Shown here: positions 1 through 64,000 of the stretch, piece by piece | Position numbering within the stretch: position 1 is the first letter of the stretch | Layout of the letters: each line of letters begins with the position of its first letter | Assembly: GCA_020632135.1 (NCBI GenBank) | Contig: JACKGC010000001.1 | Span: 116,241 to 180,240 of the forward strand | From: Candidatus Nomurabacteria bacterium | GTDB lineage: Bacteria > Patescibacteriota > Minisyncoccia > Phycocordibacterales > UBA918 | DNA: 64,000 nucleotides | Direction of reading: 5' to 3' | Program-made: the position numbers and the translations under genes | The notes under the pieces: generated by a model | What the model was told of the DNA's origin: nothing | What the model saw: only the letters and a program-made list of their open reading frames with translations | Databases searched by the model: none

Positions 1-22
1 TGATAAATATAGCTAAAATGCT

Positions 23-161
23 GTAGCTGGCGGACAGGGACTCGTCCCGCCTTTTCTAATTCGCTACGCTCATAAGAACACTGGGCGCGGCTAGCCGACA
101 AGCCCTCCTCGTAAACTCGTCGTCTTGTGTACCGGCTCCGCCGTTCGATCCCCTGTCCGCC
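23..161 (-). repeat. tRNA-end hairpin module, copy Gln-B (anti-arm + structured core + duplicate of tRNA-Gln 3' end)
   Basis: Minus-sense 161->141 GGCGGACAGGGGATCGAACGG is near-complementary to the T-loop/acceptor 3' strand of tRNA-Gln. 44->23 CGAGTCCCTGTCCGCCAGCTAC is identical to 1143->1122. The core shares CGGAGCCGGTACACAAGACGA..GCTTGTCGGC with the Ser copy and GTTCTTATGAGCGTAGCGAATTAGAAA with the Met copy. Confidence 0.8.
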
Positions 162-251
162 GAGCAACGGCAAAGGCCGCAAACACTGACGTGTTTGCGG
201 CCTGCCGATTGCTGGCTGTATGGGACGAAGTTCGAACTTTTCTCACGTCGC

Positions 252-857
252 CTAAGTAAAACATCCTATGTACCATGGACCATAGAAATGCTTCGCGTTC
301 ATCAAATCACCATTAAATAGCTTCTTAACTCTTTGCAAGCCTTCTTCATCCCAATTCGACCAGTCTGGCTTAAATACACTCGCTTCCATAACAAAACCTG
401 TTTCGTCCCATATGAGAGCACACCAGTTGTCGAGAATACCTGTTCCATCTGGAAAGGCGACTCTCAGTTGCCCGTCTGAAACATCAGTTTCAAAGTAAAT
501 ATCCTTGTATGGACTATCGCTTGAAGTAAGTTTTTCTGACTGAATCAGACCAACGATTTCTTGGTATTGTGGCATCTTCAATATAGTAAAAATTTCGTAG
601 GAATTAAAAAACAGCAAAACTGCAACTACTACAACGGAAACTAATTTTAAGAAGTAGTAAAACACGCTCTTGATATTCCCTTTTTTAGAATACTTTGCGT
701 AACTTACGACAAAATACAACACCCCCACAAACAACAAAACTATTCCTAACAAATCAGACAGAAACCAAAATTTAACCAGCAACGGATATGAAAATAGACT
801 GTATGTAAGTAAACATATAGTCCACATTAGGAAAACATTAGTTTTAATTGATTCCAT
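252..857 (-). CDS. Hypothetical membrane protein (cassette cargo; N-terminal TM helices, soluble C-terminal domain)
   Basis: The ORF runs 252..947. The ATG at 857 (MESIKTNVFLMW...) is preferred because the upstream 30 codons lie in the module/att repeat. The N-terminal half is hydrophobic. No recognisable family. Confidence 0.5.
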   Translation of the reverse strand: MESIKTNVFLMWTICLLTYSLFSYPLLVKFWFLSDLLGIVLLFVGVLYFVVSYAKYSKKGNIKSVFYYFLKLVSVVVVAVLLFFNSYEIFTILKMPQYQEIVGLIQSEKLTSSDSPYKDIYFETDVSDGQLRVAFPDGTGILDNWCALIWDETGFVMEASVFKPDWSNWDEEGLQRVKKLFNGDLMNAKHFYGPWYIGCFT

Positions 858-920
858 ATCAAAAGTATACCTTATCAGGGACTCGAACTTTTTTATGTTG
901 CTAAATATAGCTAAATTGTT

Positions 921-1073
921 GTAGCTGGCGGACAGGGACTCGGTCACGAATCACTAAGTATATCCTTTCGCTTCGCTCATGATCTACTAAGTGTTCGCGA
1001 CCCCGGCTCGCTGTTCGTCGCGCTAGGAAGCGCGCTCCTCACAACGCTGCGCCTTTCTCGTCCCTGTCTCGGC
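921..1073 (-). repeat. tRNA-end hairpin module, copy Gln-A
   Basis: Minus-sense 1073->1057 GCCGAGACAGGGACGAG is imperfectly complementary to CGAGTCCCTGTCCGCC at 942->927. The core contains GCGTTGTGAGGAGCGCGC, GACGAACAGCGAGCCGGGGTCGCGAA and ATGAGCGAAGCGAAAGG. It ends GTGAC|CGAGTCCCTGTCCGCCAGCTAC. Confidence 0.75.
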
Positions 1074-1082
1074 ATCTATGAC

Positions 1083-1121
1083 GACAGAAAACACTCAGCG
1101 TGAAGCTGAGTGTTTTCTGTC
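1083..1121 (-). terminator. Perfect hairpin immediately 3' of tRNA-Gln
   Basis: gacagaaaacactcagc-gtga-gctgagtgttttctgtc forms a 17-bp stem. There is no clear U-tract after it. Confidence 0.45.
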
Positions 1122-1125
1122 GTAG

Positions 1126-1196
1126 CTGGCGGACAGGGACTCGAACCCCGATAGACGGCACCAAAAACCGTAGTCCTACCATTAGACGATCCGCCA
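1126..1196 (-). tRNA. tRNA-Gln(UUG)
   Basis: The reverse complement TGGCGGATCGTCTAATGGTAGGACTACGGTTTTTGGTGCCGTCTATCGGGGTTCGAGTCCCTGTCCGCCAG folds as a cloverleaf. The anticodon loop is TTTTGGT. CCA is not encoded. Confidence 0.9.
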
Positions 1197-1288
1197 AATA
1201 TATTGCTGTTGCATGACCATCGGTCGCGCGCCGAGATAGGGTATCATACTTTTGTTACTTTTTCAGCACCCCTTGCTACAATACCCAC

Positions 1289-1597
1289 ATGACCCACTAC
1301 GAAAAACTGGTGCGTGACCGCATACCCGAGATCCTTGAGTCCAAAGGCGTAGCCTATGAACAGCGAATTGCGACCGACGAAGAGTATCGCACTGAGCTCA
1401 TTAAAAAACTGCAAGAGGAAGCAACTGAATTTGCTGAAAGCGATGGCGATATCGAAGAACTAGCCGACGTACTTGAGGTCATTGCTGCGCTGCGTTCCCT
1501 CGCTGAGTACAATACCGTCACCAGCATCCAAGAGAAAAAGCGCACCGAACGTGGTGGCTTTTTGAAGCGATACATTCTCAAGGGAGAGAAGCCCTAG
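1289..1597 (+). CDS. MazG-like / phosphoribosyl-ATP pyrophosphohydrolase-like NTP pyrophosphatase
   Basis: 102 aa. KLVRDRIPEI, an EExxE-type acidic helix (EEATEFAESDGDIEELADVLEV) and the small all-helical size are typical of this family. Confidence 0.6.
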   Translation: MTHYEKLVRDRIPEILESKGVAYEQRIATDEEYRTELIKKLQEEATEFAESDGDIEELADVLEVIAALRSLAEYNTVTSIQEKKRTERGGFLKRYILKGEKP

Positions 1598-2031
1598 CGC
1601 GCCAAGAATTGATCAAGATAAATGGTAGAGAGAATACCAGCTGTTACCAATACACCCCCAACCACATTCCCCACCGTTGGCTTTTCGCCTAAAAAAACAA
1701 ACGCCATGATTATAGTGAGCGCAATACTCAGCTTATCGATCGGTGCCACTCGCGCCACCTCCCCGAGTTGCAAGGCCTTATAATAAAAGAGCCACGACGC
1801 ACCAGTCGCTAGTGCTGAAAGTACTAAAAAGGTCATGGTGTAGCGCGAGATCTCGAAGATCTCTTTGGCAGTGCCTTGCATCAAGACGATCCCCCACGCC
1901 ATGACCACAATGATCACGGTACGGATCGCCACCGCGAGATTGCTATTCACTCCTTCAATGCCGATCTTGCCGAAGATTGCCACCAAGGAAGCAAAGAAAG
2001 CCGAAAGGAGTGCGTACGTTACCCAAGTCAT
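1594..2031 (-). CDS. EamA/DMT-family small membrane transporter
   Basis: 145 aa with 4-5 TM helices. The N-terminus YALLSAFFASLVAIFGKIG is EamA-like. Confidence 0.6.
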   Translation of the reverse strand: MTWVTYALLSAFFASLVAIFGKIGIEGVNSNLAVAIRTVIIVVMAWGIVLMQGTAKEIFEISRYTMTFLVLSALATGASWLFYYKALQLGEVARVAPIDKLSIALTIIMAFVFLGEKPTVGNVVGGVLVTAGILSTIYLDQFLAR

Positions 2032-2035
2032 ACCT

Positions 2036-3706
2036 TTAATTTGATTCGTACGCTGCTTTCACAAACGCAGTAAAGAGTGGGTGCGGTGCCAGTGGTCGAG
2101 CCTGTAGCTCAGGATGAAACTGGACTCCGACAAAGAATGGGTGTTCGTTTTGTGGTAGCTCTACTATCTCCATCAGCGTACCGTCTGGTGAAGTACCAGA
2201 GAAGCGCAGGCCATGCATTTCCAGCTGTGCAATGTACTCAGGATTCACCTCATAGCGGTGGCGATGGCGCTCGATCGTTTCCTTAGCCTTATACGCCCGC
2301 GCCGCGATACTGCCCGCTTTTAAGACCGCCGGATACTGCCCCAAACGCATCGTGCCACCCATGTCATTATTGGCGATCTTCTCGCGTTGCTCCGGCATGA
2401 CACCGATCACCAGATGTGCAGCCTTGGGGTCGATCTCTTCGGTGCTCGCACCCACAAGGCGCACCACGTTGCGGGCGTATTCAAGAACCGCCAGCTGCAT
2501 GCCGTAACAGATTCCAAAATAGGGTATCTGTTGCTTGCGTACGTACTCGATCACATTGAGTTTTCCGTCGATGCCAGTAGTACCAAAACCACCCGGAATG
2601 AGCACGCCATCATACTTTTTCAACTCGCGCAGTTTCTTTTTATCAGCGAATTCTTGTGAGCTAAGGTAGGAGATCTCTGGCTTGAGATTGAGTTTGTAGG
2701 CGGAAAACTTGATCGCTTCCAGCACCGAAATATACACATCGGAAAGCACGAAATCGCCCGAATTAAAATACTTCCCTACCACTGCAATCTTCACGGTGTC
2801 ATTACCGTTTTTCGAGCGGCGCACAAACTGCTTCCAGGCCTTGAGATCGGCTGGCTTTTTGTTGGGCAAGCCAAGGATGTTGGCCAAACGCAGCGACATG
2901 CTGTCCTCCTCATAATTGAGCGGGATATCGTAAATACTCTCTAGGTCTGGAGAAGAAATGACATTCTCAACCTTCACGTTACAAAACTTCGCCATCTTCT
3001 CTTTGCGCTTCTGGTCGACCCCCTGCGGACTGCGGCACACGATCATATCGGCAAACACACCAGCGCTGTTAAGCATGCGCACCGCGGTCTGGGTCGGTTT
3101 GGTTTTCATCTCGCCGATCGAGCCCGGCACTGGCAGGTAGCTCACCATCACCACTGCTACATTCTCTGGTTCGTCGGTCTTCATCATGCGAATAGCTTCG
3201 AGGAAGAGGACGTTCTGGTACTCACCGACCGTACCACCAACCTCAATGAGTACAACGTCGGCGGCGGCCTTTCGCCCCGCTCGCTTAATGCGACTAATGA
3301 CCTCAAGCGGGATATCCGGCACCACCTCTACATTGCGGCCGCCGTACTCGAGATTGCGCTCTTTTTGAATGACTGATTGGTACACACTGCCGGTGGTCAT
3401 GTAGTTGATGCTGGGCAGGTCGGTATTGAGGAAGCGCTCATAGTTACCCATGTCTTGATCGGTCTCAAGACCATCCTTGAGCACAAATACCTCACCGTGC
3501 TCGGTAGGATTCATCGTGCCCGCATCTACATTAATGTAGGGATCGATCTTTATGGCAGTCACCTTATGTCCGCGCGCTTGAAGCACGGTCGCAATCGAAG
3601 AAGATGCCACACCCTTTCCCACGCCACTCATAACACCACCGACGACAAAAATGTATTTTGTCGCCGACTTCTTAACAGTCGTTTTGGTTTTGGTCTTTTT
3701 AGGCAT
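2036..3706 (-). CDS. pyrG: CTP synthase
   Basis: 556 aa. The N-terminal synthetase P-loop is VVGGVMSGVGKGVASSSI. The C-terminal GATase carries GICYGMQ and HRHRYEVN. Confidence 0.95.
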   Translation of the reverse strand: MPKKTKTKTTVKKSATKYIFVVGGVMSGVGKGVASSSIATVLQARGHKVTAIKIDPYINVDAGTMNPTEHGEVFVLKDGLETDQDMGNYERFLNTDLPSINYMTTGSVYQSVIQKERNLEYGGRNVEVVPDIPLEVISRIKRAGRKAAADVVLIEVGGTVGEYQNVLFLEAIRMMKTDEPENVAVVMVSYLPVPGSIGEMKTKPTQTAVRMLNSAGVFADMIVCRSPQGVDQKRKEKMAKFCNVKVENVISSPDLESIYDIPLNYEEDSMSLRLANILGLPNKKPADLKAWKQFVRRSKNGNDTVKIAVVGKYFNSGDFVLSDVYISVLEAIKFSAYKLNLKPEISYLSSQEFADKKKLRELKKYDGVLIPGGFGTTGIDGKLNVIEYVRKQQIPYFGICYGMQLAVLEYARNVVRLVGASTEEIDPKAAHLVIGVMPEQREKIANNDMGGTMRLGQYPAVLKAGSIAARAYKAKETIERHRHRYEVNPEYIAQLEMHGLRFSGTSPDGTLMEIVELPQNEHPFFVGVQFHPELQARPLAPHPLFTAFVKAAYESN

Positions 3707-3721
3707 AGGAGTTGGGCGGGA

Positions 3722-4642
3722 TTAGGTTCGTAAATAGCGTGCTACTGCAAGGGTACTGGAAGCAAGACCGAGTACGACTCCAATACCAACCAGCACACCA
3801 AATATCTCACCGAAGTGAACTACGTAGTAGTCAAAGAGGTTTATCTCAAAAAATGCCTCAGTGCGCGGACCAAGCCACACCAAGATCGGGTAAAAGAGAA
3901 GTAGTGCAAGCACCCCAGCCACAAAACCGTACATAATACCTTGTAGCATGAACGGACCACGAATGAACATGTTGCCAGCCCCGACCAAGCGCATAATAGC
4001 GATCTCTTCGCGTGAGGTATAAATAGCTAAGCGAATCGTATTGAAAGTAATGAGCACCGCCGCGATCAGGAGCACTCCCATCACGAACAAACTTGCTCGT
4101 TCAGTAGCATTGATGATGGTCGTCAGGGTATCAATCGAGTCTTTATTGCGCGTGTAATTGACTTCATCAATGACTGGCACCTGCGGCTGTTCCAGCTCGC
4201 GCTGCTCTTCCAGGAAGCTGGCCACACTTTCATACTGGGACGTTTCGCGAGCTTGAATGGCGATGGTGGCTCCAAGCGGATTCTCGTCCAACTCTTCCAG
4301 AGCCTGCATTGCCACCGCATCATCTTTATTCTCTTCGCGATACCGTGCGAGGGCATCCTCGCTGGAGGTGTAGGTGACCGCCGCTACATCCGGCAATGCC
4401 GCCACCGCTTCACGGATCCGATCGATCTCTTCTTGTGGCGCATCAGGCACAAAGTAGACATTAATGTCAACCTTGGACTGAAGCGTACTAAGTGAAGTAT
4501 CGAGCAACTGCCCCAAGAACATGGTGGCACCGATCACAAACAACGCGATCGTTAATACAAAAATGGACGCTAATGACACATATGCATTGCGCCAAAACCC
4601 CACAAATCCTGCTTTTACTACTCTACGAAATCCAGTGATCAT
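3722..4642 (-). CDS. ftsX: Cell-division ABC permease-like protein FtsX
   Basis: 306 aa with one N-terminal TM helix, a periplasmic domain and three C-terminal TM helices. It lies directly downstream of ftsE. Confidence 0.85.
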   Translation of the reverse strand: MITGFRRVVKAGFVGFWRNAYVSLASIFVLTIALFVIGATMFLGQLLDTSLSTLQSKVDINVYFVPDAPQEEIDRIREAVAALPDVAAVTYTSSEDALARYREENKDDAVAMQALEELDENPLGATIAIQARETSQYESVASFLEEQRELEQPQVPVIDEVNYTRNKDSIDTLTTIINATERASLFVMGVLLIAAVLITFNTIRLAIYTSREEIAIMRLVGAGNMFIRGPFMLQGIMYGFVAGVLALLLFYPILVWLGPRTEAFFEINLFDYYVVHFGEIFGVLVGIGVVLGLASSTLAVARYLRT

Positions 4643-4649
4643 GACTTAA

Positions 4650-5333
4650 TTATAAAACATACTTACCAGTCGCGTCGTCGCGAACGATTCGCCCCCCGTC
4701 CATAGTAATAACCCGCCGCTCGATCTCATCGATCACTCCCTTATTGTGTGTGGTCATGATGACGGTGGTACCAAGATCGTTGATCTTGCGGAGAATCTGC
4801 ACCACTTCGTAGGTAGCGATCGGGTCGAGGTTGCCGGTGGGCTCATCGGCAATGATGATGTCGGGCTGATTGACGATCGCGCGAGCGATCGCGACCCGCT
4901 GTTTCTCACCACCAGAGAGCTCATTGGGAAAATTCCACGCTTTGTCTTCGAGGTCGACCAGTGCTAATGCATACGGCACGTTCTCAGCGATCTCGGCATC
5001 TGGCCGGCCGTTGGCTTCCATCGCAAAGGCCACGTTTTCGTACGCGGTCTTGTGTGGTAGGAGCTTGAAATCTTGAAATACTGTGCCGATCTTACGGCGA
5101 TAGTGCGGCAGCTTGGTCCGCGGAATGCGATGCACATCGAGTGATTCAAAAAATACCTGCCCATGTGATGGCTGGTCTTCCGCAATGATCATTTTAAGCA
5201 GCGTGGTCTTACCAGCGCCAGAGTGACCAACAATTGACACGAATTCCTTCGGCGCGACTTGAAAGGTGACTTCCTGGAGAGCGGCACTGCGGCCGTCGTT
5301 GTATACCTTTGAAACGTTATCAAAGTAAATCAT
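4650..5333 (-). CDS. ftsE: Cell-division ATP-binding protein FtsE
   Basis: Walker A GHSGAGKTT, signature LSGGEKQR, Walker B IIIADEPT. Confidence 0.9.
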   Translation of the reverse strand: MIYFDNVSKVYNDGRSAALQEVTFQVAPKEFVSIVGHSGAGKTTLLKMIIAEDQPSHGQVFFESLDVHRIPRTKLPHYRRKIGTVFQDFKLLPHKTAYENVAFAMEANGRPDAEIAENVPYALALVDLEDKAWNFPNELSGGEKQRVAIARAIVNQPDIIIADEPTGNLDPIATYEVVQILRKINDLGTTVIMTTHNKGVIDEIERRVITMDGGRIVRDDATGKYVL

Positions 5334-5374
5334 ACCGCACAGTATACCACCCCCGTTCCGCAGCTCAAAACCAT

Positions 5375-6253
5375 TTACTGAGACTCTGCGAGAGCTTCAA
5401 TGAAAGGCTGAATGTCACCACTAAGAACCGCGTCCACGTTGCGCACTTCGGTGTCGGTGCGATGATCTTTGACGAGCTGGTATGGATGCAGCACATACGA
5501 GCGGATCTGACTTCCCCACTCGATCTTGAGACTCTTCTCCACCGAGAGCCCCTGAAGCTCACGGCGGCGCTGCTCTTCTTCAAAGGCAAAGATCTTTCCA
5601 GCGAGCAGCGCAAGTCCTTTCTCACGATTCTGCTGCTGCGAGCGTTCGGAAGAAATGTTGACTGAGATGTTGGTCGGCTTATGCACGATGCGCACAGCGG
5701 TCTCACGCTTGTTCACATTTTGCCCACCTGCGCCGCCAGAGCGCGCAAATGATATTTCCAAGTCTTCATCCTTGAGTTCGACTGCACTCGTATCTTCAAG
5801 CTGTGGTGACACCTCAACCAGCACGAAGGAAGTCTGACGCTTACCATTGCTATTGAAGGGTGAAATGCGCACGAGGCGGTGCACCCCTGATTCGTGCTGC
5901 AAAGTACCATATGCGTCCTTGCCCTGGATCACGAAGGTGATGTTGCGATAGCCGTTGTGATCATTGGCGTTACTATCCATGATAACCACGGCCCAATTGC
6001 GGCGTTCAGCATAACGCTGATACATTTCAACCAACATTCGTGCGAAGTCTTCCGCATCATCACCACCCGCACCTGCCACAATGGTAAAGACGGCATCGTT
6101 TCGGTCATACTTTCCTTTTCCGTCCGCGGCGTCTTTGAGTTCCTGCAATTCTTTGATCATCGCTTGTGCGACTGCTGGATCATTCCAAAACGTCGGCTCA
6201 AGCATGGCCGCTTCGATCTCAGCGATTCTGGCTTCAGTTTCTTGTTTATGCAT
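5375..6253 (-). CDS. prfB: Peptide chain release factor 2 (short form, no visible frameshift site)
   Basis: SPF tripeptide (VRISPFNS), GGQ motif ([11 protein letters not shown]) and IRSYVLHPY. The start is taken at the ATG at 6253 ([14 protein letters not shown]...). The longer ORF to 6397 overlaps the upstream gene. Confidence 0.85.
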
Positions 6254-6740
6254 GTGGGTGAAATTGATGTCCGAGCGGAACCGGTTCAGGCGAAATAGCC
6301 AAAAGCCACTGCTTGCACGTACCGAGTTTGCGGCACACCCACCGTTCAACAAACACTGCGCGGTCATAGGTCTGATCTGGACCATTCCACGGATCATGAA
6401 TAGTTAGCGAGGTGCTGTCGGCTGCGACCACCACCCCGTAGTGATCCTCTTCTTCGTCTGGTTCAATGAAGCGCACGATCGGTGGTATCTTGAGCTGCAG
6501 TAGATACTGTAGCTCCTCAAACGCTGAACCATCATTCACATAGCAATGGTACCCAAGCGCGACTGCTAACTCATACATATCCTGCTTACGTGTGCCGTCT
6601 TCGTTCGTGGCACCAAGCTCCTCTGCCAGTGCTTCTTCAGACGCACGAGTGCCATAGTACGCTAGCACCATCTGCAGTGAGGTTGGTCCACAGGTGTATT
6701 CTTTATCTTGCCAGAAGAATGGTACGTCTAACTTTGACAT
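6246..6740 (-). CDS. Stand-alone peptidase C39-like (papain-fold) domain protein
   Basis: 164 aa from the ATG at 6740. Catalytic-Cys motif [16 protein letters not shown] and a His region [10 protein letters not shown]. Its stop overlaps the prfB start (ATGCATAA). Confidence 0.6.
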
Positions 6741-6770
6741 ATGGGAGAGTATAACAAGAAAAGTGGATAA

Positions 6771-6801
6771 GTGCGGCCGGCCCCTAAGGGGCCGGCCGCA
6801 C
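6771..6801 (-). terminator. Rho-independent terminator after tRNA-Thr(GGU)
   Basis: Minus-sense GTGCGGCCGGCCCC-TTA-GGGGCCGGCCGCAC is followed by TTATCCACTTTTCTT. Confidence 0.7.
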
Positions 6802-6813
6802 ACCACCACGTTG

Positions 6814-7083
6814 AGCCAATGCTCGGGATTGAACCGAGGACCTCATCCTTCGCTTACACCCTTATTTTTTAATAATCGGCTATTAAGGGGCTAGACTGTA
6901 TCTTGTTCCTAGCAAGGAACTCCCTTGGCAGTCGTTCGGGCCTCGCGCTAGCGATGCCACGGTCTTGACCAGTCCGTTGGCTATTGACCGTTATTCAGGA
7001 TTCATCTGGTGCATTACTACACCAGCGGGCAGGGGTCTGTGCGACCCACCATGGATGCGCTCTACCGACTGAGCTACATTGGC
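6814..7083 (-). tRNA. tRNA-Thr(GGU) interrupted by a group I intron
   Basis: The 5' exon is GCCAATGTAGCTCAGTCGGTAGAGCGCATCCATGGT (7083->7048). The 3' exon is AAGGATGAGGTCCTCGGTTCAATCCCGAGCATTGGCT (6850->6814). The joined exons give a canonical 73-nt cloverleaf with loop AT-GGT-AA. Confidence 0.85.
6851..7047 (-). other. Group I intron (about 197 nt, no ORF) in the anticodon loop after U36
   Basis: The 5' exon ends in U and the intron ends in G. ACGGUCAAUAGCC, AACGACUGCC and CAAGAUACAGUCUAGCC resemble the conserved P/Q, R and S (AAGAUAUAGUC) core elements of group I introns. Splice positions are inferred to within a few nt. Confidence 0.7.
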
Positions 7084-7683
7084 ATATGAAGTTGTACGCA
7101 ATTCTTCGATTGCGCGGTAGATACTATCACGAATTTTTGTATTTGAAAAATAAATTGTAAGTACCCCGTATTCACTTTTGTGCCTATAGGTACCCTTTGC
7201 AACCGACTCGGAAACGACAACTTTTTGAAACTTTTCTGGTGAGACGCCCAGCCTCTTAGACCAATAGCTTCGAGCTAGGTCGGGACTAGTGTCAGTAAAA
7301 ATTTGCAACCCGAACCGTAGTCGAGTTTCATCAATTTTAAATATCGTTTTGAGGAAGTCTAGGAACACTCGAAGCAAATCAGGATCTGTATTCCCTAGGC
7401 GGATTGCCGTTTTGGACACTTTGTTACCTTCTCCCCACCACAAACCCAAGCCCAACCCATACAACAACCATTCCGACTCATTTCTTGGTTTTATGAAACG
7501 ATATGGGTCTCCACTAGGATTAGCTATCACATACTGTGCATCAGACAAACTACGTTTAGGTATAGCGTGTTTGCGCAACCAATAGTTTACCTTGTTTTCC
7601 GAACAACCCACCCGCACTGCAATTTGCTTTGCTGACTGTTTTTGTTCCACATAGACTTTCACAAGAAACTTTTTCTTCAGCAC
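6991..7683 (-). CDS. HTH + LAGLIDADG-like homing-endonuclease-like protein (free-standing; ORF runs into the tRNA-Thr gene)
   Basis: GTG start at 7683. The N-terminal HTH is SAKQIAVRVGCSENKVNYWLRKH. One LAGLIDADG-type motif is LLYGLGLGLWWGEGNK followed by LGNTDPDLLRVFLDFL. It is a paralog of 8617..9297. Homology ends near 7084, and the last ~30 codons are tRNA exon/intron sequence. Confidence 0.6.
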   Translation of the reverse strand: MLKKKFLVKVYVEQKQSAKQIAVRVGCSENKVNYWLRKHAIPKRSLSDAQYVIANPSGDPYRFIKPRNESEWLLYGLGLGLWWGEGNKVSKTAIRLGNTDPDLLRVFLDFLKTIFKIDETRLRFGLQIFTDTSPDLARSYWSKRLGVSPEKFQKVVVSESVAKGTYRHKSEYGVLTIYFSNTKIRDSIYRAIEELRTTSYANVAQSVERIHGGSHRPLPAGVVMHQMNPE

Positions 7684-7752
7684 AATTTAGTATATCATGT
7701 CCAAATTTGTAACATGCTCAACCAACAGCTATGAGATGCGGCAGCTGACTTG

Positions 7753-7825
7753 AGCCGTCTCCGAGGATTGAACTCGGGACCTTAGCGTTACGAATGCTAC
7801 GCTCTACCAACTGAGCTAAGACGGC
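7753..7825 (-). tRNA. tRNA-Thr(CGU)
   Basis: GCCGTCTTAGCTCAGTTGGTAGAGCGTAGCATTCGTAACGCTAAGGTCCCGAGTTCAATCCTCGGAGACGGCT. The anticodon loop is TTCGTAA. Confidence 0.9.
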
Positions 7826-7925
7826 TGATCGGCAGTATTCTAAGCGAAATTGTCGCTTTCATCAATTCGGTAAAGAAAGCATTGCAAAAATAAAGCAAAC
7901 CCGCTATACTCTTGCCACCTTTACT

Positions 7926-7999
7926 GCGCTGGTAGCTCAACTGGTTAGAGCACCCGCCTGTCACGCGGGAGGTTGCGGGTTCGAGTCCCGTCTGGCGCG
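7926..7999 (+). tRNA. tRNA-Asp(GUC)
   Basis: GCGCTGGTAGCTCAACTGGTTAGAGCACCCGCCTGTCACGCGGGAGGTTGCGGGTTCGAGTCCCGTCTGGCGCG. The anticodon loop is CTGTCAC. Confidence 0.9.
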
Positions 8000-8004
8000 C
8001 AGAA

Positions 8005-8043
8005 CAACAAAAAGGGCTGACTTCATGTCAGTCCTTTTTGTTG
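8005..8043 (+). terminator. Hairpin terminator after tRNA-Asp
   Basis: caacaaaaagggctgac-ttca-tgtcagtcctttttgttg, with the T-run in the descending arm. Confidence 0.6.
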
Positions 8044-8066
8044 ATCAAGCGACAGAGCAAAGTGCC

Positions 8067-8189
8067 TGCGCACTTTGCGTACGGACTCGAAAGCCGGAAC
8101 GATGTGAGGAATGTGTGACGAACGAGTGAGGCGGGGTCGCGAAAAATTTTCAGAGAAAATTTATTTGTGACCGAGTCCCGTCTGGCGCA
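8067..8189 (+). repeat. tRNA-end hairpin module, copy Asp (cargo-less mini-element)
   Basis: The anti-arm TGCGC..ACGGACTCGAA (8067-8090) is complementary to CGAGTCCCGT..GCGCA. The core is AGCCGGAACGATGTGAGGAATGTGTGACGAACGAGTGAGGCGGGGTCGCGAAAAATTTTCAGAGAAAATTT. It ends TGTGAC|CGAGTCCCGTCTGGCGC (8172-8188), identical to 7982-7998. Confidence 0.75.
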
Positions 8190-8203
8190 TCTAGTACATA
8201 AAC

Positions 8204-8230
8204 GGTCGGACCCTACGGGTCCGACCTTTT
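8204..8230. terminator. Bidirectional hairpin terminator
   Basis: ggtcggaccc-tac-gggtccgacc is flanked by an A-run and a T-run. Confidence 0.6.
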
Positions 8231-8246
8231 ATAAGGTGTCGACAGG

Positions 8247-8468
8247 AGGAATCGAACCTTACAGGTTCAGTACAGGTTGTCGCTGATTTTTTCGCCAGCT
8301 CAAAATCAGCTGGCAACCTTTTCGATCCCTCACAGACTGTCCCCCAGACAATCTGTGAGGAATCGAACCTTACAGGTTCAGTACAGGTTGTCGCTGATTT
8401 TTTCGCCAGCTCAAAATCAGCTGGCAACCTTTTCGATCCCTCACAGACTGTCCCCCGGACAATCTTCC
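8247..8468 (-). repeat. Two tandem 111-bp units of a variant tRNA-end hairpin module
   Basis: Units 8247-8357 and 8358-8468 are nearly identical. Each (minus-sense) reads TCTGTGAGGGATCGAAAAGG ... CTGTAAGG|TTCGATTCCTCACAGA. The array ends in an orphan tRNA-like 3' end, TCGATTCCTCCTGTCGACACC (8257->8237). Confidence 0.8.
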
Positions 8469-8506
8469 ATCGACAGCCAAGAACCTGCTAACGCGGTCTT
8501 TCTTTG

Positions 8507-8578
8507 TGCCGACGGGTAGAGTCGAACTACCGTCTAGGGTTTATGAGTCCCTCGTTCTAACCGTTGAACTACGCCGGC
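8507..8578 (-). tRNA. tRNA-Met(CAU), elongator-type (could also be Ile2)
   Basis: GCCGGCGTAGTTCAACGGTTAGAACGAGGGACTCATAAACCCTAGACGGTAGTTCGACTCTACCCGTCGGCA. The 1:72 pair is G:C and 11:24 is U:A. Confidence 0.8.
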
Positions 8579-8616
8579 AAGTAAGTGAATGATCGACAGC
8601 ATACCAGATGTAGAAA

Positions 8617-9297
8617 CTAATTTCCACCCAGTTTACACGCTTCTATCAAACCCTGAATCTTGTACTTTAAATCAGTACTCTTACACACACGTAGAGACAA
8701 AACGCCGTAGTAAGAATCGTGATTCTCATACCGTTTTTTAGGTCTTCCCTTCAACATAATAAACTTGAACCTACCTGATGGTATATTTAGTTCTTTTGAC
8801 CAAAACAAAATAATATCCCGCTCCCGCTTCGCATGCGTTTCAGACACATACACATACGGAGTAAACTGTTCTTCAGACACATGCAAACAACGTTCAAACC
8901 ATAACTTACCAAGCTTTATCAGCTGCGGATCTGAGTTAACCAACGCAGCCATGCCGCTTCTAGATTTCACTCCCTCACCCCAATACAACCCTATTCCTAA
9001 AAGACGTAGATCACGCTCAGACAATTTTCCGATCTCAACAACACCTTTTTCTTGATAATCCCTAATCGCCGCCAGTCGCTTCTCCCTGTTCTTGTTTGCA
9101 CCAATCTGTCTTCCGACATTACCAGCATCGATCTGCTTCTGCTGTAACTTTTCCTTCTGTTTATCAGTCAATGAAATACCCTGACACCAGGCACTGACCG
9201 AACTTTTTGACACACCAAGAACAGCTGCAATATCTTTAATACTCTGACCACGGCGACGTAACTCAATCGCGCGCTTCTTCTGTGCTGGTTTAGACAT
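8617..9297 (-). CDS. HTH + LAGLIDADG-like homing-endonuclease-like protein (free-standing)
   Basis: 226 aa. The HTH is SIKDIAAVLGVSKSSVSAWCQG. The motif LRLLGIGLYWGEGVKS is followed by LVNSDPQLIKLGKLWFERCL. It is a paralog of 6991..7683 and ends 38 nt upstream of tRNA-Met. Confidence 0.6.
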   Translation of the reverse strand: MSKPAQKKRAIELRRRGQSIKDIAAVLGVSKSSVSAWCQGISLTDKQKEKLQQKQIDAGNVGRQIGANKNREKRLAAIRDYQEKGVVEIGKLSERDLRLLGIGLYWGEGVKSRSGMAALVNSDPQLIKLGKLWFERCLHVSEEQFTPYVYVSETHAKRERDIILFWSKELNIPSGRFKFIMLKGRPKKRYENHDSYYGVLSLRVCKSTDLKYKIQGLIEACKLGGN

Positions 9298-9329
9298 GTG
9301 TTAACTAAAACACATGTCAGTAGTTCAGA

Positions 9330-10025
9330 TTACACAACAGTCACACTTGAGCGTACCTTGAGTAGTTTCTCAGCTCGCTCCACATCCTCAGGGTAACCGA
9401 TCGGAATCCACACTTGCTGCTCTACCACAGCAATCGGATACTTCTTGGCGTACTCACGCACCATGTCCGTGTGGTAGAACTCACCATTCATGAGCACCTT
9501 TGGCTCAAATTCAAAGATATTCTCATCAAGCACAAATACCCCGGTTGAAGCCATATTAGACGGAGGTAACGCGGGCTTCTCGATCATCTCAGCGAGTGTG
9601 CCATCTGGGTGCCGCACCACGATCCCGAAGCGTTCTGGAGTGGTAGTAGTGAGTGTCAGCATTGAACGAGTGAAAGAAGTGGCTCGCGCAATGTCCTGCG
9701 CACCGTGGAGATCATCGGCAAACATGAAGAGGAACCGGCCCTTGATGTGTTCCTTACACAACCAAAGCGCGTGCCCGGTCCCTTTCTGTTCTTCTTGCGT
9801 CACATAAGTTACTTTCCGGCCCTTAAATTGTGTCCCGCAGTGCTCTTTGATCTGATCCTCTAAGTACCCGGTCACAATGATCAGTTCTTTAACCGCACTC
9901 GGTAGCGACTCAACGATATGCTCCAGAAGTGGCTTACCCGCTACTTTTACGAGCGGTTTTGGAGTGTCATCGGTGAGGGGGCGCAGGCGTGTTCCTTTAC
10001 CAGCGGCCAAAATTACACATTGCAT
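9330..10025 (-). CDS. Sugar-phosphate nucleotidyltransferase (G1P thymidylyl/uridylyltransferase-like)
   Basis: The start is MQCVILAAGKGTRLRPLTDDTPKPL, the classic NTP-transferase N-terminal motif. Confidence 0.75.
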   Translation of the reverse strand: MQCVILAAGKGTRLRPLTDDTPKPLVKVAGKPLLEHIVESLPSAVKELIIVTGYLEDQIKEHCGTQFKGRKVTYVTQEEQKGTGHALWLCKEHIKGRFLFMFADDLHGAQDIARATSFTRSMLTLTTTTPERFGIVVRHPDGTLAEMIEKPALPPSNMASTGVFVLDENIFEFEPKVLMNGEFYHTDMVREYAKKYPIAVVEQQVWIPIGYPEDVERAEKLLKVRSSVTVV

Positions 10026-10091
10026 ATGTCCATTTATACCATGTGGTACCAGCGTTATCTGGCAGAAATGCACACCCCTACATGTGTTTCC

Positions 10092-11426
10092 TTAGGTTTC
10101 TAAACCACGTGATCCAACTGTGTACCAGTCAAGCTTTCTGGTGAGATACATCACCGTTGCGAGCACACCAAAGAGTAGAACTGCACCAAACAGAAGCGAG
10201 AGGTTTTCAAGCTGAAGCAAAATATAGAGGTACGTATAGAGCGCGATCAGAAGTACGCCAATGGCGCCAGCTCGCCCTTTTGCTTTCAACACACTTGCAC
10301 AATAGCCAGCAACCAGGAGCGTTGTCGCTACCGCTGACACAAGATATGCTGTCAAAAACCCGATCACTTCTGAAAATGAGAGGAGGAGTAGGTAGAACAG
10401 CGCAATGGCCATACCCACGAGCAGATACTGCACCGGGTGAATCCGCAAGCCAGAGAGCACCTCATACATGAAGAAGGTTAGAAACGTGAGTACAATAAAG
10501 AGAATGGCGTATTTCGTGGCGCGATCAACCATAGTGTAGGAATCCACTGCCTGATGAAACGCCACACCAAACCGCTTACTAAGCAACGTGTCGGCCTCGA
10601 TCACTGTCGAGCGATGATACCAATACTGCGGCAGGTTCTTGCCGTAGGAAGCCACTTGCCACTCAGCCCGGGAGCCAGCTTCTGTCACTTCTCGCTCGAC
10701 CGGTAAGAACTCCCCTTGGAAACTCGGTGTCGACCAATCTGAAGCAAAAGTGACAACGGTCGACTCCCCCAGCGGCAGAAACTCAAGTGCAGTACTACCC
10801 TTGAGACTCATGGCAAAGGAAAAGTCGTACAGTGACTGTGCCGGATCAATCACCACTGACGCATGAACCCCGCTCTCCCCGAGCGGTGCAAATTTTGCGG
10901 ATGGCTGAAACTCATACGATTCGGTACCCCACACTAGGTCAAAGGCGGTCGTGACGCCACGGGTATCAGCAAGATAGAGTGACACGACCGCCTTATCCCA
11001 AAGAATCCTGACGTTTTCTTCTTGCGCCACTAGTACAGGCGTAAGATCAAACGCACCGGAGCTAACGATCGCTGCAGTATACACCGGCACGCTATATACA
11101 CCGCGAGTAAGGGATTGTGACGCCACATCACCGCTAAAGGCTACAGTGGCGGGTAATACATGGAGTGTATCAGTGCGCACCACGAGCTCCCCCTCAGTCG
11201 TCACGTCTGTACGTTCAACTGGCACTGAAAGGACTGGCCCCGCCACCACCTGCGCGCGACTCCACTGTGCTGATGTCTCAACGACCGCCTCCATTTGTCG
11301 ATCTTCACGCTCCGCAACCACACCAAGCACAAACAGAGACGCTATCCACGATACAAATATCAGGCCTGCTAACACGAGTAGTTTGATGGAAATACTATTA
11401 CTGCGATTCGGTGGAATGACTAACAT
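10092..11426 (-). CDS. creD: CreD-like cell-envelope integrity inner-membrane protein
   Basis: 444 aa with an N-terminal TM helix, a large periplasmic domain (ERxxR, WSxAQxxxGPVLSVP) and a C-terminal bundle of about five TM helices. Confidence 0.55.
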   Translation of the reverse strand: MLVIPPNRSNSISIKLLVLAGLIFVSWIASLFVLGVVAEREDRQMEAVVETSAQWSRAQVVAGPVLSVPVERTDVTTEGELVVRTDTLHVLPATVAFSGDVASQSLTRGVYSVPVYTAAIVSSGAFDLTPVLVAQEENVRILWDKAVVSLYLADTRGVTTAFDLVWGTESYEFQPSAKFAPLGESGVHASVVIDPAQSLYDFSFAMSLKGSTALEFLPLGESTVVTFASDWSTPSFQGEFLPVEREVTEAGSRAEWQVASYGKNLPQYWYHRSTVIEADTLLSKRFGVAFHQAVDSYTMVDRATKYAILFIVLTFLTFFMYEVLSGLRIHPVQYLLVGMAIALFYLLLLSFSEVIGFLTAYLVSAVATTLLVAGYCASVLKAKGRAGAIGVLLIALYTYLYILLQLENLSLLFGAVLLFGVLATVMYLTRKLDWYTVGSRGLET

Positions 11427-11565
11427 GTTTTATATTTTATGTGAGTAAGGAAGCAGCCGACGGCTTGCTTATCTATAGTGTAGTACTATGGTAAGTGAAC
11501 TTTGGTTGCATGGGTGCACAAAAGGCCGGGCGCGAAGCGCCCGGCCTTTTACTTCCCTCGTTTAC

Positions 11566-11726
11566 TTGTTGCGGGGCCCGGAATCGACATCAAGTTTCTA
11601 ATTCGCTACGCTCATAAGAACTTGTTGGCTCGGCTCGTCTGTTTTTGCTCTAGGAAATGAGCAAAAACATGACTCCGCCCGTTCGATTCCGACGCAAGCC
11701 AAGCAGTTGGCTTGCTGACCCCGCAG
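11566..11726 (-). repeat. tRNA-end hairpin module, copy Met (cargo-less mini-element)
   Basis: The minus-sense anti-arm is CTGCGGGGT[25-nt inserted hairpin]TCGGAATCGAACGG. The core is GCGGAGTCATGTTTTTGCTC..GAGCAAAAACAGACGAGCCGAGCC..GTTCTTATGAGCGTAGCGAATTAGAAA. It ends in TCGATTCCGGGCCCCGCAACAA (11587->11566), identical to 11794->11773. Confidence 0.75.
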
Positions 11727-11730
11727 TTAT

Positions 11731-11773
11731 AATAATAGAAAAGGCCGGCATAAAGCCGGTCTTTTCTATTATT
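11731..11773 (-). terminator. Hairpin terminator after tRNA-Met
   Basis: aataatagaaaaggccggc-ataa-agccggtcttttctattatt. Confidence 0.6.
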
Positions 11774-11775
11774 TG

Positions 11776-11846
11776 TTGCGGGGCCCGGAATCGAACCGGG
11801 GTCTGGAGGTTATGAGCCTCCCGAGGTACCTCTCCTCTACCCCGCT
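11776..11846 (-). tRNA. tRNA-Met(CAU), initiator-like
   Basis: AGCGGGGTAGAGGAGAGGTACCTCGGGAGGCTCATAACCTCCAGACCCCGGTTCGATTCCGGGCCCCGCAA. It has an A1.A72 mismatch, an A11:U24 pair and G30G31:C39C40 in the anticodon stem. Confidence 0.8.
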
Positions 11847-11880
11847 GTATGCTGTTTACTTGTTTTCTTCTTCTACAACT

Positions 11881-11947
11881 GTCTCCAGGGAGGTTACGAG
11901 AGCAAATTTGATCGCTCCGCTCGGTCCCTCTCCTCTACCCCGCTGTA
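11881..11947 (-). repeat. Partial pseudo-copy of the 5' half of tRNA-Met upstream of the gene
   Basis: Minus-sense ACAGCGGGGTAGAGGAGAGG (identical to the tRNA 5' end), then GACCGAGCGGAGCGATCAAATTTGCTCTCG, then TAACCTCC (the 3' side of the anticodon arm). No T-arm is present. Confidence 0.7.
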
Positions 11948-12005
11948 TTAAAACACCGCAGAGCGGTACGACAAAACCATACACCATCTATGGTCTTTTA
12001 GCAAA

Positions 12006-12629
12006 CTAACTGATACCAAACTCATTGAACACTCGCTGGTACCGAGTGATGGTTTCTTGCGCTACACGCTTGGTAAGCACGAAGTCGGCACCATCATGCG
12101 CAATGCGATTGCGTATCTTGTGCGCTTCCCAAGCGTCCTGCAGGGTGGAAAGTTGCTCAGAGGAAAGACTCTTGAGGCGCTCACCAAGCGAAGTGCCCGG
12201 GTAACCACGCTCTTTGAGTACACTATCGAGAATGATATCGGCTTCAATGATGGCAAGTTTCCAGTCGTTCGGATTTTCAGACTCAATGTGCGTGAACACG
12301 TCCTTGAGGCGGTTGCTGCTTGCTGTGCCACGGTATCGTTCATCGTAGAGGCGTTCAGCGTCACGAAGCTTCTGGGTTTGCAAGCCGACATAGAGGTTCT
12401 TGCGAGTTGATGCATATACATAGAGTACGAGTAGGATGATGGAGAAGATGTACGCCAGGATGGTGTAGATCGACCAGAGCACACTTAGGAAGCCCAGAAT
12501 ACCGGCCCAAGAAATAGCGGTGGCAAAGTCGGGTAGACTCTGAAAGAACCCAGAGCCACCTTTAATAGACACACTCGGAATAGTGAGTCCGGAAGTTGCT
12601 ATTGGTCCTGGAATGATCTCTGGTTGCAT
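12006..12629 (-). CDS. Hypothetical membrane-anchored protein with C-terminal helical domain carrying an RNxxxH motif
   Basis: 207 aa with one or two TM helices (WAGILGFLSVLWSIYTILAYIFSIILLVLYVY). The C-terminus is WEAHKIRNRIAHDG. Confidence 0.4.
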   Translation of the reverse strand: MQPEIIPGPIATSGLTIPSVSIKGGSGFFQSLPDFATAISWAGILGFLSVLWSIYTILAYIFSIILLVLYVYASTRKNLYVGLQTQKLRDAERLYDERYRGTASSNRLKDVFTHIESENPNDWKLAIIEADIILDSVLKERGYPGTSLGERLKSLSSEQLSTLQDAWEAHKIRNRIAHDGADFVLTKRVAQETITRYQRVFNEFGIS

Positions 12630-12632
12630 GCG

Positions 12633-14048
12633 CTATGTGCGCTCGTCGTAGATAGCCTTACCAATATGGAAAAGACGAGCATCACCACCATGTGGTCCTA
12701 TGTATTGTACCCCAACTGGCAGCTGCTTTCCTTCTCCTTCCACTGTTCCCATCGGAAACGTAAGTGCTGGCACGCCCGTGAGATTAACTGGCACTGTGAA
12801 AATGTCCTGCTTATACATCGCCAGCGGATCTTCATTTGAACCAAATTTGAAGGCGGGTGTTGGTGCGGTCGGGGTCAAAATGATATCGACTGTTTTGAAT
12901 ACTTCGTCGAGCTCCTGGCGCATTTGTTTGCGTACGAGCTCAGCCTTACCGTAGTAAGCGTCATAGTAGCCAGAAGACAGCACATAGGTACCAAGGAGTA
13001 CGCGACGCTTCACCTCTGCGCCCAAGCCCTCAGCGCGGGTCTTTTCGTATACATCAAGCAGATTGTCGCCTTCCACGGAGAGTCCGTAACGAATACCGTC
13101 ATAGCGAGCCAAATTCGAAGACACCTCAGCGGGCATCACGATGTAATATGCAGCGAGACCTTTTTCGAAGAGCGGCAGCTCAATGTCGACTACCTTGTGT
13201 CCAGCGGCGGTCAGTACCGCAATATGTTGCTCAAACGCTTCGAGTACACTAGCGTCAACTCCTTCTTTAAGGAAGTGTCGGGGTACACCGAAAGTGTACG
13301 CATCCTTAGTTGTGACTGCCGGATACGTGTCGTCAGTGATAGTGGTAGCATCCATCTTATCCAAGCCAGCTATGGTGTGGTGGATCAACTCAGCGTCGGC
13401 GACAGAGTTAGTGAGTGGACCAGCCTGGTCGAGTGATGAACCCATCGCAATGAGTCCATAGCGTGAGACCGCACCGTACGTAGGCTTGAACCCTACCAAA
13501 CCACAATAGCTCGCCGGCTGGCGGATGGAACCACCAGTGTCAGTACCAAGGGCCACCGGAACCGCGCCCATCGCCACCGCTGCGGCCGAACCACCTGAAG
13601 AACCGCCCGGCACACGAGTAGTGTCTACCGGGTTCTTGGTGGGGCCAAAGGCAGAGTTTTCGGTTGAGCCACCCATAGCGAACTCGTCGAGGTTGGTGGC
13701 ACCGACTACGATTGCACCTGCGGCCTTTAGTTTTTCAACGATCGTCGCATCATAGACCGCCGTGTAGTTCTCAAGGATTTTAGACGCAGCGGTCGCTTTC
13801 TTCCCCTTCATGAGAATGTTGTTTTTAAGTGCGATCGGCACTCCTAAGAGCGGTGGCGTGTCAGCCCCTTTTTCAGCGTAGAGTGTGTCGGCGGCTTTGG
13901 CTGCTTCGAGCGCGTCTTCGTAGACCGCAAGGAAGGCGTGGATCTCTTCGTCCTTTTCCTTGATGACGGCCAAAGCCGCCGCAACTGCCTCACTTGGCTT
14001 CATTTCTCCTTTGATGTACGCAGTGCGTAATTCAGCTACTGTCTTCAT
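12633..14048 (-). CDS. gatA: Asp/Glu-tRNA(Asn/Gln) amidotransferase subunit A
   Basis: 471 aa. The amidase signature is GGSSGGSAAAVA. It lies directly downstream of gatC. Confidence 0.95.
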   Translation of the reverse strand: MKTVAELRTAYIKGEMKPSEAVAAALAVIKEKDEEIHAFLAVYEDALEAAKAADTLYAEKGADTPPLLGVPIALKNNILMKGKKATAASKILENYTAVYDATIVEKLKAAGAIVVGATNLDEFAMGGSTENSAFGPTKNPVDTTRVPGGSSGGSAAAVAMGAVPVALGTDTGGSIRQPASYCGLVGFKPTYGAVSRYGLIAMGSSLDQAGPLTNSVADAELIHHTIAGLDKMDATTITDDTYPAVTTKDAYTFGVPRHFLKEGVDASVLEAFEQHIAVLTAAGHKVVDIELPLFEKGLAAYYIVMPAEVSSNLARYDGIRYGLSVEGDNLLDVYEKTRAEGLGAEVKRRVLLGTYVLSSGYYDAYYGKAELVRKQMRQELDEVFKTVDIILTPTAPTPAFKFGSNEDPLAMYKQDIFTVPVNLTGVPALTFPMGTVEGEGKQLPVGVQYIGPHGGDARLFHIGKAIYDERT

Positions 14049-14049
14049 A

Positions 14050-14349
14050 CTATTCGCTATCAGTGTCTAAGATCTTCTTCACCGCCATAAAGCGCCCTTC
14101 GGTCGCTGGCATTTCTGCCAAGATATCCTTCGTGTACTGATCTGGTTCGTTAGTCACTTCATCCTTGCGAAAGACGTTATGCCGCGCGCCAACCTGCGGC
14201 GCAGCATCATCATCGCCGGCAGCAATATCACTCACCACACTCACGTACTCCACGATCAATGATAATTTTTCTTCCAGATTCTCAAGCTCTTCATCCGAGA
14301 GGCGGATGCGGGCCAAGTTTGCCAAATGCGCAATTTCTTCCTGTTTCAT
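14050..14349 (-). CDS. gatC: Asp/Glu-tRNA amidotransferase subunit C
   Basis: MKQEEIAHLANLARIRLSDEELE is a typical GatC N-terminus. The ATG at 14349 is used. Confidence 0.85.
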   Translation of the reverse strand: MKQEEIAHLANLARIRLSDEELENLEEKLSLIVEYVSVVSDIAAGDDDAAPQVGARHNVFRKDEVTNEPDQYTKDILAEMPATEGRFMAVKKILDTDSE

Positions 14350-14384
14350 GGGGCTAGCATAGCATTTGTGCAAAAAATGTGAAA

Positions 14385-17000
<2,616 letters not shown>

Positions 17001-17017
<17 letters not shown>

Positions 17018-17630
17018 TAAATAAGTACGTTTCGACAACTGACTCCTGTACGTCGCGACGTGAGCCAGTACGCCAGGTGACACGAGAAGTCACTTTAATC
17101 TCATCTGGTCTAGCAGGATCGTCCTCTAATTTAATGACCCGGGTGTAGGGAGTCTCCTCATTACCACTCGCGGTGTGAGTATACCGTGAACGTTCCCCAT
17201 CCTCGTCATAGTATAAGCGGCATGAGCTGCTATTGGTACCACAGTCAATCGGAGCTTTTAGTGAACCATCCGGATCAGTATTGAGCCCCAGACCACAACC
17301 ATCAGAGTTGGTGGCGACATAACAGTTTCGGTACGTACCATTTCGATCTGCGAACAAGTTCCACTGATCAGTGTTATTGAGCTCGTTGTCCAACACTGAA
17401 TCGAACTTAGTACTAAACGCTTGCAGGTACAAGTCATCGCGAGCGCGCTGTACCATTTCCACGCCTTCTTGCGCCAGGAAGAAGGCTACCACTTGCTCAC
17501 TTGCAAAACTCGTACTTCGAGCCGTTGAAGTACTCACCACCATCGGCCCAGTGATAACGATCAACAATAACGTGATCGCGACGAGCGTCTCAACTAAGCT
17601 AAAGCCACTTTCTGGTGTTGGGTGATGCAT
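17001..17630 (-). CDS. Type IV pilin-like protein (prepilin N-terminal cleavage/methylation domain)
   Basis: MHHPTPESG|FSLVETLVAITLLL. Confidence 0.7.
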
Positions 17631-17632
17631 AC

Positions 17633-18361
17633 TTATAAGTTTAATGAACGTTGTGTGACCGTAGTCTGGATCTCATACACCTTCGATGAGTCCGCCACCT
17701 CGCGTGCCTGCAGGTAAATGGTCACCATTGGTTGGATCTCATCTAAACTACCCACCACTCGTGTACTACCAGTTACATAGAACTCAGCGTCCGTGATAAA
17801 AATACCTGACGAGACGATCGACTGCGCCTCCTCTCCGCTCAAACGCCGGTAGATCTTTCCTTCATCTTTATCATAAAAGTACACGATCCGGTCATTTGAA
17901 AGACCGCCGGTTATACTACTACCGCCTTCGGTAAAGGTAATGCCATGGATGGGATATCCATCTGGATACGAAAGGTTTCCCACATTACCATTCTCACAAT
18001 CTTGAGTCTTATGTAATCTCGCCATTGGGTTGGTAATGTCTTGGGGGTCAAGTGCGTCTAGTGGCGCATTATCCTCAAAAATGTGCACGGATGCCGTGGT
18101 GAATGCTGCATCTCTATCGTCGCCAGACGCACAAAAATAAGCCGCTCCAGTACGGATCTCGCGGGTCATACTATCAAGCGCAAAAGAGAGGTTGGTCATG
18201 ACACTCTGTTCGCTCTGGAGGCGTTGGTTGGATGAGATCAGCATCAACAGCGCTCCAACGGCGATAGTGATCACAACTGAAAATAACGCCAGCGCAACAA
18301 GCATCTCCACGAGAGTGAAGCCATGATGAGCGCGCGGTGTGTTGAAATGATGGTACGGCAT
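17633..18361 (-). CDS. Type IV minor pilin (PilW-like)
   Basis: AHHG|FTLVEMLVALALFSVV. Confidence 0.7.
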   Translation of the reverse strand: MPYHHFNTPRAHHGFTLVEMLVALALFSVVITIAVGALLMLISSNQRLQSEQSVMTNLSFALDSMTREIRTGAAYFCASGDDRDAAFTTASVHIFEDNAPLDALDPQDITNPMARLHKTQDCENGNVGNLSYPDGYPIHGITFTEGGSSITGGLSNDRIVYFYDKDEGKIYRRLSGEEAQSIVSSGIFITDAEFYVTGSTRVVGSLDEIQPMVTIYLQAREVADSSKVYEIQTTVTQRSLNL

Positions 18362-18363
18362 AA

Positions 18364-19002
18364 CTATTCAGGGCAATCGAGTAAGGCGATCTGTCCCGTG
18401 CGAGTGATCTCGATCGTGCGGTAGTGACTACCACACTCAGTCCCGCTCATACCACGGCGGGCCACGTCGATCTCGATACTAGGCGCGTCAATTTGATCAC
18501 CTGGAGCGCGAAAGAAACGGGCATCAAAGTTTGGCCGCTCAAATACAACTGAAACATCGTCACTACTGAGTGACTCTCCCCCAACGGCACGGATCGCTCC
18601 GATCTCAAATCGTTGATCGAGCTCGCTGATCGGACCAAATTGTTCGTTGGGACTCGAAGTATAAAATTCATCTTCATTCAGGTCGCGGAAAAAAATATAG
18701 TAGCCGTTATTGTTAGTGCTGCTATCAAAATACAGTCCGTATACTTGACGGAAATCGCCCGTGTCACCACTGGCACTCACGGCACTGAGTTGCACTTCAC
18801 GGATCCCGAGCGCAATATCAAAGGCTTGGCTGCGCAGCAACAGCGCACTGTTGAAAGTGGAGTGACGTACGACCACCACCGATGCCACCAAGACCATCAC
18901 GGTAATGGCCACCATAAGCTCAATGAGCCCAAAGCCAGCCTGATTGCCGCGCGCTTCGCGCGCGGCCCGTTCATTAGTTGAAGCTAAAAAGTGCCAAGAC
19001 AT
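18364..19002 (-). CDS. Type IV minor pilin (FimT/GspH-like)
   Basis: NQAG|FGLIELMVAITVMVLV. Confidence 0.7.
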   Translation of the reverse strand: MSWHFLASTNERAAREARGNQAGFGLIELMVAITVMVLVASVVVVRHSTFNSALLLRSQAFDIALGIREVQLSAVSASGDTGDFRQVYGLYFDSSTNNNGYYIFFRDLNEDEFYTSSPNEQFGPISELDQRFEIGAIRAVGGESLSSDDVSVVFERPNFDARFFRAPGDQIDAPSIEIDVARRGMSGTECGSHYRTIEITRTGQIALLDCPE

Positions 19003-19813
19003 TAAAGTGAGTGAATATGACCACGAGACCAGCTGCGATCAGAAACGGAGCAAATGGTACCGCGCTTTTCATTGTAAGGGTTTGGCTCGGTAAATGTAAG
19101 CCCGCTTTTCCCCTGCGGAGGTGATACCAGCCAAGGAGCATGAGACTCACCGCCGCTCCGATCCAAAACGACAGCACCACAAACGAAAACACATACACCG
19201 GACCAACCAAAAGCCCCAGCGGAAAGGCCAGCTTCACATCGCCAAAGCCCAGCCACTTCCCCTTGGAGATGTACCACAAGAAGAAAAAGAAGCCTGAGCC
19301 AGCGAGCGCTGCCAAGAGCGTCGCACCTACACGCTCAAGGGAAAAGCTCGGTGCCAGCCACCACTGGTACCCCAACAGCAGCAGCGCAGCGGTGGTAAGC
19401 ACGATCACTAAGCGATCAGGGATGATGTAGTGGTAGAGATCGTACACCAAGATCACCACCAAAACTGAAAAGATAAACCACCAGAGCAAAATGGCCGCAA
19501 GGTCGAGTGTCAGAGTCAGCGTGAGTGCAAACAGGACGCCCGTGGCAAGCTCGACAAGAAAGTACCGTGACGGAATCCGACAACCACAGGTGCGACACCG
19601 ACCCCGCAGTATCATATATGATAAGATTGGGAACAATTCAAACCAACGCAGCGGAGTACCACAGGAAAGGCAGTGTGAGTGCCCAGCCAGTGACTTGCCG
19701 GTGTGAAAGCGGTAAATGTAGACATTGAGAAAACTACCGATGATAACGCCAAACCCAAAGGCAGCGATTGCCCAAAAACTCATTGGCAATAGAAATTGTT
19801 CAAGGGAAAACAT
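18974..19813 (-). CDS. pilD: Prepilin peptidase (A24 family)
   Basis: GSFLNVYIYR, two CxxC pairs (CLSCG, CRTCG) and GFGDVKL. The start is taken at MFSLEQ (19813). Confidence 0.85.
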   Translation of the reverse strand: MFSLEQFLLPMSFWAIAAFGFGVIIGSFLNVYIYRFHTGKSLAGHSHCLSCGTPLRWFELFPILSYMILRGRCRTCGCRIPSRYFLVELATGVLFALTLTLTLDLAAILLWWFIFSVLVVILVYDLYHYIIPDRLVIVLTTAALLLLGYQWWLAPSFSLERVGATLLAALAGSGFFFFLWYISKGKWLGFGDVKLAFPLGLLVGPVYVFSFVVLSFWIGAAVSLMLLGWYHLRRGKAGLHLPSQTLTMKSAVPFAPFLIAAGLVVIFTHFNVLALFSFN

Positions 19814-19886
19814 ACAGTTGTGTCGGCTTGGAAAAGCTTGGCTTATTATACCAGCTCTGTTCGCACTAACTTGAGAGCCAAGCACC

Positions 19887-19913
19887 AAAAAAGGCCGCAA
19901 GGCGGCCTTTTTT
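19887..19913 (-). terminator. Rho-independent terminator after pilA
   Basis: aaaaaaggccgc-aa-ggcggcctttttt. Confidence 0.75.
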
Positions 19914-19930
19914 GAAATGCTATAAACTAA

Positions 19931-20398
19931 CTAGTTACAGGTAGTATCATTGGCAGTTGCTACGTCTGCGATATCGGCGATTGCTACTTCCTGTGCAAAG
20001 CCAGTACTATCAACACACCACATGTCGTTAGCGGTACCTGTTCCAACTAGCGGCACTACAATAAGCCATGCTTGATCAGCATCACGACAAACTGACTGTC
20101 CAGCTGCAACGGCGGCATCATCAGCTTGACGAGTTGATCCAGATGGACCCACTGCTGCTGTGATGAGTTGTGTAATTTGGCCATCGGCACACATACCTGC
20201 GTATGAGAACGAATTCTGGTTGTAGAAGATCTCGGCCTGTGAACGAGCGTTTCCAAGACTCTGCTTGATAGCAGCATCGTTGCCGCTGTCACGTGCATCA
20301 TTGAGTGACGCAAGGACCACCGCAGCGAGAATACCAATAATTGCGATCACTACGAGGAGCTCAATGAGTGTAAAACCTCGTTGAAGTGTCTTTTTCAT
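19931..20398 (-). CDS. pilA: Major type IV pilin
   Basis: MKKTLQRG|FTLIELLVVIAIIGILAAVVLASL. The ATG at 20398 is used. A terminator follows. Confidence 0.85.
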   Translation of the reverse strand: MKKTLQRGFTLIELLVVIAIIGILAAVVLASLNDARDSGNDAAIKQSLGNARSQAEIFYNQNSFSYAGMCADGQITQLITAAVGPSGSTRQADDAAVAAGQSVCRDADQAWLIVVPLVGTGTANDMWCVDSTGFAQEVAIADIADVATANDTTCN

Positions 20399-20653
20399 AA
20401 ACTTTGTACGTTTTAATTCATTAATACTGGGTTCAGGTATCAGCTGCGTACCTGAACGCCAGTGCCTACGTTGTACGTAGCTTTCTTTATTATACGACTT
20501 CAGACTCGCCAATATTGACCAGGTGGGGACAAAGGTATCATGCGAACTCGGAGAAACACCAGCCACATCGGTCCTAGAAAGATCCTTCCCCAAAAATGCT
20601 GCACGTGGTGCGGATGTTGGCAGGACCGGTGTGGCTGGAGGTTCTCTGCTAAG

Positions 20654-20688
20654 AAAACGGGCGGGGCCGAAGGCCCCGCCCGTTTTTT
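20654..20688 (-). terminator. Rho-independent terminator after pilC
   Basis: aaaacgggcggggcc-gaa-ggccccgcccgtttttt. Confidence 0.75.
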
Positions 20689-20696
20689 GATCAGCG

Positions 20697-21914
20697 CTAG
20701 AACGCGCTCGTCAGGTTGTAGATCGGCATCAATACTGAAGCAAGAAGCACACCCACCCCAAGACCAAGGAAGACGATCATGATCGGCTCAATGAGACCAA
20801 TGAGTGTATCCACCGCGTTATTAACTTCACGTTGGTAGAACTTCGATAGCGTCGTCAGAATAGTAGCCAAACTACCGGTCTCTTCTCCCACCTTCGCCAT
20901 CTGTGAGAGCACACCTGGGATCTCCGGATACTCAGCGATCGAATCAGCGAAGGATCGACCGCCCTTCACCTCTACCAGAGCAGCCTCGATGATCTCCCTA
21001 TACACGGTGTTATCAACCACATCAGCGGTCACCTCGAGGGCTTGCACAATGGAGATACCGCTACTAAGCATGGTAGCCATGTTGTCACAGATACGGGTCA
21101 AGAGTAGCTTCTTCTGCAACGTACCCAGGTATGGAATAGAAATGATAAATTCGTCGATCGTGCGTTGTCCCACTTCTGTCTGCTTGAAACGCCAGAGACC
21201 AACACCACCCGCCGCGATGAGAATAAGAATGATGCTGATGTACTCTACCATGAAGTCGGAGAGGCCGATCACGATCTTGGTGTAGATCGGCAGCTCTTGT
21301 CCAGATTCGGTCAAGATCTGTGCGATACTCGGAATCACCAGAGTCAACATCATCGACATCACTATCACGAAGATGCCGACCACGAACGCCGGATAGATGA
21401 GCGCGTTACGTGCCTTTGAGACCACTTCATACTGACGATCGAGATAATCAGCAAGATAATCGAAGGATTTCTCCAAAGAACCGGACTCCTCACCAGAGCG
21501 CACCAAGTTAACATAAAATGATGAAAAGATGTCCGGGTGCGCCGAAAGAGCGCGAGAAATTGAACTACCCGCCTGAAGGTCCTCGACGATCTCGTTCATG
21601 GCAGCCTGAAGCTGTGGGTTTTCAACCTCAGCTGAAAGCAAGCGAAAGATGCGCAGTGGCGACACCTGTGCCTGAAAGAGTGTCGATATCTGACGCGAGA
21701 GGATCACCACCTCTTTATTTGAGACAGACTGAAAGAACGAGAACTCAATGTTGAGAATATCCGAAAGGCTACCACCGCCAGTGGTCTCATCAATCGAGAC
21801 CAATGTGTATCCACGCTTCTGTACGGCAGTAATGGCGGCATCAATACTAGGCGCCTCAACGGTACCTTCTCGTTGGATATTTGCACTGTCGACTGCTTTG
21901 TAATTGAAGAGCAT
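20697..21914 (-). CDS. pilC: Type IV pilus assembly platform protein (GspF family)
   Basis: 405 aa with two GspF repeats and three TM segments. Confidence 0.9.
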   Translation of the reverse strand: MLFNYKAVDSANIQREGTVEAPSIDAAITAVQKRGYTLVSIDETTGGGSLSDILNIEFSFFQSVSNKEVVILSRQISTLFQAQVSPLRIFRLLSAEVENPQLQAAMNEIVEDLQAGSSISRALSAHPDIFSSFYVNLVRSGEESGSLEKSFDYLADYLDRQYEVVSKARNALIYPAFVVGIFVIVMSMMLTLVIPSIAQILTESGQELPIYTKIVIGLSDFMVEYISIILILIAAGGVGLWRFKQTEVGQRTIDEFIISIPYLGTLQKKLLLTRICDNMATMLSSGISIVQALEVTADVVDNTVYREIIEAALVEVKGGRSFADSIAEYPEIPGVLSQMAKVGEETGSLATILTTLSKFYQREVNNAVDTLIGLIEPIMIVFLGLGVGVLLASVLMPIYNLTSAF

Positions 21915-21924
21915 ACGCGATTAC

Positions 21925-22992
21925 TTAAATGATACGTTCCAACCCTTTTGGATTGACCGAGTAGGTGAAAGCATTCTCAACGGTAATGTCGCCGTTTTGT
22001 ACCAACCGAGCCAGCGAACGGTTCATGTCGATCATACCCTGCTCGAGACCGGTCTCGATCACCGACGGGATCTCATGAATTCGATTCTCACGAATCAGGT
22101 TACTCACCGCAGTGTTGTTGATCAAGAGCTCATAGGCTGGTACGAGTCCGCCAGCAATGTGTGGAATAAGGCGTTGCGAGAAAATAGCGATCAAGGAGCT
22201 CGCGAGCTGGATGCGGATCTGATCTTGCTGAGCAGCCGGGAACGAGTCGACGATGCGGTTAATGGTCTGTGCCGCGTCATTGGTATGGAGAGTCGAATAG
22301 ACCAAGTGTCCGGTTTCAGCTGCCGTCACCGCGGCGGCGATAGTCTCCGTGTTACGCATCTCACCGACCAGGATCACATCTACGTCTTGACGCAGCGCGG
22401 CACTTAACGCCACCTCAAAACTCTTCGTGTCGATACCGATCTCGCGCTGGTCGATCAGCGACTTTTCCTCTTCATACACGTACTCGATCGGGTCTTCAAT
22501 GGTCACGATGTGCTCAGAACGTGTCTTGTTGATGACGTTCACCATCGCCGCGAGGGTGGTTGACTTACCTTGTCCAACCGGCCCCACACAAAGGAAGAAG
22601 CCTTGCGACCGTTGCGTGAAGCTTTCCAGGATCGGTGGCAGACTCAGCTCAGAGAAATCACGGATCACGTTTGGAATGAGACGCAACGCAATACCCATCT
22701 TCCCCCGCTGGTAAAAGGCATTACCACGAAAACGCACACCCTCAGCATTCTCAAACGAGAAGTCAATTTCGTTGTAATCGAGATAGCGCGTGTATTGATC
22801 TTCGCGCATGAGCACTTGCGCAAACGCAGCAGCATCAGCGTCAGTAAGGATCGGCTTCTTGATCAGTGGGATAAGCGTACCAGAAACACGGATGAGTGGA
22901 TGTGCGCCAACAGAAAAGTGCAGGTCTGAAGCTTTTTCCTGCAAGATCAGTTCGATGAGCGCATTGAGTTCTCGTTTGTAGTCAACTGCCAT
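21925..22992 (-). CDS. pilT: Twitching-motility retraction ATPase
   Basis: 355 aa. Walker A GPVGQGKST, with Asp/His boxes (ILVGEMRN, TGHLVYSTLHT). Confidence 0.9.
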   Translation of the reverse strand: MAVDYKRELNALIELILQEKASDLHFSVGAHPLIRVSGTLIPLIKKPILTDADAAAFAQVLMREDQYTRYLDYNEIDFSFENAEGVRFRGNAFYQRGKMGIALRLIPNVIRDFSELSLPPILESFTQRSQGFFLCVGPVGQGKSTTLAAMVNVINKTRSEHIVTIEDPIEYVYEEEKSLIDQREIGIDTKSFEVALSAALRQDVDVILVGEMRNTETIAAAVTAAETGHLVYSTLHTNDAAQTINRIVDSFPAAQQDQIRIQLASSLIAIFSQRLIPHIAGGLVPAYELLINNTAVSNLIRENRIHEIPSVIETGLEQGMIDMNRSLARLVQNGDITVENAFTYSVNPKGLERII

Positions 22993-22994
22993 AG

Positions 22995-23372
22995 TTATGA
23001 TTCGTTAGCGAGTGCCTCAACCTTCTTCACCACGTCACTCGGCACTGATTCTGCTTTAATAATGTACCCCACTGCTCCTGCCTCAATTGCTTCCTTGATA
23101 TCTTCTGGCTGACCCTGGTTTGAGAGGACGATGCACTTAGCTTTGCTGTCTGGGAACTGCTCATGAATCGCTCGGATCAGCTCCACTCCGGTCATCCCCG
23201 GCATGATCATGTCGAGTAAGACCACATCAAAATCTGGACTGCGCTCTAGTATGGTGAGCCCGGCTGCTGCGCTATCAGCTACTGACACCTCATAGCCACT
23301 GTCACCAAACTTAATGGCGTACATGTCTCTCAGGAATGCATCATCATCTATCAGAAGCAACTTCATCGTCAT
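22995..23372 (-). CDS. Single-domain response regulator (CheY/PilH-like receiver)
   Basis: 125 aa. LLIDDD, D at VVLLDMIMPGM and KxxV..K are present. It sits between pilB and pilT. Confidence 0.8.
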   Translation of the reverse strand: MTMKLLLIDDDAFLRDMYAIKFGDSGYEVSVADSAAAGLTILERSPDFDVVLLDMIMPGMTGVELIRAIHEQFPDSKAKCIVLSNQGQPEDIKEAIEAGAVGYIIKAESVPSDVVKKVEALANES

Positions 23373-25188
23373 TCATTATAGCCTCTGAGATCTCAATATC
23401 GGTCAGGTTATCGACAGTGTCGTACGTTTCGTAGGAATCCTCAACCCCGGAATCCATGCCGATCTTGGTGCTAAAGACGTTCATTTCCTCATAGGGTATC
23501 TCGTGATTGAGCGCTTTGATGATGGCATCTTCCTGGATCGTGATGAAGCCATGCTTACGTGCGGTGTGGAAGAATTCTTCCTCGGAGGCATTTTTCAAGA
23601 TGAGTTCCTGCAACTCCTCATTGATGGTCAACACCTCAGTGATAGCAGTACGACCACTGTACCCGGTAGCACAGCCCGGTGTCTCTTCTGGATGCAGCAT
23701 CGTGCGATTGGTCGGTATTCGATTATGGTACTTCTTGGGCAAGGACTTAAACGTTTCCTTGATACGGAAATCAGTACTCCTGTCGATCTCTGCTTCGGTG
23801 CCCGTATCAGGACAAAGTGTGCGTGCCAAGCGTTGCGCGATGGCCAACTTCAGTGTTGGAGCGATCAAGTATGGGTCGATACCCATATCAATAAGACGCG
23901 GTATGACGCCAATCGCGTTGTTGGTGTGAATAGTAGAAAGCACCAGGTGACCAGTAAGCGCTGCTTGGATAGCCAACTGTGCTGTTTCCTTATCACGGAT
24001 CTCACCCACCATGATGATGTCCGGGTCTTGACGAAGCGCAGCGCGCAGACCAGTCGCAAACGTGTAGCCGATCTCTGGGCGCATTTGTGACTGACTCACA
24101 CCATCCATGTTGTATTCAACCGGATCTTCAAGCGACATGACGTTCTTAGTAGCAGTATCCATCTCTTGAATCATTGCCCGGAGCGTCGTTGACTTACCTG
24201 AACCGGTTGGACCAGAGATGAGAATGATGCCGTACGGCTCCTGAGTCATGCGGCGGATCGACTCGACATTCGGCCCTGAGATACCACTCCCCTCCAGAGT
24301 CCGCACCCCCTTACTCATGTCGAGAATACGCATCACCACCTTCTCCCCGTGGTTGGTTGGCAGCACTGACACACGGAAGTCGATCTTTCGATCATCAAAG
24401 ATGGCTGAAAATCGACCGTCTTGTGGACGACGTCGCTCATCGAGTCGCATCGAAGAGAGGATCTTCACACGCGCCACCACGGCCATGTGAACATTCTTTG
24501 GCAAGGTCAGGCTCTTGGCGAGCGCACCATCAACTCGAAAGCGGACCCCGACCTCACTGGGAGTTGGTTCAATATGAATATCAGATGCGCTTCCATCAAC
24601 CGCATAGCGCAAGATGGTAGCTACGATCTTGGTTACCGGCGCATCCTCTTCGATGTGTTCCAGCGACTCCTTCGTCTGCCCAGATGATTCCTCAATACTA
24701 GCAGCAATCTCTGCATCAAGTTCAGTCTCAAGTGTTTCAAGCGCATCGCCCACATCACCTTCAAGGTTGGAATAAAACCCAAGTACATGCGCGATATCCT
24801 CATCGAGCATGTACACCAAGCGAAACGGAAGATTATGCTTCGTACTAATGAAATTGAGCGCTTCGCGCATCTGGAGATTATCTGGGTTATTGGCACCCAC
24901 CACCAAGACCTCATCCTCCACCTTCAGCGGGACTATCCGGTAGTGTGAGGCAGAGGCCTCAGAGATGTAGTTAAGTAACTCCTGAGAAACCGTGAACCCC
25001 TCTGGAATAATGAAGGCAGGTACCTGATAGAACTCAGCCATGAAATCCCGAACCTCTGTTTGACTCATTCCAAGCTCAACAAAGACCGACTCGTACGAAC
25101 GGCCGGTCTCACCCATGATGCGCTCCGTTTCTGTTACAAAGGTGTCGTCAACTTTACCACTTTCAAAGAGTGCTTGCAGTGGATTCAT
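23344..25188 (-). CDS. pilB: Type IV pilus extension ATPase (GspE family)
   Basis: 614 aa. Walker A GPTGSGKST and TGHLVLSTIHT are present, with an acidic C-terminal tail. Confidence 0.9.
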   Translation of the reverse strand: MNPLQALFESGKVDDTFVTETERIMGETGRSYESVFVELGMSQTEVRDFMAEFYQVPAFIIPEGFTVSQELLNYISEASASHYRIVPLKVEDEVLVVGANNPDNLQMREALNFISTKHNLPFRLVYMLDEDIAHVLGFYSNLEGDVGDALETLETELDAEIAASIEESSGQTKESLEHIEEDAPVTKIVATILRYAVDGSASDIHIEPTPSEVGVRFRVDGALAKSLTLPKNVHMAVVARVKILSSMRLDERRRPQDGRFSAIFDDRKIDFRVSVLPTNHGEKVVMRILDMSKGVRTLEGSGISGPNVESIRRMTQEPYGIILISGPTGSGKSTTLRAMIQEMDTATKNVMSLEDPVEYNMDGVSQSQMRPEIGYTFATGLRAALRQDPDIIMVGEIRDKETAQLAIQAALTGHLVLSTIHTNNAIGVIPRLIDMGIDPYLIAPTLKLAIAQRLARTLCPDTGTEAEIDRSTDFRIKETFKSLPKKYHNRIPTNRTMLHPEETPGCATGYSGRTAITEVLTINEELQELILKNASEEEFFHTARKHGFITIQEDAIIKALNHEIPYEEMNVFSTKIGMDSGVEDSYETYDTVDNLTDIEISEAIMNDDEVASDR

Positions 25189-25193
25189 ACTTG

Positions 25194-25517
25194 CTATTCA
25201 GATGATGCGTTGGTTCGACTGAACCAGAGTTCGCCAAATGGATCAGAACGTCCTACTTGCTGCTCCTGAATTGGGGTCGAATAGCTTTGGAGTGACTGGA
25301 AGCGGGGATCATCAAACAGCGATGTATTCATTTCAATACTCCGCAATGTTGCATTGTACCCAATGAATGTATTTGCATTATCAAGCATTGCCTGCATGGT
25401 CGCATCGTTGGTTGTGAAATCAATGCTGGCGTTGTGCTCATTGTAAAAGTAGTATCCTCCAATCCCAATCACAATGAGACCAAGTACGGTTGCGAGATTT
25501 GTTATTGTTTTTCCCAT
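25194..25517 (-). CDS. Hypothetical single-TM protein in pilus operon
   Basis: 107 aa. The N-terminal TM helix is ITNLATVLGLIVIGIGGYYFY. It is positioned after the pilO-like gene. Confidence 0.4.
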   Translation of the reverse strand: MGKTITNLATVLGLIVIGIGGYYFYNEHNASIDFTTNDATMQAMLDNANTFIGYNATLRSIEMNTSLFDDPRFQSLQSYSTPIQEQQVGRSDPFGELWFSRTNASSE

Positions 25518-25522
25518 AGGTC

Positions 25523-26107
25523 TTAGTAGATGATTTCTTTATCAAGCCCTCGATGCTTATAAGCGTAGGCCACCAGCTCAACGTTTACGTTAAGAAATCC
25601 ACCCTCCATCACGCTGATATCGGTATTATGCACTTCAAGGGGGTAGTTATTCTGTTCAATCAGCTCAAATAGTTTTTTGACCTGATTGTATGTGCCTTCA
25701 ACACTGAGTGAAAAATGATGTGGTGTCGGGAGGCCCGAATTGTCGATACCGGTGCGATTATTGCTGGACCGAGAGCCGCCACTTTCACTGAATTGGACAT
25801 TCTTGTATAAAGCACCTGATTCACGCGTAATGAATAGCAAGTCTCGAGACACCGCAATACTATCGACCGCGTCTGGCATGTACGTGAGCAGGCGCAAACG
25901 ATCGTTCGGCGAAACGTTTTCCATGTCAGTGACCAAGCGGTTCAATAACTGATTGACATCTGCTACCTTTTGACGCTCTTGCTGGAATCGAGCGATGTCA
26001 TCCTGGACTGACTTAATATCATCGAACGCTGGTTGGACATATGTCAGTGCAATACCCACCGCAATGATCATCATGCCAATTTGTGTGAAGAGACCTTTAG
26101 GGATCAT
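25523..26107 (-). CDS. PilO-like pilus assembly protein
   Basis: 194 aa with an N-terminal TM helix, a coiled coil and an alpha/beta domain. The assignment rests on synteny after the pilN-like gene. Confidence 0.55.
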   Translation of the reverse strand: MIPKGLFTQIGMMIIAVGIALTYVQPAFDDIKSVQDDIARFQQERQKVADVNQLLNRLVTDMENVSPNDRLRLLTYMPDAVDSIAVSRDLLFITRESGALYKNVQFSESGGSRSSNNRTGIDNSGLPTPHHFSLSVEGTYNQVKKLFELIEQNNYPLEVHNTDISVMEGGFLNVNVELVAYAYKHRGLDKEIIY

Positions 26108-26859
26108 ATGTCATTTTCATTACTAGCTGCGGCTTCAGTATCCGTGGATTCGTCAGCGGGCAGCTCTGGTGCGGTGATGGTGATCGGAGCTGCTGGTGCT
26201 GCAACCTGGGACGGCCGGTATGGAATGGCCTCTACCGGGATGTACAGTGACGCCTTGAAGGAAACCAGCGGGCTGTCACCCTCAGCAACTGCTGGCACGT
26301 TTGGACCTACTGCCTCGGCATCAGCCGCAGCGAGTACATCAGCAATATCAATACCTTCAACCACCTGGTTACGCTGATATTCCCCTCGCTGGAAGATAGT
26401 AGAATCAAATGAGTCAGTTAGAATGGCAGCATCAAGGATGTAGTTCTGGTCACCGATGCGCTGCATTGCGAGTTGCTCGATCTGGACTGAACCGATCGTC
26501 GCGGCCTCAAGCGCACGAAAGACAGAGGTCATCGATACACTTTTATCGACCCGTCCAGAAGCCTGCTGCAGACGACCGTCAAAATCAAGGACCTGTTGCA
26601 TGTCTGCTTCACTAAAGATCTGGATTTCTGTGTTGAGATTGGCGATCTCTTCTGCAAGCTGCTTTTGTACCACTCCTTCATATATATAGACTCCTGCCGA
26701 TGCCAGCAACGCTGCAAAGATGAGCACGTAGCTAACGATAGTAAATGCGTAGACCTTACGAGGGCTACTTTTCCGGCGGAGCTTTGCAGGACCGCGTTTT
26801 GGAATGAACGAACTATTTAAAGAAGGATCTGCCATATGCATCATTATACGCTCCAGCAA
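26104..26859 (-). CDS. PilN-like pilus assembly protein
   Basis: The N-terminus is basic, followed by one TM helix (VYAFTIVSYVLIFAALLASAGVYIY). The assignment rests on synteny after pilM. The start codon is uncertain. Confidence 0.5.
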   Translation of the reverse strand: MLERIMMHMADPSLNSSFIPKRGPAKLRRKSSPRKVYAFTIVSYVLIFAALLASAGVYIYEGVVQKQLAEEIANLNTEIQIFSEADMQQVLDFDGRLQQASGRVDKSVSMTSVFRALEAATIGSVQIEQLAMQRIGDQNYILDAAILTDSFDSTIFQRGEYQRNQVVEGIDIADVLAAADAEAVGPNVPAVAEGDSPLVSFKASLYIPVEAIPYRPSQVAAPAAPITITAPELPADESTDTEAAASNENDI

Positions 26860-26888
26860 CCAGAAAAAATCTAGAGACTGTGGAAATA

Positions 26889-27977
26889 CTATTCAAACGA
26901 TCGCATCGCTGCACCAAGAGCAACAGTAAATGACGGACCGATCTGCTTCATGGTGTCTTGCATGAAGGCTGGATAGGCCACTTTGGAGAATGGATGAGCC
27001 ATAATGACTTCACGATCGAGCGCGTCCTTGAGATGGGCATCAATGCCTGGGAATAGCGCTCCTCCACCCGTCAGGAAGACCGTGTCGAATTTTACCTCAG
27101 CACGCTGCTCGTACTCGCGCAGCACCTGATTGAACTCGCGAAATGCACGGTCGTAGCTGCCATGATGCACGCGTTTGATATCACCGAAGTTGGCTGCACT
27201 TTTATCAGCCGCAAATTTCATTTGTTCCGCAGTCTCAAAATCTACATTCAGTTTATTGGCAATCTCCTTAGTTGCAATCGCACCACCCGCGCGGATACGA
27301 TACATCCGCATCAAAAGTCCTTTCTGGGCCAGATACAGTTTCGCTGATGTTGCACCAAGGTCGATGATCGCTAAATCTGGCTCCTCGCTATCATACAGCC
27401 CACGGATCGCACTGAAGCACTCGATCTCGGTCGGGGTTTGTTTGATGCCGATGAACTGCATAAGCACCTTAAAGCGCTCCAAGGCTGCATTTTGGATCGC
27501 AGCGATCAGCACATCGTGACGGTTACTGTTCTTTTTGGCGTCTTTCTTGCCGAATTCGACTTCCGCCCAGTCGAGCGTTACTTCACTCAAAGATGCGGGG
27601 ATGACCTTGCGCGCTTCAACCCGCACCATTGCTGCTAGATCGCTATCGGGATCGGTCTCAATGTTGACATTGGTAACAAAACTCGACGAAAGTGGCATTG
27701 CAAATACCGCGCTGCGGGCTTTCACTGCAGATTCCCGAATAACATCAACCAGCGCCTCTTGTTCCTGCTTGGCTTCAAGGGTGGCTGACTGGCCAACCTC
27801 CTTACCCACATAAGGACCCAACTGCACCTCTCCGTACGTTGTGAGCGTAATGACATCATTGCGCTCTTGCAGCTCAACCACCTTAATAGACGAGGAGCCA
27901 ATGTCGATGCCCACCACTCCACTGGCAGCGCTATCGCCCGCCTGCAGGGATGAGAAGATATTGCCAATGAGACTCAT
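26889..27977 (-). CDS. pilM: Type IV pilus assembly ATPase-fold protein PilM
   Basis: 362 aa with an actin-like fold (GIDIGSSSIKVVEL, IIDLGATSAKL). Confidence 0.85.
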   Translation of the reverse strand: MSLIGNIFSSLQAGDSAASGVVGIDIGSSSIKVVELQERNDVITLTTYGEVQLGPYVGKEVGQSATLEAKQEQEALVDVIRESAVKARSAVFAMPLSSSFVTNVNIETDPDSDLAAMVRVEARKVIPASLSEVTLDWAEVEFGKKDAKKNSNRHDVLIAAIQNAALERFKVLMQFIGIKQTPTEIECFSAIRGLYDSEEPDLAIIDLGATSAKLYLAQKGLLMRMYRIRAGGAIATKEIANKLNVDFETAEQMKFAADKSAANFGDIKRVHHGSYDRAFREFNQVLREYEQRAEVKFDTVFLTGGGALFPGIDAHLKDALDREVIMAHPFSKVAYPAFMQDTMKQIGPSFTVALGAAMRSFE

Positions 27978-28021
27978 GTTGCACTTATTCTAGCACGAAG
28001 AATTTCGTATACTATTTACAT

Positions 28022-28630
28022 ATGCATCAGTTACTCACAGCCCTCATTAATGCACTGTTCCCACCCACCCCTGAGCACAGACTCGTACTTGAGACCAAAC
28101 CAGCAGCGATGCGAGCGCTGTACCACCCAGGTCGACTTCAGAATATTGAGTTCATCAGCCGGTATACTGAGCCAGTGATCCGAGCTGCGATCACGGAGAA
28201 TAAGTTCCATCGACGGGCTGAAGCGAGTGCGCTTCTTAGTGTTCTGCTTGAGCAGTGGCTAGAGAACAAAACCGAGAAGCTAGTCTTTATACCAATACCA
28301 TTGGGAGTAAACCGCATGCGTGAGCGTGGCTACAATCAGGTAGAACGTATTCTTAATGCGGCCCACAGCCGACCACACACCCTTCGCAATCAACTCACCA
28401 GACCACGCGAGACTGAACCGCAAACGGAACTTAACCGAACCGCTCGATTGCAAAATATGCACGGAGCGTTTGTGTGGACTGGCACCACCGCAGAGCTCGC
28501 TGACTATGACACGGTAGTGCTACTTGATGACGTTGTGACAACTGGCGCGACCATGGAGGCGGCGCGAGCTGCACTCGCGCCGCACCTCCCTCCCACCACC
28601 AAACTACGCTGTCTCGCAATCGCACATTAG
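28022..28630 (+). CDS. comF: ComF-family phosphoribosyltransferase
   Basis: The PRTase motif VVLLDDVVTTGATM lies in the C-terminal part of a 202-aa protein. Confidence 0.7.
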   Translation: MHQLLTALINALFPPTPEHRLVLETKPAAMRALYHPGRLQNIEFISRYTEPVIRAAITENKFHRRAEASALLSVLLEQWLENKTEKLVFIPIPLGVNRMRERGYNQVERILNAAHSRPHTLRNQLTRPRETEPQTELNRTARLQNMHGAFVWTGTTAELADYDTVVLLDDVVTTGATMEAARAALAPHLPPTTKLRCLAIAH

Positions 28631-28682
28631 AAAAAGGGCGAATGCGCTACGCACATTCGCCCTTGCTCAAATAACAACGCTC

Positions 28683-29399
28683 TCACACCGCCATTTCCAC
28701 CCGATTGCGGCCCTGCGCCTTAGCGCGGTAGAGCGCTTCATCGGCCCGCTCAATCAGTACACCACCGTCCAAACGATACTCGGTACACGCAATGCCGATA
28801 CTGGCTGTCACCATCAGTTCGGTGACACTAAACGTCAGTGCAGATATCTCACGCCGGATCTTTTCTGCCACCGCCTGAGACTCCTCTCGCGACGTGTTTG
28901 GGAGCGCGAGGATGATCTCCTCACCACCCCACCGACACACGAGGTCACTATCACGCTGTCCGGCTTGGATCGCCTGGGCGACCGCTTGCAGCACTTCGTC
29001 ACCAACCGAATGACCATGAGAGTCGTTGATCGACTTGAACTTATCCAGGTCGATCAACAAGACCGTTAAAGCATAGAAGACGCCTTCGCGGCGTCGCTCA
29101 CTGGTTGTCGAATCAAATCGCAGCAAGTTGATCATCCGCTCAAATGCACGTGAAAACGCACGCCGATTGAGTAAGCCGGTCAGTGCGTCGGTGTTCGCCT
29201 GCTCTTTGAGTACGGCGATCTCGTCGTCCTGCTTGTTAATGACCTCGATCAGCTCTTGCTTCTGCGACACAGCTTCATTCAGAGACTGTCTGAGTGCCGC
29301 GTTTTTTCTTGTAGCCACTCCGTTGGTGTGCCACAACATAAACATGAGTAGCACAATAATAAGAAACAGCCAAAAAATCATTAGAGCTTCATCGCTCAT
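28683..29399 (-). CDS. Membrane-anchored diguanylate cyclase (GGDEF)
   Basis: It has an N-terminal TM helix and a coiled coil. DALTGLLNRRAF and the active site RWGGEEIILAL are present. Confidence 0.85.
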   Translation of the reverse strand: MSDEALMIFWLFLIIVLLMFMLWHTNGVATRKNAALRQSLNEAVSQKQELIEVINKQDDEIAVLKEQANTDALTGLLNRRAFSRAFERMINLLRFDSTTSERRREGVFYALTVLLIDLDKFKSINDSHGHSVGDEVLQAVAQAIQAGQRDSDLVCRWGGEEIILALPNTSREESQAVAEKIRREISALTFSVTELMVTASIGIACTEYRLDGGVLIERADEALYRAKAQGRNRVEMAV

Positions 29400-29570
29400 G
29401 AGTCGCCCTCCTTACGCGGGTCAAATATTCTGGGAAGAATTATATATTATTTATAACTGTATGTCAATATCACTACTCAATATCAGCCTTGAGTTACTTG
29501 CTTTTTTATAAAATAATTGTATCATTCTCGACGGAAGATGGTCGATTTTGCACAGTTTAGGAGTAGTATC

Positions 29571-29861
29571 ATGACCACACAACGTTCATCCGAAGAAGAT
29601 TCACAACCCCTGCAGGGACCAGACCCGCTCAAGATCCTGCTTTTGTATGGTGCCGGTATGACCCTATTTGCGGTCGGCGTCGGTCTCACCGTACAAGCCG
29701 GCGCCATCGGCGCACCACTGATCCTCTTGGCTACAGTCGTCCTGACCGCCACAGCGATCTATCCCGAGACCATTTACGCTGGCTACAAAGCCCTGGCGCG
29801 CATGGCCCGTAGAGCCGTCTGTTGGCTCTGGCCCGGCTGCCCAAAACGCACTGCAGCCTAA
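29571..29861 (+). CDS. Small hypothetical membrane protein
   Basis: An AGGAG RBS lies 7 nt upstream of the ATG at 29571. Two TM helices are present. A terminator follows at 29870-29900. Confidence 0.5.
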   Translation: MTTQRSSEEDSQPLQGPDPLKILLLYGAGMTLFAVGVGLTVQAGAIGAPLILLATVVLTATAIYPETIYAGYKALARMARRAVCWLWPGCPKRTAA

Positions 29862-29869
29862 CCCGCCCA

Positions 29870-29900
29870 CCGGCATCCATTTCATGGATGCCGGTTTTTT
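29870..29900 (+). terminator. Rho-independent terminator
   Basis: ccggcatccat-ttc-atggatgccgg followed by tttttt. Confidence 0.8.
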
Positions 29901-29954
29901 CGTGCAATCTAAAAGGCGGTCTTGCGACCGCCTTTTCCTGGTGCAGAACGTGTA

Positions 29955-30143
29955 TTACTCGATGCTAATCTGCAGCACGCCAGCCTTCTTCCGACCGACC
30001 CGATGGTGGTGGTTTTGAGTGAACGGGGTCACGAGACCGCGCCGTTCTGTACGGCGCAGATACACTTCCCCACTTCGCCGTTTTTGGCCATGTGGTTGAC
30101 CGCGACTGAAGTGCCTCTTTCCGGACACACGACCTGCATTCAT
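29955..30143 (-). CDS. rpmB: Small basic protein, possibly ribosomal protein L28
   Basis: 62 aa. A GGAG RBS lies 8 nt upstream. The spacing in RVSGKRHFSRGQPHGQKRR...L is loosely L28-like. The identification is tentative. Confidence 0.4.
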   Translation of the reverse strand: MNAGRVSGKRHFSRGQPHGQKRRSGEVYLRRTERRGLVTPFTQNHHHRVGRKKAGVLQISIE

Positions 30144-30255
30144 AGAACAAACTCCTTCGTACTTCCCGCCAACATTGGCAATCTCACGATACCGTATGGA
30201 GCAGGTTTAGTAAATAGTTCAGACATTACTGGTGTGAGTTAACTAAGTAGTCACA

Positions 30256-30390
30256 GCGGAGAGTAAGGGATTCGGTCAGGAATAAATTTCTACGAAATTT
30301 TTCACGACCCTGACTCGCCGACAAGCACTCACTTCACTCTGTTCCGTTCGTCTTGTGTACCGGCTCCGTCTTTCGAATCCCTTACTCTCG
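30256..30390 (-). repeat. tRNA-end hairpin module, copy Ser
   Basis: The minus-sense anti-arm GAGAGTAAGGGATTCGAAAGA (30388->30368) is complementary to TTCGAATCCCTTACTCTC of tRNA-Ser. The core is CGGAGCCGGTACACAAGACGA..GCTTGTCGGCGAGTCAGG..AAATTTCGTAGAAATTT..CCTGAC. It ends in CGAATCCCTTACTCTCCGC (30274->30256), identical to 31513->31495. Confidence 0.8.
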
Positions 30391-30518
30391 CGCAATAGCA
30401 AACGACCGGAAAGCATTCGCTTTCCGGTCGGCTATTGCGGGCGGTCTCGAGTTAGAACCGTGTGATACCAAGCCCTGCCTGACCGATTGATTAGTTCTCA
30501 GATTATACGTCTCGAGCG

Positions 30519-31445
30519 CTACACACCAAACAAGAAATATAAGATGACTCCACCTCCAACGGTCACAATAAGCCCAATGATTATTTGGCCAACAGGTTTT
30601 TGATGCCAATGTATACTTGTGTCCATTTCATTTTTTTCAGACTTTTGACTACCAACCAATATATCTCCACCAGCAGTAATTGGCCCTCCGGCAATAATTC
30701 CAAGGTTCGGCTTGTCTTCAGCTTTCTCTAAATTTTTGACTGCTGGTGAACTTAAGTTCTCGGGCTCTGCAATAACATCGTCCAGAGAATTATTGAGTAT
30801 TTTGAACTTAAACTTCACTTCATCAAACCCGTCCCCACGACTCTCCATTTTAATGTCTACAATCTGTATGAGGGCGTATTTGTCGTAAATATTTCGAAAA
30901 AGCACAACTTGCCCAATCTCGGGAGACCGGGCTCTAGACGTCCCGTCATATTTCTTATTTAAATTAACATCATTTATATCGCTAGCCCCCTTTACCATAG
31001 CTAGACTACGTATGGATGAATGATCCGTGTATACATGTATTGCCTGTTGTGATGCGCCAGAAAACCTGATTCCAAATAATTCCTCATCTTGCCCAAGAAA
31101 ATAAGTATGGTCATTACTTGAGTAATCAAAACTCACTTCACCCTCTCTATTTGGGTTTTTGTTGTCGTAATAATTTTTCTTTCGAGTTGTAGCTTCTAAA
31201 TACTTTTCTATACGATCTGGGGTTGAAGAAAATTCTTCATGATAAATATCTTCACCTTCATTTTTCACTAACAAAACACCTTCCGCCTTTAAACTGTGAA
31301 GGAGTTTCCTAATATGCTTGATTTCGACCTCCTGAGGGTTATTACGAGAAATTAATTGCTGAGCAATAATCAGAACAGAACGGCTTCCAGTGCGATCTTG
31401 AAAATATTGAATGATGTCTGCTTCAGTTTTATATTCTAGTTCCAT
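30519..31445 (-). CDS. Hypothetical protein (cassette cargo; possible N-terminal wHTH, C-terminal TM anchor)
   Basis: 308 aa. The C-terminal TM helix is VGQIIIGLIVTVGGGVILYFLFGV. No family is recognised. Confidence 0.5.
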   Translation of the reverse strand: MELEYKTEADIIQYFQDRTGSRSVLIIAQQLISRNNPQEVEIKHIRKLLHSLKAEGVLLVKNEGEDIYHEEFSSTPDRIEKYLEATTRKKNYYDNKNPNREGEVSFDYSSNDHTYFLGQDEELFGIRFSGASQQAIHVYTDHSSIRSLAMVKGASDINDVNLNKKYDGTSRARSPEIGQVVLFRNIYDKYALIQIVDIKMESRGDGFDEVKFKFKILNNSLDDVIAEPENLSSPAVKNLEKAEDKPNLGIIAGGPITAGGDILVGSQKSEKNEMDTSIHWHQKPVGQIIIGLIVTVGGGVILYFLFGV

Positions 31446-31495
31446 AATAAATATTAGAACTAGACTAGCTAGTGTCTCGTGCTAGCTCTAAACGG

Positions 31496-31583
31496 CGGAG
31501 AGTAAGGGATTCGAACCCTTGAAGCCTTTAAGGGGCTTACCTCGTTAGCAGTGAGGCGCTTTCGACCACTCAGCCAACTCTCC
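31496..31583 (-). tRNA. tRNA-Ser(GCU)
   Basis: GGAGAGTTGGCTGAGTGGTCGAAAGCGCCTCACTGCTAACGAGGTAAGCCCCTTAAAGGCTTCAAGGGTTCGAATCCCTTACTCTCCG. It has a long variable arm. Confidence 0.9.
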
Positions 31584-31599
31584 AAATTTCTCCGAAATT

Positions 31600-31747
31600 G
31601 GAGAGTTGGCTGAGGTCGAAAGTTTCTTTCGTCCTCCTTTCGCCTGTTCGCCAGCTCACAACGGCGAATTCTGTCTAACGACAGAACCGGATGAATTGAG
31701 ACGCCGGTCTCGATTCATCCACTCAGCCAAAGGCTAGCCTCCTCTCC
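31600..31747 (-). repeat. Mirror-image module on the 5' side of tRNA-Ser (5'-end copy + core + anti-5' arm)
   Basis: Minus-sense reads GGAGAG[GAGGCTAGCCT]TTGGCTGAGTGG ... CTTTCGACCTCAGCCAACTCTCC, then a 16-nt spacer, then the tRNA. The core has three local hairpins and shares CGTTGTGAG, GCGAACAG and GACGAAAG with the 3'-side modules. Confidence 0.7.
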
Positions 31748-31903
31748 AACATTCGTTGTGATCGCTAGAATAGCATAAAATAAGCGTGATTCAAAAATTT
31801 TACGCGGGGTAAGCGGCGGGGATAGTTTTCTTGCCTTCAGCTACGGCCTGTGATAAAAACAGAATGTTAGTTTATTGCTAATACAACTGAATAATCACAA
31901 TAC

Positions 31904-32725
31904 ATGGAACCACTTCTACTCGCGTTCCTGGTCACCCTCGGAGCCGGTTTAGCCACTGGTATCGGGAGTTTCCTGGCGTTCGCGGCAAAAGACACAAATA
32001 AAAAATTCTTATCATTCATGCTTGGCCTTTCGGCGGGTGTGATGATCTATGTCTCCCTGGTAGAGATCTTTCAAAAGGCAGTGGCCTCACTTGGTGAGGC
32101 GTACGGCGACCATGCTCTCGGCTACCTCTGGGCTACCATCGGTTTCTTTGGTGGTGTGGCGGTCATTTACGTGATCGACCACTTCATGCACGGTAGCGTT
32201 GAGGGTAGCCCGCATGAGGCGCATGAGGCGCACGAAATGGACCACCCAGACAAGGAAGAACATGAAAGACGCGCCCTTCTTAAAATGGGAACGTTCACCG
32301 CCCTGGCGATCGCCATTCACAACTTCCCCGAAGGACTCGCCACCTTCCTGGCTACCTTAGATGAACCGGCGCTTGGTATCTCACTCGCGATCGCGATCGC
32401 GATCCACAACGTACCAGAAGGTGTAGCGGTGTCGATCCCGATCTATCACGCCACCGGTAGTCGCATGAAAGCTTTCTGGTACTCATTCGGCTCTGGCTTA
32501 GCTGAGCCAGTTGGTGCACTGTTGGGATACTTCTTATTCATCCAGTTTGTCAGCGACCAAGTGTTTGGCGTTATCTTCGCTGGTGTGGCTGGTATCATGG
32601 TGTTCATTGCTCTTGATGAACTCCTTCCGGCGGCACAGAAGTACGGCTTCCATCACCACTCTATCATCGGTGCGATCATGGGTATGGGAATCATGGCGGT
32701 GAGCTTGGTGCTGTTTCTGTTTTAA
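31904..32725 (+). CDS. zupT: ZIP-family zinc transporter ZupT
   Basis: 273 aa. HNFPEG and HNVPEG motifs are present, with a His-rich loop (HEAHEAHEMDH). Confidence 0.85.
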   Translation: MEPLLLAFLVTLGAGLATGIGSFLAFAAKDTNKKFLSFMLGLSAGVMIYVSLVEIFQKAVASLGEAYGDHALGYLWATIGFFGGVAVIYVIDHFMHGSVEGSPHEAHEAHEMDHPDKEEHERRALLKMGTFTALAIAIHNFPEGLATFLATLDEPALGISLAIAIAIHNVPEGVAVSIPIYHATGSRMKAFWYSFGSGLAEPVGALLGYFLFIQFVSDQVFGVIFAGVAGIMVFIALDELLPAAQKYGFHHHSIIGAIMGMGIMAVSLVLFLF

Positions 32726-32745
32726 AGAGACTGGATTTGCAGATA

Positions 32746-32779
32746 AAAAGAGCGGGTTGCCGAAGGCAACCCGCTTTTT
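32746..32779 (+). terminator. Rho-independent terminator after zupT
   Basis: aaaaagagcgggttgc-cgaa-ggcaacccgcttttt. Confidence 0.8.
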
Positions 32780-32802
32780 AGAAAAGTGCTAATACCCGAG
32801 TG

Positions 32803-34080
32803 CTACGGATGGGCAGAGATGACCATCGATGCGTTCGTGCCACCGAATCCAAACCCGTTGCAGAGTACTGTGTTCACATCACGTCTTTGAGTACACATAA
32901 TGTGCTCAACCACGGCACAACTTGGGTCAAGCGTATCGTAGTTTAACCCGCGAGTCGGTATGAGAATGCCGTCTTCCATACAATCAAGCATGGCCACTGT
33001 TTCGGCCACACCAGCCGCTCCTAAGAGATGACCAATATTTGACTTCACCGACGTGACCGCCAATTTCTTCAGTCTAACCGGGTTTGATTCCAAGAGATGA
33101 AGTGCTTTCAGTTCTGCCAGGTCACCCTTTGGCGTCGCAGTGCTGTGGGTCTTGACCAAGTCGATCGTTCGGAGTTCACGACCCGCCATTGTGAGCGCTT
33201 GACTCATGGCTCGTGCTGCCCCTCGCCCCTTTGGGTCCGGATCAGTAATGAGTGCATCTTGCAGTGCGTCACTAGATTCGCCATAGCCGGTGATCACACC
33301 CAGAATTGGTGCTTTTCGGGCCTTAGCAACCTCATACGACTCAATAACCAGTGCGGCTGCACCCTCCCCCATCACAAAACCAGAGCGGTCAGTGTGGTAG
33401 GAAAGACCATTACCGAGCGCCCCTTGTATGAAGAAAGATGCGATTCCAAACTCCGTGATAGCTGCCTCGGTACCAACCACCAAGCCGCCAGGTACATGTC
33501 CCAACTCGATCATGCGGATAAGATCAAAGACAGCATGCATGGAGGCCGCACAAGCAGTACCATGCACATGACTCGGGCCACCTAAACCGAACTGTTGGGT
33601 CAGCTGACCAACATGAATGTTGGGCAGGTACTTGAGGTTATCAAACGGACCAAGTCGTTTCTTACCAGCTCGGTTTCCTTCAATTAAAAGCCGAGATGAC
33701 TCGAACACACTCGCCAGACCAGCTCCACCAGTCGCACCAATGCACGCGTACTGCGATACATCAACACCAACCAACGGCTGCATAGCTTCTGTCGCCGCAA
33801 TGCGAGCAAAGAGTTGATGCCGATCCATGCGTCGAACCTCTTTCTTGTTGAGCTGAGCAACTTCGCCAAGCTCATCATTGGTCAAAGGGACCGGACACAC
33901 CGTGGCACCACCGATCTCTTCGAGCAATTCGCCATTGCTGGAGAATGGCAAGAACGCAACAGCATCACGCAGTGACATAAACTGCACATCGCCTGCACGC
34001 AAACTGGTGTGGTGTGCATATCGCCCCACGCCAGCTCCCGAAATGACTCCTGCACCAGTAATAGCAACAGTGCGCGTCAT
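32803..34080 (-). CDS. Beta-ketoacyl-ACP synthase I/II-like condensing enzyme
   Basis: The start is MTRTVAITGAGVISGAG (ATG at 34080, GAGGAG RBS). The active-site Cys region is GTACAAS. THSTATPKGD and GHLLGAAG are present. Confidence 0.8.
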   Translation of the reverse strand: MTRTVAITGAGVISGAGVGRYAHHTSLRAGDVQFMSLRDAVAFLPFSSNGELLEEIGGATVCPVPLTNDELGEVAQLNKKEVRRMDRHQLFARIAATEAMQPLVGVDVSQYACIGATGGAGLASVFESSRLLIEGNRAGKKRLGPFDNLKYLPNIHVGQLTQQFGLGGPSHVHGTACAASMHAVFDLIRMIELGHVPGGLVVGTEAAITEFGIASFFIQGALGNGLSYHTDRSGFVMGEGAAALVIESYEVAKARKAPILGVITGYGESSDALQDALITDPDPKGRGAARAMSQALTMAGRELRTIDLVKTHSTATPKGDLAELKALHLLESNPVRLKKLAVTSVKSNIGHLLGAAGVAETVAMLDCMEDGILIPTRGLNYDTLDPSCAVVEHIMCTQRRDVNTVLCNGFGFGGTNASMVISAHP

Positions 34081-34222
34081 GGTAGACTCCTCACCCTTTC
34101 GGGTATGATAGAAAAAACAAAACCTGCTCAGCAGGGATTCTGCTGGCACTGTAGCATAAATGGAGGAAAAGAACATGGCCGGGGGCCCTTGGGCGCCCGG
34201 CCATGTTCTTTTTGAGCGCTGG

Positions 34223-35041
34223 CTACCCCAACGCCACGTCGAGCGTCATCATGACCGCGAAACCAAGCATGGCGCCAGTGGTTGCGAGGTCGGTCATACC
34301 CATACCGCCCCGCTGCGCTTCTGGAATGAGTTCCTCCACTACCACAAACAACATTGCACCAGCTGCAAACGCCAGTGCGTACGGCAAGACGGGAGCCGCC
34401 ACAATTACGACCGCTGCGCCGATCACAGCAGCGATTGGTTCTACGACGCCTGAAAGTTGTCCATACCAAAATGACCTCTTGCGACTAAAGCCCTCACGGC
34501 GCAGCGGCACCGAAACCGCCGCCCCTTCCGGAAAATTCTGGATACCAATACCAACCGCCAAAGCGATGGCAGCTGCAATCGAAGCACTTTCAATGCCCGC
34601 ATACGCGGCACCAAACGCCACACCAACCGCGAGGCCCTCCGGAATGTTGTGGAGTGTAATGGCTGAGACCAAGAGAATGCTACGGTGCCAAGAGGTCTTC
34701 GGGCCTTCGGCCTCTGAGGTTGGGAAACCCATATGCAGGTGCGGAATGACTTTGTCCATCACCCACAGCGTCGCCACACCAAGCAGAAAGCCGATCAGTG
34801 GCGGTACCCACGACGGCCACGACCCACCTTCTGATAATTCAATAGCTGGTGAAAGCAACGACCAAAAACTCGCTGCGATCATCACACCAGCAGCGAAGCC
34901 AAGCATGGCGTTAAGAATTCGCTTGTTGATCTCTTTGAAAAGAAAAACTGCAGATGCGCCAAGGGCGGTCACACCCCAGGTGAAGCAACCCGCTAACAAT
35001 GCTTGCGTCACTGGACCAAGCGATAAAAACCAATCGATCAT
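34223..35041 (-). CDS. ZIP-family metal transporter (GufA-like)
   Basis: 272 aa with about eight TM helices. [10 protein letters not shown] and [10 protein letters not shown] are present. Confidence 0.8.
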
Positions 35042-35212
35042 GAACTGAAAAATTATTCAAATTATTAAGTGTGATCCAAGGAGATACGTGTAGATCACGT
35101 GTGGAGGGACCCTAAAAACACCGCCATTATACTCCTTAGGCTCGCTAGTGCAAGGCGTAGGGGTGTATGAGAAATGGCCGGCGCGCCCAAAGGGCGCGCC
35201 GGCCATTTCGCC

Positions 35213-36373
35213 TTACCGCTTCGCAGACTTGATCGCACTCGCAATTGCCTTCACGAGGCCAGGAGCCATGATCGAGGGAATGATCGCTTCGGCCGTTGGT
35301 TTCTTCACGAGACCAGCCAGCTTCTTCGCTGCCGCTAGCTTCATGTCGTAGGTGATCTCGCACACACCATGGTCTAAGGCACCACGGAAAATACCAGGGA
35401 ACGCAAGCGCGTTGTTTATTTGGTTAGGAAAATCTGAGCGACCAGTGGCAACGATCGCTGCGCCTGCGCGCTTGGCGTCTTGTGGCATGATCTCGGGAAT
35501 CGGATTTGCGAGCGCAAACACGATCGGCTCCGGGGCCATATGTTCAATGTGTACCTGCGCGATCGTCCCTGGGCCAGAGACACCAATAATTGCATCGGCA
35601 CCCTCGACGACCTGTAGTACATCACCAGAGAGCTGCCGCGGATTGGTGAGCTTGGCAAGCTCGCGCTTGTATCCTGCCAGACCGGTCCGGCCTTCATATA
35701 TAGCGCCCCGAGAATCTACCACGACCACATCACCCACCCCAGCCCTACGCAACATGAGTGCAATAGCACGGCCAGCCGCGCCCGCGCCGACGATCACCAC
35801 CTTGAGGCCGTCAAGTTTCTTCTTGAGCACTTTCGAGGCATTGATAAGACCAGCCAACACTACCACTGCGGTGCCGTGCTGATCATCATGCATGACGGGA
35901 ATATTAAGCTCACTCTTGAGCCTCGCCTCGATCTCAAAGCACTTCGGTGCCGCGATATCTTCGAGGTTAATGCCGCCAAAACCAGGAGCGATGTTCTTGA
36001 TCGTCCGAATGATATCTTCTGGCTCCTGGGTATCGAGCACGATCGGGACGGCATCGATGTCAGCCATTTCCTTGAAGATAGCCGCCTTCCCTTCCATGAC
36101 CGGCAATGCTGGGATGGCACCCAGATTGCCCAAACCTAAAATGGCTGAACCATCGCTCACCACCGCCACTGTGTGACGCTTCATGGTATACAGCCGCGCT
36201 TCGCGCGGCTGTTTGGAAAGATGGATTGAGACCGCCCCAACCCCTGGCGTATACATCGTACTCCAGTCGGTCTTGGTTTTGAGACGACCGTTGGTTTGGA
36301 CTCGAATCTTTCCTTGTAGTTTTTTATGGAGCGCAAGCGCTAACTTATTATAGTCTGGTTTTTTGGCTGGCAT
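35213..36373 (-). CDS. maeB: NAD(P)-dependent malic enzyme
   Basis: The ATG at 36373 gives MPAKK. YTPGV and the Rossmann motif VIVGAGAAGRA are present. The protein is about 386 aa. Confidence 0.85.
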   Translation of the reverse strand: MPAKKPDYNKLALALHKKLQGKIRVQTNGRLKTKTDWSTMYTPGVGAVSIHLSKQPREARLYTMKRHTVAVVSDGSAILGLGNLGAIPALPVMEGKAAIFKEMADIDAVPIVLDTQEPEDIIRTIKNIAPGFGGINLEDIAAPKCFEIEARLKSELNIPVMHDDQHGTAVVVLAGLINASKVLKKKLDGLKVVIVGAGAAGRAIALMLRRAGVGDVVVVDSRGAIYEGRTGLAGYKRELAKLTNPRQLSGDVLQVVEGADAIIGVSGPGTIAQVHIEHMAPEPIVFALANPIPEIMPQDAKRAGAAIVATGRSDFPNQINNALAFPGIFRGALDHGVCEITYDMKLAAAKKLAGLVKKPTAEAIIPSIMAPGLVKAIASAIKSAKR

Positions 36374-36479
36374 TTTGATTACATGGAGACTGCTAGAAAT
36401 AAAAAATATCTTCCTAGTATACGCCTCTCTAAATAGGGGGCAAATTCCCTTTGGGAATTTGCCCCGAAACCTTGGTACA

Positions 36480-38669
36480 ATGACCTCCATGCAACCGATT
36501 GACCAACTAACCAACCATGTGCGAGTGGACGCTGCGCATCAAAAGGCTCTCAAACGTCTCGGTATCGAAACCATCGGCGACCTCCTCTACTACCTCCCCG
36601 CGCGCTACGAAGACATTTCAGAAGTGCAGTCGGTTGGTGGCTTGGAGAAAGGTCAGGAGGCAGTTGTGTACGGCCAACTCTCTGGACTCAAGACCCGCAA
36701 AGCTTGGAAGAGTCGGAAGCCGATCGCCGAGGGCTACGTGGAAGACGGCTCCGCCAAGATGAAGATCATGTGGTTCAACCAACCCTACCTCGCCAAGATG
36801 TACACCGATGGCATGTATGTGAAACTGGCTGGAAAGGTCGCTGGCAGCGAAGGTAAGTTGTATCTTTCTAATCCTGAAGTCGAACCGCTCGACTCGCTCC
36901 CGATCGACCGCCACGACAGCATTTTCGCCGGCACCGAAGGTGCCGGAGACACGCTCTATCCTGTCTACCGCGAGACCAAGGGTATCACCAGCCGCTGGCT
37001 CTATCACACCGTCTTGAAGCTCTTTGAGAAAGGCGCACTAGAAGACCTGCGCGACCCGATCCCGGAGGAGATCTTAAAAAAGTACAAACTACCAGTCCTC
37101 AAGACTGCCCTGGTGTGGGTACACTCCCCCAAGAAAGCGAGTGATGCCGAAGCGGCCCGAAAGCGCTTCGCGTTTGAAGAGGTCTTCTATATTCAGGTGC
37201 AGAAAGCGCAGGAACGGGCGGCGGTGAGCGCGGCTGAGACCTATACGGTGAAGACGAGCCCTGAGCATCTCACCGCATTTACCGAGCGCTTCCCCTTCGC
37301 GCTCACCGCCGCCCAAGACGAATCCATCAAGTCAATTCTACAAGACTTTGCCGCTGGCACGCACGCGATGTCACGCCTCCTTGAGGGAGATGTGGGTAGC
37401 GGCAAGACCGCCGTGGCCGCCACCACCGCGTACGCTGTGGCAACTTCTCGCCCACCTGAAGGACTCAATAAAAAGATTGAATTTGGCGCACTCCAAGTCG
37501 CCTACATGGCGCCAACAGAGATACTGGCAAAGCAACACTTTGAATCCTTCATCGAGTATTTTCACCATCTCCCAATCTCCATCGGACTCATCACCGGCTC
37601 GGGCTGCATGAAGTTCCCGAGCAAAACCGACCCGACCAAACCAACCAAGATAAGCAAAGCGCAGCTCTTAAAGTGGGTGCAGAACGGCGAGGTGCCGATC
37701 CTGATCGGCACCCATGCGCTCATCTACAAGAGTGTTGAATTCAAACACCTCGCCTACGTCATCATCGACGAGCAGCACCGCTTCGGAACCAACCAACGTA
37801 AAAAGCTCGCCAAGAAAGACGCGCGCCTCCCGCACCTCCTCTCCATGACCGCCACCCCGATCCCGCGTACACTCGCGCTCACCATCTACGGCGACTTAGA
37901 CATTACCCTCCTCGATCAAATGCCAGCCGGCCGCAAACCGGTGAAGACCACGATCGTCGGCCCGGGCCAGAGCGAGGAGATGTACGACCATGTCCGCTCT
38001 GAGCTCGAGGCCGGCCGGCAAGCCTACGTCATCTGCCCCCGCATCGACGAGCCCGATCCGACCAAAGAAAACGCCCTCAATATGAAAAGCGTCATCGCCG
38101 AAGCCAAACGCCTGAAGCACGATGTCTTTCAAGACTACGTCATCGAGCCACTCCATGGCAAAATGACCACGGCTGAAAAAGACGATGTTATGAAACGCTT
38201 CGCTGAGCACAAGATCGACATCCTCTGCGCCACCAGCGTGGTCGAGGTGGGTGTCAATGTGCCGAACGCCACCAACATCATCATCGAAGGTGCCGAACGC
38301 TTTGGCCTCGCGCAGCTCCATCAACTCCGCGGACGCGTCGTACGCGGCACCCACCAGCCATACTGTTTTGCCGTGACCGAGTCAAAGAGCGATAAAACCC
38401 GTGATCGCCTCAAAGCGCTGGCGACCGCCAAGAATGGCTTCGAGCTGGCCGAACACGATCTCCAATTCCGCGGCTCCGGCGAACTCTACGGCGGCAAGCA
38501 AAGCGGCCTCTCCGACCTCGGCATGGAAGCCATCCGAAACCTCAAGCTCGTCGAGGCCGCCCGCACCGAAGCGAAGCACATCGTCGAATCTCACCCCGAT
38601 CTAACCAAGTCCTTCCCACTTATTGCGGAGAAAGTCGCGCGGTTAGGAGAGGTGCTGCATATGGAGTAA
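36480..38669 (+). CDS. recG: ATP-dependent DNA helicase RecG
   Basis: It has a wedge domain followed by SF2 helicase motifs (GDVGSGKT, IIDEQHRFG, MTATPIPRT, QLHQLRGRVVRG). Confidence 0.9.
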   Translation: MTSMQPIDQLTNHVRVDAAHQKALKRLGIETIGDLLYYLPARYEDISEVQSVGGLEKGQEAVVYGQLSGLKTRKAWKSRKPIAEGYVEDGSAKMKIMWFNQPYLAKMYTDGMYVKLAGKVAGSEGKLYLSNPEVEPLDSLPIDRHDSIFAGTEGAGDTLYPVYRETKGITSRWLYHTVLKLFEKGALEDLRDPIPEEILKKYKLPVLKTALVWVHSPKKASDAEAARKRFAFEEVFYIQVQKAQERAAVSAAETYTVKTSPEHLTAFTERFPFALTAAQDESIKSILQDFAAGTHAMSRLLEGDVGSGKTAVAATTAYAVATSRPPEGLNKKIEFGALQVAYMAPTEILAKQHFESFIEYFHHLPISIGLITGSGCMKFPSKTDPTKPTKISKAQLLKWVQNGEVPILIGTHALIYKSVEFKHLAYVIIDEQHRFGTNQRKKLAKKDARLPHLLSMTATPIPRTLALTIYGDLDITLLDQMPAGRKPVKTTIVGPGQSEEMYDHVRSELEAGRQAYVICPRIDEPDPTKENALNMKSVIAEAKRLKHDVFQDYVIEPLHGKMTTAEKDDVMKRFAEHKIDILCATSVVEVGVNVPNATNIIIEGAERFGLAQLHQLRGRVVRGTHQPYCFAVTESKSDKTRDRLKALATAKNGFELAEHDLQFRGSGELYGGKQSGLSDLGMEAIRNLKLVEAARTEAKHIVESHPDLTKSFPLIAEKVARLGEVLHME

Positions 38670-38688
38670 ACTAATACATCTATTAACT

Positions 38689-39234
38689 ATGAACTTTGAA
38701 CACCAACCACCAAACACTGACACTCACCTCATTAGTGAGGCAGACGCAGACCGAATCGCCACACTTGAGAAAAGTGCGTTTGACTGGTCGATCGAGCAAG
38801 CAGATATTGACGCGCTCAAGGAGTACATACGGTCACCTAACGTCATCACTGTGATCGTGAAAGGTGTCGGTGAAGGCATCGCAGGTTATGTCGTTGGCGT
38901 TCCCTCACTTACCGAAGCAGAGCTGGTTGAGGAAGATGAAGCGTTTAAACCTTCCGAGCACAATCTGTACATTGAAACAATCAACATTGCACCCGAGTAT
39001 CAAAGGCAAGGCCTGGCTACAAAACTACTACAACTTCTCATCACCCACGCCCAAGACCGAGGCTACCAGACCATATCAGCCCACACACCACCTGAACTGC
39101 TTAATCTTTATCGTCCCTACCTACACTCAGAACCTAGCCGGACAATACCTAATTGGTATGACTCTGGCGAAGACCATACATACATTGAGATTGACCTGGA
39201 TGAGGACAAACCCGGCCATTCTAGCAACTCATAA
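38689..39234 (+). CDS. GNAT-family N-acetyltransferase
   Basis: Motif A is YQRQGLATKLLQ. The protein is 181 aa. Confidence 0.7.
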   Translation: MNFEHQPPNTDTHLISEADADRIATLEKSAFDWSIEQADIDALKEYIRSPNVITVIVKGVGEGIAGYVVGVPSLTEAELVEEDEAFKPSEHNLYIETINIAPEYQRQGLATKLLQLLITHAQDRGYQTISAHTPPELLNLYRPYLHSEPSRTIPNWYDSGEDHTYIEIDLDEDKPGHSSNS

Positions 39235-39278
39235 ATAAGAAAACCGGCTCGGACGAACGTCCGAGCCGGGCTGCCTGG

Positions 39279-39728
39279 TCAGCTGAGGTAACGCACGCCT
39301 GGTCCTTCAGGATACGCCAAAAAGAGAAACGGGAACTGTAGTACTTCGGCATGATCGGGATTGCGGAAGCCGACACACAACCACAATCCGTACTGCGGTT
39401 CAATCTCGCCGAGGACATAGTCACTTTGTTCCACAAACGTGACACTGACCACCTCGTCTTCGTGACTCAGGGGCACGACCGATACATGTTCAGTCTCCAC
39501 TCCTTGGCGATCAATATCATCCTCCGACTGCACAATCAGCAGTCTCCAAAGATCTCCCAAGTCTCCATGCAGGGGATGTCTTCCATCAGACACAATGGTC
39601 ACTTCAATATACTCGGACCCGAACCGTACTCCAGGGTACTCTTCTAATTCGATTTTTCCTGGTCGCACCTCCGCTTTAAGATGCAAGTGAGGAGCCGCAC
39701 TGTTATCAAGCCTGGGTTTGCTCAGCAT
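39279..39728 (-). CDS. Hypothetical acidic protein
   Basis: A GGAGG RBS lies 5 nt upstream of the ATG at 39728. No family is recognised. Confidence 0.45.
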   Translation of the reverse strand: MLSKPRLDNSAAPHLHLKAEVRPGKIELEEYPGVRFGSEYIEVTIVSDGRHPLHGDLGDLWRLLIVQSEDDIDRQGVETEHVSVVPLSHEDEVVSVTFVEQSDYVLGEIEPQYGLWLCVGFRNPDHAEVLQFPFLFLAYPEGPGVRYLS

Positions 39729-39887
39729 GATGCCTCCAATACAATTAAGAACTTCCACCACCTGGGAACACTATAGCTGGAAGGACGCTGATGGCAAGCG
39801 GGCGGCCTGCGGCCGCCCGCAGATGTACTCACTAAAGACACAAAAAGGCGGCGCGAAGCGCCGCCTGTAGTTCTCCAACCACCAGAG

Positions 39888-40148
39888 TCAGTTGCAATAA
39901 TGAACTGCCCACCCCGTCTCACGTGCATAGGCAGCTACGAGGGCCATGTCCTTGTCCCGCACTGGATCAGGCACACCATCAATCGAACGAAAGATGCTAA
40001 ATAAGGTCTGCCCGATCAAATACCCGTCGTCTCCAGGCCGCAGTGTACGAATGTACCCTGGCGTCAACTCCGGTGTCGACTGCGTCAGAAACTCCTCAAA
40101 CAGTGGCAGCGCGTAGGCCGCAGATAATTGCTGGGAGTACTTCATCAT
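39888..40148 (-). CDS. Hypothetical small protein
   Basis: 86 aa with a GAGGTGG RBS. It is flanked by GC-rich hairpins. Confidence 0.45.
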   Translation of the reverse strand: MMKYSQQLSAAYALPLFEEFLTQSTPELTPGYIRTLRPGDDGYLIGQTLFSIFRSIDGVPDPVRDKDMALVAAYARETGWAVHYCN

Positions 40149-40562
40149 TCCACCTCACATCAGTCTTTGTCTATACCTATCAAACATGATTACGTGCAGT
40201 TATGCAAGGAAAATGAAAACGCCGCGCGGCAAAGCCGCGCGGCAAAATGATTGAGGAGATGGCCCCTGAAGCCGAGATCCACATGGAAGTACGAGTGTAT
40301 TCCCATTGTATTACGAACGACTCTTACGGCCGCCGAGACGGATCACCTCCTACGGTTGTTGGTGAGCTTGGAAAAGGAAGGCCGTGGTCTCCTGTTTGAA
40401 AGATCTTGTCGGTTTCATTTCTTTCCCCTTCAACATGCTACGAACGCACGTGCGTCCAATATCAGTATTACAAAAAGAATACTGTTTTGTAAAGTCACTA
40501 ACTCGATTGTCCCTCCTACTGATGTACGCTATAGTGAGTACCGCCAACCCAACGGCACCCTT

Positions 40563-40636
40563 CCGTCAGTAGCTCAGTTGGTTAGAGCGCAGAGCTTATA
40601 CCTCTGTGGTCCCTGGTTCGAATCCAGGCTGACGGA
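40563..40636 (+). tRNA. tRNA-Ile(UAU)
   Basis: CCGTCAGTAGCTCAGTTGGTTAGAGCGCAGAGCTTATACCTCTGTGGTCCCTGGTTCGAATCCAGGCTGACGGA. The anticodon stem is CAGAG/CTCTG and the loop is CT-TAT-AC. Confidence 0.85.
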
Positions 40637-40640
40637 CATT

Positions 40641-40774
40641 GGACATGTCCGAGCGAGACGAAACATATCGTAGGATATACCCCCATAGTCCCTGGTTGAC
40701 CTAGAAATTAAGGAGAGCTTGCTCGACTGTAATTTCGACAATACTCTTATGGTGCGAATCCAGGAGGACGGACA
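40641..40774 (+). repeat. Degenerate tRNA-end module, copy Ile
   Basis: GTCCCTGGTT (40688-40697) and CGAATCCAGGagGACGGACA (40755-40774) reproduce the tRNA-Ile T-arm and 3' end, split by a 57-nt insertion at TT|CGA. A weak anti-arm TGTCCG plus GACGAAAC lies at 40646-40664. Confidence 0.5.
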
Positions 40775-40825
40775 ACTCTTTATAGCCCCCAAGCATTTCC
40801 ATACGGAGGCTGTTATACTAGTGGC

Positions 40826-42331
40826 ATGAAACTGCTCTTCTCGAAAAAGCGAATGTATGTTGGCATTGCGTTTCTAGTGATCATACTCGTGTTAGTGATG
40901 ATCAGACAGGTAAGCCAACGTGATAACACTGAGGTGGTCATGGCCACGGTCGAAAGCGGCAGCGTGCGCCAGTTGGTGTCGGTCTCTGGTATCGCCGAAG
41001 CAAAACAAACGGCCGAACTCGCCTTCCCTGTGTCTGGCACGGTGCTCGAGGTACTAGTAGAAGAGGGTGACACAGTCGCGGTCGGCGACGTACTGGTCAC
41101 ACTTGATGCCCGCACACTCTACGCCGACCGCCAAGACGCACTTGCTGCCCTGGCCCGCGCCGTCGCCGACCGCGACGAACTCCTTACAGGACCGACCGCT
41201 TCTGCCCGCGAAGTGACCGCTGAGACCCTCGCCAGCAAACAAGCTACTCTCATCACCACCCGCGACACTGAGGGACAGAAAGTTGCCAACGCGTACCGAG
41301 CGTTACTCTCTAGTAATTTATCTGCTTATTCAAATGACCCGACCGAGGATGCCACACCACCGATCATCAGCGGTACATACACATGCGACAGCGAAGGTGC
41401 ATACACGCTCACCATCTTTAATTCCAAATCAGACTCCGGTTATTCTTACAAACTCAGTGGCCTTGAGACTGGCACGTACGTAGTTTCTACCGAACAGCCC
41501 ACCCCACTCGGCACCTGTGGCCTGCGTGCGCAATTCGGTGGATCCTCAATTTATAACAACTCTGTCTGGCACATTGATATTCCAAACACCAAATCCCCGA
41601 ACTACGTTGCGAGCCGTAACGCCTACACACTTGCTGTGACCCAAGCCGATACGGCCATCGAACTAGCCGAGCAAGCAGTACTGCTGGCAGAAGCGGATGC
41701 CCAGAACCAAAACGCCCCTGCTCGCAGCGAAGCCATCACTCGTGCCAATGCCGCCATTACTCAAGCTCAAGCACGTCTCGCCCGCATCGACGCCACCATC
41801 GCTGACCGCACACTCACCGCACCCTTTGGTGGCGTGGTCACAACGTTAGATATCCTCCCTGGCGAAACGGTCACCACTGCACCAGTGGTGACGTTGCTGG
41901 CGAGCAATGAATTCAAAGTGATCGCTCGTATCCCTGAGATCGACATCGGCAAGCTCGCTGTCGGCCAGGCCGCAGAAATGATCTTTGATGCCCGCACCAC
42001 CGAAACCATCTGGGGTGACATCAGCTTCATCTCACCGATCGCCACCGAAATTGACGGTGTCGCCTACTACGAGGCCACCATTCAATTCCGCACTTTACCC
42101 AACTGGATCCGTAGCGGCCTTAATGCCGACATCGAAGTTATTATCGCTGAAGCAACAGATGCACTACGCGTGCCGAAACGCTTTGTGAATAAGAATGATA
42201 CAGGCTATGAAGTGTTGGTATACCGGGACAATAATTTAGCCAGCACATCGGTTGACATCATCCTCGAAGGCAATGACGGCTACTTCGCAATTACTGGCAT
42301 AACCGCGGGCGACATCGTCGTTGCACCATAA
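40826..42331 (+). CDS. HlyD/MacA-like periplasmic adaptor (membrane fusion) protein
   Basis: 501 aa with an N-terminal TM helix, a lipoyl/hairpin/beta-barrel layout and a long Ala-rich coiled coil. It is followed by MacB-type ABC genes. Confidence 0.7.
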   Translation: MKLLFSKKRMYVGIAFLVIILVLVMIRQVSQRDNTEVVMATVESGSVRQLVSVSGIAEAKQTAELAFPVSGTVLEVLVEEGDTVAVGDVLVTLDARTLYADRQDALAALARAVADRDELLTGPTASAREVTAETLASKQATLITTRDTEGQKVANAYRALLSSNLSAYSNDPTEDATPPIISGTYTCDSEGAYTLTIFNSKSDSGYSYKLSGLETGTYVVSTEQPTPLGTCGLRAQFGGSSIYNNSVWHIDIPNTKSPNYVASRNAYTLAVTQADTAIELAEQAVLLAEADAQNQNAPARSEAITRANAAITQAQARLARIDATIADRTLTAPFGGVVTTLDILPGETVTTAPVVTLLASNEFKVIARIPEIDIGKLAVGQAAEMIFDARTTETIWGDISFISPIATEIDGVAYYEATIQFRTLPNWIRSGLNADIEVIIAEATDALRVPKRFVNKNDTGYEVLVYRDNNLASTSVDIILEGNDGYFAITGITAGDIVVAP

Positions 42332-42334
42332 CAT

Positions 42335-43582
42335 ATGCGTAATCTCCGCATTGGATTACTCCTTGGCCTGCGGCAGATACAGCGGGCCAATATATGGACC
42401 ACACTCCTCATTGTTTTTGTGATGATGCTCACCTTCCTCAACCTCATCGCGGTGTCGGGTGTGCTGGTTGGCCTCATCGAAGGCGCAGAACGCGCAGTGA
42501 AAGCCGAATCACTCGGCGACCTCATCCTCAGTGAACGTGATGATGAAGACAACATACTCGAAACTGAAACGATCCTGCGGGAACTAGCTGCCTACCCTGA
42601 AATCAGTGCCTACTCGGTGCGGTACAGCGGCGGCGGCGAGCTCGAGGCGAACTACAAAGAACGGCGTAGTCTCACGGCTGAGCGAGACACCGCCGCTGTC
42701 AAAGTAACTGGCATTGACCCGCTCCTTGAGGATCGCATGTCCAACCTCAGCGACACGATCATAAAAGGCGAATACCTCAACCCTGATGAAGAGGGGTATA
42801 TTCTCATCGGCTACTACTATCTTGAGGAATTTGCTGAGCAATTTGGTGACATCTTTGATACTATCGCCAACGTAGAGCCAGGCGACCCGGTGCGACTCAC
42901 CGTAGGTACCGTCTCAAAGGAATTCATCGTCAAAGGTATCATTCAGTCGAAGGTTGATGAAGTGTCACTCAACACATACATCCCTGAGCGTGAGTTCCGT
43001 CGCCTCTTCGGCCGCCTGGACCGGAACGCCGATCAGATCGTCATTCGTATGAAAACACGCGAATCGGAGACGGAACTCAAACAGGCATTTGTCGCAAACG
43101 GTTTTGATGAGTTTGCCAAAATTCAAACCTATGACGAGGGCAAACCAAAGTTTATCACTGACATCAAGAACACCATGAACCTCCTTGGCACCTTCATTGG
43201 CTCAATCGGCATTGTGGTGGCCTCGATCACTATCTTCATTATCATTTTCATTAATGCCCTTTCACGCCGGCAGCAGATCGGTATTCTCAAAGGCATTGGT
43301 ATCGAACGCCAGGCGATCGAGACCGCGTACGTCTTTCAAGCAGCGGTGTATGCTCTGGCTGGTTCTGGCATGGGCGCACTGCTCACGTACGGTTTTCTGA
43401 TCGGCTACTTTGAACGCAACCCTATCCACTTCCCTTTTAGTGACGGCATCTTGGTCGCACCACCAGATGAGACTTTCTTACGTTTTGTCATACTCTTTAT
43501 TGTCACCCTCATTGCTGGCCTGCTCCCCGCCTGGCTGATTGTGCGGCAAAATACCCTTAATTCGATTCTGGGTCGTAAATAG
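42335..43582 (+). CDS. MacB/FtsX-type ABC transporter permease
   Basis: 415 aa with TM1, a large periplasmic domain and three C-terminal TM helices. Confidence 0.75.
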   Translation: MRNLRIGLLLGLRQIQRANIWTTLLIVFVMMLTFLNLIAVSGVLVGLIEGAERAVKAESLGDLILSERDDEDNILETETILRELAAYPEISAYSVRYSGGGELEANYKERRSLTAERDTAAVKVTGIDPLLEDRMSNLSDTIIKGEYLNPDEEGYILIGYYYLEEFAEQFGDIFDTIANVEPGDPVRLTVGTVSKEFIVKGIIQSKVDEVSLNTYIPEREFRRLFGRLDRNADQIVIRMKTRESETELKQAFVANGFDEFAKIQTYDEGKPKFITDIKNTMNLLGTFIGSIGIVVASITIFIIIFINALSRRQQIGILKGIGIERQAIETAYVFQAAVYALAGSGMGALLTYGFLIGYFERNPIHFPFSDGILVAPPDETFLRFVILFIVTLIAGLLPAWLIVRQNTLNSILGRK

Positions 43583-43590
43583 CAACGCGT

Positions 43591-44277
43591 ATGGAAATTA
43601 TTAAAGCCACCAACATCCACAGAACATTCGGCGAGGGCGATCTCATCGCACACGTACTCAAAGGCATTGACTTCACTGCCACTGCAGGTGAGTTTGTAGC
43701 TATCATGGGTAAGTCAGGGGCCGGTAAGTCGACACTTATGTATCAGCTCTCAGTACTTGATGAGCCTACTGATGGCTCAGTGATAGTGAATGGCACCGAT
43801 ATCATCGCGCTCAGCGAACGCGAACGCACTGCGTTTAGACTCAATACCCTTGGCTATATCTTTCAAAATTATGCTCTGGTACCCGACCTCACCTCAGAAG
43901 AGAATGTGATGCTCCCCCTCCTCATGAAAGGGCTCACCTGGGAAGAGGCTAAGGCGCAAGCGCGCCAAGCAATCGATGCGGTCGGCATGCACGGCAAGTA
44001 CACGAATCTTCCTGCTGAGCTCTCAGGTGGCGAACAGCAGCGCATCTCAATTGCTCGCGCGGTGGCAGGCAAGCCGAAGATCTTATTTGCAGATGAGCCC
44101 ACTGCCAACCTCGATAGCGTCTCCGGGCAGCAGGTGATTGACTTGATCACCGAACTCAATCGTGAGTTTGGTCAAACCATTGTCATGGTGACCCACGAAC
44201 GAGAGTACGCTGTCAATTGCCATCGTATCGTACATATGGAAGATGGACGTATTATTGATGAAGAGCGATTGCGGTAG
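43591..44277 (+). CDS. ABC transporter ATP-binding protein (MacB/LolD-like)
   Basis: Walker A GKSGAGKST, signature LSGGEQQR, Walker B ILFADEPT. Confidence 0.9.
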   Translation: MEIIKATNIHRTFGEGDLIAHVLKGIDFTATAGEFVAIMGKSGAGKSTLMYQLSVLDEPTDGSVIVNGTDIIALSERERTAFRLNTLGYIFQNYALVPDLTSEENVMLPLLMKGLTWEEAKAQARQAIDAVGMHGKYTNLPAELSGGEQQRISIARAVAGKPKILFADEPTANLDSVSGQQVIDLITELNREFGQTIVMVTHEREYAVNCHRIVHMEDGRIIDEERLR

Positions 44278-44295
44278 TCTTTGGAGTATTACTGA

Positions 44296-44326
44296 AAAGC
44301 GGCGGGCCGAAGGCCCGCCGCTTTTT
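44296..44326. terminator. Bidirectional rho-independent terminator
   Basis: aaaagcggcgggcc-gaa-ggcccgccgcttttt lies between convergent genes. Confidence 0.8.
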
Positions 44327-44333
44327 CACTCTC

Positions 44334-46427
44334 CTAACTCCCCTTCTGCTCATCCGGACGCACTTCTAGCCCCCGGGTCGGATCGCCAATACTCTGTTCT
44401 TCCTTGTACATATCTGCATACGCATCCTTGATTGGTACGTTGAATTGCTTCAAGAGGGCTTCATACTCGTCGCGCTCAAGCGTTTCTGCCTCAATCAATT
44501 TCTTTGAGATCTCATCAAGGGCTTTGCGATGAGTGGTGAGGATCTCCCGCGCTTTGTCTTTACCTTCTTCAATAATGCGCGTTACTTCTTCGTCGATCAG
44601 TTTTGCTACTTGTGCACCATACGCTCGATCTTCAGACATGCCGCCACCAATTAATCGGCCGCCACTGCCGTCGTACGCCACGGGACCAAGCTTCTCACTC
44701 ATACCATATTTCGTCACCATATCGCGCGCCATACTAGCCACTACTTGCAAGTCGTTTGACGGGCCGGTTGAGAGGTCGCCGAAGACCATTTCCTCCGTAA
44801 CGTACCCACCAAGCGTCATAGCAATGTCGTCGAGAAATTCCTTGCGAGTGTGCATGCGTCGATCTTGGTCTGGCAACTTGAGTGTATAGCCCGCAGCTCG
44901 ACCACGTGAGATGATCGAGATCTTCTGGACTGGGTCGGCATACGGCAGCACTGAAGCCACGAGGGCATGGCCCGTTTCATGATACGCCGTCACCAACTTC
45001 TCGTACTTTGAGAGCACGTGACTCTTGCGCTCCGGCCCAAGCATCACCTTCTCGATTGAGCGGATGATATCAAATTGTCCGACCTGCTTGCGCTTCTCAC
45101 GCGCAGCGAGAATGGCAGCTTCGTTCATAAGTGAGTAGAGGTCGGCACCAGAGAAACCAGGGGTACGCTGCGCGATGATCTCCAGATTAACATCGTCCTG
45201 TAGTGGCTTCTTTCGGGCGTGGACCGCCAGGATCGCTTCGCGATCCTTGCGGTCTGGCAGATCGATCGTCACCCGGCGGTCAAAGCGACCTGGACGCAAG
45301 AGCGCTGGATCAAGCACGTCAGGACGGTTAGTGGCCGCCATAACGATCACTTTCGCATTTGGCTCAAAGCCGTCCATCTCAACCAGGATCTGATTGAGTG
45401 TTTGTTCACGCTCGTCATTGCCGCCACCAACACCAGTACCACGCACGCGCCCCACGGCGTCGATCTCGTCGACGAAGATGATCGCTGGCGCTGCCTTCTT
45501 AGCCATCTGAAACAGATCACGCACTCGTGACGCACCGACACCAACAAACATCTCCACAAACTCCGAACCAGAAATACTGAAGAACGGTACACCTGCTTCA
45601 CCGGCTACCGCGCGTGCCAAGAGTGTCTTACCAGTTCCTGGTGAACCCATCATCATGACTCCCTTCGGGATCTCTGCACCAATGTCGAGGAATTTCTTTG
45701 GGTTCTTGAGGAAGTCGACGATCTCTTCAAGCTCTTGCTTAGCCTCTTTCGCCCCCGCCACGTCTTTGAAGGTCACTTTCTGCGTGGTGTCATTCGGGTC
45801 GATCATGCGCGCCTTGCTCGAACCAAAATTGAGCGCCTGCATCCCTGCCCCTTTTACACTCCGCGTAAAGAACCAAATAATGACTCCAAGCAAAACGAGC
45901 GGGAACAAGAATGGCGCAAACAACCCAAACCAGTACGTGAAACCGGTCTCGCGTTCTACGTTAATAGTAATGGTAGAGAGCTCTTCACTCGTCACGCCGA
46001 GGTTGGTAAGGGATTCTGTCACGGAAGCGTCCACTTCTCGTTTTGCTTCTCCAACATTGCGACTTTCATCTTTGTAGCTCACCTCCAGAGTCGCACCACG
46101 CACAGTGATAGTGTCGACCTCACCAGCCTTCACCTGCCCAACCACATCAGTAATACTGAGCTCTTCTGGTTCTTGTCGCGTATCAGTAATATGCGAAAAA
46201 ATAAACACGACCAGGATAAGTAGCAACACGGTAGAAAGCATGTTGTTCCAAAAGTTTCCTGGTCCCACCGGCAACTTCTTTCCTCCATGTCGCAAACCAG
46301 CCGGGCCCTTTGTCGGTTCGGCCTTTGGGATGTCTCGTGGGGTAGACCTTTGCTCTTCAGACTCCGGCTTGGTCGGTTCTGGTGGCACGGCCCCCTTGTT
46401 TTCTTCAGTATTTTCGGGCTTATTCAT
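44334..46427 (-). CDS. ftsH: ATP-dependent zinc metalloprotease FtsH
   Basis: Walker A GSPGTGKT, an SRH region and the HExxH motif (HETGHAL) are present. The start is taken at MNKPEN (46427). Confidence 0.95.
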
Positions 46428-46531
46428 ATGAGGGCTATTATACAGAAAACGACTAATTGCGCTATGTTTTTGGCTCTCGATGGCTACAACTTGAATTCTA
46501 TGTAGTATCATTGCTACAGTACACTCCACGT

Positions 46532-46981
46532 ATGAGTACATACATCCAAAACCGCAAAGCTCGCTTTGATTTCGAGATCTTAGAGACCCTCGAGGCTGGT
46601 TTGGTGCTGCAAGGGCATGAGGTAAAGTCGATTCGAGCAGGAAAGGGCCGGCTGGAAGGGTCGTTTGTCATTGTCCGTGGCGGCGAGGCTTTTCTTACCG
46701 GTGCCACCATCGCCCCCTTCCAGCCGGCCAACACCCCAAAAAGCTACGACCCCGAACGCCCGCGGAAACTCCTCCTCTCCAAAAAAGAGCTGGCACATTT
46801 GGAGCTTCAAACGGAAACCGCTCGCTTGACAGCTATCCCACTTAAATTGTATAATTCTGGCCGCAATATCAAGCTCGAGGTAGCCATCGCGCGCGGCAAA
46901 AAGAAGTACGACAAGCGCGAAAGTATTAAAGCCCGCGATACCAAGCGAGATATTGATCGTACATTGAAATCACAATACTAA
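46532..46981 (+). CDS. smpB: SsrA-binding protein
   Basis: NRKARFDFEILETLEAGLVLQGHEVKSIR. It lies adjacent to the tmRNA gene. Confidence 0.9.
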   Translation: MSTYIQNRKARFDFEILETLEAGLVLQGHEVKSIRAGKGRLEGSFVIVRGGEAFLTGATIAPFQPANTPKSYDPERPRKLLLSKKELAHLELQTETARLTAIPLKLYNSGRNIKLEVAIARGKKKYDKRESIKARDTKRDIDRTLKSQY

Positions 46982-47047
46982 AACACCTTGGCTGTATGGT
47001 GGTGGGCAATGAGGCCAACCAGTTCCTATACAAAGGGGAGAAATATA

Positions 47048-47356
47048 ATGGTGGAGAAATTGGAGCAATTCCAAGAGCCGGAAATCGCAACCAGCGAGTC
47101 TTTCTGGGACCAGGACATCATCTGCTGCACTGACGGCAATTGTGTCCTCTGCCTCAACGAGGAAGAGGAAGCATACTTACCCGGTATGCATGTGCTTACC
47201 CGAGAGGAAGACGAGTTCGAACGGTTATACCAAGCGCTCGACGCGCATAACTCGGCTCTGGCACATTCGTCTGGCTTCATGAGCGCACTGCAAGAGGATA
47301 ACGAGGCATTCGAGATCCTGAAAGCAGAGTTGCTTGGCGAGGAGATGGTTTCCTAA
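47048..47356 (+). CDS. Hypothetical acidic Cys-containing protein
   Basis: A GGGGAG RBS lies upstream of the ATG at 47048. A hairpin follows at 47364-47393. Confidence 0.45.
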   Translation: MVEKLEQFQEPEIATSESFWDQDIICCTDGNCVLCLNEEEEAYLPGMHVLTREEDEFERLYQALDAHNSALAHSSGFMSALQEDNEAFEILKAELLGEEMVS

Positions 47357-47490
47357 ACCACCAGTCGGACGGTAGACCCACTGCCGTCCGACCCATCACC
47401 ATGTAGCTAAGGTGTGTGTACACCATTCCCAGAGTGCTCACGATCACGGCGGGAATTTTCCTTCGGAAAATTCCCGCCCGTGATCACTCT

Positions 47491-47899
47491 GGGGATGCCA
47501 GGCATCGACGGTTAGTCGTGTCGGATGTGTGCAGTGTCGAAAACTGGTAATCAATTCGTTAAAAGGTTCCATTCTGTACGTGCAAACAAAGCAGTACCAA
47601 GTCCTTACGCTCGCGCGTTTGGATTCACACCCGCTTTCGCGTAATAACGCCAGCCGATGTGATGCTCCGCTCATAAACGTCTCATACGTGAGCCGGGGTA
47701 GAATAGCCACGAGACTGTGGAAACCATTGTCGTTGTCATAGGTTTCCAAGATTGTAACAACTCGAGACCGTAGTGTTTGGTTAGTCTTCTAGCTACAGGT
47801 CTTTAAACAGAAGCAATTCTGACAAAGGCTAACTACGCACTGTAGACTCACCTTCGCACCCTGATTCGGACGGGGTTTCGATTACCCCCATCTCCACCA
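47491..47899 (+). ncRNA. ssrA: tmRNA (ssrA), CCA encoded
   Basis: The 5' end GGGGATGCCAGGCATCGACGG pairs with the 3' end GGACGGGGTTTCGATTACCCCCATCTCCACCA, giving a G3.U70 pair. The candidate tag reading frame is gca aac aaa ... gct ttc gcg taa taa (ANKAVPSPYARAFGFTPAFA). Confidence 0.9.
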
Positions 47900-48086
47900 A
47901 ATCTGAAGCAAATCGAGCCTTATTCCATAAGGCTCGTTTTGCTGTATTTTGAAGAGATGTTTGGAGATTAGAACCTGTATGGACAAATTTCTATTTTATT
48001 ATATAATCACAATCAGCTTACGGCCCTGAAAGGCCTCTAAGTTCCCGCCTTTTAGGCATAACACTTGAATACTGAGGAGAGACAAC

Positions 48087-49145
48087 ATGAGTCTTGTAGT
48101 CGCAATCCTTGGCGAACCGTCCGAAAAGATCGTGAACGGGGAGCTGAAGTCTGTCGTACCTTTCGTGGGTGCTGATAGAGAGGGTAAATTTGCCCAAATG
48201 GGCATCGGTCTACTCTTCCCTGACGAAGGAAAGGGTATGATCTGGGGTCTTGTCATGCCACACGCCCTGATCAAATCGTGGCGTGGCATGAAACTGCTTG
48301 AACAGGTCGACCGCATCGAACACGGCACACTCTGTGGCTGCTGGACAATCGCAACCAGCGATGTGTCTGATAGCGACAAACGCCATCTCGATGAGCTTGC
48401 TGATCAGTTTGGCGGTATGGATGGCCTCGAAGAAGCCAGGGCGAAAGTTCTCGCTTCTGTACCGAGCGCTGAAGAAATCGACTCGATGATCAGCAACCTT
48501 CGCGAGAAAGAAGTTGGCGTCGACAGTTGGGATCTGACAGCGGAAATCGAAGCGGGCCGGATCGAAACCAGTCCTGCGATCGAGCTGATCATCAAGAAAG
48601 AAGATGAGGAGCGAGTCGCATACGCTCGGAAGGAAGAACAGATCAAGAAACCTGTTCCGCCTGAAGAAAGTCTCGCGCAGTTCTTTAAGGACTTGCGCAT
48701 TGGCAACTTCATCATCGGCGGCGGCTTCGGCGGGTATGGTATGGACTGGGGTCACATCGAACTGAAAGATCTCGACCAGACCGCTAAGCGTGACAGCTTC
48801 AGCGAGTACCTGACAGATGGTTTCACCCTTGAGCATACGACACAGGGACCCGAAACCTTCGCTGATGACGTTGCACCTGGCGTGACAATGTACCAGACGT
48901 CTTCCGGCGAGATCGAGAACCCCTGGTTCTTGGCCGCTGACGAGACAAGGTACACCTTCTTGTCGGCCAAGTTTCGTGACGAACGGTTCCACATCAAAGC
49001 GAAGGTGGAAAGCGCCGATGAACCGCCCCAGGAAGGCGAGTTCACCATCGCTCAGCTTCGCGAGATGATCGGACCAATCGAAATGCCACCTGCACCAACC
49101 CTTATCCAACGTCTGGCCAAGGGCGCACGCAGTCTCTTCAACTAA
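48087..49145 (+). CDS. Hypothetical protein (island cargo)
   Basis: 352 aa with a GAGGAGAG RBS and a strong terminator downstream. No family is recognised. Confidence 0.55.
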   Translation: MSLVVAILGEPSEKIVNGELKSVVPFVGADREGKFAQMGIGLLFPDEGKGMIWGLVMPHALIKSWRGMKLLEQVDRIEHGTLCGCWTIATSDVSDSDKRHLDELADQFGGMDGLEEARAKVLASVPSAEEIDSMISNLREKEVGVDSWDLTAEIEAGRIETSPAIELIIKKEDEERVAYARKEEQIKKPVPPEESLAQFFKDLRIGNFIIGGGFGGYGMDWGHIELKDLDQTAKRDSFSEYLTDGFTLEHTTQGPETFADDVAPGVTMYQTSSGEIENPWFLAADETRYTFLSAKFRDERFHIKAKVESADEPPQEGEFTIAQLREMIGPIEMPPAPTLIQRLAKGARSLFN

Positions 49146-49160
49146 CCTCTCACGAGGTAA

Positions 49161-49210
49161 CAGCCCGCAGAAAAGCGCCCGCAGAGGTTCGCTTCTGCGG
49201 GCTGCTTTTT
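49161..49210 (+). terminator. Rho-independent terminator after cargo ORF
   Basis: cagcccgcagaa...ttctgcgggctg followed by cttttt. Confidence 0.75.
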
Positions 49211-49340
49211 ATTTCACCACACATCAGTAACTTTCAGAAAATTGGGACACTCCATTTCAATCAAAGAGGTTTTAACTTCGTACAAAGATTTCCACGAGTA
49301 CAAAATCAGCTCACGCGTTTGCGTGGGCGATTTTTGTTCG

Positions 49341-49538
49341 TGGAGATGGGAGCGAGTGACCTGCGTCACTCGCGAGGTAATCGAAACGCCGGAGCGATGT
49401 TTTCTGCGGCTTTTGCCCGCCGCAGAAAACAAGCGAGGCGTGACCCGCGGCACCGTGTATTTTTGTGCACGAAGTGCTACAAAATACGCTGGTGACCGTC
49501 AGGTCAATTCCCGTCATCTCCACCAAATCTGAAGCAAA
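49341..49538 (+). repeat. tRNA-end hairpin module, copy tmRNA
   Basis: The anti-arm TGGAGATGGG[25-nt inserted hairpin]GGTAATCGAAAC is complementary to GTTTCGATTACCCCCATCTCCA of tmRNA. The core is GCCGGAGCGATGTTTTCTGCGG..CCGCAGAAAACAAGCGAGGCGTGACC plus a second hairpin. It ends GGTGACCGTCAGG|TCAATTCCCGTCATCTCCACCA. Confidence 0.8.
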
Positions 49539-49628
49539 ACGAGCCTTATTTTATAAGGCTCGTTTTACGTATATTTGAGATGAGAAGAAAAAGTTAGAAC
49601 CTTGTTTTTTGCTATACTAAAATCAAGT

Positions 49629-50108
49629 ATGAAAATAACACCCATAAAACAACGAGATGCGAGCGCCTGTGGGCCTACCAGTATTGAAATGACTCTAAAA
49701 TATTTTGGTGTGCCCCACACTATTTCAGACATCACTAAGGTTACTAACTACAAAAAAGAAGGGGGTATATACAACAAACAACTCGTGAATGTGCTGCAAC
49801 ACTACGGCCTTAAGACAAAAGTTCTGGAGAATGCCTCTTGGGAACAGTTAGTTGAACTAAACACTAAAGATTCAGTGATCGTCCTTTCCTGGATGCTTGA
49901 TGGCTACATCGGACACCTAAGCGTTCTAGACAAAGTTGATAAAGATCATATTTATCTCGCCGAACCTACTACCGGAGAAATATTAAAAATGGGCAAGATA
50001 AAGTTTCTTAGACTTTGGTTAGACTATGAAGCAAAAGATGAGGTGCCAATGTACCCAGAATCTAAATCTAACATTCAACTACGATGGATGTGCGTGGTAT
50101 CCAGATAA
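49629..50108 (+). CDS. Stand-alone peptidase C39-like domain protein (island-borne paralog)
   Basis: DASACGPTSIEMTLKYFG and GHLSVLDKVD are present, and FLRLWLDY parallels FVERW in the protein at 6246..6740. Confidence 0.6.
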   Translation: MKITPIKQRDASACGPTSIEMTLKYFGVPHTISDITKVTNYKKEGGIYNKQLVNVLQHYGLKTKVLENASWEQLVELNTKDSVIVLSWMLDGYIGHLSVLDKVDKDHIYLAEPTTGEILKMGKIKFLRLWLDYEAKDEVPMYPESKSNIQLRWMCVVSR

Positions 50109-50285
50109 AAATATTGATCCACCGAGCCAATCCTACAAATCCATCACCTGCAAGAAATTCGCACACTCCATTTGAATCAAAGAGGCTTTTGCCACCAGGG
50201 CATTTCCGAAATTATAGTCGGAATAAATCCTCCTTAATTTCTAGGTCTACCACCAGGGTATTTCTCCTTTTGGTATACTGAAACC

Positions 50286-50573
50286 ATGAGTACAAAAATC
50301 ACCAAAACCACCGCCTATCATGATGTGCCGAAAACAGTTCTCGCGGCACTCAAGAAAGACGATAAGCTGGCCGAGCTTTGGAATGGGCTGACTGAAATTC
50401 AGCGCAATGAGTGGGCGTGCTATGCGACCACTGGAGCTAAACCAGAAACTCACGAAAAGCACATTACGCGGATGGTGAGTGATATGAAGAGCGGGAAGAA
50501 AACTCCCTGCTGCTGGCCCGGCTGCCCGCACCGTCGCCCGAAAGCAGCGAAGTGGTTTGGAAAGAAGAAATAA
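50286..50573 (+). CDS. YdeI/OmpD-associated family-like small protein
   Basis: 95 aa. LWNGLTEIQRNEWACYATTGAKPETHEKHITRMVSDMKSGKK resembles the YdeI C-terminal domain pattern. Confidence 0.5.
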   Translation: MSTKITKTTAYHDVPKTVLAALKKDDKLAELWNGLTEIQRNEWACYATTGAKPETHEKHITRMVSDMKSGKKTPCCWPGCPHRRPKAAKWFGKKK

Positions 50574-50666
50574 TTGCCACCGCCAACGATCTTTAGGAAT
50601 TGTCAGGACAACCCCTCCTCATCTCCACCAAACACCACTCGCTCTTTGTGCGTGTGATTTATACGA

Positions 50667-50876
50667 TCACACCTCTCCCCTCTCTTTAAAGCCGTTGGTG
50701 AGCAATTGGTGTGAGAAGTAGATTGCTAACAAGACAAATAAGACTAGGAGTAACTTCATGTACGGTAATATGTATTCAGCAAAATATGAGCCGACAATAA
50801 GACCTACGACCATGACGTACAGTTTTAGCAAACCAACCTGCCACCATGGCATAAGGTAATCCCTAAATAATTTCAT
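50667..50876 (-). CDS. Small hypothetical membrane protein
   Basis: 69 aa with two TM helices. Confidence 0.4.
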   Translation of the reverse strand: MKLFRDYLMPWWQVGLLKLYVMVVGLIVGSYFAEYILPYMKLLLVLFVLLAIYFSHQLLTNGFKERGEV

Positions 50877-51019
50877 ATTGACTAGAGTTAGACCAATAAT
50901 ATTTATTGTACACCCATGGCCATATACTAAGGAATTAAATGGACACTATTTTATGAAATGCTTGTCACTACAATCCACCATCTTAAAAAGCCTACTCGAT
51001 ACTGAGTAGGCTTTTTTAT

Positions 51020-51376
51020 CTACTTCACGCAGTGCAACATGAGATCGTTGCCATCCGGGTCGGTGAAGAGCGCCATGAAGCAGACCGGGTTCTCGATGGT
51101 CTCACCGAGGAACACCACGCCCTTGGCTTCCAGCTCCTTCCGGGCGGCTTCGATGTCATCGACATGGAGCGCGATGTGCGCGTTCTTCTGCGGTGTGAAG
51201 GTCATACCCATTTTCTCTGGTTCCCAGATAGCGAAGCATGTGTCCCCTACCCAAAATTCATACTTGGCTTTCTCGTCTGGCCGCAGGCCTAACGTGTCCA
51301 AATAGAATGTTCGTGAACGTTCTGCGTCGGTCGACGGCACCCCGACAAAGTCGAGTTTAGTGATTTTGTTTTGCAT
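51020..51376 (-). CDS. VOC/glyoxalase-family protein
   Basis: 118 aa. The pattern KLDFVGVPSTDAERSRTFY ... HIALHVDDIEAA ... DPDGN is typical of the family. Confidence 0.75.
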   Translation of the reverse strand: MQNKITKLDFVGVPSTDAERSRTFYLDTLGLRPDEKAKYEFWVGDTCFAIWEPEKMGMTFTPQKNAHIALHVDDIEAARKELEAKGVVFLGETIENPVCFMALFTDPDGNDLMLHCVK

Positions 51377-51396
51377 GTTTGTTTATGTTAAAGATT

Positions 51397-51636
51397 TTAA
51401 TCTCTTTTAAACGCGTCTTCGCAGATCTTCATGTACTCAGCAAATTTTTCTTGCTGTTCCTCGGGAGACATACTTTGCATGTTCTCCACTGAGTCTTGGT
51501 GGTCGCTATCTCCCTTCCCTATTTCTTCCATCACATGCTCCTGGCAATTCTTGGCCACCTCGTCTGGTGTATTTCCTTTGATCTCAACTTCACACGACTC
51601 TGGTCCACCAAGATCACTACAGATTATTTTTTTCAT
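51397..51636 (-). CDS. DUF1059-like small metal-binding protein
   Basis: MKKIICSDLGGPESCEVEIKGNTPDEV... 79 aa. Confidence 0.6.
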   Translation of the reverse strand: MKKIICSDLGGPESCEVEIKGNTPDEVAKNCQEHVMEEIGKGDSDHQDSVENMQSMSPEEQQEKFAEYMKICEDAFKRD

Positions 51637-51783
51637 ATTCTTGATGCTACCACGGATACACGAAAACGAAGTCGAGTTTGGTGATTTTGTTTTGCATGTT
51701 TTTGAGTATAACAAAATAAAAAAGTGCCTGATGAACAAACGGAAACTTGTCTACAACACCGGTTCTACAACTACAGTTTTTTC

Positions 51784-53262
51784 TTACTCAGAAACTGAGA
51801 CCTCCTCCCTCACACTCGTAGCAGAAAGCAGCCCCTCCACTTCTGAATCATGCCACCAGCTGGCGCTCATCTGCTCGGCGGGGATGAATGGGCCGGAGAC
51901 GGTGATGACGTCGCCTGGCTCAAGCACCGGTGGTATCATCGACATCAGCATGAAGTCGATGACATAGATCTCACCCTCGGTGGTCCGCAGACCCTGTATA
52001 CACGACTCGCTCGGCGGGTCGATGACAACACTGTCTTCGAGGCAGTCATACGTACCGGTGAGTGTGATACGTTCCGGCTGGTTTGGTGGGGTTGGTGGGG
52101 TCGGTACGATGTTGAGCTCATGCTCGTTGCCATAGATGCGACCACCCTCCCATTGCACCTCAAAAGACGAGTCATTGAAGCGACCCTCGATCGGGCCAAC
52201 TTTCTGCATCACCTGCTCTACCTGGAGCAGAGAGGTGGTACCGGCCACCACGACCGCCACGATCCACACCACCGCCAAGGTGACTGACTTTTGGACGGTG
52301 AAGTAGTTGCGCTTTGCCAAGAGACTCGCCCCCGCGATCACGAGTACAATGAGCGGGATCGTCATCATGATAAATGAAGAGAACATGGCGACAATGCCGA
52401 TGGCACTCCCCTCTAGTGTTTCAAGCGCTGTCTGTACATCGGCCGGGAAAAAGACTTTATCGGAAAGCAGAATGACACTATAGAGAGACACTAGTCCGGC
52501 AATACCAAGTGCACCGGCAATAATGAGCACAATGCCAGCCACAAAGCGTACTACTTTCGCGAGCACACGAAACAGTTTGCCGAGTCCACTGAAGCACGCA
52601 TCGAGGAGACCGCGCATCTTTGCCCAGAGGCCCTTAGCTTTCTCTAGGTCTTTCTCGTCGATGCTGTCGATGTTCTTTTTTACCCGCTCCGAAATATCCT
52701 TGAGCGTCACCCGCTCACCACGCATAGCGTACTTGTCGGTGGTTGTTTTTGCCTCCGGGACCACGAGCCACAGAATGATGTACGCCAAGACGCCGAGCCC
52801 ATTGAAGAAAACCGACACCACAAAGATGAGTCGGACAATGACCGGATCGATCTCAAAGTACTGCGCGAGGCCCGACGCCACACCAGCGATCACCGCGTCA
52901 TCGGTGTCGCGGTAGAGACGTCGCTTCGGTTCTCTAGTACTCGCTGTGCTGGTAGTTGACTCGGAAGTAGCTGCGGCCGGTTCATCAGCTTCGCTTTCAC
53001 CATCAGCAAAGTCAGCCGGGCTGCCCATTTCACTCATGACCTGCTCGACATCTGCAGTGGTGACCGCAGATCTTTCGCTGCGCTTTAGGGCAATGAATTT
53101 CTCAGCAATAGCTCGCTCGACATCGGCGATCACCTCGCCTGCATCTTCAGTACTCGCCAGATTGGTTTTGATCTCTGTGAGGTAGGCGGCGAGCACATCA
53201 TACGCGTCTTGCTCTATCGCAAAGACAACACTCCCGAGATTGATACTAATTACTTTTTTCAT
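51784..53262 (-). CDS. PspC domain-containing membrane protein
   Basis: The PspC motif is RLYRDTDDAVIAGVASGLAQYFEIDPVIVRLIFV. Several TM helices and a C-terminal extracellular domain are present. Confidence 0.75.
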   Translation of the reverse strand: MKKVISINLGSVVFAIEQDAYDVLAAYLTEIKTNLASTEDAGEVIADVERAIAEKFIALKRSERSAVTTADVEQVMSEMGSPADFADGESEADEPAAATSESTTSTASTREPKRRLYRDTDDAVIAGVASGLAQYFEIDPVIVRLIFVVSVFFNGLGVLAYIILWLVVPEAKTTTDKYAMRGERVTLKDISERVKKNIDSIDEKDLEKAKGLWAKMRGLLDACFSGLGKLFRVLAKVVRFVAGIVLIIAGALGIAGLVSLYSVILLSDKVFFPADVQTALETLEGSAIGIVAMFSSFIMMTIPLIVLVIAGASLLAKRNYFTVQKSVTLAVVWIVAVVVAGTTSLLQVEQVMQKVGPIEGRFNDSSFEVQWEGGRIYGNEHELNIVPTPPTPPNQPERITLTGTYDCLEDSVVIDPPSESCIQGLRTTEGEIYVIDFMLMSMIPPVLEPGDVITVSGPFIPAEQMSASWWHDSEVEGLLSATSVREEVSVSE

Positions 53263-53608
53263 ACTGTTTGATTAACGTATTTATTGAAGTGTCGAGTGAC
53301 TTCCATGAGGTTTCTAATTGGGTAAGGGCTGCTTCTCCCAGTTTGGTGATGGTGTACATTTTCCGCGGCGGGCCACTTCTACTCTCTTCCCATTCATACT
53401 CCACCAATCCCGAACGCTTCAGTCGAGACAGGAGCGGATAGAGCGTCCCCTCCACCACCAACAAATTGGCTTTCTTAAGCTGCTTCAATATATCTGGTGC
53501 ATAGGTTGCTCTGGCACCGATTATTAAAAGGACCGGGAACTCAAGGAAACCCTTGCGCATCTGCGACTTAGTGTTTTCTATATTGTATGCTTGCGATTCA
53601 TCACTCAT
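53246..53608 (-). CDS. PadR-family transcriptional regulator
   Basis: EGTLYPLLSRLKRSGLVEYEWEES...PRKMYTIT. It overlaps the pspC-like gene. Confidence 0.8.
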   Translation of the reverse strand: MSDESQAYNIENTKSQMRKGFLEFPVLLIIGARATYAPDILKQLKKANLLVVEGTLYPLLSRLKRSGLVEYEWEESRSGPPRKMYTITKLGEAALTQLETSWKSLDTSINTLIKQYEKSN

Positions 53609-54080
53609 TGGTACAATGCTATCATGCGGTACTGTGTATTGCAAGGTACTAATATCAAACTAAGGTCTTCCCCCGCTTTTTCTCGGCATTTCTGAAAAAT
53701 TGTCTGAATGGATCCTCCTTAAAAACTAGGTCTACCACAAGAGTATCTCCGTTGTGAGTATCTGTTTGTATTGAAGGTACCGCTGATTTTTGTAATCTAG
53801 GTGATCTGGACCTTGTTTCTCCGTCACACTGCCTACTAGTGCATGGGTTTTCCACCACACCTCGGGATAACCCCCGGGTAAGCCTGGTGGTTAAGCTGAT
53901 AACAACTCATGAATAAGCTGTGGATTAACTGTGTATAAAGAATGCAATATGCTTTCATGCAAAATCAATAGTGTAGGGTTGGTTCACGGCAGATACCCGC
54001 CACTTCCCCGCTCCCTCCCTTTGAAACCAGTGGCAGATATAGGTATGATGGTAGGCATTGCCATAAAAAATAAGTAACTT

Positions 54081-54908
54081 ATGTTTAGGACCATTACATC
54101 GCACTTATCCGCCCTCATCATTGCCTTCGTAGCACTACTCACCTTCACTGGCATCTCATATGCCGCTGAGCCGTACGAGAACGAAGCCAACGACGCCATT
54201 AATGAAGTAGAGGAGCTGATGGCTGACCTCACCCAGTTGATCGAAGACGCTGACGAAGCAGGTATTTACGTCAGTTACGCCGAGGATGCGCTTGACGACG
54301 CAACCGACCTATACGAAGACGCAGTGGCTGAAGATGCTAGCGAAGACTGGGAAGACGCTATTCCACTCGCAGAAGAAGCGATCGAGATTCTCGAGGACGC
54401 GATTGATGATCTCGAAGACGAACTCGCAGCTGACGCGAAGGAAGCAATCGAGTACGCTGAAATACTCCTTGAAGCGGCTGAAGAAGCACTTGACGACACC
54501 GACAAGGATGACCTTGACTATGACGACGCGAGCGAACGTTTTGACCTTGCAGAGGAACTCTTTGATGACGCCGAAGACGCCTTTGACGATGGTGACTACG
54601 ACGAAGCGGAAGATTTCGCTGAAGACGCTGCCGACATGGCTGAGGAAGTGTTTGATGAGCTAGACCTTGATATGGAGGACTACCTGGAGGAAGAAGACGA
54701 ATCAGAGGATGAAGATGAAGATGAAGATGAAGATGAAGATGAGGATGAGGATGAGGAATGTAAGTACTGTAAGAACACTGAAAAAGAAAGTGATAAGAAG
54801 GAGGTAAAGCCTACAAGCGAGACCGCCATGCTGCAAGCTAAGATCGAGAAGCTTCAGCAACTCATTGCCCTTTTGACCCAAATTCTCGCCCTGAAAGCAC
54901 AGCTCTAG
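54081..54908 (+). CDS. Secreted, extremely acidic repeat protein
   Basis: A signal-like N-terminus is followed by a long D/E/A-rich helical region. A (GAT/GAG GAA)n run encodes EDEDEDEDEDEDEDEDE. The C-terminus is a coiled coil. Confidence 0.6.
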   Translation: MFRTITSHLSALIIAFVALLTFTGISYAAEPYENEANDAINEVEELMADLTQLIEDADEAGIYVSYAEDALDDATDLYEDAVAEDASEDWEDAIPLAEEAIEILEDAIDDLEDELAADAKEAIEYAEILLEAAEEALDDTDKDDLDYDDASERFDLAEELFDDAEDAFDDGDYDEAEDFAEDAADMAEEVFDELDLDMEDYLEEEDESEDEDEDEDEDEDEDEDEECKYCKNTEKESDKKEVKPTSETAMLQAKIEKLQQLIALLTQILALKAQL

Positions 54909-54972
54909 AGAGCAAGCAAGAACACCAAATAAAACAACCCCCAGCAAAGCTGGGGGTTTGTGGTTTTATGAC

Positions 54973-55350
54973 CTACCGAGGAATAACCAAGCGTTGGCCC
55001 GCCTCGATATGGTTGGCTTCCGCGATCTGATTGGCCCACTTACGTGTCATCGGATCGACCTGGAACCGCTTTGAAAGCGAGTGCACAGTGTCACCCTTCT
55101 GTACGATATAGGTGCCACCAGAAGTCGGTCGAGGCTTGGGAGCCGGTTTCTTCTCCTGCTCCTTATGGTTTTGAGTTGCGACACGTTTCGCTTCCGCATC
55201 CACTTGCGTGGCGGCGTAGGTAATGACCCGGTCGGCAACGCCGAAGGGTCGGAACATCTCGCCAACATACGCTGAGCCAACGACCAAAAATACAACAATG
55301 AAGATCTTGGCGTAGACCCGCTCACGCGCGGTCATTTCAAATCTGGGCAT
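54973..55350 (-). CDS. LysM domain protein
   Basis: It has an N-terminal TM helix. The C-terminal LysM domain is YIVQKGDTVHSLSKRF...AGQRLVIP. Confidence 0.75.
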   Translation of the reverse strand: MPRFEMTARERVYAKIFIVVFLVVGSAYVGEMFRPFGVADRVITYAATQVDAEAKRVATQNHKEQEKKPAPKPRPTSGGTYIVQKGDTVHSLSKRFQVDPMTRKWANQIAEANHIEAGQRLVIPR

Positions 55351-55444
55351 GACACTCCTCCTCTGGTATCACTATATTAATTAGAACAGCCGTTTGTATA
55401 GTCCTATAAATATTTAGATTGTCAATATACACGGGCATATTGTA

Positions 55445-55472
55445 TTGACATTGTGCTTAAATATGTTATAAT
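55445..55472 (+). promoter_or_regulatory. Sigma-70-type promoter with extended -10
   Basis: TTGACA (55445-55450), a 16-nt spacer, then TGtTATAAT (55464-55472). An inverted repeat caatata..atattg lies just upstream. Confidence 0.6.
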
Positions 55473-55585
55473 GGTAACAGCCTAGGAGTTTTTCAAATTA
55501 ACTATTGAACTGCAACTGTGGAGCGGAGCCTCCCCACTATCGTTGCGCACGGGAGGTCTTCTTCCAGCACAACACCGGAGGGAGT

Positions 55586-56371
55586 ATGAAAACTCTACAC
55601 ATTCCGTTGTACGACCTTCGCTTCCTGACGGTAGCGACCAACGATAACGCACGATCTGCTTACAGAGGTGGCCCTACCGAAGACTTTTGCGATCTCTTCC
55701 GTACTGTACGGTACGCTGGTGCCTTGAACTTCAAACCTCGCTCAGAGCGAATCTACCTCTCTGACACTGGCATGACTGCCTCAGACGAGCCGGTCTTGCC
55801 AGTATTTCCCTTATGTATCTCACTCATGAGTACCTGGAAAGACGGCGCAATACGCATCGTGCCAACGGAAAGAACCTACCATCGTCTGCGTGACCCAGGT
55901 GACATCTACGATGCCAACAGTCACTACATACTAGCAGTCGAAGGTCCGAATGACCGTCCGCACATCCTGATGGGTTGCCGGATCGTGAGTGACTTACTTG
56001 GTCTCCCCTGCATGTGCAGAAATGAAGACCTGGCAGACTTACCGCCCGGCTCGATTGAGATCGACCAGTTTTACATCAGTCAGCAGCACCACTCTAGCGC
56101 TTGTCCGATGTTCGACTGCGCGCGCTACCTCGGTGCCGTGGTGCAACAACACCTCGATCAGCTCGCAGAGATTGACGAGATGGCCGCCAAGTATGGGTAT
56201 CGCTACACCAGCCAGGCTGGTGAGCAGGTGGCGTACACGCTCCTGCACAACCTCTGGCTCGCTACTAACGGACAGTGTGTACGGCCGATCAGCATTGTCT
56301 GCCCACAGGGCCGACTCATCACCGAGCATCACGACATCCCTGGGTGCATGAGTGCCTGTTCGCAGGTCTAA
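55586..56371 (+). CDS. Hypothetical Cys/His-rich protein
   Basis: A GGAGGGAG RBS precedes the ATG at 55586. The protein is 261 aa. No family is recognised. Confidence 0.45.
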   Translation: MKTLHIPLYDLRFLTVATNDNARSAYRGGPTEDFCDLFRTVRYAGALNFKPRSERIYLSDTGMTASDEPVLPVFPLCISLMSTWKDGAIRIVPTERTYHRLRDPGDIYDANSHYILAVEGPNDRPHILMGCRIVSDLLGLPCMCRNEDLADLPPGSIEIDQFYISQQHHSSACPMFDCARYLGAVVQQHLDQLAEIDEMAAKYGYRYTSQAGEQVAYTLLHNLWLATNGQCVRPISIVCPQGRLITEHHDIPGCMSACSQV

Positions 56372-56524
56372 ACTCTTGCTCCTTCTATCCCAACGCGCGT
56401 ATCTTCGATACGCGCGTTTCTCTTTAGTTTGACATCTGACGAAAGTAGTATTAAATGACTGCGGTTTTAGTACTTTTCACTGCTTTGGTGATAGCTCCAC
56501 CAAGCCACCACCGGGAGACGCAAC

Positions 56525-56848
56525 ATGACCCCCATCACTCGATCCCGCCACAAGAGCCGTCCCCAACTCGTCCAATGTGCCCGGAACGCAGAACACGCGC
56601 TCCATGAACTCCGTACCAATGAGACATGCCAGCAACTACCCAGTGAACTGCGTGTCAAAGCACAAGCCCTTCTCGACACCATCGTCCGCCAAGGCAGCGG
56701 CAGGCTCATGGAACTGAGTCAGCCAGCCATCAACCAACGGCTGATCAAGGTGCAGGGACAACTTGCACAACTACTGCAGATTCGCTCCCTTTCCTTTGCC
56801 CCAGTGCGTGATTACCTCCTCGACATCGCCCGTGTTCTGAAGGAATAG
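56525..56848 (+). CDS. Hypothetical helical protein
   Basis: 107-aa ORF with no recognisable motif. Confidence 0.35.
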   Translation: MTPITRSRHKSRPQLVQCARNAEHALHELRTNETCQQLPSELRVKAQALLDTIVRQGSGRLMELSQPAINQRLIKVQGQLAQLLQIRSLSFAPVRDYLLDIARVLKE

Positions 56849-56884
56849 ACACACAAAACAGCCACCTTTTCGGTGGCTGTTCTT

Positions 56885-57871
56885 TTATTGCATGACCGTA
56901 CGAGTCTTCGCGTCAAAAGCTCCCGTCTCAGGTAATGTATGAACTGCCTGATACTCACGCAAGGCATCCGCGGTAATGGTGCCAAAGTAGCCCGTGGCTC
57001 CAGCCGCAGCCAAGCGGTCACGCGCTGAGCCACGCTGCGTATAGATAAGGTAGGTCTGCAACAGCGAAACAGCGGTGCCAGAATCGCCGCCACCCAAACC
57101 GACCGGTAATACAGACGGAATGGTCTGTATCAACGCATCAAGCTTTTTTATTAACTCCACCCGCTCATCGGCTCCCGACTCTTCTAGTATGTCTTCGATC
57201 TCGTTGGGTAGGTCATATTTCTTCTCAAGTGCAGCCATGAAGACATCTGGGAAGGTCTCTACCAAGAACGTTGCGTACTCTTCCTCATTTCTGACCTCGC
57301 GCATGATCTGTCGCACAGCACTGATCTGCTCACGAAGCGTAAAGCCATCTTCACTAAAACGCTCGTACGGATCGGTTGGATCATTATCCTCATCACGCAC
57401 CTCAAGATGCAAGTGGTAAATACCCGCTGGCGCATTGCCGGTGTCACCGACCGTACCAATGAAATCACCCACATCGAGTCGATCGCCACGGTCAAGATCC
57501 GCAATGGTATCGAGGTGCATGTAGCGGAACGTTTCGCCACCAGGGTTGGCGGTGTACACATACTTACCCGCACTCGCCCCTTCACCAGTACTGATAACTA
57601 TCGCTTCAGTTGGCGACACGATCGGGGTACCCAGTGGCGCGCGCATGTCTTGCCCTTCATGTGAGCGAAGACCACCATCACGTGGGTCAGCAAAATCAGG
57701 GACGAGATCATCGTACACCACCCCAAAAAGTACAGGGATCGGGAATGATTCGACAATATCGTCATCAAGGTCACTGCGATCAACCCGACCAGCTACATGC
57801 GCAGCATTGGTGCTAGCGGCCGTGACGGAGAAGAGCAGAAAGACAAAAAGGAGGCGAGTAACGATTGTCAT
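56885..57871 (-). CDS. M23 peptidase with C-terminal peptidoglycan-binding domain
   Basis: A signal peptide is present. M23 motifs are HEGQDM, GDTGNA and HLHLEV. The C-terminal PG_binding_1-like region is LQTYL..LAAAGATGYFG..T..AL..YQ. Confidence 0.8.
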   Translation of the reverse strand: MTIVTRLLFVFLLFSVTAASTNAAHVAGRVDRSDLDDDIVESFPIPVLFGVVYDDLVPDFADPRDGGLRSHEGQDMRAPLGTPIVSPTEAIVISTGEGASAGKYVYTANPGGETFRYMHLDTIADLDRGDRLDVGDFIGTVGDTGNAPAGIYHLHLEVRDEDNDPTDPYERFSEDGFTLREQISAVRQIMREVRNEEEYATFLVETFPDVFMAALEKKYDLPNEIEDILEESGADERVELIKKLDALIQTIPSVLPVGLGGGDSGTAVSLLQTYLIYTQRGSARDRLAAAGATGYFGTITADALREYQAVHTLPETGAFDAKTRTVMQ

Positions 57872-57876
57872 GGTGT

Positions 57877-58503
57877 TTAGTAGAAGGTCACTGAAGTAAT
57901 AAGCTCATCATACATAGCACGGATTGCATCGGTATCATCTTCATACTGACCCACAAACACATACGCATTGCCCTGATAGGTGGCGAGATGTACAGTCTGC
58001 CGGAAGGCACCATCGGTGTGGTAACGCACCGCTTTCACACCATCCAGTGTGAGTGATTCCGGCTCGGTGGTACGGCGACTATATGAGGAGAACTGCGGAT
58101 TGGCTTCAGCCCAGGTGGTTAGATGCGCAAGACGATCCACCCCTTCTGGCAACTCCGGCAACTCCACCACAAAGACACTCACTGCGGCCGGTGCAGCTGC
58201 ACCATTGCCTGGCGCTTGATACTTGATGTAGTCCTGCGTATCCATGATGATGAATACTTGCTGAAGCCCATCAGTAGGAGATTCGGGCAATGGTGGCTCA
58301 ATGAGCGTATAGCCCTGCTCCCCACTCGGGTAGGTAAATCCGTATGAGAGCCCGTCGTTCTCGATCACCATCGGCACAACCGCCGTGACCATCCGACCAT
58401 CGAGCTGCGGTTTGATGACCTGCATAAAAAGGACGTACCCCACCACTGCGAGCACGACCGTACTGATCAGTATTATTTTTCGTTTCGTTTTTTTCTTCAT
58501 CAT
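57877..58503 (-). CDS. Hypothetical membrane-anchored/exported protein
   Basis: MMKKKTKRKIILISTVVLAVVGYVLF is an N-terminal anchor. The ATG at 58503 is used. Confidence 0.45.
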   Translation of the reverse strand: MMKKKTKRKIILISTVVLAVVGYVLFMQVIKPQLDGRMVTAVVPMVIENDGLSYGFTYPSGEQGYTLIEPPLPESPTDGLQQVFIIMDTQDYIKYQAPGNGAAAPAAVSVFVVELPELPEGVDRLAHLTTWAEANPQFSSYSRRTTEPESLTLDGVKAVRYHTDGAFRQTVHLATYQGNAYVFVGQYEDDTDAIRAMYDELITSVTFY

Positions 58504-58637
58504 ATTGGGTGTAGACGTTAACAGTGTGACATTCTTATTTGCCACAACACTGCATAATATAAAGCATGGGTGGTCAATGTCGATACACCACAGCTCATTC
58601 CAGCATCTCAGTAAAAAGTACGCTACACTATACAAAT

Positions 58638-59009
58638 ATGGAGCAAAAAACCATTTTGGTGGTCGAAGACTCACCGTATCTCGCTGAATCATTAGCGGAT
58701 ATGCTGGATATCAAAGGCCACCGCGCGTTGATCACTGGCACAGGTCGTGAAGCGGTAAACCTGGCCCTTGCAGAGCACCCCGACCTCATCCTGCTCGATA
58801 TTCGTCTGCCTGATATCGACGGCTACGAAGTATATCGCCGCATCCGCGCTGATAAGTGGGGTAAAAACGCAATGATCATCATTCTCACGGCCTCCGAATC
58901 CATTGAGAACATTTCCAAGAATATCGACCTCCCCATGGACCTCGTACTCTTCAAGCCAGAGTGGAGCATTCCTGACTTATCAACTAAGATTGAATCGTAC
59001 CTTACGTAA
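58638..59009 (+). CDS. Single-domain response regulator
   Basis: ILVVEDSP, LILLDIRLPDIDG and IIILTA are present. The protein is 123 aa. Confidence 0.8.
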   Translation: MEQKTILVVEDSPYLAESLADMLDIKGHRALITGTGREAVNLALAEHPDLILLDIRLPDIDGYEVYRRIRADKWGKNAMIIILTASESIENISKNIDLPMDLVLFKPEWSIPDLSTKIESYLT

Positions 59010-59011
59010 GG

Positions 59012-60328
59012 TTACTTTTTCTTTGTGCGTTCTGGTTCTTCCAGCGGCAGTACCACCTCAAAGGTAGTGCCGACGTTTTCCGTTGTGGTAAAAGTGATAC
59101 TACCTTTGAGAACCGATACTGCCTCGTGCACAATATACAATCCAAGCCCGGTACCATCTGGGACATTACGTACCGCATTGCTGGCGCGGAATAATTTAGA
59201 AAAGATCTGGTCGCGGTCTTCAATCGGGATACCCATACCATTGTCAGCCACAGTGATAACGAGTCGGTCTGCCTTGCGCCCAAAGCCAAGATGTACAGTA
59301 CCCTGCTCTCTGGTGTATTTGGTGGCATTGGAGTAGAGATTGGTGACGATCATGCGAATCAAGTTGAGGTCAGTCAGAATGACATCGATCTCCGAATCGA
59401 AGAAGGTCTTTACAACCAGCTTCTTCTGATCAACCCGTGGCGCCTGCTCAGTCATGATGTCTTCAAAGAGTGCGGGTAGTGCAACTGCGGTGTACTCCGC
59501 CTGGAATGTACCGAGTTCGAAGCGCGAGACCCGCAAGAAGTCATCCACCAAGCGCGCCATCCGGTGAATACTGATGAGTAATCGATCGATGTATTTATGC
59601 TGCCGCTTCGTGAGTGAGTCAGGGTTGTCCATCAACAACAACTCAGCGCTCCATTTCATACCCGCGATCGGTGTGCGGAGCTGATGTGATGCAAGTGAGA
59701 CGAATTCTGACTTTGCATCTTCGGCTTTCTTTTGTTTGGTTATATCCACCAAGGTCATGAGGCCGATCTGCTGCCCCTCCACATCACGAAATCCAAAGAG
59801 CGATAACAGCGCCCAAGCTTCGCGGTGGTCGGTGCGTTTGACCTGCACCATTTCATCACTGACTGCCACCCCACTGCGAAACTTCTCGACCAACAGATCA
59901 AGGTGCTCAGTATCATCACACTGTAGGTGTGCAAAGATATTTAAACCTTTAGCTTTATTCTGGGCCACACCTAGCATGCGTACCGCTGCCACATTGGCCG
60001 AACGAATATCACCCGTGGCGTCAATGATGATGTATGGTACCGGGCTATTCTTATACAATTGTACATATAACTCCTCAGAAGTGATCGCAAGATCGAGTGC
60101 AGCACTCTTCTCGAATTCCTTTGCGGTCTCGTCAGCCTTCACAATATCGAAGGTGTTCTTGGCAATAAAGATACAGCACAAGAATGCCGTCAAGAAAAGC
60201 AATCCACCAAGGTCAATGTTAGAAAAGTCAAAGTAGATGGTCATTAGAACCACCGCCCCAAACGAAATGACAAAAACAAAGATTGACTGAATGAACGGTT
60301 TTTTGTTATGTGCGTACCACGGATCCAT
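59012..60328 (-). CDS. Sensor histidine kinase (TM + PAS + HisKA + HATPase)
   Basis: The H-box is FVSLASHQLRTP, the N-box is NLYSNATKY and the G-boxes are DNGMGI and GTGLGL. Confidence 0.85.
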   Translation of the reverse strand: MDPWYAHNKKPFIQSIFVFVISFGAVVLMTIYFDFSNIDLGGLLFLTAFLCCIFIAKNTFDIVKADETAKEFEKSAALDLAITSEELYVQLYKNSPVPYIIIDATGDIRSANVAAVRMLGVAQNKAKGLNIFAHLQCDDTEHLDLLVEKFRSGVAVSDEMVQVKRTDHREAWALLSLFGFRDVEGQQIGLMTLVDITKQKKAEDAKSEFVSLASHQLRTPIAGMKWSAELLLMDNPDSLTKRQHKYIDRLLISIHRMARLVDDFLRVSRFELGTFQAEYTAVALPALFEDIMTEQAPRVDQKKLVVKTFFDSEIDVILTDLNLIRMIVTNLYSNATKYTREQGTVHLGFGRKADRLVITVADNGMGIPIEDRDQIFSKLFRASNAVRNVPDGTGLGLYIVHEAVSVLKGSITFTTTENVGTTFEVVLPLEEPERTKKK

Positions 60329-60361
60329 GTATTACAAAATTTCAGACGATAGGAACGGGCG

Positions 60362-61549
60362 TCAGAGTGCACCCAACCCTACCCGATCTGCCACAAAGGC
60401 CATCTCACCCATCTCGTCTGTACGCATCACTACTACCTTGACTGCACTGTTGCGCACGCTTACTACACCATCTTTACCAACTAAGAGGTCGTTCCGGTCT
60501 TTACTTATCTGTATTCCGAGATGCGAGAGACCGCTGAGGATAAGACTCCGGAGCTCTGCACTGCGCACTGCTGCGGTAGCGGTGAGCACGAGCACATCCA
60601 ACCCACCGAGAGCAACGGTCTGTGCAGCAATAGCTTTTTGGATGTTGTATGCAAAGACATTGAGAGCGTGGGTAGCCACCGCATCGTTTTGTGCACGCCG
60701 GTCAAGTAAGCGGCGAATGTCTGAGTCGCCAGTCATACCAGCGAGACCGCCACGCGTATTGATATACAGCTCTGCCTCAGCCGGGCGCAGGTGCTTCATT
60801 CGCATGAGCTCAAGCAGTGCCGCATTGTCGATGTCACCTGCCCGACTCCCCATTGGTAGACCAGTCGAAGGCGAGAAGCCCATGGTGGTCTCTACCCCCT
60901 TGCCGTTCTTCACCGCCGTGACACTCGTGCCATTACCAACATGACAGACGATCAGCCGCTCCGGGTCTATCCCAATGATCGGGTGGATGCGTCGAACGAT
61001 CGAGGCGACCGAGAGACCATGGTAACCAAAACGATGAATATCAAATGAGTTCACATCTTCATTGGCAATACTGTACTCACGCGCCTGCGGTGGCATCTCA
61101 CTATGAAACGCACTGTCGGATGCCGCGATCAGACGCACGTGCTTGAAGTGCTTACGGGTGTTTTCGATCTCCCGCACAATGACTGGAATGTGGAGTGGCG
61201 CTGACGGTGCGCGGTCGTGCAATTTCTGTAAGTACTCATCAGTGATCTCTCCGTGACGCTGGAAATACGTGCCAGGCGCCACAACACGGAGCACAATGTT
61301 ATCGAGGTGCTTGCCGACCCCACCACGAAAGAGGTGATTTTGGACTGCTTCTGCTACTTGTGAAAAGGCTTCAGCAAACTCTTCTTTAGTGAGTCGTTCA
61401 CAGATCTGCTGGGTGCCCGCAGTCTGTGAACACACCTCATAGCCAGCATCCGTGTCTTCAAAGCGCATCTCCAAGACTACTTGCCCGTCTTGGTACAGTG
61501 CATATTTTCGTGATGAACTCCCTGGATTTACGACTAGCGTTGTTGCCAT
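60362..61549 (-). CDS. ackA: Acetate kinase
   Basis: 395 aa. VVNPGSSSRKYALY and HRFGYHGLS are present. It overlaps the end of the phosphoketolase gene. Confidence 0.9.
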   Translation of the reverse strand: MATTLVVNPGSSSRKYALYQDGQVVLEMRFEDTDAGYEVCSQTAGTQQICERLTKEEFAEAFSQVAEAVQNHLFRGGVGKHLDNIVLRVVAPGTYFQRHGEITDEYLQKLHDRAPSAPLHIPVIVREIENTRKHFKHVRLIAASDSAFHSEMPPQAREYSIANEDVNSFDIHRFGYHGLSVASIVRRIHPIIGIDPERLIVCHVGNGTSVTAVKNGKGVETTMGFSPSTGLPMGSRAGDIDNAALLELMRMKHLRPAEAELYINTRGGLAGMTGDSDIRRLLDRRAQNDAVATHALNVFAYNIQKAIAAQTVALGGLDVLVLTATAAVRSAELRSLILSGLSHLGIQISKDRNDLLVGKDGVVSVRNSAVKVVVMRTDEMGEMAFVADRVGLGAL

Positions 61550-63897
61550 ACCCAGCTGGTTATCTCCTCCAAGTCTTCGCCGTGCTCGACCACATACTGA
61601 CGATGAGCGGCCAACTTCTCTTGGAAGTCTGAGATGAGTGCTTGGGCTTCTGTTTCAGTGATAACGTTCTGTTCGGCTGCCTTGGCGAAGGCTTCCATCG
61701 CGAGATGGTAACGGTCAACTCGATTGCGTACCATCATGTCAAATGGTGTCGTGGTAGATCCCGTTTCCTCATAGCCATGAACAATGAAACGATCAGGATG
61801 CTGCGCGTAGTCGAAGAGCACCTGCTTCATGGTCTGTGGGTAGCCATGGAAGTTGACCAAGACTGGCTTGTCTTCCGTAAAGTAGTGTTTGAAGTCGTGA
61901 CGGAGTACGCGGCACTGTGAGTTACCGATACCAAGTGCAGAGAGCGAAGAGATGTTCACGAAACGCATGCGCATTGCTGGTACATGTTGACGGACCAAAC
62001 TGATGGCAGCAAGTGCTTCGAGCGTAGGGTAATCTCCCGCTGCCGCGAAGACCATGTGTGGATTCTCATCACTGGCAAATTTCCAAATAGCCACACCGTC
62101 TTCGATGTCACGCTTGGCTTCTTCAAGTGTGCGCCAAACCGGTAGTGGCCGCTTTTCACACACCAGGACATTGATCTCTTTAGTTGATACCATCATCCGC
62201 TTAAAGGCAACGAGGGCGGAGTTGGCATCAGCTGGGAAGTAGACGTTGGTAAAGCAGCCCTGTCGCTGCAAGATGCCGTCAATGAAGCCTGGATTTTGGT
62301 GTGAGAAGCCGTTATGCTCCTGGCGCCACGCGCCTGAAGTGAGGATGTAATTGAGTGAAGGGATGGTGCCGCGCCAGCGAACATCGCGCGCGATCTTGAG
62401 AAACTTCGCGTATTGATCGGTCATACTGGCAACGATCTGCACAAAGGCTTCATACGACACAAACACGCCGTGGCGACCGGTAAGTATGTACCCCTGCAAC
62501 AACCCCTGCAGGCTATGCTCGGACAGCATCTCGAGCACTCGCCCATCCCAGGCCATGTCCTTGTCCCACTCTCTGTGAGGCCAGACAAAGGCACGCTTCG
62601 TCACCTCAAACACGTGCCCGAGTTTGTTGGAGTACGTCTCATCCGGCGACATAAGGCGAAGGTTGCGGTTGGCCTCGTTGAGTTTCATCATGTCACGCAG
62701 ATATGCGCCGATCTTTTCCATACCACTCTCAGTACCACAGATCGGGCTATTGAGGTCGCAGGTGTTCTCTTTATCGTAATCCTCTACCGCAGGCATCACG
62801 AGCGGCTTGTACACCGGCTCACCGCCATGTGCGTGTGGGTTGTCGCCCATCCTGCGCCCATCGCGCGGGATCAGACTTTGGATATCATCATCAAACTTTT
62901 CACCATCCCATAACTCATGGAAACGATACGAACGCAGCCATTCCTCGAGCTGCTGACGTTGTCCTTCATCGTACTTGGCCTGGTCGGCGATCACCTGGTG
63001 CGAGAGGCAGTTATCGGCGATCTTGTTTTCACCAATATAGTCGATGCTACCCCAGCCTTTTGGGGTGCGCAGGACGATCATCGGGAAGCGTGGGTTTTCT
63101 TGGAGCGTACCTTCCCGCGCACAATGCTGCGTAAAGCGAATGGCTTCGATCGCATCGTCCATGACCTTCATCATGCGACAATGCACATCTTCCTCAACGT
63201 ACGCATCGACAAAGTGCGGCTCATAGCCGTAACCCCAGAAGAGTGCTTTGAGTTCTTCATCACTCATGCGACCCATGAAGGTCGGGCCAGAGATCTTGTA
63301 GCCGTTGAGGTGCAAGATTGGTAACACCGCACCATTCTTACCCGGGTCGATGAGCTTATTAAGGTGCCAAGCGGTGGCGGTCGGGCCAGTCTCAGCCTCA
63401 CCATCACCCACAAGACACGTGACGATCAGATCAGGATTATCAAGAATAGCACCATAGGCTGTCGAGAGTGAGTAGCCGAGCTCACCACCTTCGAGGATAA
63501 CACCCGGCGCTTCAGGATTGGAGTGACTTGGGTAGCCATATGGCCAACTGAACATGCGCGCCATATGGGCAATGCCCGCATTATTGTGGGTGATGTCAGT
63601 GAAATACTTCGTGAGTGTTCCTTCTAGAAAAAGGTTGGCTTGCACCGCCGGGAAGCCATGTCCCGGGCCGAGTACAAACATCATGTCGACGTCGTGCGCG
63701 ATGATCGCCCGATTGAGGTGCGCGTAGGTAAAATTAATACCCGGGCACGTTCCCCAGTGCCCCAAGAGGCGCGGTTTAATATGCTCAGGCTTAAGAGGCT
63801 CAGTTAATAAAGCATTATCTTTTAAATAAATCTGGGCAGCCGCTAAATAATTAGTGGCGCGAACGAACTTCTCAAGAACATCACTCATTGCCCCCAT
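61534..63897 (-). CDS. xfp: Xylulose-5-P/fructose-6-P phosphoketolase
   Basis: 787 aa. GHWGTCPG, EGGELGYS and GDGEAETGP are phosphoketolase/TPP signatures. Confidence 0.9.
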   Translation of the reverse strand: MGAMSDVLEKFVRATNYLAAAQIYLKDNALLTEPLKPEHIKPRLLGHWGTCPGINFTYAHLNRAIIAHDVDMMFVLGPGHGFPAVQANLFLEGTLTKYFTDITHNNAGIAHMARMFSWPYGYPSHSNPEAPGVILEGGELGYSLSTAYGAILDNPDLIVTCLVGDGEAETGPTATAWHLNKLIDPGKNGAVLPILHLNGYKISGPTFMGRMSDEELKALFWGYGYEPHFVDAYVEEDVHCRMMKVMDDAIEAIRFTQHCAREGTLQENPRFPMIVLRTPKGWGSIDYIGENKIADNCLSHQVIADQAKYDEGQRQQLEEWLRSYRFHELWDGEKFDDDIQSLIPRDGRRMGDNPHAHGGEPVYKPLVMPAVEDYDKENTCDLNSPICGTESGMEKIGAYLRDMMKLNEANRNLRLMSPDETYSNKLGHVFEVTKRAFVWPHREWDKDMAWDGRVLEMLSEHSLQGLLQGYILTGRHGVFVSYEAFVQIVASMTDQYAKFLKIARDVRWRGTIPSLNYILTSGAWRQEHNGFSHQNPGFIDGILQRQGCFTNVYFPADANSALVAFKRMMVSTKEINVLVCEKRPLPVWRTLEEAKRDIEDGVAIWKFASDENPHMVFAAAGDYPTLEALAAISLVRQHVPAMRMRFVNISSLSALGIGNSQCRVLRHDFKHYFTEDKPVLVNFHGYPQTMKQVLFDYAQHPDRFIVHGYEETGSTTTPFDMMVRNRVDRYHLAMEAFAKAAEQNVITETEAQALISDFQEKLAAHRQYVVEHGEDLEEITSWVWQQR

Positions 63898-64000
63898 TCT
63901 AGCAGGTTTTACATATATAGTTTTCCCCTCCTGTGCAAAGTGAGGAGTCTGGTATACTGTCGACCATGTCTACGCAGCAAGGTGAGAGGGTGGTGGTAAA

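What the first reader, a model, noticed from the sequence alone, without database searches (positions are those of the whole stretch)
1..1196. Tandem cassette array behind tRNA-Gln that appears to continue past the window edge
The 22-nt tRNA-Gln 3' block gtagctggcggacagggactcg occurs three times in direct orientation: 1122-1143 (the real gene), 921-942 and 23-44. Between the copies lie an empty element (hairpin plus module, ~200 bp) and a ~900-bp element with one AT-rich membrane-protein ORF plus hairpin plus module. The 18 nt beyond copies 2 and 3 are also alike (aaatatagctaaattgtt versus aaatatagctaaaatgct). The sequence leaving the window at position 1 therefore looks like the start of yet another element. 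Two further degenerate T-arm-like fragments flank the cargo ORF: cagggactcgaac at 876-888, and 211-240. This suggests nested or serial insertions. Same-orientation, single-gene units each ending in a foldable site resemble an integron cassette array, here anchored on a tRNA T-loop.
Basis: seen in the sequence. Interest (0 to 1): 0.78.

Follow-up and report, generated by a model that had tools for sequence, protein, structure and literature searches.

The report
Serial insertions with target-mimicking hairpin modules
Behind a glutamine tRNA gene lie three small inserted DNA units, two of which end in a conserved, undescribed folded element that copies the tRNA's tail in both orientations; the same element sits behind other tRNA, tmRNA and ftsZ genes in related tiny bacteria, which suggests a new way of docking DNA onto essential genes.

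Summary
The 22-mer occurs three times (0 expected), the spacings are 201 and 898 bp, and the cargo ORF is AT-rich.

The repeats bound a serial-insertion array at the 3' end of tRNA-Gln. I read three units:
- an "empty" unit: terminator hairpin plus module 1
- a cargo unit: a 201-aa membrane ORF
- a second empty unit: decayed tRNA-end copy, hairpin, module 2

Each module is about 135-155 nt. An inverted copy (S') and a direct copy (S) of the tRNA's 3' end enclose a conserved multi-helix core.

The module is a family. It also follows tRNA-Asp, tRNA-Met, tRNA-Ser and tmRNA in this window. In other Patescibacteria contigs it follows tRNA-Gln, tRNA-Glu and the end of ftsZ. There the arms copy the ftsZ 3' end, and the displaced copy still encodes the same peptide with synonymous codons.

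The core shows strong covariation: 18 of 30 pairs have compensatory changes. Conserved G·U pairs show that the sense strand folds. It has no Rfam match and is more conserved than neighbouring genes.

No recombinase was found in the window. My best model is Campbell-type integration through a folded single-strand attachment site, as in CTXφ attP or integron attC. An RNA role is not excluded. Whether the array continues past position 1 could not be tested.

The parts
1125..1196 (-). tRNA-Gln(UUG), the target gene. Its last 19 nt plus 3 trailer nt (1122-1143) form copy S_a of the repeated block.
   Evidence: ARAGORN; Rfam tRNA 54 bits; 22-mer match
1081..1123 (-). Hairpin 1: 19-bp stem, 5-nt loop, terminator-like with an A-tract and a U-tract inside the stem. 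It lies directly after the tRNA. The stem base (ACAGAAAA/TTTTCTGT) is shared with relatives while the top of the stem differs but stays paired.
   Evidence: Inverted repeat I1, 100% complementary; fold; counterparts in L036 and L046. The simple terminator scan did not call it.
943..1080 (-). Module 1 (B-type). It holds an inverted copy S' of the tRNA 3' end (about 1055-1075) followed by the conserved core. The core has a three-helix junction with a variable hairpin, then a long irregular hairpin with a U·U mismatch and a GAGCGAAGCGAA loop. It ends in GTGAC|C.
   Evidence: Covariance model R1, 125.8 bits, E 1e-30, at 942-1057; inverted repeat I13; fold z = -8.8; 86.7% identical to the L036 counterpart
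921..942 (-). S_b: direct copy of the tRNA 3' end. It forms the 3' arm that closes module 1.
889..920 (-). Y1: sequence following S_b. Its first 22 nt resemble Y2 (1-22).
   Evidence: D1 (93% over 44 nt)
876..888 (-). Partial tRNA T-loop/T-stem copy (GTTCGAGTCCCTG). With 883-892 it forms the left copy of the 10-nt direct repeat AAAAGTTCGA that brackets the ORF.
   Evidence: D3 and D17
252..857 (-). Cargo ORF: 201 aa, three N-terminal hydrophobic helices plus a soluble C-terminal domain, AT-rich. No Pfam or PADLOC match.
   Evidence: Only 4 homologues were found; the two whose contexts were looked up (51% and 43% identical) lie in loci with no tRNA gene and no module.
211..241 (-). Decayed copy of the tRNA 3' end (GTTCGA+5 nt+GTCCC..GCCAGC), preceded by the right copy of AAAAGTTCGA. 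I read it as the boundary between the cargo unit and the second empty unit.
   Evidence: D17
172..205 (-). Hairpin 2: 13-bp G+C-rich stem followed by UUUGCCGUU. It is terminator-like and lies downstream of the cargo ORF.
   Evidence: Inverted repeat I8; fold
45..171 (-). Module 2 (A-type, a divergent family member). It holds a 19-nt inverted copy S' of the tRNA 3' end including the T-loop (143-161), then the core.
   Evidence: Inverted repeats I2/I4; fold z = -6.3 with a 12-bp closing stem; exact 27-mer shared with the tRNA-Met module; exact 20-mer shared with the tRNA-Ser module. Direct family scores are weak: CM 9.6 bits, leave-one-out nhmmer E 0.028.
23..44 (-). S_c: direct copy of the tRNA 3' end that closes module 2. 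It is probably the original chromosomal tRNA end.
   Evidence: The arm duplex is -36.5 kcal/mol, the strongest of 22 modules.
1..22 (-). Y2: flank after S_c, similar to Y1. It is either native downstream sequence or the start of a further unit; this is unresolved.
8045..8190 (+). Sister module behind tRNA-Asp (empty unit), followed by an intrinsic terminator.
   Evidence: CM 68.8 bits; counterpart in L036 94% identical
11566..11715 (-). Sister module behind tRNA-Met 11775-11846 (empty unit).
   Evidence: CM 43.1 bits
30256..30400 (-). Sister module behind tRNA-Ser. A 308-aa AT-rich cargo ORF (30519-31445) lies between the tRNA and the module.
   Evidence: CM 30 bits; arm duplex -35.8 kcal/mol
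49340..49530 (+). Sister module behind tmRNA (47491-47899). A 352-aa cargo ORF (48087-49145) lies between them. The direct repeat covers the tmRNA end plus its terminator, about 55 nt.
   Evidence: CM 37 bits

Best explanation
The region is a hotspot of serial, Campbell-type site-specific insertions into the 3' end of tRNA-Gln.

Each incoming unit brings its own copy (S) of the tRNA's last ~22 nt, so the gene stays intact. The previous copy is pushed downstream. This produces the direct repeats.

In tRNA direction I read three units:
1. hairpin 1 + module 1 (an "empty" unit, also present at the same place in a related species)
2. Y1 + the 201-aa cargo ORF
3. a decayed S + hairpin 2 + module 2 (a second empty unit)
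These are followed by the original S and flank.

The module is the unusual part. It is an inverted copy of the target's 3' end (S'), then a conserved ~100-116-nt multi-helix core, then the direct copy S. S' and S can pair and rebuild the target duplex on a single strand. The crossover maps to the foot of the last core hairpin (GTGAC|C...).

My proposal is that the module is an attachment site that works as a folded single strand, like the CTXφ attP(+) hairpin or an integron attC. A recombinase encoded elsewhere would act on it, and S' would set which gene is targeted.

Shown: the repeats, the module family, its fold, its association with the 3' ends of genes, and the replacement of gene ends.

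Inferred: single-stranded DNA (rather than RNA) as the active form, the enzyme, and present-day mobility.
For: Repeats and anatomy.

Family:
- Five further sites in this window lie behind tRNA-Asp, tRNA-Met, tRNA-Ser and tmRNA.
- Relatives lie behind tRNA-Gln, tRNA-Glu and ftsZ in other Patescibacteria contigs.

Arms copy the local target:
- Cognate arm duplexes average -18.7 kcal/mol against -14.4 for non-cognate pairs, and are strongest for Gln2 and Ser.
- In L036 both arms follow that species' own tRNA-Gln sequence.
- In L044 S' matches the gene-proximal copy.

Gene-end replacement: in L042 and L044 the ftsZ end and the displaced copy both encode VPAFLRRSKLK* with only synonymous differences. 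Two separately evolved functional gene ends were therefore joined by recombination.

Folded single strand:
- 30 consensus pairs are 97.7% paired. 18 have compensatory double changes, against 7.8±1.6 in shuffles and 1-5 in slid controls.
- G·U is conserved at two positions of the sense strand (14/15 and 8/15), so the sense strand is the one that folds.

Maintained in place:
- Cores are 86.7% and 94% identical between the window and L036. tRNA-Gln is 78.7%, pyrG 78.3% and the mazG-like gene 74.3%.
- The S copies that have a partner S' are perfect, while the unpaired copy (211-237) has decayed.

A terminator hairpin precedes every module, and no sigma-70-like promoter was found. This argues against a dedicated transcript.

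No recombinase lies in the units or among about 40 ORFs scanned in the window. CTXφ likewise encodes none. CTXφ has two oppositely oriented target-like sites about 90 bp apart that form a 150-nt hairpin (PMC3089051).
Against: - No enzyme was identified.
- No circular or empty-site junction was recovered, so current mobility is not shown. The only strain-level variant is a 633-bp contig that diverges at the end of S.
- G·U pairs, conserved loops (GAGCGUAGCGAA; CUGC) and a conserved U·U mismatch are equally typical of a structured RNA.
- Strong conservation in the integrated state is not expected of a purely selfish attachment site.
- The empty unit nearest the tRNA is shared with a related species. 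Under "newest is proximal" this needs independent insertion or horizontal spread.
- Cargo units can occur without a module, so the module is not required for every insertion at these sites.
- Module 2 matches the family model only weakly.
- Most related sequences were fetched with a pattern taken from the core. This inflates apparent conservation of that stretch, though not the covariation elsewhere.
Confidence: 0.5

Rival explanations
1. The module is a structured non-coding RNA carried at the end of the inserted units. It might be a guide or scaffold RNA for a recombinase or nuclease, in the manner of IS110 bridge RNAs or TnpB/IscB guide RNAs. Alternatively it might be a cis-acting RNA that affects the upstream gene's 3' end. 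The S'/S helix would simply be its closing stem.
For: - Covariation is strong and strand-specific, with conserved G·U pairs, a U·U mismatch and conserved loops.
- It is always in the sense orientation of the target gene.
- It is conserved in place above the level of neighbouring genes.
- In many loci an intrinsic terminator follows module+S.
Against: - A terminator-like hairpin lies between the target gene or cargo and every module, and no promoter was found in front of it.
- The downstream terminator is explained as the displaced original terminator.
- No protein partner gene is adjacent.
- Bridge-RNA guides pair with neighbouring halves of the target, not with each other.
- No Rfam family matches.
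Confidence: 0.3
2. These are ordinary decayed remnants of tyrosine-integrase genomic islands at a tRNA gene. The repeats are attL/attR cores. The "module" is the conserved double-stranded arm region, with Int/Xis/IHF binding sites, of a family of islands that have lost their integrase and most genes.
For: - Tandem islands separated by partial tRNA copies are well known, for example tycheposons (10.1101/2020.12.28.424599).
- The direct repeats start in the T-loop, a classical crossover location (established knowledge).
- Replacement of the target gene's 3' end is typical of such islands.
Against: - Double-stranded binding sites do not predict compensatory base-pair changes or strand-asymmetric G·U pairs.
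- An inverted copy of the core site that changes with each target is not a feature of arm regions.
- Several independent loci share the same minimal content of terminator plus module (Gln1, Asp and Met in the window; L036, L046, L047, ftsZ loci).
- The modules are more conserved than flanking genes, so they are not decaying.
- No module was found in the phage, plasmid or viral collections.
Confidence: 0.12
3. The array arose by local tandem duplication of [module + tRNA end + flank], followed by divergence and a chance ORF insertion. No site-specific mechanism would be involved.
For: Y1 and Y2 are 18/22 identical and follow identical 22-mers.
Against: - The two module cores are only 52% identical and belong to different subtypes. 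Module 2 shares exact 20-27-mers with modules at other tRNAs, not with module 1.
- The same architecture recurs at unrelated genes, with arms specific to each gene.
Confidence: 0.03
4. The module is a single-strand replication origin (ssoA-like) of small rolling-circle elements that have integrated.
For: - The terminal loop contains TAGCGA, like the CS-6 motif TAGCGT of ssoA.
- Asp-type modules contain GAGAAAATTTATT, like the RSB site (PMC4598088).
- The function would be strand-specific and depend on folding.
Against: - The module profile gave no hit against a staphylococcal ssoA-bearing plasmid, even at E<=100.
- No Rep gene was found.
- The idea does not explain target-derived arms.
Confidence: 0.05

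Closest known systems
CTXφ-type integration (IMEX elements using XerCD at dif)
   Same: - Two copies of the target-like sequence lie in opposite orientation about 90-120 nt apart and can fold into a ~150-nt hairpin that mimics the duplex target.
- The element encodes no recombinase.
- The integrated state keeps the functional target plus extra target-like copies.
- Serial arrays form at one site (PMC3089051).
   Different: - The target here is not dif but the 3' end of whichever conserved gene is used (tRNA, tmRNA, ftsZ).
- The loop between the arms is a sequence-conserved, covarying multi-helix core.
- Units can be as small as ~200 bp with no genes.
- Involvement of Xer recombinases is untested.
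Integron gene-cassette arrays (attI / attC / IntI)
   Same: - Same-orientation small units, often with one ORF, each end in an imperfect inverted-repeat site that folds as a single strand and contains a variable-length internal hairpin.
- The crossover lies at the foot of the folded site.
- ORF-less units exist.
   Different: - No intI, attI or Pc was found.
- The arms are 13-22 nt copies of the local target, not R''/R' (RYYYAAC/GTTRRRY).
- The core is conserved in sequence, whereas attC sites are not.
- There are many anchoring genes per genome instead of one platform.
- Cargo can be separate from the module.
tRNA/tmRNA-targeting genomic islands in tandem arrays (e.g. tycheposons, ICE/CIME accretion)
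   Same: - Partial copies of the tRNA 3' end separate successive units.
- The target gene is restored by the element.
- tmRNA is also used as a target.
- Remnants and cargo-only units occur (10.1101/2020.12.28.424599).
   Different: - Those elements carry tyrosine recombinases and are kilobases long.
- No inverted target copy or structured module has been described for them, to my knowledge.
IS110-family bridge RNA / IS200-IS605 guide-specified targeting
   Same: A non-coding structured segment at the element end contains sequence matching the target. Specificity could in principle be reset by changing it.
   Different: - No DEDD or HUH transposase gene is nearby.
- Those systems duplicate only 0-2 nt of the target.
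- Their guides are not complementary to each other.

Membership tests
Integron | An integron integrase gene (intI) next to the array, with attI and promoter Pc | tested here: not met
   About 40 ORFs across the 64-kb window were scanned with Pfam. None is a tyrosine recombinase. The neighbours of tRNA-Gln are mazG-like, eamA, pyrG and ftsX/E. The genome outside the window was not examined.
Integron | attC sites with R''-L''...L'-R' boxes and a GTTRRRY core shared by all cassettes | tested here: not met
   The repeated arm differs with each target gene (Gln, Asp, Met, Ser, tmRNA, ftsZ). The junction is GTGAC|C....
Integron | Cassette sites recombine as folded single strands, with structure conserved rather than sequence | tested here: inconclusive
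   A strand-specific fold is supported by covariation. Whether the folded strand is DNA or RNA is unknown, and the sequence is also conserved.
tRNA-integrating tyrosine-integrase island | Direct repeats of the tRNA 3' portion flank the element, and the tRNA is restored | tested here: met
tRNA-integrating tyrosine-integrase island | An integrase gene lies inside the element next to an att site | tested here: not met
   The units are 201 bp and ~900 bp. The only ORF has no Pfam match.
CTXφ-like IMEX | Two inverted target-like sites that fold into a hairpin attP on one strand | tested here: met
   S' lies about 100 nt from S. Predicted closing stems are 12 bp or longer, with fold z = -6.3 and -8.8.
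CTXφ-like IMEX | Integration at dif by host XerCD | tested here: not met
   The targets are the 3' ends of genes, not dif. The identity of the enzyme cannot be tested with these tools.
Any Rfam 15 RNA family | A covariance-model match | tested here: not met
   In 1-3000 at E<=10, only the tRNA and spurious miRNA-type hits on hairpin 1 were found. The whole-window scan at gathering threshold found only 7 tRNAs and the tmRNA.
MITE / transposon | Terminal inverted repeats at both element ends plus a short target-site duplication of identical sequence | tested here: not met
   The unit ends (a hairpin at one side, GTGAC at the other) are not inverted repeats of each other. The duplicated ftsZ ends differ by synonymous changes, so they were not made by fill-in.
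ssoA single-strand origin | RSB and CS-6 elements in a long hairpin, homologous to known ssoA | tested here: not met
   Only 6-13-nt motif resemblances were found. nhmmer against pKH21 gave no hit.

The most novel reading that the evidence does not exclude
Patescibacteria may carry a cassette-docking system in which a conserved folded module (single-stranded DNA or RNA) recruits a trans-acting recombinase. The module's inverted arm S' would specify, by base pairing, which essential gene's 3' end is used as the landing site. This would be an integron-like platform with programmable, multi-site attachment, able to spread ~200-bp empty units and to nucleate arrays of accessory genes.
Probability: 0.25. 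Interest if true: 0.9.

Novelty: new variant of a known kind. Interest (0 to 1): 0.78.

Why it matters
Patescibacteria (CPR) have tiny genomes, and few classical mobile elements have been recognised in them. How they acquire accessory genes is poorly understood.

This locus reveals a recurrent, structurally conserved element at the 3' ends of essential genes (tRNAs, tmRNA, ftsZ). It marks insertion hotspots and carries a copy of its own target in both orientations.

If the module is a folded attachment site or a guide, it would add a third example to the very short list of recombination systems that use folded single strands (integron attC, CTXφ). Its specificity would appear to be set by simple complementarity, which is of evolutionary interest and possibly of use as a tool.

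Even on the conservative reading, it is a new covariation-supported structured motif absent from Rfam. It also gives a practical marker for genomic islets in CPR genomes.

Tried and rejected
**Extending past position 1**
- Exact-protein look-ups of the mazG-like neighbour and of the cargo returned only contigs ending at window 94-248 or 1090-1164.
- A 651-kb contig is on record but could not be retrieved.

**Collection scans**
- A scan of species-representative genomes for the fragment pattern returned 19 hits, one per contig, in phylogenetically unrelated genomes. I did not read them further. The later module-profile search of all loci gave these loci only weak matches (E 0.0046 to 0.63) confined to the tRNA-end arm positions.
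- The first metagenome scan for the exact fragment found nothing.
- The viral, phage and plasmid collections gave only tRNA-Gln matches or chance words.

**Ideas tested and set aside**
- Cargo homologues as a route to other cassettes: the two homologues of the Gln cargo that I looked up lie in loci with no tRNA gene and no module.
- ssoA homology: rejected at profile level.
- Group I intron: the published Patescibacteria tRNA introns sit in the anticodon loop (PMC13011429). The module lies after an intact gene and has no Intron_gpI match.
- tRNA-minihelix mimicry (an RNA processed by RNase P/Z): rejected because ftsZ-associated modules use ftsZ sequence for the same stem.

**Evidence I decided not to rely on**
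- Contig breaks as evidence of population heterogeneity: they coincide with tRNA and module sequences that are conserved across species, and such sequences break de Bruijn assemblies anyway.
- A recombinase in the window: none was found. The two HTH proteins near the tRNA cluster look like LAGLIDADG-type homing endonucleases. This rests on my reading of the GLxxWGEG motif, not on a profile match.
Full report
**1. Observation**

The 22-mer GTAGCTGGCGGACAGGGACTCG occurs at 23-44, 921-942 and 1122-1143, all on the + strand. No match appeared in 100 shuffles, even with 3 mismatches allowed.

tRNA-Gln(UUG) lies at 1125-1196 on the minus strand. In tRNA sense the block is CGAGTCCCTGTCCGCCAG+CTAC. 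It runs from T-loop position 56 through the T-stem and acceptor 3' strands and the discriminator, plus a few trailer bases.

The 22 nt beyond copies 2 and 3 are also alike: 1-44 versus 899-942 is 93% identical. Spacings are 898 and 201 bp.

A 201-aa ORF runs 857->252 on the minus strand. Its GC is 32-42% against about 50% around it.

The fragment at 876-888 equals 1134-1146. The fragment at 211-237 is a decayed copy, GTTCGA+5 nt+GTCCC+5 nt+GCCAGC. Only it and the tRNA match that pattern in the window (I designed the pattern after seeing the fragment).

**2.

Each "module" also contains an inverted copy (S') of the tRNA 3' end. S' lies at 143-161, which is 19 nt, 89% complementary and includes the T-loop. 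A second S' lies at 1055-1068. Each is about 100 nt from the direct copy S (I2, I4, I13).

Both modules fold with S' and S as a long closing stem. The free energies are -100 and -105 kcal/mol, with z = -6.3 and -8.8.

The stem includes T-loop bases. It therefore reproduces the double-stranded gene sequence, not the tRNA's own fold.

**3. The module is a family, not a peculiarity of tRNA-Gln**

A 12-mer screen showed that other tRNAs in the window have 3'-end copies nearby. Reading these loci gives one recurring order:

target gene - terminator hairpin - (optional ORF) - (hairpin) - S' - conserved core - S - often a second terminator

| Target gene | Module | Cargo between gene and module |
|---|---|---|
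| tRNA-Asp 7926-8000 | 8045-8190 | none |
| tRNA-Met 11775-11846 | 11566-11715 | none |
| tRNA-Ser 31494-31583 | 30256-30400 | 308-aa AT-rich ORF |
| tmRNA 47491-47899 | 49340-49530 | 352-aa ORF; repeat of ~55 nt includes the terminator |

The five or six copies align. None of the three cargo ORFs has a Pfam or PADLOC match.

Module 2 of the Gln locus is a divergent "A-type" member:
- It shares an exact 27-mer with the tRNA-Met module.
- It shares an exact 20-mer with the tRNA-Ser module.
- It scores only weakly against the B-type model: CM 9.6 bits, leave-one-out nhmmer E = 0.028.

**4. Relatives**

NCBI names the source organism Candidatus Kaiserbacteria or Nomurabacteria, both Patescibacteria.

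The nearest retrievable relative is L036 (GCA_020632075.1), whose mazG-like neighbour is 75% identical at protein level. The locus is syntenic:
- There, tRNA-Gln is followed by a hairpin, a module of the module-1 type, S, an intrinsic terminator and msrAB. There is no cargo and no second module.
- Both arms follow that species' own tRNA-Gln sequence.
- The internal variable hairpin differs in sequence but stays paired.
- The tRNA-Asp module is also present there.

The cores are more alike between the two genomes than the surrounding genes are:

| Segment | Identity, window vs L036 |
|---|---|
| Gln module core | 86.7% |
| Asp module core | 94% |
| tRNA-Gln | 78.7% |
| pyrG | 78.3% |
| mazG-like gene | 74.3% |

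Either strong constraint or more recent spread would explain this. Because insertion is site-specific, sharing the same position does not prove vertical inheritance.

**5. Beyond tRNAs**

A metagenome scan with a core-derived pattern gave ten loci. Profile and covariance-model searches found modules in all of them:
- behind tRNA-Gln (L046, L047)
- behind tRNA-Glu (L045, L042)
- behind the stop codon of ftsZ (L042, L044/L040, L045, L049; ftsZ confirmed by Pfam in L042 and L045)

In the ftsZ loci, S' is the inverted copy of the last ftsZ codons and S is a second copy of them. In L042 and L044 both copies encode VPAFLRRSKLK-stop but differ at many synonymous positions. In L044, S' matches the gene-proximal copy.

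Two functional gene ends that evolved separately have therefore been joined. This is the signature of Campbell-type integration by an element that carries a replacement 3' end. It is not a target-site duplication made by fill-in, and not a local duplication.

The point of identity loss places the crossover at the junction between the core's last helix and S (GTGAC|C...). Tandem modules also occur behind ftsZ (L042, L045) and in L048.

**6. Structure**

On 15 B-type cores, RNAalifold gives 30 pairs, 18 of which have compensatory double changes.

The independent count gives:
- 97.7% of cells paired.
- 18 pairs with double changes, against 7.8±1.6 in column shuffles (0 of 500 shuffles reach 18) and 1-5 in slid controls.

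Two positions are G·U in the sense strand (14/15, and 8/15 alternating with G-C). These would be C·A in the antisense strand, so the strand with the sense of the target gene is the one that folds.

Features of the fold:
- a three-way junction with a variable-length hairpin
- a ~25-bp irregular hairpin with a conserved U·U (T·T) mismatch
- a terminal loop GAGCGUAGCGAA
- in many copies, an extra hairpin with a CUGC loop before S'

No Rfam family matches.

**7. Reading the Gln array**

In tRNA direction the order is:

tRNA·S_a | hairpin 1 - S'1 - core 1 | S_b | Y1 - partial S (876-888) - ORF | decayed S (211-237) | hairpin 2 - S'2 - core 2 | S_c | Y2

The tRNA-Ser cargo shows that cargo and module are separable. 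A 70% homologue lies behind tRNA-Ser in L058 with no module. It is flanked by a ~24-nt repeat made of the tRNA end plus its terminator.

I therefore read three units at Gln: B-type empty, cargo, and A-type empty.

The S copies that have a partner S' (S_b, S_c) are perfect, while the unpartnered copy has decayed. This suggests that the S'-core-S unit is under selection in place.

**8. Mechanism**

Shown: serial recombinational insertion with gene-end replacement; a conserved, strand-specific fold whose closing arms copy the target; no enzyme gene in the units or in the window.

Inferred: the module is an attachment site that acts as a folded single strand.

The closest precedent is CTXφ. It has two oppositely oriented dif-like sites about 90 bp apart that form a 150-nt hairpin. 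It encodes no recombinase, and the integrated state keeps extra site copies (PMC3089051). Integron attC is the other precedent.

Two observations support a DNA role. A terminator lies before each module, and no promoter was detected.

I cannot exclude that the active form is RNA, acting as a guide or scaffold. Conserved loops and wobble pairs fit both.

An ssoA-like origin was considered because of a TAGCGA loop motif. It was rejected at profile level.

**9. Limits**

- Nothing upstream of position 1 could be retrieved. The source contig is ~651 kb. The locus tag H6778_00820 for a gene at 30.5 kb suggests the window is internal to it, so "continues past the edge" remains open.
- Evidence for current mobility is thin. 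It rests on one short contig with a different sequence right after S and a one-base difference inside S.
- Contig breaks at tRNAs and modules are probably assembly effects of conserved k-mers.
- Most relatives were fetched through a core-derived pattern. E-values from the shortened calibration are rough.

**10. Verdict**

It is not an integron and not a plain decayed island. It is a member of an apparently undescribed family of target-mimicking structured modules that mark serial insertion sites at the 3' ends of essential genes in Patescibacteria. Full-text searches found no description of it.

I class it as a new variant of known site-specific integration systems, with a substantial chance of being something more novel.

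Noticed in passing
window 6812-6850 and 7057-7083 (minus strand): tRNA-Thr(GGT) appears split. Its 3' half ends at the anticodon loop at 6812-6850. Its 5' part lies at 7057-7083 and is identical to the 5' part of the tRNA-Thr(GGT) in the relative L036. About 200 nt lie between the halves. ARAGORN and Rfam miss the gene. It is probably a group I intron in the anticodon loop, as reported for Patescibacteria (PMC13011429), but no Intron_gpI match was found.
   Followed up: partly
window 6991-7683 and 8617-9297 (minus strand): Two paralogous ORFs (29% identity) have an N-terminal HTH_23 domain and a GLGLWWGEG / GIGLYWGEG motif resembling LAGLIDADG homing endonucleases. They flank the tRNA-Thr/Asp/Met cluster and are absent from the syntenic region of L036. 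No Pfam endonuclease match was found.
   Followed up: partly
window 8230-8460: Two tandem ~112-nt units have T-loop-like arms (GGGATCGAAAAGG ... GGTTCGATTCCTC) and lie downstream of tRNA-Met 8506-8578. The array ends at 8239-8259 in a tRNA 3' fragment. That fragment resembles the tRNA-Met of relative L036 rather than the adjacent tRNA-Met. This may be a shorter module type with a relic of an older tRNA end.
   Followed up: no
window 11830-11850 / 11927-11949; 31598-31615 and 31719-31729; L036 9710-9760 / 9860-9910: The 5' ends of tRNAs are also duplicated. A direct copy lies 77-150 nt upstream, and for tRNA-Ser there is an inverted copy as well. The intervening segment holds a hairpin whose loop carries the same GAGCGTAGCGA-like motif as the 3' modules. 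This suggests a related mini-module on the 5' side of tRNA genes.
   Followed up: no
L008 1-45 (ENA contig, otherwise 99.8% identical to window 1125-1700): A strain-level variant. The sequence after tRNA-Gln differs completely from the window starting right at the end of the 22-nt block. The block itself has one change (GCCGG for GGCGG) that would mismatch the acceptor stem. This fits a different unit inserted at the same crossover, but a chimeric assembly is also possible.
   Followed up: partly
modules of window 1055-1075, L036, L046, L047: In the Gln1-type modules the inverted arm has GAG where perfect complementarity needs TCG. This gives a conserved tandem G·A/A·G mismatch next to the inferred crossover. 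The cargo-linked modules (Gln2, Ser) have near-perfect arms instead.
   Followed up: no
L031 3193-3216 (IMG/VR contig): A 24-nt stretch, CTAATTCGCTACGCTCATAAGAGG, lies in an intergenic gap of a viral contig. Its first 21 nt equal the A-type module loop region. No other part of the module is present. It may be chance or a shared short binding motif.
   Followed up: no
L042 5599-7317: A GmrSD-type restriction endonuclease gene lies directly after the module+S behind tRNA-Glu, in the same orientation. It may be defence cargo in a further unit of that array.
   Followed up: no
window 12000-28000: A large type IV pilus / competence-type gene block is present (PilM, PilB/T-like ATPases, T2SSF, prepilin peptidase). 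It is relevant because DNA uptake would supply single-stranded DNA.
   Followed up: no

What the first reader, a model, noticed from the sequence alone, without database searches (positions are those of the whole stretch)
6991..7683. Free-standing HTH-LAGLIDADG-like gene fused head-to-tail onto the intron-containing tRNA
The ORF encodes an N-terminal HTH and a single LAGLIDADG-type motif (LLYGLGLGLWWGEGNK). Similarity to its paralog (8617..9297) ends at about codon 200, which coincides with nucleotide +1 of tRNA-Thr (..TCA TAT | GCC AAT GTA GCT CAG..). The gene has no stop codon of its own. It reads through the 5' exon and terminates at a TAA inside the intron. This looks like a precise insertion of a nuclease cassette at the tRNA boundary. 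It recalls collaborative homing, in which a free-standing endonuclease sits next to an ORF-less group I intron.
Basis: partly seen in the sequence, partly recalled or inferred. Interest (0 to 1): 0.55.

Follow-up and report, generated by a model that had tools for sequence, protein, structure and literature searches.

The report
Endonuclease-like genes glued to tRNA genes
The reading frame that runs into the intron-containing threonine tRNA is a real gene from a large, unnamed family of Patescibacteria (candidate phyla radiation, CPR) bacteria whose members each sit directly against the start of one particular tRNA gene, which suggests an undescribed class of tRNA-gene-targeting endonucleases; the fusion itself is a harmless by-product.

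Summary
ORF 6991..7683(-) encodes 230 aa. Its codon 201 is nucleotide +1 of a split tRNA-Thr(GGU) (7083..6814). It has no stop of its own and ends at a TAA inside a 197-nt group I intron.

This is not a one-off. In all 78 related loci with enough downstream DNA, the homologue lies -128 to +66 nt from a tRNA start: 77 tRNA-Thr(GGU) and one tRNA-Gly. Sixty of these tRNAs carry the intron and 15 do not; in three the DNA ends too early to tell. About half of the genes end inside the tRNA, often at its U8-A9-G10 (TAG).

The C-terminal domain defines a superfamily of about 3,800 clusters with no Pfam model. Ten of 11 sampled subfamilies abut other tRNAs (Met, Gly, Ile, Thr-UGU, Gln). The only link to LAGLIDADG is a borderline profile match to I-DmoI motif 2 (E=0.005, top PDB hit). 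Pfam finds no such domain, and Foldseek gives no significant match.

Best reading: these are free-standing, homing-type endonuclease genes resident at tRNA 5' boundaries and now inherited with the tRNA. The intron is a separate element. Nuclease activity and mobility are inferred, not shown.

The parts
6991..7683 (-). Whole ORF, 230 codons plus TAA, GTG start
   Evidence: 629 homologues
7522..7683 (-). N-terminal helix-turn-helix domain (about residues 1-54)
   Evidence: HTH_23 and PHROG matches to the DNA-binding modules of HNH endonucleases; four helices in the model
7087..7500 (-). Conserved C-terminal domain (residues 62-199). Predicted topology is helix-strand-strand-helix-strand-[helix-strand]-strand-helix. 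No Pfam model covers it.
   Evidence: AlphaFold model with pLDDT 90.4, pTM 0.85; 3,834 representative clusters; I-DmoI is the top PDB match at E=0.005
7420..7458 (-). LAGLIDADG-type motif GLGLGLWWGEGNK (residues 76-88). E85 and K88 align with E117 and K120 of I-DmoI.
6991..7083 (-). Read-through tail: codons 201-230 plus the stop, i.e. the translated tRNA 5' exon and the first 57 nt of the intron. Absent from homologues that are in another frame or have their own stop.
7048..7083 (-). tRNA-Thr(GGU) 5' exon (tRNA nt 1-36)
6851..7047 (-). Group I intron, 197 nt, between tRNA nt 36 and 37; contains no ORF of its own
   Evidence: comparative structure with helices P1-P9 including the P3 pseudoknot; no Rfam hit
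6814..6850 (-). tRNA-Thr(GGU) 3' exon, including the discriminator base; no encoded CCA
6773..6799 (-). G+C-rich hairpin just 3' of the tRNA; a possible terminator of the unit
   Evidence: read directly from the sequence; missed by the scanner's T-run rule
7752..7825 (-). tRNA-Thr(CGU), 68 nt upstream of the ORF on the same strand. A promoter-like site lies at 7865..7837. Probably part of the same transcription unit.
   Evidence: same arrangement in L001 and L005
8617..9297 (-). Paralogue (226 aa) with its own stop, 38 nt upstream of tRNA-Met(CAU)
   Evidence: An orthologue 55% identical in the C-terminal domain (P0244, locus L085) ends at the TAG of tRNA-Met nt 8-10 and has the same upstream NTP-transferase gene.
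8506..8578 (-). tRNA-Met(CAU), the partner of the paralogue

Best explanation
SHOWN:
- The ORF is a genuine, conserved gene of a large unnamed Patescibacteria superfamily. Its architecture is an N-terminal HTH plus a domain of about 135 aa built around the helix GLGLxWGEGxK.
- Each subfamily lies directly against the 5' end of one particular tRNA gene on the same strand. This gene pairs with tRNA-Thr(GGU) and its window paralogue with tRNA-Met(CAU). Others pair with Gly(GCC), Ile(UAU), Thr(UGU), Gln(UUG) and a class-II tRNA.
- Spacing is so tight that about half of the genes end inside the tRNA.
- The window gene lost its own stop and enters the tRNA in frame 1. It reads through the 36-nt exon and 57 nt of the intron, up to the invariant UAA of the intron's J3/4 junction. 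The 30-residue tail is dictated by RNA sequence and is absent from relatives in other frames, so it is a by-product.
- The group I intron is a second, separable element in the same tRNA.

INFERRED:
- The domain is a very divergent LAGLIDADG-type nuclease domain. The glutamate and lysine that align with E117 and K120 of I-DmoI are conserved.
- The family consists of free-standing homing-type endonuclease genes. They use a tRNA gene as a highly conserved target or landing site and sit in its transcription unit, like phage T4 SegB in its tRNA cluster.
- In this lineage the gene is now a long-term resident inherited with the tRNA.
- Where the stop lies inside the tRNA, RNase P cleavage at +1 would leave a stop-less mRNA. 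Expression is therefore probably low and confined to the unprocessed precursor.
For: Junction:
- Sequence, ORF and tRNA calls.
- Of 78 related loci with at least 120 nt of downstream DNA, 75 have a same-strand tRNA found by ARAGORN. The other 3 show the 5' exon before the contig ends.
- Sixty of the 75 have the intron and 15 do not.
- Stop position: 35 at or before tRNA +1, 23 at tRNA nt 8-10 (TAG), and 17 at other positions inside the tRNA or intron.
- The linkage persists while the other neighbours change. At least six different upstream and five different downstream neighbours are seen.

Superfamily:
- 3,834 clusters at E<=1e-3.
- Ten of 11 sampled representatives have a same-strand tRNA start between 10 nt inside and 120 nt beyond the gene's end.
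- Many database C-termini are translated tRNA 5' ends.
- Relatives in giant IMG/VR contigs sit inside tRNA arrays.

Nuclease link:
- E, G and K of GEGxK and the N of GN(T/S)D are at least 90% conserved across 104 diverse members.
- A whole-PDB search with a diverse-family profile returns I-DmoI as the nine best hits (E=0.005-0.08), aligned on LAGLIDADG motif 2 and the following hairpin and helix. hhalign gives 67-83% probability for the same alignment.
- The N-terminal HTH matches the DNA-binding modules of phage HNH endonucleases.

Precedent:
- SegB is a free-standing endonuclease in a tRNA cluster that recognises a tRNA T-arm sequence (PMC2330249).
- Intronless homing by free-standing endonucleases is reviewed in PMC3984707.
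Against: - No Pfam, NCBIfam or PHROG nuclease family matches the C-terminal domain.
- Foldseek against the PDB with two confident models puts OmpA-like and IspF folds on top (TM<=0.4) and no LAGLIDADG enzyme in the first 50. The viral library gives only non-significant LAGLIDADG and intein-host hits.
- The I-DmoI match covers only about 37 residues. I-CreI, I-MsoI, I-SceI and I-AniI are not matched.
- No empty target site in a close relative was found, and the capped collection scans prevented a direct search for one.
- In five related loci the gene is syntenic and the DNA is about as diverged as prfB-ftsE (about 73-75% nt). This fits vertical descent rather than recent invasion.
- A gene fixed at its site should decay unless it also serves the host, yet this family is well conserved.
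- The family is absent from GenBank phages.
Confidence: 0.5

Rival explanations
1. Domesticated host factor. The family is no longer, or never was, a mobile nuclease. It is a sequence-specific DNA- or RNA-binding protein co-expressed with its cognate tRNA, for example a regulator of that tRNA's transcription unit or a factor acting on that tRNA. It is inherited vertically and kept by host-level selection, as WhiA is a domesticated LAGLIDADG+HTH protein (WhiA comparison from my own knowledge).
For: - Synteny with prfB and ftsE, and similar nucleotide divergence, in related loci.
- The paralogue and its tRNA-Met-linked orthologue share the same upstream NTP-transferase gene.
- Strong conservation: 39 invariant columns in 32 sequences.
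- Each subfamily has its own cognate tRNA.
- The gene is present whether or not the intron is.
- No nuclease family is assigned.
Against: - The glutamate and lysine aligned with the catalytic motif of I-DmoI stay at least 90% conserved across the superfamily. Domesticated LAGLIDADG proteins usually lose them (my own knowledge).
- Homing also preserves synteny, so synteny does not discriminate between the two readings.
- The protein evolves faster (63-67% aa identity) than its housekeeping neighbours (84-92%).
- Half of the genes lose their stop codon to the tRNA, which is odd for a protein the cell needs in quantity.
- Relatives occur in the tRNA arrays of giant viral contigs.
Confidence: 0.3
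2. Collaborative homing. In this clade the enzyme cleaves intronless tRNA-Thr(GGU) at the intron insertion site. The anticodon stem-loop is a DNA palindrome that would suit a homodimer. Repair then copies both the gene and the ORF-less intron 36 bp away, and the intron protects the resident allele.
For: - The gene sits 36 bp from the insertion site of an ORF-less, structurally intact group I intron in 60 of 75 loci.
- A single-motif protein implies a homodimer and a palindromic target (inference).
- Collaborative homing is documented (PMC3984707). [quoted passage not shown]
Against: - Fourteen loci and a whole sister subfamily keep an intact gene next to an intronless tRNA-Thr(GGU). Those alleles would be self-targets.
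- One genome has the intron-containing tRNA without the gene.
- Other subfamilies partner intronless tRNAs.
- The target site is unknown.
Confidence: 0.12
3. Splicing helper (maturase). The protein binds the group I intron RNA of the downstream tRNA and assists its folding, as some LAGLIDADG proteins do.
For: It is probably co-transcribed with an intron-containing tRNA. LAGLIDADG maturases exist (my own knowledge).
Against: The gene is equally conserved next to intronless tRNAs. The intron family has a complete, strongly covarying core typical of self-splicing introns. An HTH domain argues for DNA binding.
Confidence: 0.05
4. Artefact. The frame is not a gene, or only the tail matters and the fused C-terminal extension is a functional part of the protein.
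For: The ORF listing is purely mechanical. The tail is 'conserved' in several database proteins.
Against: There are 629 homologues at 45-99% identity with 39 invariant positions. Tail conservation follows the tRNA and intron sequence. The tail vanishes in homologues that use another frame or their own stop.
Confidence: 0.02

Closest known systems
Phage T4 SegB (free-standing GIY-YIG homing endonuclease in the T4 tRNA gene cluster; PMC2330249)
   Same: A free-standing gene embedded among tRNA genes. SegB's recognition site contains a conserved tRNA sequence, and homing carries the neighbouring tRNA genes with it. It has a nuclease module plus a separate DNA-binding module.
   Different: SegB is GIY-YIG and phage-borne, a single case, and is not glued to a tRNA 5' end. 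Here the domain is LAGLIDADG-like, the host is cellular (Patescibacteria), there are thousands of members in tRNA-specific subfamilies, and the genes abut or overlap tRNA +1. No activity has been shown here.
Collaborative (trans) homing: F-CphI next to the ORF-less psbA intron of cyanophage S-PM2, and mobE with I-TevIII (PMC3984707, PMC2790892)
   Same: [quoted passage not shown]
   Different: [quoted passage not shown] Here the gene occurs just as well without the intron, and the intron occurs without the gene.
I-DmoI and other LAGLIDADG homing endonucleases
   Same: The motif helix ends in an acidic residue followed by G-x-K (GLYVAEGDK versus GLYWGEGxK). It is followed by a short hairpin and a helix, and I-DmoI is the best PDB sequence match. 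The overall order of helices and strands is compatible.
   Different: No Pfam LAGLIDADG hit, and no significant Foldseek hit to any LAGLIDADG structure. There is an extra helix-strand insertion between strands 3 and 4, an added N-terminal HTH, and a single motif per chain (a few members have two domains).
I-Ssp6803I, encoded in the tRNA-fMet group I intron of Synechocystis (Bonocora and Shub 2001, cited in PMC3984707; details from my own knowledge)
   Same: A bacterial homing endonuclease whose target is a tRNA gene that carries a group I intron in the anticodon loop.
   Different: It is encoded inside the intron, has a PD-(D/E)XK fold and targets tRNA-fMet only.
WhiA (my own knowledge)
   Same: It combines LAGLIDADG-derived domains with an HTH and is a stably inherited bacterial gene.
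   Different: WhiA has two degenerate LAGLIDADG domains and a C-terminal HTH, has lost its catalytic residues, and is not linked to tRNA genes.
tRNA-targeting eukaryotic retrotransposons (Ty3, Dictyostelium TRE elements; my own knowledge)
   Same: Position-specific residence immediately upstream of tRNA genes.
   Different: These are retroelements that use the Pol III machinery as a landmark. They are unrelated in protein and mechanism.

Membership tests
LAGLIDADG homing endonucleases | Motif helix ending in a conserved acidic residue (..G-[DE]-G) | tested here: met
   GLGLGLWWGEGNK is present. E85 is invariant in 32 close homologues and at least 90% conserved in 104 diverse members.
LAGLIDADG homing endonucleases | Match to curated family profiles (Pfam LAGLIDADG_1/2/3 and similar) | tested here: not met
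   No hit at E<=10 for either window protein. No LAGLIDADG family appears among the 25 families listed for the 104 diverse members. NCBIfam and PHROGs match only the HTH.
LAGLIDADG homing endonucleases | Sequence-profile similarity to a solved member | tested here: inconclusive
   A profile of 47 diverse C-terminal domains searched against the whole PDB gives I-DmoI as the nine best hits, E=0.005-0.08, over about 37 residues at motif 2. hhalign gives 67-83% probability. The narrow profile found nothing. No match to I-CreI, I-MsoI, I-SceI or I-AniI.
LAGLIDADG homing endonucleases | The alpha-beta-beta-alpha-beta-beta-alpha fold | tested here: inconclusive
LAGLIDADG homing endonucleases | Site-specific DNA cleavage | not testable with these tools
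   Needs the purified protein.
Free-standing homing endonuclease genes (intronless homing) | The gene lies outside any intron or intein, next to a conserved target gene | tested here: met
   The ORF lies upstream of tRNA +1 and is not inside the intron.
Free-standing homing endonuclease genes (intronless homing) | Presence/absence polymorphism among related genomes, and gene-tree/species-tree conflict | tested here: inconclusive
   One genome has the intron-containing tRNA-Thr(GGU) without the gene. The five closest loci are all syntenic and equally diverged.
Free-standing homing endonuclease genes (intronless homing) | Cleaves the gene-less allele close to its own insertion point | not testable with these tools
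   Needs an experiment.
Collaborative homing pair (free-standing endonuclease plus ORF-less intron) | [quoted passage not shown] | tested here: met
   The intron at 7047..6851 has no ORF of its own. The gene ends 36 bp from its insertion site.
Collaborative homing pair (free-standing endonuclease plus ORF-less intron) | The association of gene and intron is obligatory or specific | tested here: not met
   Fourteen loci have the gene next to an intronless tRNA-Thr(GGU). One locus has the intron without the gene. Other subfamilies partner intronless tRNAs.
Group I introns (for the neighbouring element) | P1 with a U.G pair at the 5' splice site, a terminal G, and a P3-P9 core with the P3/P7 pseudoknot supported by covariation | tested here: met
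   In 44 sequences, 95.9% of cells are paired (34-45% in the slid controls), and 32 of 51 pairs have changes on both sides. The U.G pair is invariant, the terminal G is present in all, and P3 is 99% paired with C-G to U-A swaps.
Group I introns (for the neighbouring element) | Match to Rfam Intron_gpI | tested here: not met
   No hit even at E<=10 on the 311-nt stretch, and none at gathering score in 20 loci.

The most novel reading that the evidence does not exclude
The superfamily is a previously unrecognised, phylum-wide class of tRNA-gene-specific endonucleases. Each clade would be tuned to one tRNA gene and would live at its 5' boundary and inside its transcription unit. The elements would be maintained by homing on DNA taken up by these naturally competent, DNA-scavenging bacteria. 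Expression would be throttled because RNase P cuts off the stop codon. If so, it would be a cellular, LAGLIDADG-derived counterpart of phage SegB on a much larger scale, and a ready-made panel of nucleases with distinct long recognition sites.
Probability: 0.35. Interest if true: 0.85.

Novelty: new variant of a known kind. Interest (0 to 1): 0.68.

Why it matters
1. It exposes a large protein superfamily (about 3,800 clusters at 50% identity) with no Pfam model and only 'hypothetical protein' labels. Its defining trait is residence against the start of a specific tRNA gene. I could not find this described in the searched literature.

2. If the proteins are active, they form a natural series of sequence-specific nucleases directed at different conserved tRNA genes. 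That is of interest for the biology of mobile elements in CPR bacteria and for enzyme engineering.

3. Same-strand overlap of a protein gene with a tRNA sets translation against RNase P processing. This makes a testable case of expression control by tRNA maturation.

4. There are practical annotation consequences:
- tRNA-Thr(GGU) is missed by default tRNA finders and by Rfam in these genomes because of the intron. This distorts tRNA-complement and completeness estimates.
- Many deposited protein sequences of this family carry translated tRNA at their C-termini.

Tried and rejected
- Rfam on the window (E<=1), on the 311-nt stretch (E<=10) and on 20 loci at gathering score found no group I hit. 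I used comparative structure instead.
- Default ARAGORN misses the split tRNA. With its intron option it finds the tRNA but often misplaces the intron borders and mislabels the anticodon (Arg or Pro). The borders come from my own exon parse and from the alignment.
- Pfam, NCBIfam and PHROGs match only the HTH.
- phmmer and the narrow family profile against the PDB found nothing.
- Foldseek against the PDB, with both the full-length and the domain model, returned OmpA-like, MotB and IspF folds at TM<=0.4. I rejected these as partial beta-alpha-beta resemblances.
- I considered a PD-(D/E)XK reading of E85/K88. I rejected it because the spacing and the placement on secondary structure do not fit (my own knowledge).
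- A Pfam scan of 104 distant relatives, used as an intermediate-sequence search, gave no link to any C-terminal domain family.
- GenBank phages gave no match. IMG/VR gave only four distant relatives.
- A search for further paralogues in the window found none beyond the two.
Full report
**1. What is in the window**

On the minus strand, ORF 7683..6991 (GTG start, 230 codons) is followed without any spacer by a split tRNA.
- Codon 200 is TAT. Codon 201 (GCC) is tRNA nucleotides 1-3, so tRNA +1 is at 7083.
- The tRNA is tRNA-Thr(GGU): 5' exon 7083..7048 (ending ..CCATGGT), a 197-nt intervening sequence 7047..6851, and 3' exon 6850..6814 (AAGGATG..CATTGGC-T).
- Default ARAGORN and Rfam miss it. 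ARAGORN with its intron option reports tRNA-Thr(ggt) at 6813..7083.
- The ORF has no stop before the tRNA. It reads ANVAQSVERIHG from the exon and stops at TAA 6993..6991.
- In the alignment of 44 homologous introns, that TAA is the invariant GAAUAA next to P4.
- The paralogue 9297..8617 is co-linear with the protein up to residue 199. It ends with its own stop 38 nt before tRNA-Met(CAU) 8578..8506.

**2. The intervening sequence is a group I intron**

Forty-four distinct homologous introns (170-230 nt) always lie between tRNA nt 36 and 37, and they align well.
- RNAalifold recovers P1, with GGU pairing to GCC and an invariant U.G at the splice site. It also recovers a covarying P1 extension and P2, P4, P5, P6, P7, P8 and P9.
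- I added the P3 pseudoknot by hand. With it, 95.9% of cells are paired, against 34-45% when partners are slid by 1-3 columns.
- Thirty-two of 51 pairs show changes on both sides, and 0 of 500 shuffles reach any observed measure.
- All introns end in G.
- Rfam's group I model does not see this family.
- The literature mentions CPR tRNAs with group I introns only in passing (PMC8172020).

**3. The gene is real and its junction with the tRNA is family-wide**

- A homologue search gave 629 proteins, all unnamed or 'hypothetical', from Patescibacteria MAGs.
- Thirty-two of them (51-68% identical to the window protein) share 39 invariant columns.
- Their C-termini were the first surprise. Many end ..YANVAQSVERIHGGSQ, which is translated tRNA. 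Many others end ..KPS..KPM or ..LPT.
- The second group corresponds to xxG CCN NNN TAG: the gene enters the tRNA in another frame and stops at the tRNA's U8-A9-G10.

I fetched 83 loci and examined the junction in each.
- Of 78 loci with at least 120 nt of downstream DNA, 75 have a same-strand tRNA at the gene's end. The other three break off inside the intron but show the 5' exon.
- All are tRNA-Thr(GGU) by exon parse, except the most distant locus (L003, 32-38% identity), which abuts tRNA-Gly(GCC).
- The end of the stop codon lies from -128 to +66 nt relative to tRNA +1: 35 loci at or before +1, 23 exactly at +10, and 17 elsewhere inside the tRNA or intron. The window is at +93.
- Sixty of the 75 tRNAs carry the intron and 15 do not.
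- The other neighbours differ from locus to locus: Thr(CGU) in either orientation, Asp, Thr(UGU), Leu, Tyr, Trp, or prfB. The gene-tRNA pair stays together throughout.

**4. The superfamily and its tRNA partners**

- A profile of the C-terminal domain searched against 1.84 billion representative proteins finds 3,834 clusters at E<=1e-3 and 1,738 at E<=1e-10.
- A Pfam scan of 104 diverse members finds only N-terminal HTH families (HTH_23 in 52 members) and nothing for the C-terminal domain.
- Representative C-termini again contain translated tRNA, for example AEVAQW*, NSSVG*, AGIV* and HVAQSVEHRHGKSGVTGSIPVVGS.

I looked up the contexts of 11 representatives from different subfamilies.

| Representative | tRNA partner and spacing |
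|---|---|
| P0244 (55% identical to the window paralogue in the C-terminal domain) | tRNA-Met(CAU); stop at tRNA nt 8-10; same upstream NTP-transferase gene as in the window |
| P0152 | intronless Thr(GGU), 20 nt downstream |
| P0163, P0196 and L003 | Gly(GCC): overlap of 10 nt (P0163, L003); gap of 2 nt (P0196) |
| P0239 | Ile(UAU), gap of 2 nt |
| P0194 | Thr(UGU), gap of 6 nt |
| P0270 | a class-II tRNA with an intron of about 209 nt, gap of 10 nt |
| P0167 (441 aa, two domains, G+C-rich organism) | Gln(UUG), 118 nt downstream |
| P0200 | no downstream tRNA, but two tRNAs immediately upstream |

Ten of 11 is far above the few per cent expected for a random gene; that background figure is my estimate from tRNA and gene numbers in genomes of this size. 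Four distant relatives in giant IMG/VR contigs also sit in tRNA arrays.

**5. Is it a LAGLIDADG protein?**

Negative evidence:
- Pfam, NCBIfam and PHROGs.
- phmmer and the narrow profile against the PDB.
- Foldseek against the PDB with a full-length model (pLDDT 86) and a domain model (pLDDT 90, pTM 0.85). The best hits are OmpA-like and IspF folds with TM<=0.4, and no LAGLIDADG structure appears in the top 50.

Positive evidence:
- The predicted order of elements is helix-strand-strand-helix-strand-[helix-strand]-strand-helix. That is the LAGLIDADG order with one insertion.
- A profile of 47 diverse domains searched against all PDB sequences returns I-DmoI as the nine best hits (E=0.005-0.08). 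The next hit is unrelated, at E=0.33.
- That alignment puts GLYwGeGxK on GLYVAEGDK (motif 2), followed by the hairpin and helix 2.
- hhalign gives 67% probability against I-DmoI and 83% against its C-terminal half.
- The viral structure library gives only non-significant hits. These include LAGLIDADG enzymes and intein-bearing polymerases and terminases (TM 0.36-0.45).
- The aligned E and K are at least 90% conserved across the superfamily. From memory, they correspond to I-DmoI E117 and K120.

My reading is that this is a very divergent LAGLIDADG-derived domain and probably still catalytic. This is not established.

**6. Mobile or resident?**

- Loci L001, L002, L005, L007 and L010 share the order gene, tRNA-Thr(GGU) with intron, variable spacer, prfB, ftsE with the window.
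- Nucleotide identity is about 72-75% both in the gene-tRNA segment and in prfB-ftsE.
- At protein level the family gene is 63-67% identical, against 84% for prfB and 91-92% for ftsE.

In this lineage the gene is thus an old resident under weaker but real constraint, not a recent arrival.

- All three combinations exist: gene with intron, gene alone, and intron alone (L090). The two elements are therefore separable.

**7. Mechanism proposed**

Shown:
- the anatomy described above;
- the tRNA-specific subfamilies;
- the three kinds of gene ending;
- the dispensability of the tail.

Inferred:
- The proteins are homing-type endonucleases, or their recent descendants, that recognise their cognate tRNA gene and reside at its 5' boundary. 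T4 SegB is a precedent: a free-standing enzyme in a tRNA cluster with a tRNA-derived recognition sequence (PMC2330249). Intronless homing is an established pathway (PMC3984707).
- A promoter-like site upstream of tRNA-Thr(CGU) (7865..7837) and a G+C-rich hairpin after tRNA-Thr(GGU) (6773..6799) suggest one transcript: tRNA, ORF, tRNA.
- RNase P cleavage at +1 would then remove the stop codon in about half of the family, so translation would be limited to unprocessed precursors.
- In the window, ribosomes reaching the TAA would also unwind P1-P2 of the intron.

**8. Verdict**

- The collaborative-homing interpretation is only partly supported.
- The finding extends well beyond the window: a large unnamed superfamily of endonuclease-like genes is attached to the 5' ends of specific tRNA genes.
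- Its activity and mobility remain to be tested.

Noticed in passing
window 8246-8465: Two tandem 109-nt copies (99% identical) lie directly 3' of tRNA-Met(CAU). On the minus strand each carries a tRNA T-arm-like GGTTCGATTCC and 21-nt inverted arms. Neither Rfam nor ARAGORN finds anything there. This could be a tRNA-derived repeat or a disrupted tRNA.
   Followed up: partly
window 7982-7998 and 8172-8188: The last 17 nt of tRNA-Asp(GTC) recur exactly 190 nt downstream, with a terminator-like hairpin (8002-8046) in between. This resembles the att-type duplication left by an insertion at a tRNA 3' end.
   Followed up: partly
window 6246-6809 (-): The 187-aa ORF between tRNA-Thr(GGU) and prfB has no counterpart in the otherwise syntenic loci L001, L002, L005, L007 and L010. 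The spacer between the tRNA and prfB is variable.
   Followed up: partly
L090:1-1700 (GCA_016182095.1): Several family genes and tRNAs are packed into 2.6 kb. A divergently oriented family gene runs off the locus at 1-291. An intron-containing tRNA-Thr(GGU) at 545-815 has no same-strand family gene upstream. Another family gene ends 6 nt before tRNA-Thr(UGU).
   Followed up: partly
L094:1389-1683: A class-II tRNA with an intervening sequence of about 209 nt has a core (..GTAGAGACTAGATACC..) that recalls, from memory, the tRNA-Leu/Azoarcus type of group I intron. It also has a family gene 10 nt upstream. ARAGORN's anticodon call (Ser tga) is doubtful.
   Followed up: no
L096, L098, L099 (IMG/VR contigs of 129-497 kb): Distant relatives of the family lie inside tRNA arrays of giant 'viral' contigs. 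In L096 and L098 the gene's 3' end overlaps a tRNA on the opposite strand.
   Followed up: partly
public protein records P0003-P0032, P0169, P0181 and others: Deposited protein sequences of this family include translated tRNA, and sometimes intron, at their C-termini. The corresponding tRNA-Thr(GGU) genes are likely to be missing from the annotations.
   Followed up: partly
window 7684-7751 (-): The ORF's GTG start is preceded by TGATATACT, an extended -10-like element, only a few nucleotides upstream, and there is no Shine-Dalgarno sequence. The mRNA may be leaderless or made by processing of the upstream tRNA-Thr(CGU).
   Followed up: no

What the first reader, a model, noticed from the sequence alone, without database searches (positions are those of the whole stretch)
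8235..8470. 111-bp tandem duplication of a variant module ending in an orphan tRNA 3' fragment
Two nearly identical 111-bp units (8247-8357 and 8358-8468) each contain, in minus sense, an anti-arm TCTGTGAGGGATCGAA and a matching TTCGATTCCTCACAGA. Their core differs from the main family. It can form two mutually exclusive hairpins: GCCAGCT..AGCTGGC, or GCTGATTTT..AAAAATCAGC. The array ends in TCGATTCCTCCTGTCGACACC, which looks like a tRNA T-loop plus acceptor 3' end. The 5' partner of that fragment is not in the window, and the adjacent tRNA-Met ends differently (TTCGACTCTACCCGTCGGCA). This could be a second module subtype plus a displaced original tRNA 3' end.
Basis: seen in the sequence. Interest (0 to 1): 0.55.

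Follow-up and report, generated by a model that had tools for sequence, protein, structure and literature searches.

The report
Duplicated mini-cassette in a dead tRNA-Met
The 111-bp repeat is a duplicated, cargo-less mobile cassette that once inserted into a tRNA-Met gene of a tiny CPR bacterium; it belongs to a seemingly undescribed family of small elements that carry a stretch complementary to the tRNA gene they target.

Summary
In detail: 109 bp occur twice with one mismatch (8465-8357 and 8354-8246, minus strand), separated by "AC".

The terminal fragment GGTTCGATTCCTCCTGTCGACA is the displaced 3' end of the native elongator tRNA-Met(CAT). It matches an intact tRNA-Met in a groundwater contig exactly. 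Syntenic relatives carry an intact tRNA-Met at this position.

The unit is a real second module subtype. A covariance model finds 9 distinct members in 6 other Patescibacteria loci. The fold has four helices, and 14 of 25 pairs show compensatory change.

Related strains show the intact form: tRNA-Met, terminator, target-complementary arm, core, then the displaced 3' end. They also show a filled-versus-empty site at tRNA-Asp, and a main-type core behind the same arm. So these are mobile, integrase-less cassettes that insert at the T-loop.

The window copy is decayed. Its apparent "tRNA-like arm" beyond CCTC is a conserved internal hairpin. The head tRNA gene has been replaced by a 73-nt tRNA-Met linked to an HTH ORF.

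The enzyme and the duplication mechanism are not established. My inference is a folded single-strand recombination site used in trans.

The parts
8506..8578 (-). tRNA-Met(CAT), 73-nt type (T arm GGTAG/CTACC). It now heads the array but is not the partner of the orphan fragment.
   Evidence: ARAGORN and Rfam tRNA at 65 bits. It is nearly identical to L040:3721-3793, which also follows a homologous HTH ORF. It matches the orphan at only 17/23 positions and differs from the 75-nt type found in relatives.
8476..8505 (-). Spacer with no terminator. It contains AGGTTCTTGGC, possibly a decayed T-box of the old cassette's left end.
   Evidence: No terminator-like site was found here. There is no significant similarity to the 5' part of the native tRNA-Met (shuffle p about 0.8). 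The T-box resemblance was seen by eye only.
8469..8475 (-). TGTCGAT, an anti-acceptor segment complementary to the native acceptor 3' strand TGTCGAC(A). That strand is itself palindromic.
   Evidence: It occupies the same position (2-3 nt before the YGGGR hairpin) as TGTTGACGG in L021 and GTGTCGAC in L026.
8445..8465 (-). Hairpin AGATTGTC-CGGGG-GACAGTCT, copy 1. This is the start of repeat R109.
   Evidence: Homologous hairpins with covarying stems and a YGGGR loop occur in L021, L026, L008a and L014.
8432..8444 (-). Anti-T arm GTGAGGGATCGAA, copy 1. It is complementary to the T-loop plus T-stem 3' strand.
   Evidence: This is helix P0 of model R1. Four of its six pairs show compensatory changes across members.
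8368..8431 (-). Variant core, copy 1. P1 is AGGTTG/CAACCT, P2 is GCTGATTTT/AAAATCAGC, followed by GTACT and P3 GAACC-TGTAA-GGTTC.
   Evidence: cmsearch hit at 8359-8440, 93.8 bits, E 4e-22. Covariation is shown.
8357..8367 (-). T-box TTCGATTCCTC at the end of copy 1.
   Evidence: Read from the sequence. It is the 3' strand of P0.
8355..8356 (-). AC filler between the two 109-nt copies. It extends the local hairpin (CAC pairs with GTG).
   Evidence: It is absent from the one-unit contig L002.
8246..8354 (-). Second copy of R109: hairpin with TGGGG loop (8354-8334), anti-T arm (8333-8321), core (8320-8257) and T-box (8256-8246).
   Evidence: cmsearch hit at 8248-8329, 93.8 bits.
8235..8258 (-). 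Orphan fragment GGTTCGATTCCTCCTGTCGACACC. This is the displaced 3' end (G52-A73 plus CC) of the native 75-nt-type tRNA-Met(CAT). It overlaps the T-box of copy 2.
   Evidence: Exact 22-mer match inside the intact tRNA-Met of L013. Intact tRNA-Met genes sit at the syntenic position in L014, L021, L031 and L039.
8204..8226 (.). Bidirectional terminator hairpin. It is the native terminator of the old tRNA-Met and is shared with the converging tRNA-Asp cassette on the plus strand.
8617..9297 (-). HTH ORF (226 aa) from a Patescibacteria-restricted family, linked to tRNA-Met. It is absent from the closest relatives that keep the native tRNA-Met.
   Evidence: Pfam HTH_23 only. 128 homologues. The ORF lies directly upstream of tRNA-Met in L040 and L044. 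It is absent in L014, L021 and L031. The AlphaFold model has pLDDT 93 but no significant PDB fold match.

Best explanation
The window comes from a Patescibacteria (CPR; Kaiserbacteria/Paceibacteria-type) chromosome. Many of its tRNA and tmRNA genes carry small integrase-less cassettes inserted at the T-loop.

An intact cassette reads, in tRNA sense: a replacement tRNA 3' end; a terminator with or without cargo; an 'anti-arm' complementary to that 3' end, often split by a YGGGR-loop hairpin; and a structured core. The core's last helix (P3) ends exactly at the junction with the displaced native 3' end. Two unrelated cores exist, the 'main' type and this 'variant' type, and they are interchangeable behind the same anti-arm.

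The 8235-8475 region is a decayed variant-type cassette in the native elongator tRNA-Met gene. Its right-end module (hairpin, anti-T arm, core, T-box) has been duplicated once in tandem. The native 3' end and its terminator survive as the orphan. The head of the old gene has been replaced by an HTH-ORF-linked 73-nt tRNA-Met.

Shown here: the anatomy, the conserved fold, the target, mobility in relatives, and the identity of the orphan.

Inferred: the module is a cis-acting recombination site that works folded as one strand, in tRNA sense. The anti-arm pairs with the cassette's T-box copy, giving a three-way junction (P0, P1/P2, P3) whose branch point is the crossover. A trans-encoded, still unidentified enzyme recognises it. 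The duplication itself most likely arose in situ by replication slippage or template switching in this hairpin-rich DNA.
For: Repeat.

Orphan is tRNA-Met: exact match in L013. The fully syntenic closest relative L014 (NTP_transferase 91% identical) has an intact tRNA-Met and no HTH ORF, units or Asp module. L021, L031 and L039 likewise carry an intact tRNA-Met.

Family: blastn and regex hits in L008, L010 and L031. Model R1 finds 11 hits, 9 of them distinct, with E from 1e-9 to 1e-22.

Fold: 95.5% of cells are paired, 14/25 pairs show compensatory change, 0/500 shuffles reach the observed values, and slid controls give 32-49%.

Intact prototype: L021:10758-10992.

Interchangeable cores: L026 has a main-type core behind a homologous anti-arm and hairpin at the same tRNA-Met. 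It encodes the same NTP_transferase protein as L021.

Mobility: L022 carries a 148-bp variant cassette at tRNA-Asp with a 20-bp repeat TCGAGTCCCGTCTGGCGCGC. L021 lacks it.

Non-autonomy: about 40 window ORFs scanned have no integrase, transposase or RT hit. None appears in the gene tables within 10 kb of the arrays in L014, L021, L022 or L031.

Strand: G.T outnumbers A.C by 7 to 3 in the core helices, and by 11 to 3 when anti-arms counted by eye are added.

Pre-duplication form: the single-unit contig L002 has exactly the predicted sequence.
Against: No recombinase was identified, so the mode of recombination (ssDNA, dsDNA or RNA-guided) is untested.

The duplication is not a clean slippage product. 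It needs an extra base (the AC filler), and one endpoint coincides with the T-box, which could point to enzyme-mediated recombination instead.

The covariation alignment was fitted to the model, and only 9 distinct sequences are available. The wobble bias is weak (p about 0.03).

One family member (L014:9620-9760) sits in the D-arm region upstream of tRNA-fMet, which the T-loop model does not explain. In L031 and L010 the distal '3' ends' do not look like functional acceptor strands.

The replacement of the head tRNA gene is inferred from comparison, not observed.
Confidence: 0.7

Rival explanations
1. The module encodes a small tRNA-like guide RNA. The module is transcribed, and the anti-arm plus the downstream tRNA 3' end form an acceptor/T-like helix that RNase P, RNase Z or the CCA-adding enzyme could trim. 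The resulting RNA, with the core as scaffold and the arm as guide, directs a trans-encoded recombinase or transposase to the matching tRNA gene. This would be analogous to bridge RNA or omega RNA systems.
For: The helices covary. Wobble pairs favour the tRNA-sense strand. The arm changes in step with the target tRNA: P0 has 4/6 covarying pairs, and targets include Met, Asp and others. Two unrelated scaffolds sit behind the same arm. In the window there is no terminator between tRNA-Met and the array, so co-transcription is possible.
Against: There is no promoter-like site in the array. In intact cassettes a terminator separates the tRNA from the module. There is no adjacent recombinase gene, unlike IS110 or IS605 systems. 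There is no Rfam match. The arm is complementary to the gene including 3' trailer bases (CAA in L021), and in the folded form the arm is occupied by its own partner.
Confidence: 0.15
2. This is an ordinary double-stranded attP arm of satellite elements mobilised by a conventional tyrosine integrase encoded elsewhere in the genome or by a phage. On this view the inverted arm and the helices are binding-site arrangements or chance by-products, and the tandem unit arose by unequal recombination between att repeats.
For: The layout of a restored tRNA 3' end, a displaced 3' fragment and a T-loop crossover is the classical tDNA-island pattern. Tandem arrays and degenerate remnants are described for tycheposons. 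Filled and empty sites exist.
Against: Compensatory changes in 14/25 pairs argue for selection on a folded strand rather than on duplex protein-binding motifs. The same core types serve at least five different tRNA/tmRNA targets, with an arm that tracks each target. A sequence-specific integrase would not be expected to allow this. No integrase lies near any array examined.
Confidence: 0.1
3. The unit is a stand-alone MITE-like or rolling-circle (HUH) element with 21-bp terminal inverted repeats. It transposed twice, or was copied as a dimer, next to GTTC in the T-loop.
For: The ends are 21-nt inverted repeats. A hairpin ends at the 3' junction, and insertion follows GGTTC, which is reminiscent of IS91/Helitron targets (my own knowledge). 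A rolling-circle mechanism would readily give head-to-tail dimers.
Against: There are no other copies in the window or in any fetched locus. There is no target-site duplication. Comparison with L021 and L026 shows the 'left TIR' is an internal hairpin plus T-box of a larger cassette. No HUH gene was seen.
Confidence: 0.05

Closest known systems
tDNA-integrating genomic islands and satellites (tyrosine-integrase type, e.g. Islander-type islands, Prochlorococcus tycheposons)
   Same: They insert inside a tRNA/tmRNA gene, and the element supplies a new 3' end. The displaced 3' fragment marks the far end. Successive insertions build arrays, and decayed remnants are common (window).
   Different: Cassettes here can be as small as about 150 bp. 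They encode no integrase, and none is nearby. They carry a target-complementary arm and a covarying structured core, neither of which the tycheposon paper I checked mentions (no 'hairpin'; its only 'inverted repeat' is a reference-list title).
Integron gene cassettes and attC sites
   Same: Both are small, often ORF-less or single-ORF cassettes in arrays. Both have a recombination site defined by an imperfect inverted repeat that is conserved as a fold rather than as sequence, on one strand, with the recombinase supplied in trans.
   Different: The target here is a tRNA T-loop, not attI. No IntI, attI or Pc platform was seen. The crossover maps to the inner, core-proximal end of the stem, so the whole 3' arm (about 20 nt) belongs to the next unit rather than the 6 nt of R'. 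The R''/R' consensus is not met.
CTX-phi type IMEX: folded single-stranded attP used by host XerCD
   Same: Two inverted copies of a target-like site, separated by about 60-110 nt, can fold into a forked hairpin that mimics the duplex target. The elements lack their own recombinase, and tandem arrays are typical.
   Different: The target is a tRNA gene, not dif. There are no filamentous-phage genes. Use of Xer is untested.
MITEs / non-autonomous cis-mobilisable elements (CIMEs)
   Same: Both are tiny, non-coding and dependent on a trans-acting enzyme.
   Different: There is no target-site duplication and there are no dispersed identical copies. The apparent terminal inverted repeats are a T-box copy and its anti-arm.

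Membership tests
tDNA-integrating element (integrase-type island/satellite) | Inserted within a tRNA/tmRNA gene, with the displaced 3' fragment as a direct repeat at the distal end | tested here: met
   The orphan at 8258-8235 is the tRNA-Met 3' end. L021 has a 24-nt repeat and L022 a 20-nt repeat.
tDNA-integrating element (integrase-type island/satellite) | The element restores a functional 3' end of the target tRNA | tested here: inconclusive
   Met in L021 and L022 and in the window's main-type cassettes. Not met for the window unit, whose left end is CCTC-AC-hairpin rather than an acceptor strand.
tDNA-integrating element (integrase-type island/satellite) | Filled and empty sites among related genomes | tested here: met
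   L022 (filled) versus L021 (empty) at tRNA-Asp. At tRNA-Met the site is empty in L014, L039 and L013.
tDNA-integrating element (integrase-type island/satellite) | An element-encoded tyrosine (or serine) integrase | tested here: not met
   No recombinase Pfam hit in about 40 window ORFs. None in the gene tables of L014, L021, L022 or L031.
Integron cassette / attC | A single-strand hairpin site conserved in structure, not sequence | tested here: met
   Covariation in P0-P3.
Integron cassette / attC | R''(RYYYAAC)/R'(GTTRRRY) boxes with the crossover at G|TT at the base of the stem, plus an L box and extrahelical bases | tested here: not met
   The boxes read ATCGAA(C)/(G)TTCGAT. The junction is at the core-proximal end of the stem. 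No L box was identified.
Integron cassette / attC | An IntI gene, attI and Pc adjacent to the array | tested here: not met
   The array is headed by a tRNA gene, and no IntI-like ORF is present.
CTX-type IMEX folded attP | Two inverted target-like sites in the element able to form a forked hairpin | tested here: met
   The anti-arm and the T-box copy are separated by a 64-nt core. The fold has a z-score of -5.8 to -6.6 as RNA or DNA.
CTX-type IMEX folded attP | Integration at dif by XerCD | tested here: not met
   The target is the tRNA T-loop. Enzyme use is not testable with these tools.
MITE | Terminal inverted repeats, a target-site duplication and many dispersed copies | tested here: not met
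   Only the two tandem copies exist. There is no target-site duplication, and the inverted repeats are explained by comparison with L021 and L026.
tRNA / tRNA-like gene or any Rfam family | A match to the tRNA model or another curated covariance model | tested here: not met
   ARAGORN and Rfam at gathering threshold find nothing in 8235-8505. The E<=10 scan gives only chance-level hits.
IS110 bridge-RNA / IS605 omega-RNA guided elements | A guide RNA encoded next to its DEDD recombinase or TnpB/TnpA gene | tested here: not met
   No such gene is found in the window or next to any array. RNA expression is not testable here.

The most novel reading that the evidence does not exclude
The cassettes could be a programmable site-specific integration system of CPR bacteria. 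In this reading a 10-22-nt arm base-pairs with the cassette's own copy of the target tRNA 3' end and so specifies which tRNA gene is hit. Either of two unrelated structured cores presents the crossover point at a three-way-junction branch point to an unknown trans-acting enzyme. This would be nucleic-acid-specified recombination without an element-encoded recombinase.
Probability: 0.3. Interest if true: 0.85.

Novelty: new variant of a known kind. Interest (0 to 1): 0.6.

Why it matters
If the family works as inferred, CPR/Patescibacteria shuffle small gene cassettes at tRNA genes using minimal elements of about 150 bp. These are among the smallest and least tractable bacterial genomes.

The target choice of these elements appears to be written in a complementary arm, and their recombination site is a conserved fold. 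That would be a new route of gene flux in organisms with few recognisable mobile elements. It would also be a candidate for a retargetable integration system.

For genome annotation, the result explains orphan tRNA fragments, unannotated structured intergenic DNA and assembly breaks next to tRNA genes in these MAGs.

The specific 111-bp duplication is itself a minor, decayed by-product.

Tried and rejected
Searches that found nothing:
- Exact-pattern scans for the variant hairpin 21-mer in viral contigs and GTDB genomes: no hits.
- The main-core 20-mer and a degenerate variant motif in viral contigs: no hits.
- Rfam at gathering and at E<=10: no family.
- Six literature searches: no description of such modules.

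Leads that gave nothing useful:
- CreD-based loci at 56-60% identity gave no synteny at this spot. They did, by luck, contain family members in L008 and L010.

Ideas rejected:
- The spacer 8469-8505 as a remnant of the native tRNA 5' half: no significant similarity.
- The unit as a tRNA or tRNA-like gene: rejected.
- The anti-arm as a retroviral-type primer-binding site for mature tRNA: rejected, because the arm matches genomic trailer bases (CAA in L021) rather than CCA.
- A fold-back, template-switch origin of the second copy: rejected, because the copy is direct and not inverted.

Full report
**1. The observation**

Tandem Repeats Finder reports 8246-8465, period 111, 2.0 copies, 99% matches. 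The repeat finder gives two 109-nt copies at 8246-8354 and 8357-8465.

Read on the minus strand, which is the sense of the neighbouring tRNA-Met, the region runs as follows:
- tRNA-Met(CAT), 8578-8506
- a 30-nt spacer
- TGTCGAT, 8475-8469
- GGA
- repeat copy 1: hairpin AGATTGTC-CGGGG-GACAGTCT (8465-8445), GTGAGGGATCGAA (8444-8432), a 64-nt core (8431-8368), TTCGATTCCTC (8367-8357)
- AC (8356-8355)
- repeat copy 2, the same 109 nt with TGGGG in the loop (8354-8246)
- CTGTCGACACC
- a terminator hairpin, 8226-8204

As RNA or DNA a single unit folds far better than shuffles (z = -5.8 to -6.6).

The duplication is probably real. The inter-unit junction cannot be produced from a one-copy sequence. 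Two independent Logan contigs of the same species (L001, L004) end at 8427, exactly 30 nt after the single distinguishing base (8457). That is expected for a k=31 graph where two contexts converge (the k value is my inference). One ENA scaffold (L002) holds a single unit, which is either a haplotype or a collapsed repeat.

**2. Organism and synteny**

The flanking NTP_transferase is 100% identical to an NCBI protein named Candidatus Kaiserbacteria, on a contig of 651 kb. CreD relatives lie in Paceibacterota, Nomurabacteria and Kaiserbacteria MAGs. This is a CPR/Patescibacteria chromosome.

The closest relative retrieved is L014, whose NTP_transferase is 91% identical. Its gene order matches the window: GatC, GatA, NTP_transferase, tRNAs, peptidase C39, RF, FtsE, FtsX, CTP synthase.

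**3. The orphan fragment**

The 22-mer GGTTCGATTCCTCCTGTCGACA has one exact hit in the metagenome collection. It is the 3' end of an intact tRNA-Met(CAT) in a Hainich groundwater contig (L013), directly after an NTP_transferase-family gene that is 32% identical to the window's.

In L014, L021, L031 and L039 an intact 75-nt tRNA-Met(CAT) with T arm GGAGG/CCTCC (GCAGG/CCTGC in L039) and acceptor GTCG.C./..GTCGAC (GCCGATG/CATCGGC in L039) follows NTP_transferase at the homologous spot. The orphan matches the L014 and L021 genes at 20/23 positions.

The orphan is therefore the displaced 3' end of the native elongator tRNA-Met, still followed by its terminator.

**4. The unit is a member of a family**

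A low-stringency blastn of the unit against the fetched loci found related sequences in L008 (two copies) and L010. A motif scan added two in L031.

A covariance model (R1) built from six sequences then found 11 strong hits, 9 of them distinct. These include L021 and L022 directly behind the syntenic tRNA-Met, L022 behind tRNA-Asp, and L014.

On the model-fitted alignment four helices hold:
- P0: anti-T arm with T-box
- P1: AGGTTG/CAACCT
- P2: GCTGATTTT/AAAATCAGC
- P3: GAACC-TGTAA-GGTTC

95.5% of cells are paired. 14 of 25 pairs show compensatory changes. None of 500 shuffles reaches the observed values, and slid controls give 32-49% pairing. Examples are P1 AGGTTG/CAACCT versus ACCTTG/CAAGGT, and P3 GAACC/GGTTC versus GAACA/TGTTC, GAAGC/GCTTC and GATTC/GAATC.

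GCTGATTTT/AAAATCAGC is P2 and is conserved. No Rfam family matches.

**5. What an intact copy looks like**

In L021 (record CP060228.1, 951,832 bp) the sequence reads:
- tRNA-Met ending …GGTTCAAATCCTCCCGTCGACA
- a terminator
- TGTTGACGG, complementary to the acceptor 3' strand with one T.G pair
- a hairpin AGCTGTC-TGGGA-GACAGCT
- GTGAGGATTTGAA, complementary to the T-loop and T-stem
- the variant core
- TTCAAATCCTCCCGTCGACACAAA again, followed by the native terminator

This has two consequences for the window. Its '21-bp inverted repeat' is really a T-box copy (TTCGATTCCTC), plus AC, plus the homologue of that internal hairpin, plus the anti-T arm. And TGTCGAT before copy 1 is the anti-acceptor segment.

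L026 encodes the same NTP_transferase protein as L021. It has a homologous anti-arm and hairpin at the same tRNA-Met, followed by a main-type core ending GTGAC|CAAATCC. The two cores are therefore interchangeable.

L022 differs from L021 by a 148-bp variant cassette at tRNA-Asp, flanked by a 20-bp repeat running from the T-loop to the 3' end. That is a filled-versus-empty site, which shows mobility.

In L010 and L031 a variant module follows a main module in one array.

In the window itself, main-type cassettes with or without cargo ORFs sit behind tRNA-Gln, tRNA-Asp, tRNA-fMet, tRNA-Ser and tmRNA. A short one of unclear type sits behind tRNA-Ile. Where an anti-arm is recognisable it matches its own tRNA end.

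**6. Architecture and inferred mechanism**

In the variant type the element/target junction lies at the 3' end of P3, that is, at the branch point between P3 and P0.

By eye, the main type follows the same rule. A closing stem ends at the junction: GTCAGG/CCTGAC for Ser, GTCGC/GTGAC for Asp, GTCGCGAA/TTCGTGAC for Gln.

P0 changes with the target: 4 of 6 pairs are compensatory, and the targets include Met, Asp and others. G.T pairs outnumber A.C on the tRNA-sense strand, 7 to 3 in the core helices and 11 to 3 when anti-arms counted by eye are included.

No integrase, transposase or reverse transcriptase was found in about 40 window ORFs, nor within 10 kb of the arrays in four relatives.

From this I infer a cis-acting site that functions folded as one strand and is used by a trans-encoded enzyme. 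The nearest analogies are integron attC and the folded attP of CTX phage (my own knowledge). This step is not shown. A processed guide RNA, or an ordinary duplex attP arm, remain possible.

**7. History of this locus (inference)**

- A variant cassette integrated in the native 75-nt-type tRNA-Met.
- The head of that gene was later replaced by an HTH ORF plus a 73-nt tRNA-Met. The same pair, with a tRNA differing only by a compensatory C2:G71 to T2:A71 change, follows NTP_transferase in L040, where the ORF is only 62% identical. More distant homologues also abut tRNA-Met in L044 and L045. Relatives without the ORF keep the 75-nt type.
- The window anti-T arm fits the orphan better (11/13, or 12/13 counting G.T) than the present tRNA-Met (8/13).
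- The right-end module was then duplicated. The product is R109-AC-R109. This is not a clean slippage product, since the one-unit sequence predicts CCTC-A-AGATTGTC. The extra C extends the hairpin (CAC/GTG), which suggests template switching in quasi-palindromic DNA. An enzyme-mediated event at the T-box cannot be excluded.

**8. Comparison with known systems and novelty**

The general layout is that of tDNA-integrating islands and of tycheposon arrays. The integrase criterion is not met, however, and the target-complementary arm plus covarying cores are not features I could find described in six full-text searches. The integron, CTX-type, MITE, bridge-RNA and omega-RNA definitions each fail on at least one tested feature (see the membership table).

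I rate the family as a new variant of a known kind (tRNA-gene-targeting integrative elements). The 111-bp duplication itself is a decayed local rearrangement within it.

**9. Limits**

- The covariation rests on 9 distinct sequences aligned to the model.
- Copy number, the enzyme, the strand or molecule that folds, and the order of events at this locus are unproven.

Noticed in passing
window 6814-7083 (-): tRNA-Thr(GGT) is split right after its anticodon (ATGGT | … | AAGGATG) by an insert of about 197 nt (7047-6851). The intact orthologue is L014:12171-12244. Neither ARAGORN nor Rfam (gathering, or E<=1) calls the gene or recognises the insert as a known intron.
   Followed up: partly
window 8617-9297 (-) and 6991-7683 (-); L040:3001-3793; L044:3001-3755: A Patescibacteria-restricted HTH protein family (128 homologues) lies immediately upstream of elongator tRNA-Met(CAT) in three distant genomes. 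A paralogue lies upstream of the split tRNA-Thr. The window and L040 share the same unusual 73-nt tRNA-Met type. The AlphaFold model is confident (pLDDT 93), but its C-terminal alpha/beta domain has no significant PDB match. It may be a selfish gene that travels with the tRNA.
   Followed up: partly
window 1-1196 (-), 8001-8190 (+), 11565-11846 (-), 30260-31583 (-), 40563-40772 (+), 47491-50190 (+): Main-type cassettes sit behind tRNA-Gln (two in tandem, one with a 231-aa ORF), tRNA-Asp, tRNA-fMet, tRNA-Ser (308-aa ORF), tRNA-Ile (short, type unclear) and tmRNA (352-aa ORF, then a peptidase C39 unit). Where recognisable, each has an anti-arm matching its own target. The cargo ORFs have no Pfam or PHROG hit.
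   Followed up: partly
L014:9620-9760 (+); compare window 11847-11900 (-): A variant-type core lies upstream of tRNA-fMet. It is flanked 5' by AGCGGGGT, which is the tRNA 5' end in sense, plus a TGGGA-loop hairpin. It is flanked 3' by a pseudo-copy from the D arm onward. This is a different target position that the T-loop model does not explain.
   Followed up: no
L031:18890-18985 (+) and L014:18364-18449 (+): Weaker R1 hits lie behind tRNA-Gln. The L031 hit, the only one inspected, has a diverged core (P3 GGTCA-TGTAA-TGACC). This suggests further subtypes linking the variant P3 to the main-type GTGAC end.
   Followed up: no
L040:3960-4200 (+): Behind tRNA-Asp there is a main-type module whose direct repeat covers the post-tRNA trailer and terminator (AGTTAG..AAAACACGTCTCGCAAGAGACGTG…) rather than the T-loop-to-3'-end segment.
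   Followed up: no
window 8489-8493: Two further same-species contigs (L003, L005) end here, just upstream of the array. This may reflect strain heterogeneity at the spacer, but it remains unexplained.
   Followed up: no
window 40693-40715 (+) and 50230-50252 (+): There is a 23-nt inverted match at 96% identity (TGGTTGACCTAGAAATTAAGGAG). One copy is in the short element behind tRNA-Ile and the other in the tail of the tmRNA array. A related direct repeat lies at 53699-53749.
   Followed up: no
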